36,927 nucleotides of DNA from Dehalococcoidia bacterium (GCA_023271215.1 JALPYG010000003.1:1-36927), one strand, 5' to 3'. Positions 1-36,927 are shown, counted from the first letter of the stretch. Program-made: numbers and translations. Notes: generated from the sequence alone by a model not told the origin.

Positions 1-14
1 CGGTAGGGTTCTTA

Positions 15-98
15 TTGGGGGTCTTACCCCCAACCCCCGCAAAAGGATGCCATTCATCCCCGTCCAAAGAACGGGGCATTCTGGCATAATCTCGTAAG
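15..98. repeat. Two small hairpins (G5-loop-C5 plus C-run; CCCCGT-7-ACGGGG), possibly a MITE/IS end
   Basis: TTGGGGGT-CTT-ACCCCCAA-CCCCC at 15-38; CCCCGT (58-63) pairs with ACGGGG (71-76). The IS200/IS605-like end assignment is a resemblance only. Confidence 0.4.
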
Positions 99-114
99 AT
101 TTTCAATTTCCTGC

Positions 115-143
115 TTGACTTTTGGCGATCTTACAGTTATAAT
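115..143 (+). promoter_or_regulatory. Sigma70 promoter for the small ORF and IS4 transposase
   Basis: TTGACT (115-120), 17-bp spacer, TATAAT (138-143); SD AGGAGGT at 154-160. Confidence 0.8.
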
Positions 144-167
144 ACTGTTAGATAGGAGGTGATGGTC

Positions 168-479
168 ATGGGGCAAAGGCAACAGATGCGTGCCAAAGCC
201 AGGGGTTTGCGCTCAGAAATGCGAAAGTTGGGGCCAATGCTCCAGGGATCAGTAATCTTGAGGCGGATGAGGTGCGGGAAACCTAACTGCCGTTGTAACC
301 GGGGCTATCCTCACACCTATCTCTGTGTTACTTACAAGGAGAAAGGCAAGACCAAAACAGTGTACGTAAACAAGTCCCTCCAGGCGGAAGCACTTCTGTG
401 GTCTCGCAACTACAAGATGTTTAAAGTACTGCTTAAGGAACATAGCCAGGTAAATCTTGAGATACTGAAAAGTCGCTAA
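168..479 (+). CDS. Small basic transposase-associated protein (DUF6788-like, CGKPNCRC...H putative Zn motif)
   Basis: GSVxxRxxRCGKPNCRCxxGxxH and KGKTKTVYV match small ORFs commonly found ahead of transposases. Start moved to ATG 168 based on SD spacing. Confidence 0.7.
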   Translation: MGQRQQMRAKARGLRSEMRKLGPMLQGSVILRRMRCGKPNCRCNRGYPHTYLCVTYKEKGKTKTVYVNKSLQAEALLWSRNYKMFKVLLKEHSQVNLEILKSR

Positions 480-503
480 ATATAGTTTTGGGAGGGATTA
501 GAA

Positions 504-1712
504 ATGAGAGAGCTGATAAATAATGGCGAAGCAGTGAAGGATTTTGCCACGGAACTGAGAGGGAAATTAGACGAACATTTCTCCGCTTTGCCAAAGCCGG
601 TACTGAGAAACATAGTAGAGATAGTGATAGCGCTGCTGATACTTCTCCGAACGCCAAGGGGATGGTACGGAAGGCTGACTTTAAATGGGGTAGCCAGATG
701 TATGAGAACCGAAGGGGATATGCACACCAGATACAAAAGGCTGGACAGATTTCTGAGAAATGCAAGATTTGAAACAAGCAAAACTGCCCTTGGATTATTA
801 ATGATAACTCGGGGGAGAAATAACGAAGGGCTTTTTCCTGTTCTTATCGACCAAAGTACGATAGGGGATGTGCAGGTAATAGCAGCCAGTTTTCCGTATG
901 AGGGCAGAGCCATTCCATTTGCTATGAAAACTTTTGAATATGAGAGCATAGCAGTTAGCCAGAATAGAATAGAGAAGGATTTCTTTTCTCAGTTACAGGG
1001 AACCATCGGCAAAGAAAATACCCCGCTTCTTATAATGGACAGGGGGTACGCAGATGTAAAATACATTCTGGAGTTTAACAAAGAGGGAGTGTTGTACATA
1101 ATCCGGGGTTGCAGTAATGTGAAAGTAGAATATAACCAGGGAGGAAAATTGAAGCGGATTAGTCTTGGGAGATTACCTCATAGGCAAGGGCAGGCAAGAA
1201 GATACCGCAATGTTATATACCATGGCAAAGAGAGGGTATTGCTAGATATCATTGTCTACAGAGAAAAGGGGTTCAAGGAACCCTGGTTTCTCATTGTGCC
1301 GGCTGGGACAGAGGAGATTCTGCCAACCGAGGAGGTTGTGAAATGGTACCGGTCAAGAATGAGAATAGAAGTTAAGTTCCGAGATTTTAAATCATATCTG
1401 GGCGTTAGAGGGCTGAAGTTTAAGGTACATAAGGCAGAAAAGATGGGCCGGCTGCTAACCTGTATGGCTATTGTTTATGTGTTACTTATAGTCATGGGTG
1501 GCAGTGACTTGGCCAGACACTTGAGGAAGCGCATAGAAGTATTGCGAACGAAGCGCAGACATGGTACTCGCCGGACGCTGAGTGTGCTCTCTACGGCACT
1601 TTTTATGGCAACAGATTCGTTTTTATTAACTTTGTCCAACCTGATGGCACTTTTAGCTTCCATGCTCAGCTCATCAACAAATGGCCTTTGCTTTCTATTC
1701 TCTCCGGCCTAA
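504..1712 (+). CDS. IS4-family DDE transposase
   Basis: 402-aa ORF with LIDQS, IMDRGY and the Y-(2)-R-(3)-E-(6)-K signature YRSRMRIEVKFRDFK; SD GGAGG. Terminal IRs not found. Confidence 0.85.
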   Translation: MRELINNGEAVKDFATELRGKLDEHFSALPKPVLRNIVEIVIALLILLRTPRGWYGRLTLNGVARCMRTEGDMHTRYKRLDRFLRNARFETSKTALGLLMITRGRNNEGLFPVLIDQSTIGDVQVIAASFPYEGRAIPFAMKTFEYESIAVSQNRIEKDFFSQLQGTIGKENTPLLIMDRGYADVKYILEFNKEGVLYIIRGCSNVKVEYNQGGKLKRISLGRLPHRQGQARRYRNVIYHGKERVLLDIIVYREKGFKEPWFLIVPAGTEEILPTEEVVKWYRSRMRIEVKFRDFKSYLGVRGLKFKVHKAEKMGRLLTCMAIVYVLLIVMGGSDLARHLRKRIEVLRTKRRHGTRRTLSVLSTALFMATDSFLLTLSNLMALLASMLSSSTNGLCFLFSPA

Positions 1713-1981
1713 ATGCCTCATTCCTCCGTGAACAGTCATTTCCCCCGTGTCAATTTCTCACTCATATGGTAGAATAGCAGGTGTCTGAGATTGGTTGTTT
1801 CACGCAATTATTGTTGTTGATTGAAATCGCGGTAATTATTGCCGGAACCAAAGTAAACCATGATTTTTGCTAACCATTTCCCCATTCATTGATAGTACAC
1901 TATCTTCGCACTTTGAAGGTAGGACTTGAGGGCATGACCCGCTTCGTGGATAACGGTATACCGTGAATCCGGAGGTGAGCC

Positions 1982-3302
1982 ATGCCCACACTCATTATAT
2001 GCCTGTCCGAGCCTTTGTGCTGGTTCACCGAGAGCTTTCGCGGCTGCTTCAGCCAGCGCCAGTTGAATTACTTCGTAACCGTACTCCTGGGACTGGTGGA
2101 GTGTCAAGAGCGCCGCCCTCTCAGCGGACTGTTGCGCCGGGTCGCAGCATAGGTAAGCTTATCGCGTTTGTCCCGCTTTCTATCCAGGTGGCCCTGGTCG
2201 GAGAGCGAGCCGGCAGCCATGTGGCAGAGTCGATTCCTGAACCCCTGCTTTCGCCGGGGCAAGCTCTGTGAGGAACAGATTTCGAGGGCAAATGGGACCA
2301 TTGATCCAGGCCGAGCATGCCCGCCCTGGCGATGGGCCAGGGATGAAGGGACTGGGCCGGCATCATTCGACGACCGAGAAACGGCGAGTGAAAGGGCATA
2401 GTTTGTTCAGCGGGCTCTATGAACTGCTGCGGCAACGCTGCCCTTTGGCACCACAGATGTACCGCCAGAAGGCCACTTACAAAGCCGAAGGGATACCCTT
2501 CCAAAGCAAGATCAACATGGCAGTAGAGCAAATCCAGAACTTCCAGTCCGTCGAAGGGATCCACACCCATCCGCTCATGGATTGCTGGTACCACTGCAAG
2601 CAAGTGCGAAGGGCAGCCCAAAAGCGAGGCTGGGATGTCGGCGGCGGATTGAGGAGCAACCGTAAGATGCCGATCAACGAAGCCGATGGTGTGCGCCGCT
2701 GGGCGAGCTTAACCGAGTATGCTTGCCTGAGCCGGAATGACTTTGAGCCGGTGGTGTGGCCCTTGCAACAGGGTGGGCGGGTTATTTATGCCCACATCGT
2801 GCGCAGTAAGGTACGCAAATTGGGGGCCTGCCAGGTGCTCATCAGCCGAGAGTCTCTGGATAGGCCAGTGGAGCAGGTCCGTTGCTGGGATACCACCCTG
2901 TTAACCAGATTGTATCCGGAATTCCGCTTCGCTCCACTCCGTATACAATCTTTAGTGTTAAACGCCGATGCTCAGGCAGTGGTCAATGTGCCGGCCATCG
3001 GCTGGGGTATCGAGGTGATGTTTGAAGACAACAAGGACCTGCTGGGCAGTGATCATTATCAAGTCCTCAGTGACAAGGCCATCCTGCGCTTCTGGACACT
3101 GATCGCTTGTATCTCCGTGTTCCTGGACGAGCAACGTGCCCAGATAGAAGCTGGCATGGAGAGCCACGTGACTTCGGGTGATGCCCGCCGAGCTGCCCAC
3201 GACATACACCAACGCAACTTTCTGAGTTGGATTTACCAGCAGTTTTGGGCTGGAGCCACTCCAACTGATGTCTGTGCCTTGTTGAACGCCAATTCTGTCT
3301 AA
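1982..3302 (+). pseudogene. IS701-family transposase pseudogene
   Basis: SD GGAGGTG, ATG 1982 (MPTLIICLSE...FSQRQLNYFVTVLLGL), in-frame TAG at 2150-2152, then a frameshift into the 2268-3302 frame containing MDCWY, GLRSNR and WGIEVMFEDNKDLLGSDHYQ. Confidence 0.8.
2899..2961. repeat. 57-bp REP-like palindrome inserted in frame in the IS701 transposase
   Basis: GATTGTATCCGGA...TCCGTATACAATC stem with a GCTTCGCTCC loop region; TGTTAA duplicated at 2899-2904 and 2956-2961; removal restores ...TTLLNADAQ. Confidence 0.7.
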
Positions 3303-3617
3303 AAAGTGCAAAGATAGTGATAGTAGAATAGTGTCTGACTGGTGTCATTAATCACAGTAAGGCGAGAATCTATAGCCCTATTGAGGCGACGGCAACTATC
3401 TTTCTTGATTGCTATATTGGTGTTCTTGAGTAATGGTGAAAATTCTGGGGGATGGCAAGCCTTTTTTAGGGATTGCAACTGTGAGCTAAGTTGAGAAAGA
3501 CGTGTTAAGAAACGGCGCGAGCGTGCAGGCTGTGGATAGGGGTGAGACGTTGTGTTAGAATAAGTGAACGGCAAACTGAAAGCTGTCGGCTGACAACTTC
3601 AAGAAAAGGGATTGAGA

Positions 3618-4091
3618 ATGGAACATCTATGGGCACCGTGGAGGATGGAATATATTCTGGGCGAAAAGGAAAGGGGGTGTATCTTCTGTGAAAAACCGAA
3701 ACAGGATACGGATGCGCAGAATTACATTCTCCATCGGGGTGAGAGAAATTTCTCCATGTTGAACATCTACCCCTATAATCCGGGGCATCTCATGGTAGCG
3801 CCGTACAGGCATGTGGCGAGCCTGGGGGAGATGAACGACGAAGAGCTGCTGGAGCATTTTCGACTGGTAGGCCGGTGTGTTTCGGTGCTCAGAGAGACGG
3901 TCAGCCCCTCCGGCTTCAATATCGGGATAAATCTGGGCAAGGTCGCCGGCGCTGGAGTCGAGGATCACATTCATACTCATATCGTGCCGCGATGGGAAGG
4001 GGACACCAACTTCATGCCGGTTGTATCCCATACGAGGGTTCTGCCCGAAGCTCTGGTCGAAACCTACGCCAGGCTGGTGGCAAAGTTCTGA
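3618..4091 (+). CDS. HIT-family hydrolase (Ap4A phosphorylase-like)
   Basis: LWAPWRM N-terminus, CIFC, LNIYPYNPGHLMV, histidine triad HIHTHIVPRW; ATG 3618 preferred to TTG 3612. Confidence 0.9.
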   Translation: MEHLWAPWRMEYILGEKERGCIFCEKPKQDTDAQNYILHRGERNFSMLNIYPYNPGHLMVAPYRHVASLGEMNDEELLEHFRLVGRCVSVLRETVSPSGFNIGINLGKVAGAGVEDHIHTHIVPRWEGDTNFMPVVSHTRVLPEALVETYARLVAKF

Positions 4092-4116
4092 TGTTCGGAC
4101 CTTCCGCTCATTCTCC

Positions 4117-4145
4117 TTGACCCGGTGAGGATTATGTGGTAAGAT
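4117..4145 (+). promoter_or_regulatory. Sigma70 promoter P1 of the paaX-bam operon
   Basis: TTGACC (4117-4122), 17 bp, TAAGAT (4140-4145) with extended TG. Confidence 0.6.
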
Positions 4146-4149
4146 GCGG

Positions 4150-4279
4150 TATGTCGCTGAATTGGCGCTGCATCAGTATTACGATATATGCCGGCAGAGG
4201 GATTATGTTGACATCTCCGGAAATATATGGTACAATGAATTATGGCGGAAAATTAACGCCATATAAATTATCTGACATA
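4150..4279. promoter_or_regulatory. Two candidate PaaX operators, TATGnCG-N25-(C/T)GA(T/C)ATA
   Basis: TATGTCG 4150-4156 / CGATATA 4182-4188 and TATGGCG 4241-4247 / TGACATA 4273-4279; each begins 5 nt after a -10 box. Confidence 0.45.
4208..4236 (+). promoter_or_regulatory. Sigma70 promoter P2 of the paaX-bam operon
   Basis: TTGACA (4208-4213), 17 bp, TACAAT (4231-4236) with extended TG; near consensus. Confidence 0.85.
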
Positions 4280-4284
4280 TTACC

Positions 4285-5154
4285 ATGTGGGATCTCGCTA
4301 TGAGTAAGCTTCGTCCGCAATCAGCCATGCTTACGCTCTACGGCGATTATGTCCTCCCTCGCGGGGGCGAATGCGGCATTGGCAGCCTGATAAAACTGCT
4401 GGGCAATTTTGGGTTGTCCAGTCAGGCTATCCGCTCAGCGGTGTCGAGAATGTGCCGCGCCGATATACTCAAGGCGAGGCGAGCGGGCCGGAGAAGCTAC
4501 TATTCACTGACGGAGAATGGTCATCAACTATTGACGAAAGGTGCCCGGCGCATCTTTGAACGGAAGAACAACCACTGGGATGGAGGCTGGAGTATTGTCG
4601 TCTACTCCATCCCCGAACCAAGGCGGCAGGCAAGGGACAAGCTGCGCCTTGAGTTGGGTTGGATGGGATACGGTGCCCTGAGCGAGGCTACCTGGATCTC
4701 ACCCTATGACTTGACCAATGAAGTGGAAGATCTGGTGGATAGACTTCAGATCAGGGAGCACGTCCAGATATTTCGGGCCAGACTGATGAGTTCCGAGTGG
4801 GGCGGGGGCTCAGGACTCAGTACTCAGGACTCGGTACTCGTTGCCCGCTGCTGGGATTTAGACCGGATTCATCAGAAGTATGCCGATTTCATAGCCAAGT
4901 ACCGTCCCAGGCTCGAAGATCACGGGAGGCGTCTTAAGGCCGGAGAAGCTATCCCCCCCAGCGAGTGCTTCGTGGAGAGATTTACTCTGATTCACGAATA
5001 CCGCAAGTTTCCCTTCTTTGATCCCGATCTACCCCGGGGGCTCTTACCGGAGAGCTGGCTGCGCCCTGAAGCTGCAGCCTTATTCCATGAATACCATGGC
5101 CTGCTGGCGGAGAAGGCCAACGAGTACTTTGACTCGGTGTTTAAGGAGTACTGA
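4285..5154 (+). CDS. paaX: PaaX-family transcriptional repressor (aryl-CoA responsive)
   Basis: TLYGDY, AIRSAVSRM wHTH, WDGGWSIVVYSIPE, RDKLRLELGWMGYG, FFDPDLPRGLLPESW; alternative start ATG 4300; stop abuts the bamB ATG. Confidence 0.88.
   Translation: MWDLAMSKLRPQSAMLTLYGDYVLPRGGECGIGSLIKLLGNFGLSSQAIRSAVSRMCRADILKARRAGRRSYYSLTENGHQLLTKGARRIFERKNNHWDGGWSIVVYSIPEPRRQARDKLRLELGWMGYGALSEATWISPYDLTNEVEDLVDRLQIREHVQIFRARLMSSEWGGGSGLSTQDSVLVARCWDLDRIHQKYADFIAKYRPRLEDHGRRLKAGEAIPPSECFVERFTLIHEYRKFPFFDPDLPRGLLPESWLRPEAAALFHEYHGLLAEKANEYFDSVFKEY
4788..4840. repeat. Heptamer-palindrome element in frame within paaX
   Basis: GAGTTCCGAG + G-rich core + (ACTCAGG/T)n arm; encodes SSEWGGGSGLSTQDSVL; near-identical copy at 18923-18978. 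Confidence 0.8.
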
Positions 5155-7128
5155 ATGAGGTACGCAGAGACAGGGTTTAATTTAGAAATTGATCTTACCC
5201 GAGGAAACATCGAGAGGGTAGCAACTGACCCAGGAGACACCGAGCTTTATCTTGGGGGCCTGGGGACGAACGCCAAGATATTGTGGGATAGGGTTCCCCC
5301 TGAAGTTGAACCCTTTTCTCCTGATAATCTACTGATATTTGCCGCCGGTCTTTTATGTGGCACACCTGCTATCGGCTGTAATCGTACCATTGTTTCTACC
5401 ATTTCTCCTCAGACTTTGTTAATGGCATATTCAATGATGGGGGGTTTTTGGGCGCCGGAATTGAAGTATGCCGGTTATGACAAAGTGATCGTTCGCGGCA
5501 AGTCCCCGGATCTGGTTTATTTATGGATAAACGATGACGAAGTAGAAATACGTGATGCCTCTCATTTGCAGGGTAAAGGTGCTATTGAAACTGCAGAACT
5601 TATTAAAGAGGAGTTGAATGAGCCGAAAGCCCAGGTGGCGGCTATCGGCCTGGCCGGTGAAAACAGGGTCTATTTTGCTTCCATCGAGCAGGGCAGGGCC
5701 AGTGCCAGCCGAGGCGGAATAGGGGCCGTTATGGGGGACAAAGGGTTAAAGGCGATAGCTGTTCGTGGAAGAAAGGACGTCAATATTGCCCGACCGGTTG
5801 AATACCTGGAGCTTTGCAACGAAGTGCTGCAATACATCAAATGGCGAAATGAAAATCCAATCCCGGGAGTAATACCCATTTTAGCCGGGCTTGGCTCACC
5901 GCAGGAGATGAAAATCCATGATGAGAAGTGGCACACCGAGAATTTTATGTGGGGAAATTCACGCGTCCGCAAAAAAGGTTTCTGGAACAAGGAAGTCGAA
6001 GAGAAGTGGACGGAGACCATGGAAAATGCGCGGACGCGGCTAATAAGTTGCTATAACTGTCCGATGAAATGCGGGGCCACAATTTCCGTCCCGGGACTTC
6101 CAACATACATGATGAAATGCTTCTCGAAACTGACGTATACAATGGCAGCATTTTCAGACCTGGATTTTGGTTTAAGAATCGCTCAACGTGCCACGGAGTA
6201 TGGAGTGGACGCATACTCGACCCCGCAAGTTATGGCCTTCGCCCTTGAGCTTTACGAAAACGGCATTCTTACTGACGATGACATGTCGGGAATGCCGTCC
6301 GATAACGAGGGGAGATTCTACTGGTTACTTGACAGGATTGTTCGGCGGGAAGGGATAGGAGATGTTTTGGCCAATGGTACGTATTGGGCGGCCCAACAGA
6401 TTGGTAAGGGCGCAGAGGAATATGCTCATAATAATATTAAGAAACATGAGCAACTGCCTCTCAAGCTATCAATGCTGAATCCCATTTATTTCCTTATGTA
6501 TGCTACCGGCGAGAAGATAAACATTACCCAGATTGAAGGGCAGTTCCCCCAGACGCCTTTTCCTACGAGAGAGGAGAGAGAAGAGTTTGTAAAGGATTGG
6601 ATCCAGGTTCCTGATGAAAAGTTTAAGCAATATTTTTTGGATTGGGAACTACGAGGAGAAAACTCGATCCCCTATTACCCAACTGTTCCAATGACTTGCG
6701 ACATTGTTGACTGGCAAGAGAAGATGCACTATATTGATGATGCCCTCGGCATGTGCGCCGGGTTATCATCATTCCCCCTGAAGCCTCCCTATCATATCCA
6801 CAATTACCCGAGATTTATCTCATCAGGGGCCGGGATCGATATGGATGAAGCCAAACTAACGCAAGCAGCCAAGAGATACCGAACTTTAGTTAGGGCCGTT
6901 AACATAAGAAGAGGCATGAGGAGGGCTGATGACAAGCCGCCTGAAAACCATTGGAAGAAAAGATTCCCCGAGCTTGAAGCTCAGCTCTTAGATGAGTATT
7001 ACAAATTTAAGGGGTGGAATAACCAGGGTATTCCTACCAAAGAGTCTTTACACGAATTGGCTTTGGATTACGTTAGCGAAGACTTCCTGCGGAGGGGCAT
7101 CTTGACAGATAATGAAGGTATTCCGTAA
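5155..7128 (+). CDS. bamB: Class II benzoyl-CoA reductase W-pterin active-site subunit (AOR family)
   Basis: MRYAETG...DTELYLGGLGTNAKILWDRVPPEVEPFSP closely matches Geobacter BamB as recalled; retains PQEMKIHDEKWH (Zn ligands and proton-donor His), CYNCPMKC, MMKCF (W-ligating Cys) and QIEGQF. Confidence 0.93.
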   Translation: MRYAETGFNLEIDLTRGNIERVATDPGDTELYLGGLGTNAKILWDRVPPEVEPFSPDNLLIFAAGLLCGTPAIGCNRTIVSTISPQTLLMAYSMMGGFWAPELKYAGYDKVIVRGKSPDLVYLWINDDEVEIRDASHLQGKGAIETAELIKEELNEPKAQVAAIGLAGENRVYFASIEQGRASASRGGIGAVMGDKGLKAIAVRGRKDVNIARPVEYLELCNEVLQYIKWRNENPIPGVIPILAGLGSPQEMKIHDEKWHTENFMWGNSRVRKKGFWNKEVEEKWTETMENARTRLISCYNCPMKCGATISVPGLPTYMMKCFSKLTYTMAAFSDLDFGLRIAQRATEYGVDAYSTPQVMAFALELYENGILTDDDMSGMPSDNEGRFYWLLDRIVRREGIGDVLANGTYWAAQQIGKGAEEYAHNNIKKHEQLPLKLSMLNPIYFLMYATGEKINITQIEGQFPQTPFPTREEREEFVKDWIQVPDEKFKQYFLDWELRGENSIPYYPTVPMTCDIVDWQEKMHYIDDALGMCAGLSSFPLKPPYHIHNYPRFISSGAGIDMDEAKLTQAAKRYRTLVRAVNIRRGMRRADDKPPENHWKKRFPELEAQLLDEYYKFKGWNNQGIPTKESLHELALDYVSEDFLRRGILTDNEGIP

Positions 7129-7177
7129 TTACCCAGGTTGTCAGGCCTGCGGCCGGGGGGCAGGCCTGAGTAGTTAT
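7125..7177. mobile_element. MITE-like palindrome with GTAA(C/T)TAC(T/C)CAGG termini
   Basis: GTAATTACCCAGG (7125-7137)...CCTGAGTAGTTAT (7165-7177), internal stem TCAGGCCTGC/GCAGGCCTGA; supplies the bamB TAA; core CAGGCCTGnCCCCGGCCGCAGG recurs near 27484-27505. Confidence 0.65.
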
Positions 7178-7193
7178 GTGGAGGGAGTGAACC

Positions 7194-7739
7194 GTGCAGG
7201 GTAAGAAAAAAACGAAAATAGTCAAAACAATAAAAATTGATCTTGATAAATGCAATGGTTGTCGGGCCTGTGAGGTAATCTGCTCCGCCTTCCACGCTAC
7301 CCCGAAATATAGCAGCACTAATCCGGCGAGGGCTCGTATTCGGGTGATTCATGACCCACTTAAAGACGTATACGTTCCTGTATACGCGGGTGAGTATACC
7401 GCAGCCGAATGTAACGGCAGAGACAAATATGTGATTGACGGAAAGGAATACGACGAGTGTGCCTTCTGCAGGGCCTCCTGTCCATCCAGGGACCTTTTCA
7501 AAGAACCCGATTCCGGTCTCCCCCTGAAATGCGATATGTGTGAAGACGATCCGCCGCAAAAAGAGCCCTTGTGTGTTCAGTGGTGCTTAAATGATGCCCT
7601 GACTTACGAAGAAAGGGAAGAGGAAGTAGAGGAAGAAGTGGAGCAGGCGGAGATGGAGATCGGATTGGAAGCATTGGCAAACAAATATGGCCTGGGCAAG
7701 ATAATGGATACCGTCGCCCGAATGTCCATGTCGCGGTGA
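7194..7739 (+). CDS. bamC: Class II benzoyl-CoA reductase [4Fe-4S] subunit
   Basis: DKCNGCRACEVICSAFH, DECAFCRASCPSRDLFKEPDSGLPLKCDMC, PLCVQWC; SD GGAGG, GTG start. Confidence 0.92.
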   Translation: MQGKKKTKIVKTIKIDLDKCNGCRACEVICSAFHATPKYSSTNPARARIRVIHDPLKDVYVPVYAGEYTAAECNGRDKYVIDGKEYDECAFCRASCPSRDLFKEPDSGLPLKCDMCEDDPPQKEPLCVQWCLNDALTYEEREEEVEEEVEQAEMEIGLEALANKYGLGKIMDTVARMSMSR

Positions 7740-7963
7740 TTAGTGAATAGTAAGTTGACATTGTCAGATTAGGTGGACGCCAATGAATTTCTTTCTGTCA
7801 TTGCGAGCGGAGCGAAGCAATCTCTTTTCTAGAGATTGCTCCGTCGCTTGCGCTCCTCGCAATGACACGGAAATGTGACAATGTCAAGGTAATTAGTGAT
7901 TAGTAATCAGCAACTAGCTCGTACCACCAATCACCAATCACCAGTCACTCGATCACCAATCAC
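7735..7963. repeat. Nested palindromes: heptamer array > 16-bp IR element > REP-like hairpin
   Basis: (GGTGATT/AGTGATT)n...(CAATCAC)n encloses TTGACATTGTCAGATT (7755-7770)/AATGTGACAATGTCAA (7872-7887), which encloses TGTCATTGCGAG...GCAATCTC...GAGATTGC...CTCGCAATGACA (7796-7867). Confidence 0.8.
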
Positions 7964-7990
7964 CCGTCCGAAGAGGATCAAAGAAAGATA

Positions 7991-9145
7991 ATGGAGAATG
8001 TAGCCGACTACAGAGAGATCGTAGAGGTCATAAGAGGAAGTGGTGGAGAAGCCCTGAAGAGATGCTTTCAATGCGGATTATGCGATGTTGTTTGTCCCTG
8101 GAATAGGGTTAGAGCCTTTAGTATGCGCAAGATGGTCCGAGAGGCTACGTTCGGTTTGACGGAGATAGAAAGTGAAGAGATATGGCGTTGTACTACCTGC
8201 GGAAGATGCCCTCAGCAGTGCCCCAGGGACGTAAAGCAGATAGATGACGTGGTAGCGCTCAGGAGGATCGCCACCGAAAACAGGGTGTTTCCTACTTCGG
8301 TCCGCTCTATCCATACCGTGAGCGCCGGTCTTGCTACCGGTAACCCTTTCGGTGAAGAACCGGCAAAGAGGGCCGATTGGGCAAAGGGTCTGTCTGTAAA
8401 AACGTTCGTCGAAGGGACGGAAGTTTTATATTTCCCCGGTTGCTACCTCTGCTATGACCCAAGATTAAAGAAGGTGGCTCAAGCCACAGCTAATATCCTG
8501 AACAGGGCCGGGGTAGATTTCGGGATACTGGGTGTCAAGGAGAATTGCTGTGGAGAAAGCATTCGCAAGACAGGCAATGAGGAATTATTCAAACACTTAG
8601 CCAGAGAAAACATCAAAACTTTTATCGAAAACGGGGTGATGAAAATCCTTGTTTCTTCCCCTCATTGTTACCACACATTCAAGAACGAGTATCCTGAATT
8701 CAAGGTGAACTTTGAGGTGGTTCATATCTCCCAATATTTATTCGAGCTCATTAATGAGGGAAGGCTTGAGCTCACCAGGGAGTATGGAAAGAAAGTTACC
8801 TGGCACGACCCATGTTACCTGGGTCGTCATAATGGCATATATGACGAACCCCGGGAGGTCTTAAAGAAGATACCTGGTTTACAGTTGAATGAGATGCCTG
8901 ATTCGCTGGAAGATAGTCTCTGTTGCGGAGGGGGAGGAGGCAGGATTTGGATGGAAACTCCAAAGGGTGAAAGATTCTCCGATCTCAGATTAGAACAAGC
9001 TATCGGGGTCGGGGCTGAGGTACTGGTTACTTCCTGCCCATATTGCATCAGCAATTTTGAGGATAGCAAATTAACCCTGGATGTCGGTGAAGGCATAGAG
9101 ATTAAGGACATCACGGAGATTCTGCAAGTGCAGACTGAAGGCTGA
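7991..9145 (+). CDS. bamD: HdrC/HdrB-like (CCG domain) Fe-S subunit of class II BCR
   Basis: CFQCGLCDVVCP and CTTCGRCPQQCP ferredoxin motifs, then CCG domains (ENCCGES, HDPCYLGR, LCCGGGGG, SCPYC); position after bamBC. Confidence 0.88.
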   Translation: MENVADYREIVEVIRGSGGEALKRCFQCGLCDVVCPWNRVRAFSMRKMVREATFGLTEIESEEIWRCTTCGRCPQQCPRDVKQIDDVVALRRIATENRVFPTSVRSIHTVSAGLATGNPFGEEPAKRADWAKGLSVKTFVEGTEVLYFPGCYLCYDPRLKKVAQATANILNRAGVDFGILGVKENCCGESIRKTGNEELFKHLARENIKTFIENGVMKILVSSPHCYHTFKNEYPEFKVNFEVVHISQYLFELINEGRLELTREYGKKVTWHDPCYLGRHNGIYDEPREVLKKIPGLQLNEMPDSLEDSLCCGGGGGRIWMETPKGERFSDLRLEQAIGVGAEVLVTSCPYCISNFEDSKLTLDVGEGIEIKDITEILQVQTEG

Positions 9146-9181
9146 AGGGTCTAGCCTTTGCGTTCTGCACTTTGAAATTCC

Positions 9182-9403
9182 GTAACCGTTCACGGTTTAC
9201 AGTTATCGGTTCACGGTTGATGAATGCATAAAAGCAAGAGGTTCGAAGGATTGTTGATTGTCAAAGGTGTTTACCGTAAACCGTTTTCAATATCCAAAAT
9301 GCTTCAATCGTTGCATAGTTTATTGAAAAAACTGTGAACCTTGAATGTTGAACCATCAACCATGAACCATGAACCATCAACCATGAACCATCAACCATCA
9401 ACC
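9182..9403. repeat. Heptamer-palindrome element (GGTTCAC arm...AACCAT(G/C) arm)
   Basis: Starts GTAACCGTTCACGG; right arm (GAACCAT/CAACCAT)n at about 9350-9403. Confidence 0.75.
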
Positions 9404-10201
9404 GTGAAAGGTGCCACACGGGACGTAGTCTGCGATCGCTTTTCGGACCAGGGATGGGGCAGGGCCTCAGTTTATGTGCCTAGCGAGATGGAGTTCACAA
9501 TCTATGTAAATGGTCAGGAACTGGTGACCATCCTGTGCACTCCAACCAAGCTGAATTGCCTTGTCCTCGGATTCCTGTACACAGAGGGAATCATCTCAGA
9601 CATCGGCGACGTCGCGAGCATGCGGGTGTGTGAGGAGGAATCGCTGGCCGATGTGATGTTGAGCAATCCTGAGTATAAATTGCCAACGCTGCGGACACTC
9701 ACCTCCGGCTGCGGTGGGGGTGCAGTTTTCCAAACTCGGGGACAGAGGGTTGATTCGGATCTTGTTGTTACACCAACGAAAGTACTATCACTGATGAAGC
9801 AGCTTCAGGAGCAGATGGAGCTGTATCGGCTTAGTGGTGGCGTGCATACCTCAGCTCTGTCCGATACCAACAACCTGCTGGTAGTGGCTGAGGATATCGG
9901 ACGACATAACACCTTCGACAAGATCCAGGGCGAATGCCTATTGAGGGGACTATCAACCAGAGATGGATTGCTACTGAGCACCGGTCGCGTTTCGTCCGAG
10001 ATGTTGCTCAAGGCGGCAAAGATGCAGGCCTCGGTTGTTGTTTCGCGGCACTCGCCGACGGGGAGCGCCATTTCGCTTGCTCGTGATCTGGGCATTGCCC
10101 TGATTGGCTATGCGCATGGCAGCCGCCTGTCGGTGTATTCCCACCCGGAGCGACTTGGCCGCTCAACATTTAGTTCTCTGCAAGTAAAGACTGAAGGCTG
10201 A
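9404..10201 (+). CDS. fdhD: FdhD/FdsC-family sulfurtransferase
   Basis: E..FTIYVNG, CTP..L..LVLGFLYTEG, TSGCG, SGGVH, EDIGRHNTFDK, STGRVSSEM; start uncertain (GTG 9404; the 9341 extension is repeat-derived). Confidence 0.88.
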   Translation: MKGATRDVVCDRFSDQGWGRASVYVPSEMEFTIYVNGQELVTILCTPTKLNCLVLGFLYTEGIISDIGDVASMRVCEEESLADVMLSNPEYKLPTLRTLTSGCGGGAVFQTRGQRVDSDLVVTPTKVLSLMKQLQEQMELYRLSGGVHTSALSDTNNLLVVAEDIGRHNTFDKIQGECLLRGLSTRDGLLLSTGRVSSEMLLKAAKMQASVVVSRHSPTGSAISLARDLGIALIGYAHGSRLSVYSHPERLGRSTFSSLQVKTEG

Positions 10202-10272
10202 AGACTGAAGGCTGAACCGTGAACCGTGAACCTTGAACGGTGAACCTTGAACCTTGAACGGTGAACCTTGAA
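10189..10272. repeat. Heptamer arrays (CTGAAG(A/G))n then (GAACC(G/T)T)n
   Basis: GACTGAAGGCTGAAGACTGAAGGCTGAACCGTGAACCGTGAACCTTGAACGGTGAACCTTGAACC...; contains the fdhD stop. Confidence 0.85.
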
Positions 10273-10287
10273 TAAGGGCGGAGAGAA

Positions 10288-13200
10288 GTGAAAAAAGAAC
10301 CCGTTGAAGGGCAGCATTTTAGAATTCCCGCAGACAGCAATTTTGGAGATGTTATGGTTGTCGGTGGAGGGATCAGCGGTATTCAAGCCGCTCTTGATCT
10401 GGCCACTGCAGGTTATAAGGTTTATTTGGTAGAGAAATCACCGACCATTGGCGGCAAGATGGCCCAGCTTGATAAGACCTTTCCCACTAATGACTGCTCC
10501 ATGTGCATTGAATCTCCTAAGTTTATCGAATGTGACAGGCATCCCAATATAGAGATTCTGACCTATACCGAGGTTGACGGTATAGAAGGGGAAGCAGGAG
10601 ACTTCAAGGTAAAACTGATTAAGAAGCCCAGATACATTATAGAGGGCAGATGCACGGGTTGTACTACCTGCGTAGAGTACTGCCCGGTCCCGGCCGGTGA
10701 CCCATTTAATCAGAATTTATCGAATACTAAGGCTGTCCGTATATACTTCGCTCAAGCAATCCCCCTTGTCACTTATATAGACCCCGAAACCTGCCTTTAC
10801 CTTGAAGACGGGAAATGCACTATTTGCGAAGGAGTCTGTAAAAATGACGCCATAGACCTTCATCAAACGGCCGAGAAGGTAGAAGTAAGAGTAGGGGCGA
10901 TAGTTCTGTCTCCGGGCTATGAGGTATTTGACCCTAAATTGAGGGGCGACTATGGCTACGGAAAGTTTGAGAACGTGGTAACCAGTCTTGACTTTGAACG
11001 GCTATTATGTGCCTCCGGGCCATTCGAAGGTGAGATACTGCGCCCTTCCGACATGAAGCATCCACACAATATAGCCTGGATTCACTGCGTCGGTTCCAGA
11101 CGGGTTACCCCGGGCGATAACAGCTATTGTTCCGCGGTATGCTGCACGTATACCCAGAAGCAGGTGATTTTGACAAAAGACCACGACGCCGAGGCCAGGG
11201 CTACGATATTCCATAACGACATTCGGTCCTATGGCAAGGGTTTCGAACGATTCTATCAAAGAGCAGAGAATCTTCCCGGGGTTCGATTTATAAGAAGCTA
11301 CGTATCAATAGGAAAAGAGATCCCGGAAAGCAAGAATGTAACTATACGATACTCTACTACCGAGGAGGGAGTAAAGGAAGAAGAGTTCGATCTGGTGGTA
11401 TTATCTGTTGGAATGAATCCTCCTGCTGATGTGGAGGGCCTGGCAAATACGTTCGGCATCGAGCTCAATTCTCACGGATTCCTCAAAACCAATCCTGCCA
11501 ATCCCATTGAGACATCTCGCCCGGGAATTTTTGTAAGCGGAGCCTTCCAGGGTCCTATGGATATCCCCGAGTCGGTTATGACCGCCAGCGGGGCTGCTTC
11601 CTACTGCGGTCAACTCCTTTCTTGCCGGCGAGGGAAGCTGTCCAAAGAAAGGATGTATCCGCCGGAAAGGGATGTCTCGGAAGAGGAGCCCAGGGTGGGT
11701 GTTTTTGTGTGTCATTGTGGAGCTAATATCGGAAGAGTGGTAGATGTTCCTTCCGTAGTTGAATATGCCTTGACCTTAGACAATGTTGTCCACGCTCAAG
11801 AAAATCTCTTTTCGTGTTCTACTGATGCTGCCGAGCAAATATCAAACACGATCCGCGAAAAAGGGCTCAATCGCGTGGTTGTCGCCGCCTGCACCCCCAG
11901 GACACATGAGCCGCTATTCCGGGACACACTTCGGGAGGGGGGAATTAATCAATATTTCTTCGACATGGCTAATATTAGAGAACATTGCTCCTGGGTCCAC
12001 TCTCGAGAAAAGGAAGATGCCACCGAAAAGGCAAAGGATATAGTCCGGATGTCGGTAGCTCGAACTCTTAGTTTGCAGCCCTTGCAGGAATTTGATCTGC
12101 CCGTCAGCAAGACGGGGTTGGTGGTCGGAGGAGGCCTGGCCGGGATGACCAGTGCTCTGAGCTTAGCCAACCAGGGATTTGAGGTTCACCTGGTAGAAAA
12201 GGATACAGACCTGGGGGGAATGGCGCGAAGAATTCATTTCACCCTGGAAGGGCTGGATGTTCAAGCATATTTGCGTGATGTTATACGCAAGGTATATCAG
12301 CATCCCTTAATACATGTATCACATGATGCTACCATAACTGATGTTTCCGGTTACGTGGGGAATTTCATAACCACGGTGGAATCTGAAGGAAGGGTCAAAG
12401 TGATACACCATGGCGCAACCATCCTTGCTACTGGTGCCGACGAATATAGACCCACCGAATACCTTTACGGGGAAGGCAGGGTATTGACCCTGCTGGAGTT
12501 GGAGGAGCAAATCGCCAGGGGAGAAGAAAGGCTGATTAACTCCCAGAGTCTGGTGATGATCCAATGTGTAGGTTGCAGAGAAGAGGACAGAAATTACTGC
12601 GCCCGGGTATGTTGCAGCCAGGCTATAAAGAACGCCTTGAAACTAAGAGAGATAAACCCCCGGATGGATATCTACATTCTCTATCGGGACATGATGACGT
12701 ATGGGTTGAGTGAGGATTATTATCGAGAAGCGTCAGACAAGGATGTGAAGTTCATCCGCTATGAGGCGCATGATAAACCTCAGGTGGAAGCTGTTGAGGA
12801 GGATGGTCAGTCTATCTTAAGGGTTACCGTGACCGATCCTATTTTAGGTCAGACGCTTGCTATAGATGCGGATTCACTCGCTCTGGCTGCCGCCGTTATT
12901 CCCTCGGCAGGAAGTCAGGAAATATCCCGATTATTCAAGGTACCCTTGAGCCCGGAGGGCTTCTTCCAGGAAGCTCATGTAAAATTAAGGCCCGTGGACT
13001 TCGCTGCAGATGGCGTTTTCCTGTGCGGAATAGCTCACTATCCCAAGCATATATCAGAAACGATTAGCCAGGCTTATGGAGCTGCCGGCCGGGCCGTAAC
13101 TATTCTTTCAAAGGATTCAGTCATAGCCTCAGGTGCTATTTGCGAGGTAAATGAAAGTGAGTGCGTAGGGTGTGGGGCGTGTCAATCGGTTTGTCAATAC

Positions 13201-13416
13201 GGTGCTATAGAGCTTCATGATACACGACAAGGCAAAAAGGCCAGGGTTATTCCTGTTCTCTGTAAAGGAGATGGTCTCTGTAACGCAAAGTGTCCAACGG
13301 GGGCTATTTCACTAAAGCACTATACCGATGAAGAGGTCTTTCGCCAAATCGACGCCGCGGTTCCAGCCTTACGTGGAGAAGTCAGAAGTCAGAGAATAGA
13401 GAACAGAATCGTCTGA
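10288..13416 (+). CDS. bamE: HdrA-like electron-bifurcating FAD/Fe-S subunit of class II BCR
   Basis: Two GGGxxG FAD-binding modules, LDKTFPTNDCSMC, HCVGSR...YCSAVCC, VFVCHCG, NIREHCSWVH, C-terminal 2x[4Fe-4S]. Confidence 0.9.
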   Translation: MKKEPVEGQHFRIPADSNFGDVMVVGGGISGIQAALDLATAGYKVYLVEKSPTIGGKMAQLDKTFPTNDCSMCIESPKFIECDRHPNIEILTYTEVDGIEGEAGDFKVKLIKKPRYIIEGRCTGCTTCVEYCPVPAGDPFNQNLSNTKAVRIYFAQAIPLVTYIDPETCLYLEDGKCTICEGVCKNDAIDLHQTAEKVEVRVGAIVLSPGYEVFDPKLRGDYGYGKFENVVTSLDFERLLCASGPFEGEILRPSDMKHPHNIAWIHCVGSRRVTPGDNSYCSAVCCTYTQKQVILTKDHDAEARATIFHNDIRSYGKGFERFYQRAENLPGVRFIRSYVSIGKEIPESKNVTIRYSTTEEGVKEEEFDLVVLSVGMNPPADVEGLANTFGIELNSHGFLKTNPANPIETSRPGIFVSGAFQGPMDIPESVMTASGAASYCGQLLSCRRGKLSKERMYPPERDVSEEEPRVGVFVCHCGANIGRVVDVPSVVEYALTLDNVVHAQENLFSCSTDAAEQISNTIREKGLNRVVVAACTPRTHEPLFRDTLREGGINQYFFDMANIREHCSWVHSREKEDATEKAKDIVRMSVARTLSLQPLQEFDLPVSKTGLVVGGGLAGMTSALSLANQGFEVHLVEKDTDLGGMARRIHFTLEGLDVQAYLRDVIRKVYQHPLIHVSHDATITDVSGYVGNFITTVESEGRVKVIHHGATILATGADEYRPTEYLYGEGRVLTLLELEEQIARGEERLINSQSLVMIQCVGCREEDRNYCARVCCSQAIKNALKLREINPRMDIYILYRDMMTYGLSEDYYREASDKDVKFIRYEAHDKPQVEAVEEDGQSILRVTVTDPILGQTLAIDADSLALAAAVIPSAGSQEISRLFKVPLSPEGFFQEAHVKLRPVDFAADGVFLCGIAHYPKHISETISQAYGAAGRAVTILSKDSVIASGAICEVNESECVGCGACQSVCQYGAIELHDTRQGKKARVIPVLCKGDGLCNAKCPTGAISLKHYTDEEVFRQIDAAVPALRGEVRSQRIENRIV

Positions 13417-13445
13417 CCTCTGACTTCTATTTTCTGTCTTCTGCC
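13377..13445. repeat. Heptamer palindrome (AGAAGTC)n...(TGACTTC)n over the bamE stop
   Basis: AGAAGTCAGAAGTCAGAG pairs with TCTGACCTCTGACTTCT; adds the EVRSQRIENRIV tail. Confidence 0.75.
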
Positions 13446-13462
13446 TTAGGAGTGAGATAAGA

Positions 13463-14230
13463 ATGGGTACAGGGTTTGAGTTTAAGCCAAGGATCTTAGG
13501 TTTTTTATGCAATTGGTGCTGCTACGCAGGGGCCGACCTTGCCGGAGTTTCCCGGTATCAATACCCCCCTCACATAAGGGTGATAAGGCTGATGTGCTCC
13601 GGCAGAGTAGACCTGGCATTTATTCTCCGAGCTTTCTCAAACGGAACAGACGGGGTGTTTATCGGCGGTTGTTGGCTGGGCGAATGCCATTATATTACCG
13701 AAGGGAATTACGATGCATTAAGCATGATGCATCTATGTAGAAAATTACTGGAGCACATAGGAGTGAACCCCGACAGGTTAAGGCTTGAATGGGTATCTGC
13801 CTCTGAAGGAATCCGTTTCGCCGAAATTATGAATGACTTTACCAGGAAGCTGAAGGAGTTAGGTCCTCTTGGAATAGGCGAAGGAAGAGACGTAAATGGA
13901 TTGAAATTAAAACTTGAAGCAGCTAGAAATTTGGTTCCCTACATTAAGCTGGTGGAAAGGGAGAGATTGAGAGTACATTTTGATACCGAAGACGAATATA
14001 ACGAATTCTTCACCAGTGACGAGGTAAATTGGTTATTCGACGAATTAATTGGTGATAAATTGTCACTAAGCCAAATAATGTTACTCCTGCGGGAAAGACC
14101 CCTTTCAACCGGTGAAATCTCCGAGATTTTAGGCCTAAGCCTGTCTGAAGTATCAAGACACCTTAATATTTCAGCAAGGAAAGGATTGACCAGATTCAGC
14201 GAAAGGCAGAAACGCTTTGCGCCTGCTTGA
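13463..14230 (+). CDS. bamF: MvhD-like [2Fe-2S] subunit with C-terminal winged-helix extension
   Basis: GFLCNWCCYAGADLAG, RLMCSGRVD, GGCWLGECHY, EWVSASEG; C-terminal LSTGEISEILGLSLSEVSRHL HTH; no in-frame TGA. Confidence 0.85.
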   Translation: MGTGFEFKPRILGFLCNWCCYAGADLAGVSRYQYPPHIRVIRLMCSGRVDLAFILRAFSNGTDGVFIGGCWLGECHYITEGNYDALSMMHLCRKLLEHIGVNPDRLRLEWVSASEGIRFAEIMNDFTRKLKELGPLGIGEGRDVNGLKLKLEAARNLVPYIKLVERERLRVHFDTEDEYNEFFTSDEVNWLFDELIGDKLSLSQIMLLLRERPLSTGEISEILGLSLSEVSRHLNISARKGLTRFSERQKRFAPA

Positions 14231-14265
14231 GGGGAAAGCGAAAAGACCAGAAATAGGACAGAAGC

Positions 14266-14718
14266 ATGGATCACGATAAAACTGACCAGATCATAAATAA
14301 ATATCAGGGCGATGCCAGTTCACTAATTCAGATATTACTGGAGATTCAGAGCCAAAATCGTTGGCTTCCTAGAGAAGTATTAGAGAAGGTCAGCAAGAAA
14401 TTAGAAGTGCCTTTAAATCGGATACAGCATATAGTCACCTTTTATAAAGCCTTCAGTTTAATCCCTAAAGGACGCCATGAAATTCACGTATGTATGGGCA
14501 CTGCCTGCCATGTTCGTGGTGCGACGCGCGTCCTCGAGACGGTGCAAGACCTGACCGGAATTAAACCCGGCGAAACGGACTTTGATTTGAAGTTCAGCCT
14601 GGAAACTGTTAACTGCATCGGCTGCTGTGCTTTAGGACCGGTGATGGAAATCGATGGGAAGACCCACGGTAAGTTGGCGCCGGCCGAGACAGCAGACGTA
14701 TTGAAAAACTATGAGTAG
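14266..14718 (+). CDS. bamG: NuoE-like [2Fe-2S] subunit
   Basis: VTFYKAF, VCMGTACHVRG, VNCIGCCALGP. Confidence 0.88.
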   Translation: MDHDKTDQIINKYQGDASSLIQILLEIQSQNRWLPREVLEKVSKKLEVPLNRIQHIVTFYKAFSLIPKGRHEIHVCMGTACHVRGATRVLETVQDLTGIKPGETDFDLKFSLETVNCIGCCALGPVMEIDGKTHGKLAPAETADVLKNYE

Positions 14719-14727
14719 GATAAAACT

Positions 14728-16644
14728 ATGTCGCCGATAAATTCGCCCGCTGAATTGGAAGAATTCAGGAAGGGCATCATGTCGAGAAGAGACCCAGCCA
14801 CGCCCTGCGTTTCAATATGTGCCGGTACCGGTTGTATTGCCTCCGGTGCGGATGAAGTCATCGTAGCTTTCAAAGCAGAGATTGAAAAGCGGGACTTACA
14901 GGCTGATGTGGATATCAAAGGGACCGGGTGCCCTGGATTCTGTGAGCGAGGGCCGGTGGTGATTATTTATCCCGAGGAGATATGCTATCTCCAGGTAACG
15001 CCTGAAGATGTTTCCGATATTGTCTCACAGACCATAGAGGCATCAGGGGGAGACCCCCTGAAACCCCCCGTCGTCGATCGTCTTCTCTACGTTGACCCCA
15101 CCACGGGCGAAAAAGCAATCCATGAATCCGATATCCCCTTTTATAAGAATCAAAAACGAAACTTGATCTGCGATAATACTAAGATTGATTCAAAGAGCAT
15201 CGATGACTATCTGGCGATTGATGGTTATTCCGCATTAGCCAAAGCTCTTACCGGAATGACTCCCGAGGAAGTATTGGAGGAAGTAAAAAAATCAAACCTG
15301 AGAGGGAGGGGTGGTGGCGGTTTTCCCACGGGAAGAAAGTGGGAAGGTTCCCGCAATGTCCCTGAGCCAATAAAATATGTGATCGTCAATGCCGATGAGG
15401 GTGACCCCGGTGCATTCATGGATAGAGCTCTCCTCGAAGGAAATCCTCATTCAATCCTTGAGGGGTTGATCATCGGAGGCTATGCCATCGGTGCCCACGA
15501 GGGCTATGTTTACGTTCGGCAGGAATACCCCCTGGCAGTTGAAAATGTGACCCTCGCGATCAAGCAAGCTGAGGAATATGGTTTTCTGGGGAAAAACATC
15601 CTTGGCTCGGGCTTTGATTTCACGGTTAAGGTGCACCAGGGGGCCGGCGCTTTCGTTTCTGGTGAATCGACTGCTCTGATGAGGGCATTGGAGGGCAGCG
15701 TAGGTGAGCCCCGACCGAAGTATATTCGCTCCAACGTCAAGGGCCTTTGGGAAAAACCCAGCGTGATGAATAATGTTGAGACGTGGGCGAATGTGCCGCT
15801 GATCATCAATAGGGGCGCTGACTGGTTTACGCAATTCGGAACGGAAGGAAGCAAGGGTACGAAGATTTTTTCCCTGGTCGGCAAGATAACCAATACCGGC
15901 CTTGTGGAAGTACCCATGGGCATGACCCTGAAAGATATTGTCTACAAGATAGGTGGCGGCATCCCTGGAGGCAAGAGATTCAAAGCAATACAGACCGGGG
16001 GACCGTCCGGAGGATGTATCCCTGAAGAACATTTAGATATAAAAGTTGATTTTGACGAACTCACCAAAGCCGGCTCGATGATGGGTTCAGGCGGGATGAT
16101 CGTCATGGATGAAGATACCTGTATGGTTGATGTCGCCAGGTACTTCCTTAATTTCCTCGCTGATGAATCGTGTGGCAAATGTGTCCCATGCCGTGAAGGC
16201 ATCAGGCAGATGCTTAAGATTCTGACCAATATCACCAAAGGAAAGGGACGAGTGGGCGATATCGAGTTTTTAGAGGAGCTATCCGAGGTAACTAGAGACG
16301 CCTCTCTTTGTGCCTTAGGGAGGACTGCTCCTAACCCGGTCTTAAGCACCATACGCTACTTCAGAGACGAGTATGAGGCACACATCAAGGAGAGGAAGTG
16401 CCCCGCCTATGTCTGCAAGGAGCTAATCTCGTACTACATTGACCCCGACAAGTGCGAAGCTTGCATGATTTGCCTTAGGAAATGCCCCGTAGAGGCAATC
16501 ACAGGCGGCAAGAACCAGATCCATGTAATCGACCAGGAGAAATGCACAAAGTGTGAGACTTGCTTCGAAGTTTGTCCTCCACGCTTTGGTGCAGTGAAAA
16601 AGATTTCCGGTGAGCTTGTTCCGGTTTCTCAGCCTGAAGACTGA
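14728..16644 (+). CDS. bamH: NuoF-like FMN/NADH-binding subunit
   Basis: LRGRGGGGFPTGRKW, NADEGDPGAFMDR, ESCGKCVPCREG, N-terminal thioredoxin-like 2Fe-2S domain and C-terminal 2x[4Fe-4S]. Confidence 0.9.
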   Translation: MSPINSPAELEEFRKGIMSRRDPATPCVSICAGTGCIASGADEVIVAFKAEIEKRDLQADVDIKGTGCPGFCERGPVVIIYPEEICYLQVTPEDVSDIVSQTIEASGGDPLKPPVVDRLLYVDPTTGEKAIHESDIPFYKNQKRNLICDNTKIDSKSIDDYLAIDGYSALAKALTGMTPEEVLEEVKKSNLRGRGGGGFPTGRKWEGSRNVPEPIKYVIVNADEGDPGAFMDRALLEGNPHSILEGLIIGGYAIGAHEGYVYVRQEYPLAVENVTLAIKQAEEYGFLGKNILGSGFDFTVKVHQGAGAFVSGESTALMRALEGSVGEPRPKYIRSNVKGLWEKPSVMNNVETWANVPLIINRGADWFTQFGTEGSKGTKIFSLVGKITNTGLVEVPMGMTLKDIVYKIGGGIPGGKRFKAIQTGGPSGGCIPEEHLDIKVDFDELTKAGSMMGSGGMIVMDEDTCMVDVARYFLNFLADESCGKCVPCREGIRQMLKILTNITKGKGRVGDIEFLEELSEVTRDASLCALGRTAPNPVLSTIRYFRDEYEAHIKERKCPAYVCKELISYYIDPDKCEACMICLRKCPVEAITGGKNQIHVIDQEKCTKCETCFEVCPPRFGAVKKISGELVPVSQPED

Positions 16645-16698
16645 AGACTGAAGGCTTAAGCGATCAACCTTGAACCGTGAACCGTGAACCTTGAACCA
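16633..16698. repeat. Heptamer arrays (CTGAAGA)n and (GAACC(G/T)T)n
   Basis: CCTGAAGACTGAAGACTGAAGG...CCTTGAACCGTGAACCGTGAACCTTGAACC; contains the bamH stop. Confidence 0.8.
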
Positions 16699-16710
16699 GG
16701 GTAAAGAAAG

Positions 16711-17361
16711 ATGAGTGAAATCCTTTTACAGATTGACGGAAGAGAAGTTAAAACAAGGGAAGGGGCGACCATTTTGGAGGCAGCACAAAGCGCAGGAATT
16801 GACATCCCTACGCTATGTCATCATGAAAAATTGGAACCTTATGGGGCCTGCCGAATTTGTACAGTAGAAGTAGAAACTCGCGGTAGGACAAATTTCGTTG
16901 CTGCCTGCCTTTACCCTGTAGAAGAAAATCTGGTGGTAAGAACCAGATCGGAGAAGATAGATAAAATTCGCAAGGTACTTGTGGAGTGGCTGCTGGCTCA
17001 TGCTCCAGAATCCAGGGTATTGCAAAATCTGGCTCAGGAATATAGAGTAAAGGAAGCTCGTTTTGAAAAAGAGCCGTCATTTTGCATTCTTTGCGGTCTA
17101 TGTGTAAGATATTGCGCCGAGGTCAAAAAGAAAAACGCTATTGGATTTGCTGAGAGAGGAGTAAGACGAGAGGTGATTTTCATCCCAGAGATAGCCTCTA
17201 AGGAGTGCTGGAAGTGCCAGGAATGTTTTTCGCTTTGCCCCACAGAGGCAGTACAAGCAACATTTCTCTTAACTGAAGCGCTTTGTAACTACCCGGGTTC
17301 CAGGTTCCGGGTTCACGGTTCAACGGTTAGGCAGTGCCAACCTCGCAACCTTGAACCTTGA
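16711..17361 (+). CDS. bamI: NuoG N-terminal-like Fe-S subunit
   Basis: IPTLCH...GACRICTVE...AAC [2Fe-2S], CILCGLCVRYC, CWKCQECFSLCP; last ~24 aa are repeat-derived. Confidence 0.85.
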   Translation: MSEILLQIDGREVKTREGATILEAAQSAGIDIPTLCHHEKLEPYGACRICTVEVETRGRTNFVAACLYPVEENLVVRTRSEKIDKIRKVLVEWLLAHAPESRVLQNLAQEYRVKEARFEKEPSFCILCGLCVRYCAEVKKKNAIGFAERGVRREVIFIPEIASKECWKCQECFSLCPTEAVQATFLLTEALCNYPGSRFRVHGSTVRQCQPRNLEP

Positions 17362-17387
17362 ACCTTCAACCTTGAACCTTGAACCTT
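17285..17387. repeat. Heptamer-palindrome element forming the bamI C-terminus
   Basis: GTAACTACCCGGG terminus, GGTTC-type arm and (GAACCTT)n arm running up to the next ATG. Confidence 0.8.
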
Positions 17388-20300
17388 ATGGAGACAAGAA
17401 CCGGAGTTTACATCTGCCACTGCGGGCTGAACATCGCCGCCACGGTAAATCCGGGGGAGGTAGCGGGAGATGCCGCATCCCTTCGTGACGTGGTGGTGGC
17501 CCGTGATTATATGTTCATGTGCTCTGATCCGGGGCAGGAGCTGATCATGAAGGATATCAAGGAGCAGGGCCTTAACCGGGTAGTGGTGGCCTCATGCTCG
17601 CCGATGCTCCATGAGCGCACCTTCCGCCGTGTCTGCCAGGAGGCGGGTTTGAACCCCTATCTCTTCAAGATGGCCAACATCCGCGAGCATTGCAGTTGGG
17701 TACATAAGGATGGGGCCACGGAGAAGGCGAAGGCACTTGTACGGGCGGCGGTACTGCGGGGGCATTATCAGGAACCTCTACAGACGATGGAAGTTCCCAT
17801 TAACCCGAACACGCTGGTTGTTGGTGGAGGCATTGCAGGGATACAGGCGGCCTTAGACATCGCCATTGCCGGTTATAAGGTCTACCTGGTGGAGCAGGAG
17901 CCCTCGATTGGGGGGCACATGATACAACTGGACAAGACCTTCCCCACGCTTGACTGCTCGGCGTGCATCACCACCCCTAAGATGAGCGATGCGGGCTCAC
18001 ACCCGAACATTGAGCTGCTGACCTACAGTGAGGTAACGGAGGTAGCGGGCTACATCGGCAATTTCACCGTCAAGATAAAGAGGAAATCGAGGTATGTCGA
18101 TGAGAGCAAGTGTAACGGGTGTGGCCTGTGTTTCGCGGGATGTCCGGTGGTGATGGGAAACGAGTTCGATCTGGGTCTGAGGGAGCGCAAGGCGATCTAC
18201 GTGCCCTTTCCGCAGGCGGTGCCCAACAAAGCGGTGATAGATAAGCGCGAGGAGCGACTCTGCAAGGCTGCCTGTGTGGATGCCTGCCCGATCTCGACCA
18301 ATGTACTGGGTTACATCAAGCTGATTGCTGAGGGGAAGTTTAAGGAATCATACGAGCTTATAAGGGCAACCAATCCGCTTCCGGCGGTTTGCGGCCGGAT
18401 TTGCTACGCCCCCTGCCAGGAGGCCTGCAACCGGGGGCAGATCGACGAGCATGTGGCTATTTGCGATCTCAAGAGATTTGCCACCGATCAGGTGGATATC
18501 GCTAAGCTTGAAGTCCCCCAAATCACGGCGACGGGCAAAAGGGTGGCGGTTATCGGATCGGGGCCTGCCGGGCTGGCGGCGGCCAATGACCTTGCCCTAG
18601 AGGGGCATGGAGTGACCGTCTTTGAAGCCCTGCCCGAACCCGGGGGCATGCTTCGCTATGCCATCCCGGAGTATCGTCTTCCCCGGGAGCTTCTTCGCCA
18701 GGAGATAGATTACATCCGCAGGCTGGGGGTGGAGATAAGAACGGGGGTTGAGGTGGGAAAGGACATCTCCCTTGCCGAGGTAAGAAATGAATACCAGGCG
18801 GTCTTCATCTCCGCCGGTGCACAGGGGGGGATGAGGTTAGGGGTGGAGGGAGAGGATCTCCCCGGGGTGATGGAGGGCATCAGGTTCCTTCGGGAGGTAA
18901 ACCTTTCCGAGTTTCGAGTTCCGAGTTCCGAGGTGGGGGGTGGGGACTCAGCACTCAGTACTCAGCACTCGGTACTCGGTCGGGTGGCGGTGATTGGGGG
19001 AGGCAATACGGCTGTTGACTGCGCTCGGACGGCCAGGCGCCTTGGAGGGGAGGAGGTGAGGATCATCTACCGTCGCTCCCGGGCCGAGATGCCGGCCTCA
19101 AGCGAAGAGGTAACTGCGGTGGAGGAGGAAGGGATAGGGATAGATTTTCTGACGGCACCGGTGCGATTTCTCTCTGAGGACGGGAGACTCACGGGGATAG
19201 AGTGCATCAGGATGAAGCTCGGGGAGCCGGATGCCAGTGGCCGGGCCCGTCCGGTCCCCATTGAGGGGTCGGAGTTCAGGATGGGTGTGGATACGGTGAT
19301 AGCTGCTCTGGGACAGGTGCCGGAGACCGGATTCGTCCGGGAACTCGGGATATCACTGGGGAAGACGGGCACGATAGCGATCGATGCCCGTACCGGGGCG
19401 ACGAGCATCGAAGGGGTATTTGCCGGGGGGGACGTGGTGACCGGACCTGCCTTTGCCATCGATGCCATCGCTGCGGGGAAGAGGGCGGCGCGTTCGATAG
19501 GCCGCTATCTGAATGGCGAGCCGATGGAGGTTGAGGAAGAGGAGGGTAAGCCGGAGAGGCTCTCCGAGGAGGAGGTCAAGTCATTAAAGGAACAGTTTCC
19601 AGCGGAGAAGCGGGTGGAGATGGGGGAGGAACCGGTAAAAGAGAGGGTTGCTGACTTCCGAGAGGTAGCCCTGGGGTATACTGAGTCGGAGGCAGTTGGG
19701 GAGGCTTCACGGTGTCTTGCAGGGCAGATAGAGGGATGTATCGAGTGCCGGGAGTGCGAGAGGCGGTGTGAGCCCGGAGCGATCAATTATGAGATGAAGG
19801 ATGAAACTATCCAGGTGGAGGTGGGGAGCATCATCCTGGCCACTGGTTACGATCAGTTCGATCCCTCGGGTATACCGGAATACGGGTATGGAAGGTATGA
19901 GAACGTTATCACCGGGTTGGAATTTGAGCGGCTCTCAAATGCTGCCGGGCCGACGGCGGGGCAGATACTGCTGAAGAATGGCCGGCCACCCCGGAGTGTA
20001 GCCATTATTCATTGTGTGGGCAGCCGGGATAAGAACTTTCACGAGTACTGTTCCCGGGTTTGCTGCATGTATGCTTTGAAATTTGCGCATCTGATCAGGG
20101 AGAAGACCGATGCCGAAGTATATCAACTGTACATTGACATGCGATGTTTTGGGGAGGGGTACGAGGAATTTTACGAGCGTGTGGGGACCGAGGACGGGGT
20201 GAACTTTATCCGGGGGAAGGCGTCGCGGGTAACCGACCAGGCTTTGAACGAGGAGGAGGAAGGGAAGCTCATCGTCTGCGTGGAAGATACGCTGCTGGGC

Positions 20301-20813
20301 AGTTTCATGCGGGTGCCGGTGGAGATGGTGATTCTTTGCACTGCGCTGGAGCCGAGGGCGAACACGGAGGAGATGGCCCGGCTCTTCTCCATCGGGCAGA
20401 GAGCGGATGGATTCTTCCTGGAGAGGCATGTCAAGCTTGCCCCAATAGCGACCACGACCGAGGGGCTGTTCGTTGCCGGGTGCTGCGAAGGCCCGCGGGA
20501 CATCCCGGACACGGTGGCTCAAGCTAAGGCGGCCGCTTCCGATGTGTTGAGTCTGCTGGCACGGGGCAAGGTGGAGATCGAGCCCATCGTTGCCTCGGTG
20601 GACGAGGAGATCTGCGCCGGCTGCGGTCTGTGTGAGAAGATATGCTCCTATAGTGCGCCCTCGATTGACAGGCTTCGGAGAGTGACGGTGGTCAATCAGG
20701 CTCTGTGTAAGGGTTGCGGTGCCTGTGCCGTCACCTGCCCTTCAGGGGCGATGAGCTTAAGCCATTTCACTCGTCGCCAGATACTGGAGGAAGTGGAGGC
20801 CTTGGTCTATTAG
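17388..20813 (+). CDS. HdrA-like flavoprotein with inserted GltD/NfnB-type NAD(P)H oxidoreductase module (HdrL-like)
   Basis: HdrA N-terminus (GVYICHCG, NIREHCSWVH, LDKTFPTLDCSAC), then CGRICYAPCQEACNR, GSGPAGL, GGGNTAVD...YRRS, FAGGD, then HdrA C-terminal half (HCVGSRD, YCSRVCC); ATG 17388. Confidence 0.88.
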   Translation: METRTGVYICHCGLNIAATVNPGEVAGDAASLRDVVVARDYMFMCSDPGQELIMKDIKEQGLNRVVVASCSPMLHERTFRRVCQEAGLNPYLFKMANIREHCSWVHKDGATEKAKALVRAAVLRGHYQEPLQTMEVPINPNTLVVGGGIAGIQAALDIAIAGYKVYLVEQEPSIGGHMIQLDKTFPTLDCSACITTPKMSDAGSHPNIELLTYSEVTEVAGYIGNFTVKIKRKSRYVDESKCNGCGLCFAGCPVVMGNEFDLGLRERKAIYVPFPQAVPNKAVIDKREERLCKAACVDACPISTNVLGYIKLIAEGKFKESYELIRATNPLPAVCGRICYAPCQEACNRGQIDEHVAICDLKRFATDQVDIAKLEVPQITATGKRVAVIGSGPAGLAAANDLALEGHGVTVFEALPEPGGMLRYAIPEYRLPRELLRQEIDYIRRLGVEIRTGVEVGKDISLAEVRNEYQAVFISAGAQGGMRLGVEGEDLPGVMEGIRFLREVNLSEFRVPSSEVGGGDSALSTQHSVLGRVAVIGGGNTAVDCARTARRLGGEEVRIIYRRSRAEMPASSEEVTAVEEEGIGIDFLTAPVRFLSEDGRLTGIECIRMKLGEPDASGRARPVPIEGSEFRMGVDTVIAALGQVPETGFVRELGISLGKTGTIAIDARTGATSIEGVFAGGDVVTGPAFAIDAIAAGKRAARSIGRYLNGEPMEVEEEEGKPERLSEEEVKSLKEQFPAEKRVEMGEEPVKERVADFREVALGYTESEAVGEASRCLAGQIEGCIECRECERRCEPGAINYEMKDETIQVEVGSIILATGYDQFDPSGIPEYGYGRYENVITGLEFERLSNAAGPTAGQILLKNGRPPRSVAIIHCVGSRDKNFHEYCSRVCCMYALKFAHLIREKTDAEVYQLYIDMRCFGEGYEEFYERVGTEDGVNFIRGKASRVTDQALNEEEEGKLIVCVEDTLLGSFMRVPVEMVILCTALEPRANTEEMARLFSIGQRADGFFLERHVKLAPIATTTEGLFVAGCCEGPRDIPDTVAQAKAAASDVLSLLARGKVEIEPIVASVDEEICAGCGLCEKICSYSAPSIDRLRRVTVVNQALCKGCGACAVTCPSGAMSLSHFTRRQILEEVEALVY
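18905..18978. repeat. Heptamer-palindrome element in frame within the HdrA/GltD fusion
   Basis: (CCGAGTT)n + GGTGGGGGGTGGGG + (ACTCAG(C/T))n; encodes SEFRVPSSEVGGGDSALSTQHSVL. Confidence 0.85.
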
Positions 20814-20855
20814 CCCCTAGAATCTGAAGTCTTGCGCCAAATGGCCAAATAGCCA

Positions 20856-21327
20856 ACCACGGAGACACCGAGGCACTGAGAAAGCACAAAAGGGTTTATG
20901 CACTAATGTTATATGAAGGGGGTCTAACAGAAAAAAATAGTTGGGGCGGCGATTGAAGTACATCGTCATTTGGGGCCAGGGCTATTGGAATCCGCTTACG
21001 AAGAGTGTTTATGTCGTGAACTGGAATTACGAGGACTTTCCTTTGAACGACAAAAGCCTCTCCCACTGGAATACAAAGGCATTAAGTTAGATTGCGGTTA
21101 TCGGATTGATGTAATAGTTGAGAGTAAAGTGGTTCTGGAGTTAAAGTGTGTAGATGCCATCGCGCCTGTTCACGCAGCACAATTGTTAACATACTTGCGA
21201 CTTTCTGCTCTCAAAGTAGGCTTGATTCTCAATTTTCATGTTGCGGTGATGAAAGATGGGATTAAAAGATTGGTGCTATAACAGCGACAAACACAAACAA
21301 TTCTCCGCGTCTCTGTGCCTCTGTGGT
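20856..21327. mobile_element. GxxExxY cassette bounded by imperfect 27-bp inverted repeats
   Basis: ACCACGGAGACACCGAGGCACTGAGAA (20856-20882) vs reverse complement of 21301-21327, 21/27 identical, built from 8-mer units; mobility is inferred. Confidence 0.55.
20906..21281 (+). pseudogene. GxxExxY protein (PD-(D/E)XK-like) with a +1 frameshift
   Basis: [36 protein letters not shown] 20906 (MLYEGGLTE) joins [16 protein letters not shown] only if the A7 run at 20931-20937 is A6. Confidence 0.8.
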
Positions 21328-21374
21328 GGATAGCCACAATTTTGGGTCCGGCTTGTCCGGGATAGGAGGATAAA

Positions 21375-22145
21375 ATGGAGTATCGGGAAATAATCCTGCT
21401 GAAGCAGGGCGAAATGGCCAGGATCACCATCAACCGACCCCCGGTTAACGTGATGACCTTGAACACCATAGCCGAGCTGAACCAGGCACTAGGGGGATTG
21501 AGGGAAGATCCCGAGGTCAAGGTGGTGATCATCCGGGGAAGCGGGGAGCGGGCCTTCTCCGCTGGCGTGGAGGTGGCCGACCATCTGGGCGAGAAGTTGC
21601 CCCTGATGTTGGAGGAGTTTGGCCGGTTGTTCAAGTCGTTGAGGAACGTAGGCAAACCGGTCGTCGCCGTGGTAAATGGCATCGCTTTGGGCGGCGGCTG
21701 CGAACTGGTGGCCGGGTGCGATATGGCTATCGCCTCGGAGAAAGCTCAGTTCGGTCAGCCGGAGATAAAGCTGGGTGTGAACCCTCCGCCGGCAAGCGTG
21801 CTTTTCCCCAGGCTCATAGGGATGAAAAAGGCCCTGGAGTTGATCCTCACCGGCGATTCCATAGATGCGTGGGAGGCGCAGAGGATAGGTCTGGTGAACA
21901 AAGTGGTCCCTCACGAGGAACTGGACCAGGCTGCCGAGGAATTCGCCGGCCGGCTTCTGGAGAAGAGCGGGTACATACTGAAGTTGACCCGGGGGGCCAT
22001 CTACGAGGTTAGCGAGATAAGCGACTACGAGAAGGCCCTCGACCTTATGACCTACCGGTCGCGTAAGATCATGGAGTCTGAGGACGCCGTCGAGGGACTG
22101 ACCTCTTTCATCGAAAAGCGCAAGCCGGTCTGGAAAAACCGGTGA
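21375..22145 (+). CDS. Crotonase-family enoyl-CoA hydratase, probably cyclohexa-1,5-dienoyl-CoA hydratase (Dch/BamR-like)
   Basis: AFSAGVEVADH, ALGGGCEL, FGQPEIKLG, EGLTSFIEKRKP; SD AGGAGG; substrate inferred from operon context. Confidence 0.8.
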   Translation: MEYREIILLKQGEMARITINRPPVNVMTLNTIAELNQALGGLREDPEVKVVIIRGSGERAFSAGVEVADHLGEKLPLMLEEFGRLFKSLRNVGKPVVAVVNGIALGGGCELVAGCDMAIASEKAQFGQPEIKLGVNPPPASVLFPRLIGMKKALELILTGDSIDAWEAQRIGLVNKVVPHEELDQAAEEFAGRLLEKSGYILKLTRGAIYEVSEISDYEKALDLMTYRSRKIMESEDAVEGLTSFIEKRKPVWKNR

Positions 22146-23306
22146 TGGCAAGTATAATAGACGAACTGGAGCCCATCTTTAATCCCCGAAGCATCGCCGT
22201 GATAGGAGCCTCAGATAATCCCGCTAAGCTGGGCTATCACTGCATGAAGAGCCTGAAAGAGAGCGGGCTTCAGTCCATACATCCCATAAATCCGCGCTCT
22301 TCGGAGATCTGGGGATTTCCGGCCTATCCCTCGCTGAGAGAGGTACATCAGGAAATCGACCTGGCTATCGTGATTGTGCCGGCCTCTGCGGTTCCTTCAG
22401 CAATAGAGGACTGTGCCCGGAAGGGGATAAAGGGCATTGTCCTTATGACTGGCGGATTCAGGGAAGCGGAAGACCCGGCGAGGGCCGAGCTTCAGGATGA
22501 GATAGCTTCGCTGGCCGTCAAGAGTGGAATCAGGGTGATCGGCCCCAACACATTTGGATTTGTCAATCTCTCGGTCCATCTGAATGCCTCCTTTACCCCG
22601 GAATTCCTCGCCACCCGAAGGGGCAACATAAGCCTCATAAGTCAGAGCGGCGGGGTATGCCACCTTCTGTCCCCCTTGCTGATGGAATCGGAGAGGGTGA
22701 TAGGTTTCTCCAAGATTGTGGGCCTGGGCAACCGGTGCAATCTTGATTTTGCCGACGTGCTGGAGTACCTGGCGGTGGACCCGGAGACCAGGGTGATCCT
22801 GATGTATCTCGAGGGGATAGATGATGCTCGCAGGCTTATCGAGGTTGCCCGGCGAGTGGCGCCCCAAAAGCCCATAGTAGCCTTCAAGTCAGGAAAGACG
22901 ACCACTGCGGACAGAGCGGCTTATTCTCGTACCGGTTCCCTGGCTGGAAAGCACGAGGTCTATCTCGCCGCTTTCAGGCAGGCCGGCATCCTGTTAGCGA
23001 GCGATTTCGAGGAATTGCTGGATATCTGACCCGAACATTGATGCCCTCTTGTTTCTCTCTGCCTATGCCTCAGCCAACGAGCCCGTAATCAGAGCGCTCG
23101 CTGCAGTGTTGAAGGAGGAGATCGAGGCTCGCCGGAAGCCGATCCTCACCTGCTTCCCGGCACCGCTGGGAATCTGGGAGGAAAGGGTCGAGCTGGAGGA
23201 GAGCGGCATTCCGGTTTATGCTACGCCGGAGAGGGCGGCTAGATCTCTGGCAGGTTTGGTCTGCTACGGGGATATCCCGGCTTTGGCGCTATTCACGAAA
23301 ACTTGA
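22142..23306 (+). pseudogene. ADP-forming acyl-CoA ligase alpha subunit, disrupted
   Basis: SIAVIGAS, IGPNTFG, ISQSGG, YLEG; the phospho-His motif SHTGSLAG reads SRTGSLAG (CGT 22928-22930); stop at 23027-23029 jumps to DPNIDALLFL...IPVYATPERAA in another frame (internal deletion). Confidence 0.8.
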
Positions 23307-24372
23307 ACCTCCCATATTTTTCCACCATTTTTTGGTCAATGGAAGGTCCCGTCTTGTGGATAACCTCCGCTAAGTCTCTCATTTCCACATCCCTTGCAAT
23401 GCCGGTCTGGATATTCTCTCTAAAGGGGATCAGCGAGGCTTTAAGGCAGATCTGCCTTATGTCCGCGCCGCTACGACCCTCGGTCATCTGTGCCAGGTTG
23501 TCGAAATCAATATCCTCTGCCAGCGGCTTTCCCTGGAGATTCAATTCAAAAATCTTTTTCCTCGCCTGAGAATCAGGGGGAGGAACGTAGATAGTCTCGT
23601 CAAATCTTCCCGGTCTAAGGGCGGCATGGTCAATGCTCCATGGCTCGTTGGTCGCTCCGATGAAGAGGAGGTTCTCATTTTTCGACTCCATCCCCTCCAT
23701 CTCCGCCAAAATCTGAGGAACAACCCGTTGCATCACCGTAGACCCGGAATCCTTCCTCTTTGGAATCAGTGCTTCAACCTCGTCAATAAAAATCACCGCT
23801 CTCTTCTGATTCCTCGCCGAAGAAAACAGCTTCGCTATATTCTGCTCACTCTCCCCGACCCACTTGCTCATAATTTCGCTCGGCTTTATGCTGAAGAATA
23901 CCGCATCCACTTCATTGGCAACCGCCTTTGCGATGTAAGTCTTGCCTGTGCCAGGGGGACCGTAGAGCAAGATTCCTCCCCCGGATCCGATCCCAAACCT
24001 CTTCGCCTCTTCAGGATATAGAAAAGGATAGATTATCTTGTTCTTGATCTCCTCTTTTATATTCTCCAGTCCTGCCACGTCGTCGAAGGTTACGGCAGGT
24101 CGTTCCTGCAAGATGAATTCTGCACCTTCTCCCCTTCCCGCAGCAGCCTCCTTTTCCTTAAGAGTGATAGACTTTGCCTTCTCCAGGAGTTTCTGGGCGT
24201 TTTCAACCCTTATCAACTTCACCCTCCCCTGCGATTCGGAAGACGCATTAAAGAGTTGTCTGCTCGCCTGCAGGTAATAGTCTCTGGCTTTTCGCAACTC
24301 GCTTTGCGCTTCCGCCTTCATTGCCTCGGCGATACATTCTTCGGCTTTTTGAAGAAATACGTCAATGCTCAT
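23293..24372 (-). CDS. Vps4/CdvC-like AAA+ ATPase with N-terminal MIT-like domain
   Basis: ~70-aa helical N-terminus (AEECIAEAMKAEAQSELRKARDYYLQAS), single AAA module: VTFDDVAGL, GPPGTGKT, SKWVGESE, IFIDEVE, GATNEPW, C-terminal GPSIDQKMVEKY helix. Confidence 0.8.
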   Translation of the reverse strand: MSIDVFLQKAEECIAEAMKAEAQSELRKARDYYLQASRQLFNASSESQGRVKLIRVENAQKLLEKAKSITLKEKEAAAGRGEGAEFILQERPAVTFDDVAGLENIKEEIKNKIIYPFLYPEEAKRFGIGSGGGILLYGPPGTGKTYIAKAVANEVDAVFFSIKPSEIMSKWVGESEQNIAKLFSSARNQKRAVIFIDEVEALIPKRKDSGSTVMQRVVPQILAEMEGMESKNENLLFIGATNEPWSIDHAALRPGRFDETIYVPPPDSQARKKIFELNLQGKPLAEDIDFDNLAQMTEGRSGADIRQICLKASLIPFRENIQTGIARDVEMRDLAEVIHKTGPSIDQKMVEKYGRFKFS

Positions 24373-24375
24373 CGC

Positions 24376-24975
24376 CTACCCCTTCCGCATCATGTCCTCG
24401 ACTTCCTTGATACCCCTGGAAATCCTCTCATCCAGGCCCTTTTCCTCAGTCTCTACCTCCCCTTCCATCGTTTTTACAATTTCGTTAATGTCTCTATCAG
24501 AGAAACCTTCGGCACTCAAGATACCCTCGCTGGCCATGTCTAAAGTAGTGGACAACGCCTCGTCGATGCCCTCTGCCTGTGCCATCGCCTTCTCAAACTC
24601 CACCTGCATGCCGGCGATCTTTTCTACATCTGGGCCTTCGGTAATGGACTCGCTTATGTCCTTAGCAAAGGTTACAAAATCCCCGGAGATCTTGACCATC
24701 TCCCGTTGAAGTCTGGCCTCGTCCATCAGCAGGAGCATCCGCTGTCCCTTTCTTATCCGTTCCTGCAAGACCAGATATTTGGCAGCCTGCCTCTTCAAAA
24801 ACTTCTCTTCATTTAGTCTAGCTGCCTGCCTTCCCTGATCGTATATCGTCTTTTGCAGGTCCATCAGCTTCGAGATGTAGCCTTTAACCCTTGCTTTCGC
24901 CTTCCTGTACCTTATCTCCCTCTCGATCTCCTTCTCTTCCCTTGATTTTCCCTTCAACTTTTTCAATATGCCCAT
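24376..24975 (-). CDS. ESCRT-III/Snf7-superfamily-like protein (Vps2/Did2/CdvB type)
   Basis: 199 aa, predicted all-helical, basic N-half and acidic C-half, amphipathic MGILKKLKG start, DVEKIAGMQVEFEKAMAQAEGIDEALSTTLD, MIM1-like end LDERISRGIKEVEDMMRKG; SD AAGGAG; ends 3 bp before the ATPase start. Confidence 0.7.
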   Translation of the reverse strand: MGILKKLKGKSREEKEIEREIRYRKAKARVKGYISKLMDLQKTIYDQGRQAARLNEEKFLKRQAAKYLVLQERIRKGQRMLLLMDEARLQREMVKISGDFVTFAKDISESITEGPDVEKIAGMQVEFEKAMAQAEGIDEALSTTLDMASEGILSAEGFSDRDINEIVKTMEGEVETEEKGLDERISRGIKEVEDMMRKG

Positions 24976-24994
24976 TCTTTCACTCCTTTACGAG

Positions 24995-25123
24995 GTTCCA
25001 GGTTGACGGGTTTACGGTTCACGGTTCACGGTTCTGCATAGTCTAGAGTCTAGAGTCTAGAGTCTAGAGTTCCCCGCTCCACCCCTACCTTCAACCTTCA
25101 GCCTTCAGCCTATCCACCTGAGT
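24995..25123. repeat. Composite heptamer arrays (GGTTCAC)n, (TAGAGTC)4, C-rich core, (CCTTCA(G/A))n
   Basis: Directly visible; the right part encodes the PP2C tail ATQVDRLKAEG and its stop; CTACTCAGG terminus on the minus strand. Confidence 0.8.
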
Positions 25124-25828
25124 AGCCAGGATTACAGTTATATTGTCCCTTCCGTTCGTTTCTTTCGCAGAGTTTATGAGCTTCTCGCAGGCTTCATCGA
25201 GGTCTTTTGAACTTATTATAATTCGCCTTATTTCTTCACCCCGTAAGGAATCTGTCAAGCCATCAGAGCACAACAACAGATATTGACCACAAATCCGGAT
25301 CTCGTAGAGGTCAGGTTTTATATCGGCATCCGTTCCCATCACCCTGGTAATGATATTCTTTTCCGGATGATCAAACGCCTCCTCTTCTGAGATAATACCT
25401 CTATCCACCAGTTCTTGAACGAAGGAATGGTCCTTGGTCTGCTGCTTTATCTCCTCTCCTATCAGATAAGCCCTGCTGTCGCCTATATTTGCGATCACAC
25501 ATCTTTCTTCTTCAATCAAGGCAGCCACCAGCGTTGTGCCCATATTACTATAGTCTGGATTTTCCCGGGCTAAACTGTATATCTCCCTATTTGTCTTCTC
25601 AAAAGCCTGCTGAAGCAGCATCCTGAAGTCAGTAATCCCCTCGCTAAATCCTTTGTTCACCGCCTCTTCTAGCTCTATCACTGCCAGCCCACTGGCAATC
25701 TCGCCGGCGCTGTGCCCGCCCAGACCGTCGGCAACGGCAAGGAGGTAAATGTCGCCGAAGCGCGTTACCGCAAGGCTATCCTCGTTATTTGCTCTCTTCC
25801 CGCTGTCAGTAAGAGATGCTATCTTCAT
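25091..25828 (-). CDS. PP2C/PrpC-type Ser/Thr protein phosphatase
   Basis: GKRANNED, AVADGLGGH, MGTT, ANIGDSRAY, TKDHS, LLCSDGL, GRDNITV. Confidence 0.92.
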   Translation of the reverse strand: MKIASLTDSGKRANNEDSLAVTRFGDIYLLAVADGLGGHSAGEIASGLAVIELEEAVNKGFSEGITDFRMLLQQAFEKTNREIYSLARENPDYSNMGTTLVAALIEEERCVIANIGDSRAYLIGEEIKQQTKDHSFVQELVDRGIISEEEAFDHPEKNIITRVMGTDADIKPDLYEIRICGQYLLLCSDGLTDSLRGEEIRRIIISSKDLDEACEKLINSAKETNGRDNITVILATQVDRLKAEG

Positions 25829-26157
25829 CCTTCTGTCCTCGCTTTGCGGATAATTCTATCCATATCGTCTAATCTACGGGGATCTAATGTTACATCACGC
25901 TCAACGCAATAGTTAAGGGCGGCGATTTTACGGTCGATCAAATCCTGTGTCTCACTGGATTTCACCTGGGTTTTTAAGGAATTCAGGTAATCGATACATT
26001 TGTTCAGCGCACTCAAGCGCGTCTCGCGACGTTCCGAGCTGCTATATGCCTGTCGTAAGAGCATATCCGACATCTCGCAATAGACCGTTATTCTCTCCAG
26101 TCGATCTATGGTTATCTTCACCTTTTGTTTGTGTTCTATTTCCAGAACGTCTGCCAA
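25825..26157 (-). CDS. Helical hypothetical protein, possibly the 3' remnant of a larger gene
   Basis: Stop overlaps the PP2C start (ATGA); TTG start with no SD, immediately after a truncated toxin gene. Confidence 0.5.
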   Translation of the reverse strand: MADVLEIEHKQKVKITIDRLERITVYCEMSDMLLRQAYSSSERRETRLSALNKCIDYLNSLKTQVKSSETQDLIDRKIAALNYCVERDVTLDPRRLDDMDRIIRKARTEG

Positions 26158-26162
26158 GTGAT

Positions 26163-26369
26163 TTAAGTTTCGTGGAGACGATAGAAATCAGCAACATTGA
26201 AGCTAAAGAGGGCCCGCCCGAGCGCCGTTGCGTAATCCAGGTGGGCCTGGTCACTTCGCTCAATCATATTCTCCTCCAGAGCTGTGGTCACATTTACACC
26301 ACGCGCTCGCAATGAGCGAACCAGGTCCTGATCCATCGCATCTTCGTCGATGTACAAATGAATTGTCAT
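26163..26369 (-). pseudogene. DUF5615/VapC45-like PIN toxin, truncated at 68 aa
   Basis: LYIDED...LRARGVNV...SDQAHLDYA...GRALFSFNVADF; coupled (ATGA) to the DUF433 gene; lacks the C-terminal part. Confidence 0.7.
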
Positions 26370-26674
26370 GAATCGTCTTGAACGAAGCGAATATGCCCCC
26401 GTTCGAGTGTTTTGGCCTCAGCTTCTTCAACAGCAATGTCGTATTCGACCTCTTCCCGGTTGGCATGGTAATAAGCCAGGGCAGCATATACTTGTGCCAG
26501 TGACAGGTGTCCGGTACGGTTTGCGATCTCCTCAGGGCTCAACCCCAGTTTGTACCACCCCACAACGCGCTGGACCGTGACACCGGTTCCAGCGATCCGT
26601 GGCCGTCCCCCGCGCACCTCCGGCGTTTGAACGATAAGCTCTCCTATGTCGGTCACCTTTGGCATTGTCATCAC
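26366..26674 (-). CDS. DUF433-family antitoxin
   Basis: TPEVRGGRPRIAGTGVTV, GLSPEEIA, LSLAQVYAALAYY; SD GGAGG. Confidence 0.88.
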   Translation of the reverse strand: MMTMPKVTDIGELIVQTPEVRGGRPRIAGTGVTVQRVVGWYKLGLSPEEIANRTGHLSLAQVYAALAYYHANREEVEYDIAVEEAEAKTLERGHIRFVQDDS

Positions 26675-26791
26675 ACCCTCCGCTTAAGAATCCTTCATCT
26701 GGTTCCAACGCTCCCTGTCGTGTCCGTGGCCCGTGTCCGGAAGTCCCCCTTCCTTCAGCCTAATCCCCTTCAGTCTAACCTACCTGAGTAG

Positions 26792-27043
26792 TTACCCGAT
26801 TTGTTTCTCAATCCCTCTCTCCCAAATGTGCTTTGCCTCTTCAATGCTCTCATCACTGATTCTAGCATCCTTCCAGATTCCACGTAGAGAAATCACCTCC
26901 CCCTCCGGCGGGGTTTTCTGGGGCTCCCCATGAAGGATTTGCATTCTTACTCGCTCGTTCTCTCTTAAGTCAACTTTGTCCAGAAGTTTGATCACCCCTT
27001 TTTGATAGACGCCCTCTATGACCTGGGGTCGAGTAGAAGTCAT
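26792..27043 (-). CDS. AF2212/DUF104-like antitoxin-family protein
   Basis: VIEGVYQKGVIKLLDKVDLRENERVRM; SD AGGAGG; stop TAA supplied by a GTAACTACTCAGG element terminus (26783-26795). Confidence 0.7.
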   Translation of the reverse strand: MTSTRPQVIEGVYQKGVIKLLDKVDLRENERVRMQILHGEPQKTPPEGEVISLRGIWKDARISDESIEEAKHIWERGIEKQIG

Positions 27044-27099
27044 CTCAACCTCCTTTCAGTAAGCATCCTCAGCCGAATGAGCATGCTCAAATGCGAATA

Positions 27100-27156
27100 A
27101 CCTGTCTCGAAGATTTTGACTTGTGTTTGTCAGTCCGTAGGAATTATCCATTTCAC
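27100..27156 (-). pseudogene. HicA-like toxin remnant
   Basis: GTG 27156 directly after the hicB-like stop: VKWIIPTD*QTQVKIFE, resembling HicA N-termini; TGA at 27130-27132. Confidence 0.45.
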
Positions 27157-27157
27157 A

Positions 27158-27436
27158 CTACACTCTCGACAGATTCACAAAAGACTTGTCAAAGCTAATA
27201 ATCTCTCTTTTAGATCCCGTCACGCCTCCCTCCAGGTCATAACCCGCTTCCAATAAGAATTCCTCCAGTGTGCCTAGCTCTTTCATTTCTTCAAATTGGA
27301 TCTCAATGACTTCAAGGAGATTCTGCCTCGCTTCCTCTAGAGAGTTCCCCTGAGCCACCATGTCTAATTCGGGAGAGCGAGCTATATAGAGATTACCCTC
27401 TCTCCAAAACTCTATGGTTGTCTTTAAGGCATTCAT
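27158..27436 (-). CDS. HicB-like antitoxin
   Basis: FWREGNLYIARSPELDMVAQGNSLEEARQNLLEVI fold signature. Confidence 0.8.
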   Translation of the reverse strand: MNALKTTIEFWREGNLYIARSPELDMVAQGNSLEEARQNLLEVIEIQFEEMKELGTLEEFLLEAGYDLEGGVTGSKREIISFDKSFVNLSRV

Positions 27437-27466
27437 TTTTCCTTTCCCCCTTATTCTTGCTTTTCA

Positions 27467-27649
27467 GTAACGAGTCAGGTTGCCAGGCCTGGCCCCGGCC
27501 GCAGGGCGAGGGGCTCACGATTCCAGGTTCACGGCTCAGGGTTCTACCTTCAGGGTTCAGGCTTCACGCTTAACAGGTCACACATCACAGATCATGCTAT
27601 TCGCTACACGCTAACTGTGAACCCCGGAACTTTGAACCTGAGTCGTCAC
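27467..27649. mobile_element. 183-bp MITE-like element with 13-bp terminal IRs enclosing heptamer arms
   Basis: GTAACGAGTCAGG (27467-27479) vs CCTGAGTCGTCAC (27637-27649), 11/13; internal (GG(T/C)TCA(C/G))n and GAAC-type arms. Confidence 0.7.
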
Positions 27650-27810
27650 CTTTATTCTAAATCTTTTTGCAAAGAACTATAGTTGAATCCCTCCTTAGTT
27701 CTTCGTGGATAACAGTTACTGCTTTACAACATCCTTTCACCTCGATAACAAGATTTTATCCTCTTGCCGGATCTTCTCAATCTAACGGTCGTCTTGGGCT
27801 CTCCCTTTGC

Positions 27811-28047
27811 TTATTCGTAACCGCCTCTTCGTGAGATTCTTTCAACAGGATTACAGGACTGGCAACATTCTTGTAAGCATTCATCTGAAAACGGACAGTT
27901 AACAGGTGACGGCTGAACACTCACATAGGTAGAGGTGTGGATAATCACCAGGGGGGCAACATGCGGGAGCTTTTGCGGGCAACCCTGTTTCTCAAGGAGT
28001 CGCCGCCAGAAGAAGCTCTTTGCCTGGCAGTCAAGCACTTCTTTCAT
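27811..28047 (-). CDS. Possible small Cys-rich protein
   Basis: ATG with GGAG SD downstream of a sigma70-like promoter; CPFSDECLQECCQSC; no family recognised. Confidence 0.3.
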   Translation of the reverse strand: MKEVLDCQAKSFFWRRLLEKQGCPQKLPHVAPLVIIHTSTYVSVQPSPVNCPFSDECLQECCQSCNPVERISRRGGYE

Positions 28048-28164
28048 TGGGCTTGCTCCACCGATGGCCGCTTACAGGCTCAATTATCGGGCCAGGGGCC
28101 GTACCTGTGATTTAGCATTGTCAGGACGTGGCCCCATCAGTTTCATCTGTCTGGTTTGGTTTCT

Positions 28165-28194
28165 ATTATATACTGAACGACTATTGATAGGCAA
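28165..28194 (-). promoter_or_regulatory. Sigma70 promoter facing the TA/ESCRT block
   Basis: Minus strand TTGCCT (28194-28189), 18 bp, TATAAT (28170-28165). Confidence 0.55.
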
Positions 28195-28253
28195 GATCAT
28201 TCCGAACGTACCTCCGAAACCTGATAAGGGAAAGGACTTTAGTGCGAGATCCC

Positions 28254-28424
28254 ATTGATGCTGCGCTGAGGGATGTGTGAAGCAGGCTCTCCCCGCTCTA
28301 CGAGGCGCTGGAAACACGAAAGCTTGACCTGGACGACCAGACTCCCAGAATCAAGCAACTAAGAGGTCGCCAAGATGAACTGCGGCGGGCACGGAATCAA
28401 ACAGATGGGGAGATGGCGGCGGAG
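28254..28424 (+). pseudogene. Fragment of a large serine recombinase coiled-coil region
   Basis: Hand translation IDAALRDV*SRLSPLYEALETRKLDLDDQTPRIKQLRGRQDELRRAR resembles the RLxxLYxALExGxLxLxDLxPRIxxL segment of large serine recombinases; not in the ORF track. Confidence 0.55.
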
Positions 28425-28443
28425 CTCCTTTTCCTTTCCCTGC

Positions 28444-29820
28444 TCATACTATATCCGGAGGTATGAATCCCCGGGAGACAAAGTCACGCTCCCAGGCGGC
28501 ATCCAACACCCTGGCTACCTCCGCCGAGTATCTGTCCAATTCACCACAGAGGGTGGTGACCAGTGTCTCGGCACCCTCGTGAGTAGGGTAGGGGCGAAAC
28601 TCAGCGCAAACCTCCCGAAGCACATGGGGGTGATCGATAATCATGCATGGGCGCAAGAGGTTACCACTGTTGTATATATGTAGCTGGCGGGATCTGATTC
28701 CCCTGAAGTAAGGCGAGTTAAGAATTTCTTTCAAACTTTTCTGCTTGACATTGTCGGTTGCTAGATGGGCAAAAATACAGGGCTCTACATCGCCGTGTGA
28801 GTTGATGTGAAAGAAGTGGCGACCAGCGGCGATACAGCCACCAACAAAGGGGGCGTCGTTCCAGAAGTCGAAAACCAGGATTGGCTTCTCCTCGCGGATG
28901 CGCTGAGCCCCCCGTAGTCTCATCAACTCTCGCTGCTCGGCGGTGGGCATTAAGCTGACATTGGGGTCAATCCCTGAGGGCATATAGAGAAAATGCCAGC
29001 CAAAGAGGCAACCTTTCTCAATGAGCATGTCGTTAAATTCATCGCTGATAATGGTCTCCACATTCTGGGAGGTAACCATTACGGAATACCCAAATATTAC
29101 CCCTGCCTCCCGCAGGTTATCCATTCCCTGCATTACCTTCTGGAAGACTCCCCTGCCCCGCCGGGCATCTGTTTCCTCCTCAAAGCCCTCCAGGCTGAAG
29201 ATGATAATCACGTTGCCCAGCTCCGCCAGCTTCCCGGCCACCTCTTTGTTGACGAGAGTCCCGTTGGTATAAATGTGAAATGTAATGTCGCTATGACGCC
29301 GGTAAATGTCCCACAGGTCTGGCCGGATGAACGGCTCGCCACCCAGAATAGTCACAAAGAAGATTCCCAGATCCTTCCCTTCTGTCAACACCTGGTCGAT
29401 GACCTCAGTCTCCAGGTCGTCCTTCATACTGTAATTAGCGGCATAGCAACCAGCACAGCGCAGGTTACAGCGCATGGTGGGGCTAATGAGAAAGGTGTTA
29501 GGAATAGACAAGCCTTCCTTTTTTCTTATCTCCTCACGCCTCACGCTCCCGTACCAGTGGTTTCTAATCACAAAACTGTCCATCACTCTCTCCCTCACGT
29601 GAGGGTTTGCCTGACGAACAAATCTCCGGAAGAACTCGATGGTGGGGTGCTGCTTGTGGCACAACTCCTCTAGCGAGCTAAGTATAGATCTGGAGAATTC
29701 GGTGGGAGCGAACTTTCCCGCTACCCTGAGGACTTTCTCCAAATCCTTATCCGACATCCTGCTCACCAAAGGGAGCATCCGCTTCGCTGCCTGCCTGACG
29801 GCGAACTCTTTTAGGGCCAT
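28444..29820 (-). CDS. Radical SAM protein with SPASM/twitch domain, substrate unknown
   Basis: CNLRCAGCY, LGGEPF, YTNGTL, GGCIAAGR...GDVEPC, RPCMIID; SD GGAGGAG. Confidence 0.88.
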   Translation of the reverse strand: MALKEFAVRQAAKRMLPLVSRMSDKDLEKVLRVAGKFAPTEFSRSILSSLEELCHKQHPTIEFFRRFVRQANPHVRERVMDSFVIRNHWYGSVRREEIRKKEGLSIPNTFLISPTMRCNLRCAGCYAANYSMKDDLETEVIDQVLTEGKDLGIFFVTILGGEPFIRPDLWDIYRRHSDITFHIYTNGTLVNKEVAGKLAELGNVIIIFSLEGFEEETDARRGRGVFQKVMQGMDNLREAGVIFGYSVMVTSQNVETIISDEFNDMLIEKGCLFGWHFLYMPSGIDPNVSLMPTAEQRELMRLRGAQRIREEKPILVFDFWNDAPFVGGCIAAGRHFFHINSHGDVEPCIFAHLATDNVKQKSLKEILNSPYFRGIRSRQLHIYNSGNLLRPCMIIDHPHVLREVCAEFRPYPTHEGAETLVTTLCGELDRYSAEVARVLDAAWERDFVSRGFIPPDIV

Positions 29821-29879
29821 TTTCTCCTCCGTTTAGTTTTGATTTCCCCTTCGACCTGCTGCATGGTGGGATGTCTAAG

Positions 29880-29951
29880 TGGCAGCGGAGGGATTCGAAC
29901 CCCCGACCAGAGGCTTATGAGTCCCCTGCTCTACCGCTGAGCTACGCTGCC
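29880..29951 (-). tRNA. tRNA with CAT anticodon (elongator Met or Ile2)
   Basis: GGCAGCGTAGCTCAGCGGTAGAGCAGGGGACTCATAAGCCTCTGGTCGGGGGTTCGAATCCCTCCGCTGCCA; G1-C72 paired so not initiator; CCA not encoded. Confidence 0.93.
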
Positions 29952-29961
29952 ACACGCTAAG

Positions 29962-29990
29962 AATATAGCACCTTACAACTCGGCTGTCAC
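29962..29990 (-). promoter_or_regulatory. Promoter of tRNA(CAT)
   Basis: Minus strand GTGACA, 17 bp, TATATT with extended TG. Confidence 0.55.
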
Positions 29991-30032
29991 GCCGCCGCCC
30001 AGGGGTCGCACTTTACATAACATTAGCGCTCT

Positions 30033-30062
30033 TTGATTTTGGAGGACGGGCTGTGGTAGTAT
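30033..30062 (+). promoter_or_regulatory. Promoter of tRNA-Pro/mfd
   Basis: TTGATT, 18 bp, TAGTAT with extended TG. Confidence 0.45.
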
Positions 30063-30080
30063 AGTAATTGTCCAGCACGT

Positions 30081-30154
30081 CGGGGTGTGGCGCAGCCTGG
30101 TAGCGCACCTGCATGGGGTGCAGGGGGTCGGAGGTTCAAATCCTCTCACCCCGA
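30081..30154 (+). tRNA. tRNA-Pro(GGG)
   Basis: CGGGGTG acceptor stem, CCTGC-ATGGGGT-GCAGG anticodon arm, GGTTCAAATCC T-arm; CCA not encoded. Confidence 0.95.
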
Positions 30155-30228
30155 TTTTCGTTGGAAATACTGTTGTCTTCTAAAACAGGGCTACTCGCTT
30201 GCGACTAGCCCTTTTGGTGTGAGCAAAG

Positions 30229-33200
30229 ATGAATCTCTCCGGCTTGCGGGCGCTGATGCGGGATGTTCCCGCTTACCACCAGCTTATCCAGGGTAATGGC
30301 AGACAAAAGACGGTAGTCCTCGAGGCCGCCACACCCTTTCTCCTGGCCTGTCTCTATCACGATCTCGGTGTGCCACTCTTGGTCGTCACTCCCGGAGTTG
30401 AAAGAGCGAAGGGACTACACGAGGAGCTATCAAAATGGTGTCATCCCGATGCTCCGGTGCGTCTATTTCCTGAAATTGACATTCCCCCCTACGAGCGCCT
30501 TGCCCCCGATCCCTCGACTGTCCAGCAGAGATTGCAGGTACTGTCCAGACTGAACGAGTGGGATAGGTTGAGCTTGCCTCCCCTGATCGTAGCCTCGGCT
30601 TATGCCGTAGCCCGGAAGACCCTATCCCCGGCTGATTTTGCCTCCGCCTGCCAGGTGGTGAAAAAGGGAATGCGCATTGAACCAGATACACTTATCGCGC
30701 AGTGGATACGCCTGGGTTACGAAATGGCCCAGGTGATAGAGACACCGGGAACCATCAGCAAGCGAGGCGGCATCGTAGATGTATTCTCACCAGGCAATGA
30801 CCTCCCGGCCCGGATCGAGTTCCTCGGAGACGAAGTCGAGAGCATCCGATGGTTTGACCCGGGCACCCAGCGCTCGGTGGGATTCACCGATTCGGTAGCA
30901 ATTGTACCCGCCGGGGAGCTCCCCCCGCCGGAGAGGGAACTCATCGAAGGGTCGTTTGGCGAAAACGGCGGCGCCATAACCGACTACCTCCCTCGCGAGT
31001 CGCTGGTTGTTCTTGACGACCCCGAAGGAATTGTCGCCGAAGCGATCTGGGAGTCTGAAGCCGCAGGATTGCGTCCCGACCATTTCACTTGGTCTGAGAT
31101 ACGGGAGAGGCTGGGGACAATCAAGCAACTGCTCTCGCTCCAGAAATGGGGAGATGAGAGGGTGAGCTCTCTATTTGACTTCGGCGCAGCCCCTGGCTAC
31201 GGGGGCCAAGTCTCCCGTTTTCTGGAAGACACAGAGACCGGTCTGAAGGGTGGCAGACGGATCGTGGTCGTTTCCCAGCAGTCCGAGAGGCTTTCCGAGC
31301 TTCTTCGGGAACGGGATATCCAGGCTTCTCCACAGGCACAACTGGATCAATTGCCACCATTGGGTTCGCTGACCCTGGTTCATGGCTCGTTGGCCGGCGG
31401 TTGGGCCTGGAATGGGACCCTGCTGCTCACCGATGCCGAGCTCTTTGGATTCGTAAAGAAGCGTCGGCCGGCTCCCAAGCGCCGTGCCGAGCAGAAGGTC
31501 TTACTTGCCGACCTATCCGTTGGCGACCATGTGGTCCACGTCGATCACGGTATCGCCATGTTTTCCGGGATAACCCGCATCGCCTCGGATGGCACGGAGC
31601 GCGAGTATCTGATCCTGGAGTACGCCGAGGGTGACCGGCTGTATCTTCCTTCCGATCAGGTGGACCGAGTAGCCCGTTATATCGGCTCCAGCGGTTATTT
31701 CCCCTCCCTCAGCCGGCTGAGCACCCAGGAATGGACTCGCACCAAAGAGCGGGTCAAGAAGGCAGCGGCTGAGCTGGCCCAGGAACTCGTCGCCATTTAT
31801 GCTTCACGGGAGATATCCTCCGGAATTGGCTTCTCGCCGGATACCGTGTGGCAGCAGGAATTTGAAGCCTCCTTCCCCTATGTGGAGACCCCCGATCAAT
31901 TGGAAACGATCCGCAGTGTAAAAGAGGACATGGAGAAATCCAGGCCAATGGACCGACTGGTGTGCGGCGATGTGGGCTACGGTAAGACCGAGGTGGCGGT
32001 CCGGGCTGCCTTCAAGGCGGTGATGGACGGTATGCAGGTGGCCGTCCTGGTGCCGACTACCGTCCTTGCCCAGCAGCACTTCATCACTTTTGCCGAAAGG
32101 CTGGCCGCCTTTCCCATAAAGATCGAAGCGCTGAGCCGGTTTCGTTCCCCCAGGGAGCAGCAAGATGTGCTGGCGAGATTGGCAAACGGCGCTGTCGACA
32201 TCTGCATCGGGACGCACCGTCTGCTGCAGAGGGACGTGGTATTCAAGGATTTGGGGCTGGTCATCATCGACGAGGAACAGAAATTCGGGGTGGCGCACAA
32301 GGAACGGCTCAAGCAGTTGCGCCGGGAAGTAGACGTGCTCACGCTGAGCGCTACTCCCATCCCGCGCACCCTCCACATGTCGCTCATCGGGGTTCGCGAC
32401 ATGAGCACCATGGAGACTCCCCCGGAGGCGCGCCTGCCGATAAAAACCTATGTCGCCGAGTATAGCGATGAGCTGATTCGAAGCGCGATACTAAGGGAGT
32501 TGGACCGCAATGGGCAGATCTTTTTCGTGCACAACCGGGTGCAGAGCATCGCCTATGTTGCCGGCCGGCTGAGGGATTTGCTGCCCGAGGCCAGAATTGC
32601 CGTCGCCCACGGGCAAATGCCTGAGGAATTACTGGAATCGGTGATGGTCGATTTCATCGCCGGCAAGGTTGACGTGCTGGTTTGCACCGTGATCGTCGAG
32701 TCGGGGCTGGACTTACCGAATGTTAACACCTTGATAGTCAATCAGTCCGACAAGCTGGGTTTGACCCAACTGTATCATCTGCGGGGCAGGGTGGGGCGGG
32801 GAGACGTCCGGGCATATGCCTATTTTCTGTATGAAAAGGGCAAGCGGCTGACCGAGCCGGCCCGGAAACGCCTCAAGACCATCTTTGAGGCCGCCGAGCT
32901 CGGTGCGGGGTTCCGCATCGCCATGAAGGACCTCGAAATCCGCGGGGCGGGCAATATCCTGGGGCCGGAGCAGAGCGGCCACATTGGGGCGGTGGGGTTC
33001 GACCTGTACTGCCGGTTGCTGTCCGAGGCAGTGGAGGAACTGAAAAGCGGGGAGGAGAAGCGAGGCCCTCGACGTGCTCCCCTCACCGTCGATCTACCCA
33101 TTACGGCCTATATTCCGGAAGACTACGTGCCTGATCTAAACACTCGCCTGGCCCTTTACCAGAGGCTGGCGAATCTCGATTCCATGAAGCGGATCGAGGA

Positions 33201-33504
33201 TATCCGTCAGGAACTCAAAGACCGGTTCGGCCGGATGCCTCTACCGGTTCAGAATCTGCTCTATCTGGTCAGAATCAAACTCCTGGGTACTGAAGCCGGC
33301 GTTCAGAAAATCTCCGCCGAGGGCAAGCAGATTCTGCTCCGGATGGGGAGCGAGGCGAAGGTGGACAGGGCCTTGCTGCAAAGCAGTTTTGGCAGTAGCT
33401 TGAAGGTGGGCACAACCCAGGTGAGACTGGACAAGAGGCAACTCGGTCAGCACTGGGCAAGGGTACTCGAAGCTGTGTTGCGGTCGATGGCCGCGAGTCG
33501 ATAG
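30229..33504 (+). CDS. mfd: Transcription-repair coupling factor
   Basis: UvrB-homology module (RGGIVDVF), CarD-like RID (VVHVDHGI), CGDVGYGKT, DEEQKFGV, SATPIPRTL, KDLEIRGAG, TRCF C-terminal domain. Confidence 0.97.
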   Translation: MNLSGLRALMRDVPAYHQLIQGNGRQKTVVLEAATPFLLACLYHDLGVPLLVVTPGVERAKGLHEELSKWCHPDAPVRLFPEIDIPPYERLAPDPSTVQQRLQVLSRLNEWDRLSLPPLIVASAYAVARKTLSPADFASACQVVKKGMRIEPDTLIAQWIRLGYEMAQVIETPGTISKRGGIVDVFSPGNDLPARIEFLGDEVESIRWFDPGTQRSVGFTDSVAIVPAGELPPPERELIEGSFGENGGAITDYLPRESLVVLDDPEGIVAEAIWESEAAGLRPDHFTWSEIRERLGTIKQLLSLQKWGDERVSSLFDFGAAPGYGGQVSRFLEDTETGLKGGRRIVVVSQQSERLSELLRERDIQASPQAQLDQLPPLGSLTLVHGSLAGGWAWNGTLLLTDAELFGFVKKRRPAPKRRAEQKVLLADLSVGDHVVHVDHGIAMFSGITRIASDGTEREYLILEYAEGDRLYLPSDQVDRVARYIGSSGYFPSLSRLSTQEWTRTKERVKKAAAELAQELVAIYASREISSGIGFSPDTVWQQEFEASFPYVETPDQLETIRSVKEDMEKSRPMDRLVCGDVGYGKTEVAVRAAFKAVMDGMQVAVLVPTTVLAQQHFITFAERLAAFPIKIEALSRFRSPREQQDVLARLANGAVDICIGTHRLLQRDVVFKDLGLVIIDEEQKFGVAHKERLKQLRREVDVLTLSATPIPRTLHMSLIGVRDMSTMETPPEARLPIKTYVAEYSDELIRSAILRELDRNGQIFFVHNRVQSIAYVAGRLRDLLPEARIAVAHGQMPEELLESVMVDFIAGKVDVLVCTVIVESGLDLPNVNTLIVNQSDKLGLTQLYHLRGRVGRGDVRAYAYFLYEKGKRLTEPARKRLKTIFEAAELGAGFRIAMKDLEIRGAGNILGPEQSGHIGAVGFDLYCRLLSEAVEELKSGEEKRGPRRAPLTVDLPITAYIPEDYVPDLNTRLALYQRLANLDSMKRIEDIRQELKDRFGRMPLPVQNLLYLVRIKLLGTEAGVQKISAEGKQILLRMGSEAKVDRALLQSSFGSSLKVGTTQVRLDKRQLGQHWARVLEAVLRSMAASR

Positions 33505-33574
33505 TCGATAGTCGATAGTCGATAGTCCCCCACCCCTCCCCATGTGACTATTGCCTGCCGACTGCTGACCGCTA
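33495..33574. repeat. Heptamer palindrome (GATAGTC)4 + C-rich core + GAC-type arm between convergent mfd and ilvE
   Basis: Contains the mfd TAG (33502-33504) and ends at the ilvE TAG (33574-33572); may also act as a terminator. Confidence 0.8.
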
Positions 33575-34486
33575 TATAAAGTCCAACCAGTGGTAGTATC
33601 GCTCGTCCTTGCCTCTGACAATGTCGAAGAACTTGGCCTGAATCCTGGCCGTCAACTCTCCGCGGCCGCCGTTGCCGATGACCCTTCCATCAACTTCCCT
33701 GATAGGCGTCACCTCCGCGGCTGTTCCGGTAAGGAAGGCCTCATCGGCCAGGAAGAGTTCTTCACGCGATATATCCCTGCTGACAAAGGGAATGCCCATG
33801 TCTCTGGCAATGGTTATCGCCGAGTCCATGGTGATTCCCGAGAGTGCGCCGGCGCTCAGAGGAGGCGTAATAAGCGTGCCATTCTTGATGATGAATAGAT
33901 TCTCCCCCGCACCTTCGCATACCTGTCCGGCGAGGTTGAGCATTATCGCTTCATCGTAGCCACACTCCTGGGCCTCCAGAACAGCGAGCACTGAATTGCC
34001 ATAATTGGCGCTGGCCTTTGCCTGCGGCGGCAGCATACGGGAATCTATCCGCAGCCACGAGGATATCTTGCACCGAATCCCTTTCTCCATCCCCTCGACC
34101 CCCAGATAGGCTCCCCATTCCCAGGCAACGAGCGAAACGTCCACCGGATTCTGGCCAGGATTAACTCCCATCTCACCGACCCCGTAGTAGGCGATCGGAC
34201 GTATATAGCATTCTTTGAAGCCGTTGGCCTTGACGACCTGTCTCACCGCGATGCACAACTCATCAACGGAATAAGGCATATTCATCTGGTATATCTTGGC
34301 GCTATCAGCCAGCCTTTGCATGTGGTCTCTCGGCCGGAAAAGCGCCGAACCTCTGGTGGTTTCATAACACCTCACACTCTCGAACACCGCTGTGCCGTAG
34401 TGCAGCGCGTGAGTCAAGACATGAACCCTTGCCTCACCCCAGGGGATGAGTTCCCCGTTTAGCCAGATTTTTTCTGCTTTTTCCAT
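33572..34486 (-). CDS. ilvE: Branched-chain amino acid aminotransferase
   Basis: HALHYGTAVFES, YIRP, AKASANY (PLP Lys), EGAGENLF, LSGIT, FLTGTAAEVTPI; ATG 34486 with SD AGGAGG. Confidence 0.95.
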   Translation of the reverse strand: MEKAEKIWLNGELIPWGEARVHVLTHALHYGTAVFESVRCYETTRGSALFRPRDHMQRLADSAKIYQMNMPYSVDELCIAVRQVVKANGFKECYIRPIAYYGVGEMGVNPGQNPVDVSLVAWEWGAYLGVEGMEKGIRCKISSWLRIDSRMLPPQAKASANYGNSVLAVLEAQECGYDEAIMLNLAGQVCEGAGENLFIIKNGTLITPPLSAGALSGITMDSAITIARDMGIPFVSRDISREELFLADEAFLTGTAAEVTPIREVDGRVIGNGGRGELTARIQAKFFDIVRGKDERYYHWLDFI

Positions 34487-34520
34487 GTCACCCTCCTGAC
34501 AGGAGCCTCTCACTGCTCTC

Positions 34521-34562
34521 ATTATAGCATAGGTTTACAAAAAGGTGGAAATCAGTTATAAT
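34521..34562. promoter_or_regulatory. Divergent promoters for nfeD (+) and ilvE (-)
   Basis: Plus strand TTTACA (34534-34539)-17-TATAAT (34557-34562); minus strand TGCTATAAT (34529-34521). Confidence 0.7.
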
Positions 34563-34606
34563 GGAAGTTGAATGGGAGATACTGGTGGATTTGACGGAGG
34601 CATGCA

Positions 34607-35893
34607 ATGAGAAAATGTATGCGCATTTTCTTTCTATTGATCTTTATCCTGGGCATTCTATCCGCGGGAATGGCCAGTGCTGCTTCCCCGGTTATTCACG
34701 TGCTCCAGGTTGACGGAATCATCGTCCCGGTGGTGGCCGATTTTATCGACCAGGGAATCACCGAGGCCGAGGACCGCGGGGCCGCCGCACTGGTGATTAA
34801 GCTGAATACCCCTGGTGGTACAGTTCCCCCCACCAGAGACATCGTAGAGCGAATCCTCGCTGCTCGAGTGCCGGTGGTGGTCTATGTCGACCGCTGGGCC
34901 GGCTCTGCAGGCACCTTTATCACCCTGGCTTCCCACGTAGCGGCGATGGCACCGGGCAGTAATATCGGCGCAGCTACCCCCGTAGCATTGGGGGAGGGCG
35001 AGGTGCCAGACGAGGCACAACGAAAAGCGATTGAGGATGCGGCCGCTTGGATCAGAAGCATCGCCGAAATGCGCGGTCGCAACCCTGAGCAGGCTGACTT
35101 GACCGTCACCGAAGGTAAGTCTTTTACCGATAGCGAAGCCTTAGAGGCTAACCTCATCGATCTGCGGGCCGACAGCCTCCAGGATCTTATCTCGCAGCTT
35201 GACGGGATGGAGGTAACAATTCACGGAGAGGAGATAATCCTTAACACCGAAGAGTACGTACTGGATGAAATCGAGATGACCCTCGTCCAGCGCTTTCTCC
35301 ATGCGATAAGCGATCCCAATATCGCCTATACTCTCCTGAGCATTGGCTTGCTGGGGCTCACATTGGAGCTTTACAGCCCGGGCACCATCTTTCCCGGTGT
35401 AGTAGGTGCCATCAGCCTTCTGCTGGCATTCTATTCTCTGGCGATGCTCGAGGCCTACTGGGCGGGGATTATCCTGATCCTGCTTGCATTTGCTCTCTTT
35501 GCGACCGAGGTGTTCGTTGCCAGCGGGGGTCTGCTCACCGCCGGGGGGTTGGCGGCGCTGATATTCGGGTCTTTAATACTGTTCGATGGGCGGCCAGCGA
35601 TGCTCGATATAGACTGGTGGCTCATCGCCATTGTAGCGGTCAGCGTCGGAGCTTTCTTTATCTTTGTGGTTCAGGCGGTGGTGCGCACCCAGCGCCGCAA
35701 GCAACCGACGGGGCAAGAAGGGCTCATCGGCATGGTAGCAGAGGTCAAGAGTGCGCTAAATCCCAGGGGGACCGTGTTCGTACACGGTGAACTCTGGGAG
35801 GCTATACTGGATGAGGGACAGGCCGATCCCGGAGAGGAGGTAACGGTAACCGACGTAAGAGGTTTGAAACTCAGGGTGACCAAAAACAAATAG
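34607..35893 (+). CDS. nfeD: Long-form NfeD membrane-bound serine protease (ClpP class)
   Basis: Signal peptide, LNTPGG, AGSAGTFI, IGAATPV, GRN, multi-TM region, C-terminal OB fold (G.VFVHGELWEA). Confidence 0.92.
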   Translation: MRKCMRIFFLLIFILGILSAGMASAASPVIHVLQVDGIIVPVVADFIDQGITEAEDRGAAALVIKLNTPGGTVPPTRDIVERILAARVPVVVYVDRWAGSAGTFITLASHVAAMAPGSNIGAATPVALGEGEVPDEAQRKAIEDAAAWIRSIAEMRGRNPEQADLTVTEGKSFTDSEALEANLIDLRADSLQDLISQLDGMEVTIHGEEIILNTEEYVLDEIEMTLVQRFLHAISDPNIAYTLLSIGLLGLTLELYSPGTIFPGVVGAISLLLAFYSLAMLEAYWAGIILILLAFALFATEVFVASGGLLTAGGLAALIFGSLILFDGRPAMLDIDWWLIAIVAVSVGAFFIFVVQAVVRTQRRKQPTGQEGLIGMVAEVKSALNPRGTVFVHGELWEAILDEGQADPGEEVTVTDVRGLKLRVTKNK

Positions 35894-35904
35894 GAGGTCT
35901 GTAA

Positions 35905-36687
35905 ATGGAAGGTTTGATACTGGTGGTCATAATATTATTTGTGGCGCTGATAGTCATCACGTCGGCGGTGAGGATCGTCCGGCAGTATGAGCTGGGGGTG
36001 GTCCTCAGATTCGGCCGGTTGGTGGGAACCAAGAAGCCGGGGCTTCGGATCATCATCCCCTTCGTCGACGAGATGCGGAAGATAGACACTCGCACCGTTA
36101 CCATCGATGTCCCCTCCCAGGAGGTGCTTACCAGAGACAATGTGACCACGAGGGTTAACGCCGTGGTATTCCTGCGAGTGATGGACCCGGAAAAAGCGGT
36201 GGTGGATGTGTTCGACTTCAGAGTGGCAACCTACCAGATGGCCCAGACGACCTTGCGCAGTGTACTGGGGCAGCACGAGCTCGATGACTTGCTTTCTCAG
36301 AGGGACAAGCTGAATCAGATGTTGCGACAGATCATCGATGACGCCACCGATCCCTGGGGGGTCAAGGTAAGCAGTGTAGAGATCAAGGATGTGGAGCTTC
36401 CCGCAGGTATGCAGCGGGCCATGGCTGCTCAAGCGGAGACCGAACGGGAGAGAAGGGCGAAGATCATCCACGCCGAAGGCGAACTCCAGGCTTCCGAGAA
36501 ACTGGCCCGGGCCGGGAAGATCATCGGCGAGGAGCCAACAACCCTCCAGTTGCGCTATCTTCAGACCCTGACTGACATAGCTACCGAAAAGACGAATACC
36601 GTGATCTTTCCCCTGCCTCTGGATATACTCCGGGCATTCATGTCCGACAGGGCTAAACGGGGCAGGGCTAAACGGGGCGAAGAGTAA
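35905..36687 (+). CDS. SPFH/stomatin-like (slipin) protein
   Basis: N-terminal TM, VVLRFGR, QEVLTRDNV, AQTTLRSVLG, WGVKV, LQLRYLQTL; canonical nfeD partner. Confidence 0.93.
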   Translation: MEGLILVVIILFVALIVITSAVRIVRQYELGVVLRFGRLVGTKKPGLRIIIPFVDEMRKIDTRTVTIDVPSQEVLTRDNVTTRVNAVVFLRVMDPEKAVVDVFDFRVATYQMAQTTLRSVLGQHELDDLLSQRDKLNQMLRQIIDDATDPWGVKVSSVEIKDVELPAGMQRAMAAQAETERERRAKIIHAEGELQASEKLARAGKIIGEEPTTLQLRYLQTLTDIATEKTNTVIFPLPLDILRAFMSDRAKRGRAKRGEE

Positions 36688-36756
36688 CCTGCTTTACCAG
36701 CAACTACTCAGGTTCAAAGTGCCGCGGTTCACGGTTCAAGGTTGTGGCCCCCTGCG

Positions 36757-36786
36757 AATCCTTGTGGACGGCACAGGGATTTTTTT
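36757..36786 (+). terminator. Intrinsic terminator after nfeD-SPFH
   Basis: AATCCTTGTG-GACGG-CACAGGGATT stem followed by a T run (36780-36786). Confidence 0.75.
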
Positions 36787-36790
36787 GGGC

Positions 36791-36927
36791 GTAACTGTTC
36801 AGCCACTCTACGTCACCCTGACCCTGAACGCAGTGAGGGGGAAGGGTCTCTGAGATTCTTCGCGGAGCCTGTCCTGAGCGGAATGAGATTCTTCGCTGCG
36901 CTCAGAATGACAGAAGCGAAGGGCTCA
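36791..36927. repeat. Nested REP-like palindromes, cut by the window end
   Basis: GTAACTGTTCAGCC terminus, GTCACCCTGA..., two GAGATTCTTCGC copies, GCTCAGAATGACA; same style as 7796-7867. Confidence 0.7.

Follow-up and report, generated by a model that had tools for sequence, protein, structure and literature searches.

A coupled ESCRT-III-like protein and Vps4-like ATPase in a Dehalococcoidia chromosome: the probable core of a euryarchaeal-type ESCRT module

Introduction

Does any bacterium carry an ESCRT-III protein together with a Vps4 ATPase? Current reviews describe bacteria as being without this pair. The question is raised by two adjacent genes in a stretch of 36,927 nucleotides (here called the window) from a Dehalococcoidia bacterium (GCA_023271215.1 JALPYG010000003.1:1-36927). 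An earlier note, made from the sequence alone, proposed that they encode an ESCRT-III-like protein of 199 residues and an MIT-domain Vps4-like ATPase, and that the two form a minimal membrane-remodelling machine. We have analysed both proteins, their gene neighbourhood, and the genome that carries them. The two genes are probably the core of a euryarchaeal-type ESCRT machine in a Dehalococcoidia chromosome, within a 6.6-kb island beside a tRNA-Met gene. The features of the locus are collected in Table 1.

Table 1. Features of the locus, with positions counted from the first nucleotide of the window
Feature	Position	Strand	Basis
CoA-binding gene, left-hand flank of the island	22142..23306	+	87-88% nucleotide identity to G002:C20
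Vps4-like AAA ATPase, 359 aa: MIT-like N-domain, one AAA cassette, C-terminal helix	23293..24372	-	ORF; Pfam/NCBIfam
Vps4_C-like C-terminal helix of the ATPase, residues 326-356	23305..23397	-	Pfam Vps4_C
MIT-like three-helix N-domain of the ATPase, residues 7-69	24166..24354	-	Pfam MIT
ESCRT-III-like (Snf7/CHMP family) protein, 199 aa	24376..24975	-	ORF; profile searches
C-terminal helix of the ESCRT-III-like protein, residues 178-197, GLDERISRGIKEVEDMMRK, candidate MIM-like docking site for MIT	24385..24444	-	Conservation; hydrophobic moment
PP2C/ESCRT-III spacer with Shine-Dalgarno site (AAAGGAGTG) and heptamer tandem repeats	24976..25090	-	Sequence
PP2C-type Ser/Thr phosphatase, conserved module member	25091..25828	-	NCBIfam Stp1/IreP, 263.4 bits (cut-off 230)
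Ser/Thr kinase of the module, reduced to its C-terminal helical domain of ~110 residues	25825..26157	-	tblastn
DUF5615/DUF433 toxin-antitoxin-like pair	26163..26674	-	Pfam DUF5615 1.5e-7, DUF433 5.1e-19
tRNA-Met, right-hand boundary of the 6.6-kb insertion	29879..29951	-	ARAGORN; Rfam tRNA, 66.6 bits

The 199-residue protein

As a single-sequence query against the PDB, the 199-residue protein found no match. Its alignment to Pfam Snf7 (PF03357; E = 0.1, 12.7 bits) was below the cut-off of 27.3 and was colinear, with residues 29-178 set against positions 12-157 of the 171 in the model. Snf7 was matched at E <= 1 by 18 of 28 relatives of the protein and at E <= 0.01 by 32 of the 94 members of its family; any other Pfam family was matched by at most one of the 94. 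The paralogue encoded on contig C107 of the same genome reached 27.5 bits, just above the cut-off. None of 14 control genomes passed that cut-off, Sulfolobus acidocaldarius among them. Because CdvB is a Sulfolobus protein, the Snf7 model appears to be insensitive to prokaryotic members.

Family profiles reached further into the solved structures. The best PDB match of profile A2 was Vps24 (6zh3_B, E = 8.7e-7), with residues 11-195 aligned to 17-220, followed by CHMP3 (1.8e-5), CHMP2A (3.8e-5), and CdvB (9s9j, 7.9e-5), and further down by CHMP1B (8.7e-4), CdvB2 (0.009), and Snf7 (0.03). ESCRT-III chains made up 13 of the 29 matches and eight of the best nine, and neither PspA nor Vipp1 was among the 29. 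The narrow profile A1 retrieved CdvB alone (E = 3.2). No match to PspA_IM30 (PF04012) was found for the 199-residue protein, nor is one listed for its 28 or 94 relatives. For a homologue of 71% identity there is a model in the ESM Atlas (pLDDT 0.67); its best named neighbor was a cluster labelled Snf7 (TM 0.56/0.52), and PspA gave 0.47/0.38, both results lying under the tool's bar. The profile evidence supports placing the protein, within the superfamily, with ESCRT-III (Snf7/CHMP) and not with PspA.

A basic N-terminal half and an acidic C-terminal half are a hallmark of the ESCRT-III family. The net charge of the 199-residue protein is +14 over residues 1-100 (pI 10.3) and -15 over residues 101-199 (pI 4.2), in agreement with the polarity described in the earlier note. 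The helical segment that had been likened to Vps2/CHMP2 and Did2/CHMP1 (DVEKIAGMQVEFEKAM...EALSTTLD) is present, as is the amphipathic helix (LDERISRGIKEV) near the C terminus. The latter exceeds the rest of the protein in hydrophobic moment, and among 11-residue windows the most amphipathic fall at residues 182-197. Its pattern LDxxIxxGLxxIE is kept across the 94-sequence alignment, and in the profile comparison with the PDB it is aligned with the C-terminal tail of Vps24. The helix presumably resembles the MIM1 consensus.

The adjacent ATPase

The neighboring gene encodes a protein with a single AAA domain at residues 134-264 (Pfam AAA 2.2e-43, AAA_lid_3 1.7e-11). Walker A (GPPGTGKT, 138), Walker B (VIFIDE, 193), ATNEPW (240-245), and RPGR (253) motifs are all found, together with a pore loop SKWVGESE (K170-E174); across 16 homologues, GPPGTGKT, VIFIDE, KWVGE, and RPGR do not vary.

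The N-terminal domain of ~70 residues that had been noticed earlier enters the Pfam MIT alignment with residues 7-69. Taken alone it scored E = 4.2e-4 (20.8 bits, cut-off 30), and MIT was detected at E <= 1 in 13 of 15 homologous N-domains (best 1.6e-5). The best PDB match of the N-domain profile was a chitin synthase 1 chain (2mpk, E = 0.001), which we take to be an MIT domain; the MIT domain of VPS4B was matched at E = 1.3-2.3. At the other end of the protein, Pfam Vps4_C was matched at E = 0.02 (15.3 bits, cut-off 21.3), and at E <= 0.1 in 15 of the 16 homologues (best 2.7e-7). The alignment with p97 D2 also covers this helix, so a helix of this type is not exclusive to Vps4.

Against NCBIfam CdvC the ATPase scored 256.7 bits and was colinear over the full length (17-355); the corresponding equivalog assignment (NF041006) was not reached, its cut-off being 650 bits. 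The CDC48 D2 model (TIGR01243) gave 265.2 bits, and the AAA cassette scored 223.7 bits against p97 D2 in the PDB. When the family profile was compared with the PDB, a p97 D2 fragment scored 271 bits and no solved Vps4 chain scored higher. In sequence, no solved Vps4 comes as close to the cassette as Cdc48/p97 D2 does. In a tree built without canonical Vps4 or CdvC sequences and with Cdc48 D1/D2 references from Methanoperedens, the ATPase grouped with the ATPases of ESCRT loci, that of a Thermococcus plasmid included, and apart from Cdc48 D1/D2, PAN, and FtsH (support 90/84). A Vps4-type architecture of the ATPase (MIT-like N-domain, one AAA cassette, and Vps4_C-like helix) is supported.

The gene pair and its kinase/phosphatase module

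The last base of the ESCRT-III stop codon is 24376 and the first base of the ATPase ATG is 24372, which leaves the 3-nt spacer given in the earlier note. The pair is conserved in other genomes. Of 38 loci with a homologue of the 199-residue protein, 20 have a Vps4-like gene that begins no more than 40 bp downstream, and 4 more have one 0.3-3.6 kb downstream. The pairing is more than chance.

Across the same 38 loci a PP2C gene occurs in 16 and a kinase gene in 15. The PP2C gene usually lies directly upstream of the ESCRT-III gene, also in archaeal-labelled loci (51-56% identity). The set of Vps4, ESCRT-III, kinase, and phosphatase is complete in the sister loci L011, L019, L013, L022, and L027 and in the C107 system. 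In eight loci (L016, L020, L021, L023, L024, L026, L035, and L036) the pair lies within 40 bp and neither a kinase nor a PP2C gene accompanies it in the sequence covered.

The intact kinase of L011 has 751 residues with a Pkinase domain at 393-640. By tblastn, its residues 639-751 match window positions 26163-25828 at 87.6%. A toxin-antitoxin-like pair stands where L011 has 3.15 kb encoding a 393-aa protein and the first 638 residues of the kinase; the blastn breakpoints relative to L011 fall at 26163/26164 and 26805/26806. The pair in the window is a truncated copy of a Ser/Thr-kinase/PP2C/ESCRT-III/Vps4 module in which a toxin-antitoxin cassette has replaced the kinase. The machine is not minimal, since the pair belongs to a larger module that has been cut down.

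The remaining genes are under purifying selection. The dN/dS values of the PP2C, ESCRT-III, and ATPase genes are 0.16-0.23 relative to L019 and 0.05-0.23 relative to sister copies in general, the closest comparisons resting on few substitutions. At the PP2C/ESCRT-III spacer, 135-142 bp are absent in other strains (joints 24982>25125, runs X1 and X3). The only trace of a transcript comes from a relative that is ~97% identical, as a single contig of one RNA library.

Genomic setting and a second system

Relative to G002, a genome of the same genus, the module lies within a 6.6-kb insertion (23277-29878). In G002 the same tRNA-Met is found ~160 bp after the CoA-binding gene, and the module is absent from this 97%-complete genome. 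The CoA-binding gene next to the island is convergent with the ATPase gene, with ends overlapping by 14 bp, and has a 254-bp deletion. The island holds three toxin-antitoxin-like pairs or halves.

The genome with the window contains a second, fuller ESCRT system on contig C107, which has two kinases and lies within a clade made up only of Chloroflexota; FtsZ is encoded on the same contig. No PspA gene above cut-off was found in the genome, and neither MurG nor MurC was above cut-off in any of five genomes of the lineage. The family is patchy in both domains: 3 of the 401 Chloroflexota genomes have it, as do 16 of the 301 from the Methanoperedens phylum. Outside the genus, the nearest labelled relatives of the window copy come from assemblies of archaea (Hydrothermarchaeales 75%, Halobacteriota 68%, Methanoperedens 64%). 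Acquisition of this copy from archaea is likely.

Alternative explanations

Archaeal relatives of this kind would also be seen if the block were archaeal DNA, mis-binned or chimerically assembled into a bacterial genome. The assembly is in 150 contigs (68% complete, 2.3% contamination), and the GC content of the island is in places 0.47-0.49, slightly under the genome mean of 0.528. However, the block is centrally placed in a contig of 36.9 kb (C74) that carries Mfd (1005 bits, cut-off 800), PaaX, IlvE, and bacterial tRNAs. Of 95 contigs, only one lies closer than C74 to the tetranucleotide centroid. Both flanks are 82-90% identical in nucleotide sequence to G002. The island junctions recur at 95-98% identity in two more assemblies from the genus, and the junction between flank and ATPase gene is bridged by short Logan contigs of two runs from two studies (X1, 23232-23622; X3, 23056-23622). 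The heptamer repeats between the PP2C and ESCRT-III genes are typical of the host, recurring on at least 10 other contigs, and the 16S of the genome scores 1511 bits with the bacterial model versus 1005 with the archaeal one. Mis-binning is largely refuted by these observations and we regard it as very improbable. They support the module DNA as bacterial, and the earlier note's assignment to a bacterial chromosome stands.

A bacterial copy could still be a decaying remnant, with PP2C, ESCRT-III, and ATPase no longer working after the cassette destroyed the kinase and removed an upstream membrane protein. The loss of the kinase catalytic domain and of the 393-aa neighbor relative to L011 would fit such a history, as would the deletion in the CoA-binding gene, the toxin-antitoxin-like genes of the island, and the existence of G002 without the module. 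We consider decay unlikely, given that the three remaining ORFs are intact and constrained, that the Shine-Dalgarno site and the 3-nt coupling are retained, that the second system in the same genome has two kinases, and that the closely spaced pair occurs at the eight loci listed above with neither kinase nor PP2C in the stretch covered. Alternatively, the pair might not remodel membranes. The ATPase would then be a Cdc48-like unfoldase, and the small protein its coiled-coil adaptor or substrate, in kinase-controlled protein quality control or in an anti-phage or mobile-element role, and the Snf7 likeness would reflect only a shared helical coiled-coil character and distant ancestry. The nearness of the cassette to Cdc48/p97 D2 points this way, as do the patchy distribution, the toxin-antitoxin genes of the island, the plasmid location in Thermococcus, and generic PADLOC matches to IetA (117 bits) and PD-T4-6 kinases. 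Nevertheless, the PADLOC matches are at the level of domains and score below CdvC and Cdc48; the 199-residue protein has none. The match to Vps24, CHMP3, CHMP2A, and CdvB is colinear, near full length, and specific to ESCRT-III rather than to coiled coils in general, and the MIT-like N-domain and conserved C-terminal helix fit the docking logic of ESCRT systems. We therefore hold the unfoldase explanation to be quite unlikely.

Proposed function

If, as is probable, the two genes form the core of an ESCRT machine, the basic N-terminal half of the 199-residue protein would bind the inner face of the cytoplasmic membrane and the protein would polymerise. The conserved amphipathic helix of the acidic C-terminal half may recruit the MIT-like domain of a hexameric ATPase. 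The ATPase would thread subunits through its central pore, with the pore loop KWVGE, and so remodel or dismantle the polymer; deformation, scission, or repair of the membrane could result. The PP2C and the 730-790-aa Ser/Thr kinase of intact copies may set assembly or cargo choice by phosphorylation. Since its kinase is cut to the last 110 residues, the window copy would use the kinases of the C107 system or run unregulated. We infer a role for the pair in membrane remodelling, repair, or defence. The system is unlikely to serve as the main divisome because FtsZ is present.

A wider interpretation is possible, but we offer it tentatively. ESCRT-III and Vps4 might constitute a working bacterial scission or budding machine, and Dehalococcoidia, with MurG and MurC not found, might combine an archaeon-like single membrane with control by Ser/Thr phosphorylation. 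A lineage-specific Chloroflexota clade with two AAA ATPases would then be evolving within the phylum, besides the recent island copy.

Comparison with known systems

Loci with Vps4, ESCRT-III, kinase, and phosphatase are described in Euryarchaeota, as the "Main clade", by Makarova et al. 2024 (PMC10936438). Given this kinase/phosphatase-linked type, ESCRT-III plus Vps4 is not confined, among archaea, to the TACK and Asgard groups named in the earlier note. The "Main clade" and the window type share the presence of ESCRT-III, a Vps4-type ATPase, a Hanks-type kinase, and PP2C in one locus, and the hosts of both also have FtsZ. They differ in the host, which is archaeal for the "Main clade" and bacterial for the window (16S, Mfd, same-genus synteny), and in the kinase, which is transmembrane-plus-Ig in the "Main clade", has a long helical N-region in the near relatives of the window copy, and is only a remnant in the window. 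The signature partners given there for the "Main clade" are arCOG09748 and arCOG08177; no Pfam match at E <= 0.01 was found in the Thermococcus or bacterial neighbor genes. The Thermococcus peptonophilus plasmid (NZ_CP014751) provides an example of the euryarchaeal type, with the order kinase-AAA-PP2C-Snf7-like. Its ESCRT-III homologue is 45% identical to the 199-residue protein and the kinases of both types end in a small helical domain, whereas the window ATPase belongs to a different sub-branch.

CdvB and CdvC of the TACK archaea likewise place a Snf7-family protein beside an MIT-AAA ATPase, and the window ATPase can be aligned with the CdvC model along its whole length. CdvB has a C-terminal winged-helix domain according to Makarova 2024 (PMC10936438), and the 199-residue protein is probably too short for one. 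Among eukaryotic proteins, Vps24/CHMP3, Vps2/CHMP2, and CHMP1 are the best solved-structure matches of the ESCRT-III family profile. Eukaryotic ESCRT-III proteins share the basic N-half, the acidic C-half, and a C-terminal helix at the MIM position, although sequence identity is very low. Unlike eukaryotes, the island has a single ESCRT-III paralogue and no ESCRT-I/II, and its type of system is apparently regulated by phosphorylation rather than by ubiquitin.

PspA and Vipp1 belong to the same superfamily and form helical polymers on membranes (PMC8281802). Their partner gene is PspF, whereas that of the 199-residue protein encodes an MIT-AAA ATPase. Cdc48/p97 D2 has the highest sequence similarity to the AAA cassette, but the window ATPase differs in its single cassette and in an N-domain that is MIT-like rather than a double-psi barrel, and it stands apart from the Methanoperedens D1/D2 sequences in the tree. 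In Ravi et al. 2024 (PMC11237479), Vps4-like ATPases are described as having moved from archaea to bacteria, where they have a TPR-6TM partner whose gene displaces snf7, and bacterial Snf7/PspA-clade proteins are described as adjoining two-domain AAA+ ATPases. In contrast to that displacement, the module described here keeps its Snf7-type gene, along with PP2C and kinase. We found no published report of a bacterial Snf7 and MIT-Vps4 pair; the supplementary tables of PMC11237479 may list related loci. The module type is already known from Euryarchaeota, and what is new here is a bacterial member.

ESCRT-III Identity of the Small Protein

The ATG of the 199-residue small protein is preceded by a Shine-Dalgarno site. 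The net charge is +14 over residues 1–100 and −15 over residues 101–199, and amphipathicity is highest in the C-terminal helix. All sequence motifs cited in the earlier note were found in the ORFs. Pfam Snf7 aligned colinearly along 150 residues of the protein at 12.7 bits (cut-off 27.3). A phmmer search of the PDB with the single sequence gave nothing at E ≤ 10, and a narrow family profile (A1) gave CdvB alone, at E = 3.2; a broader profile was required.

The small protein has 67 close homologues, and its family forms 284 clusters at 50% identity (E ≤ 0.001). Snf7 was matched by 18 of 28 close and 32 of 94 diverse relatives; every other Pfam family matched at most one of the 94, and PspA_IM30 was absent from the Pfam families listed for the relatives. 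The broad profile of these 94 sequences (A2) had Vps24 as its best PDB match (E = 8.7e-7, positions 11–195), followed by CHMP3, CHMP2A, CdvB, CHMP1B, CdvB2, and Snf7; none of its 29 PDB matches was a PspA or Vipp1 chain. As judged by these profile comparisons, which bear out the ESCRT-III likeness seen in the earlier note, the small protein is related to ESCRT-III (Snf7/CHMP) and is not a PspA.

In a six-frame search of genomes the paralogue on contig C107 of the same assembly exceeded the Snf7 cut-off, which was reached in none of 14 control genomes, Sulfolobus acidocaldarius among them. Since Sulfolobus possesses CdvB, the Pfam model appears insensitive to prokaryotic members. In the ESM Atlas, the model of a 71%-identical homologue (P0010) had a Snf7-labelled cluster as its top named structural neighbor, with sub-threshold TM scores of 0.56/0.52. 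The nearest feature-space clusters of P0010 (score 0.96) carry mainly Bacteria labels, most frequently Planctomycetota and Chloroflexota; in bacteria, the family's Snf7-like proteins may be commoner than genome scans reveal.

The Partner ATPase

The ATPase has one AAA cassette, with invariant Walker A, Walker B, KWVGE pore loop, and RPGR motifs. Its N-domain of ∼70 residues, searched alone, matched Pfam MIT at E = 4.2e-4, below the curated cut-off; 13 of 15 homologous N-domains matched the same model (best 1.6e-5). The top PDB match of an N-domain profile was 2mpk (E = 0.001), a 74-residue chain of chitin synthase 1 that we take to be an MIT domain, followed by the calpain-7 and VPS4B MIT domains at E of ∼1–2. 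A word search with residues 1–95 returned no protein except the ATPase itself. Vps4_C was recognized on the C-terminal helix of 15 of 16 homologues (best 2.7e-7). The MIT and Vps4_C models are matched by most homologues, the window protein itself scoring below both curated cut-offs.

The NCBIfam CdvC model aligned end to end with the ATPase at 256.7 bits, against an equivalog cut-off of 650 bits. Cdc48 D2 scored 265 bits on the cassette, equal to or above CdvC, and p97 D2 scored 223.7 bits. A family profile of the ATPase gave 271 bits with an isolated p97 D2 fragment, and the best 60 PDB matches listed for it contained no Vps4, all being two-domain Cdc48/p97-type proteins or a p97 D2 fragment. 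That Cdc48/p97 D2 scores as high or higher speaks against a plain Vps4 label for the cassette. An AAA tree was rooted on the FtsH-like protein of the genome, with Methanoperedens PAN and Cdc48 D1/D2 included. All 24 ATPases from ESCRT-type loci formed one group (support 90/84), sister to Cdc48 and split into three well-supported sub-branches, and the window ATPase fell in the sub-branch encoded directly downstream of the ESCRT-III gene. Among the sequences in this tree, the ATPase stands apart from Cdc48 D1/D2, PAN, and the FtsH-like protein. By architecture and genomic context, the ATPase is Vps4-like.

Gene Module and Loss of the Kinase

The ESCRT-III and ATPase genes are the last of four successive minus-strand ORFs, after a 110-residue remnant and a PP2C phosphatase (coordinates in the table). 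A survey of 38 loci with a small-protein homologue, in which duplicate Dehalococcoidia records were counted once, found that the pair recurs. A Vps4-like gene started ≤40 bp downstream of the ESCRT-III homologue in 20 loci and 0.3–3.6 kb downstream in 4; 4 had only another ESCRT-type AAA nearby, 5 offered 1 kb or more of sequence downstream but no AAA, and 5 were too short to judge. A PP2C gene was present in 16 of the 38 loci and a Hanks-type kinase in 15. The closest relatives share the gene order membrane protein(s), kinase (730–790 residues), PP2C, ESCRT-III, ATPase. The pair, earlier described as a minimal ESCRT-like machine, thus belongs to a larger conserved module with kinase and PP2C.

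Positions of features in the window and in compared loci
Feature	Position	Strand	Basis
AAA ATPase, 359 aa, 3 nt after small-protein ORF	23293–24372	−	ORF
Small protein, 199 aa	24376–24975	−	ORF
PP2C phosphatase, 245 aa	25091–25828	−	ORF
Remnant ORF, 110 aa	25825–26157	−	ORF
Island	23277–29878
CoA-binding gene	22142–23306
DUF433/DUF5615 cassette	26163–26674
AF2212-like gene	26792–27043
UPF0150/HicB-like gene	27158–27436
Heptamer repeats and 48-nt element	24976–25090, 27560–27700, other contigs
IS4-/IS701-family transposases, contig left end	504–1712, 2268–3302
HdrA-like fusions, 1042 and 1144 aa	10288–13416, 17379–20813
Second system	C107, ∼21.7–29.3 kb (L046, 2404–12247)
DUF433/DUF5615 cassette, second system	L046, 9810–11526
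Shared-tail proteins	L011, 3–1433 and 1741–2922; L013, 1–621 and 3740–4213; L014, 2681–3004
AAA-DAC fusion	L015, 1164–2891
Double-cassette AAA protein	L027, 5604–7772

The 110-residue ORF of the window corresponds to the last 113 residues of the kinase (87.6% to that of locus L011). Relative to L011, 3.15 kb is exchanged for a 0.64-kb DUF5615/DUF433 cassette; the stretch that is gone encodes a 393-residue protein and kinase residues 1–638, including the catalytic domain. None of the Logan contigs listed spans the breakpoints at 26164 and 26795, so the window assembly is the sole support for the truncation in this strain. The cassette is a separate 632-bp contig in public run X1. The remaining three genes are intact, with dN/dS values of 0.16–0.23 against L019, a metagenome copy 95–97% identical. 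For the kinase remnant, dN/dS against L011 and L012 is uninterpretable because an indel puts the ungapped comparison out of register. Contigs of a relative in RNA library X13 cover 23273–24030 and 25125–25782, which is no proof of transcription.

Two further assignments found no backing. An upstream coiled-coil protein of 175–199 residues found at some loci (E3b) matched the ESCRT-III family with an hhalign probability of 8%, too low to count it as another ESCRT-III. The kinase N-region matched the ATPase N-domains with a probability of 6%, which does not support an MIT-like domain there despite a Pfam MIT E-value of 0.021.

Several proteins encoded upstream of the kinase share a C-terminal tail (ILEMIDEVVN.G-like); one, of 476 residues, has four DUF4398 stretches and NRBF2_MIT at 30.3 bits (cut-off 29.2). 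These proteins may serve the system as clients or adaptors. In L015, from a record labelled Methanoperedens, the AAA of the ESCRT locus carries a fused diadenylate cyclase domain of the DisA type (DAC, E = 1.9e-21), which hints at a link with c-di-AMP signaling. The Chloroflexota relatives of this 575-residue ATPase are 403 (G044) and 412 (G039) residues long, with no room for a DAC domain. In the metagenomic locus L027 the ESCRT-III homologue is followed by a gene for a 722-residue protein whose first AAA cassette is Vps4-like and whose other cassette belongs to the second sub-branch.

A Second System in the Same Genome

Contig C107 carries a paralogous, fuller ESCRT-type system in the order kinase (1202 residues), 193-residue coiled-coil protein, AAA (387 residues, Vps4_C E = 1.1e-5), ESCRT-III-like, Vps4-like, 77-residue DUF433-like ORF, kinase (498 residues), PP2C. 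Identity to the window proteins is 35% for the ESCRT-III-like and 53% for the Vps4-like protein. The same contig encodes FtsZ (413 bits).

A DUF433/DUF5615 cassette abuts a kinase gene in both systems; on C107 a DUF5615-like N terminus (residues 8–46) is fused to a kinase lacking ∼270 N-terminal residues. The two cassettes have no DNA similarity, and their DUF433 proteins are 36% identical.

Bacterial Host and Genomic Island

The window makes up the entire contig C74 (36,927 bp) of an assembly that comprises 150 contigs (1.58 Mb; 68% complete, 2.3% contamination). Its 16S gene scores 1511 bits with the bacterial model and 1005 bits with the archaeal model. C74 ranks second among 95 contigs in closeness to the tetranucleotide centroid and encodes Mfd (1005 bits, cut-off 800), PaaX, IlvE, and NuoF-like genes. 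Near-identical proteins and loci occur in records labelled Dehalococcoidia bacterium. A genome of the same genus (G002, 97% complete) has no small-protein homologue. Its copies of the flanking enoyl-CoA hydratase and CoA-binding genes match those of the window at 87–90% nucleotide identity, and tRNA-Met comes ∼160 bp after the CoA-binding gene; in the window, 6.6 kb separates that gene from this tRNA-Met. The earlier note had asked for read mapping against a chimera, and the CoA-binding/ATPase junction is spanned by short contigs from public runs of two studies (X1, 23232–23622; X3, 23056–23622); one of these two runs may have been the source of the window. The PP2C/ESCRT-III spacer contains tandemly repeated heptamers, which are found again on at least 10 other contigs of the assembly. 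Taken together, 16S, composition, Mfd, synteny with G002, heptamers, and the bridged junction make mis-binning or chimerism of the island very unlikely.

No direct repeats of an integrase att site were found at the island ends and no integrase gene among the island ORFs; Rfam on 23000–30300 gave nothing besides two tRNAs. On the plus strand the intergenic heptamers read (TCTAGAG)n and (ACGGTTC)n, and a 48-nt element accompanies them; the 16S contig C2 is among those carrying them, and repeat sites vary in length in public-run contigs. The CoA-binding gene is broken at 23025/23026 into ORFs of 295 and 85 residues and lacks 254 bp relative to the intact genes (466–472 residues) of G002 and G004; it is either pseudogenized or misassembled. 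Two small antitoxin-like genes in the island, AF2212-like and UPF0150/HicB-like (the latter below cut-off), have no evident toxin partner of at least 60 residues. Outside the island lie the transposase genes and the two HdrA-like fusions, whose neighbors are NuoF-like and HdrC/TfrB-like.

Distribution and Origin

The family has a scattered distribution in bacteria and archaea alike: matches were found in 6 of 61 genomes of the nearest relatives, 2 of 401 of the class, 3 of 401 of the phylum, and 16 of 301 (4 strong) of the phylum of the Methanoperedens genome. No homologue was found in a phage collection. In the ESCRT-III tree, copies from seven Chloroflexota genomes and no others (G000 contig C107, G001, G039, G044, G099, G435, and G725) form one clade (SH-aLRT 100, long stem). 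The window copy groups with L019, among unlabelled metagenome sequences and others labelled Hydrothermarchaeales, Methanoperedens, and Halobacteriota. An archaeal source is the more economical explanation for the island copy, considering these labelled relatives and how widely the literature reports such systems in archaea; the counts name no donor.

An 83-kb contig labelled Methanoperedens (G780 contig C44; L016, L083, L084) also holds an ESCRT-III/Vps4 pair. Most of its genes have no NCBIfam match; among ten neighbors of the locus, only a family-B DNA polymerase and a TnpB were recognized, and the archaeal assignment of the contig is based on the record label and one gene. The contig may represent an extrachromosomal element and not part of a chromosome.

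Possible Function

FtsZ occurs in 24 of 26 lineage genomes, which makes a role as the main divisome improbable for the ESCRT-type system. In none of five lineage genomes, four of them 96–99% complete, did MurG or MurC exceed the cut-off; the envelope may accordingly be archaeon-like, which would make outward ESCRT budding or scission physically plausible. From the gene content we infer an action on membranes, in which a membrane-bound ESCRT-III polymer would be remodelled by ATP hydrolysis under the control of phosphorylation, for vesicle formation, membrane repair, or sorting.

An accessory role, for example in defence or for a mobile element, also fits. It would account for the location in an island alongside toxin-antitoxin genes, the plasmid-borne counterpart in Thermococcus, and the patchy spread of the family, but PADLOC returned only generic AAA and kinase domain matches, nothing specific for defence. 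A Snf7-type protein, an MIT-AAA partner, and a kinase/phosphatase layer are present in bacterial chromosomes in two forms, an island copy near archaeal-labelled sequences and a copy of the Chloroflexota-only clade. If functional, the membrane-remodelling system would extend ESCRT-III/Vps4 biology into Bacteria, would represent a natural cross-domain transfer of such a machine into a lineage in which murein pathway genes were not found, and would offer small, simple proteins suited to in vitro work. The finding bears on the use of the Vps4/ESCRT-III pairing as an archaeal-eukaryotic signature and is relevant to the field of ESCRT evolution, within the limits that the system type is already described and the window copy lacks the kinase.

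Comparison with Known Systems

According to reviews, the ESCRT-III superfamily is represented in bacteria by its PspA/Vipp1 branch alone, and a clear Vps4 homologue is lacking there (PMC7615534, PMC7619361); the main comparative survey places ESCRT components in archaea "but not in bacteria" (PMC10936438). Ravi et al. (2024) describe Vps4-like ATPases transferred to bacteria, with a TPR-6TM gene displacing snf7, and Snf7/PspA-clade proteins adjoining two-domain AAA+ ATPases (PMC11237479). The part of PMC7203096 that was available mentions neither Snf7 nor Vps4. Full-text literature searches yielded no report of a bacterial Snf7, MIT-Vps4, and kinase/PP2C locus; supplements may list some, possibly Table S2 of PMC10936438 or Table S3/Text S2.2 of PMC11237479.

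The pairing of ESCRT-III with Vps4, ascribed in the earlier note to eukaryotes and TACK/Asgard archaea, is not confined to those groups. Makarova et al. (2024) report that Vps4 and ESCRT-III of the euryarchaeal "Main clade" are encoded together, in many loci alongside a phosphatase and a Ser/Thr kinase that has a small helical PCI-like domain at its end, and infer that these systems sort phosphorylated proteins (PMC10936438).

A locus of this type is carried by a complete plasmid from a cultured Thermococcus, in the order kinase, AAA, PP2C, Snf7-like. Its Snf7-like protein is 45% identical to that of the window, and its AAA protein has Vps4_C at 35.8 bits, above the cut-off. We rate the bacterial host as the new element in a type of system already known from archaea.
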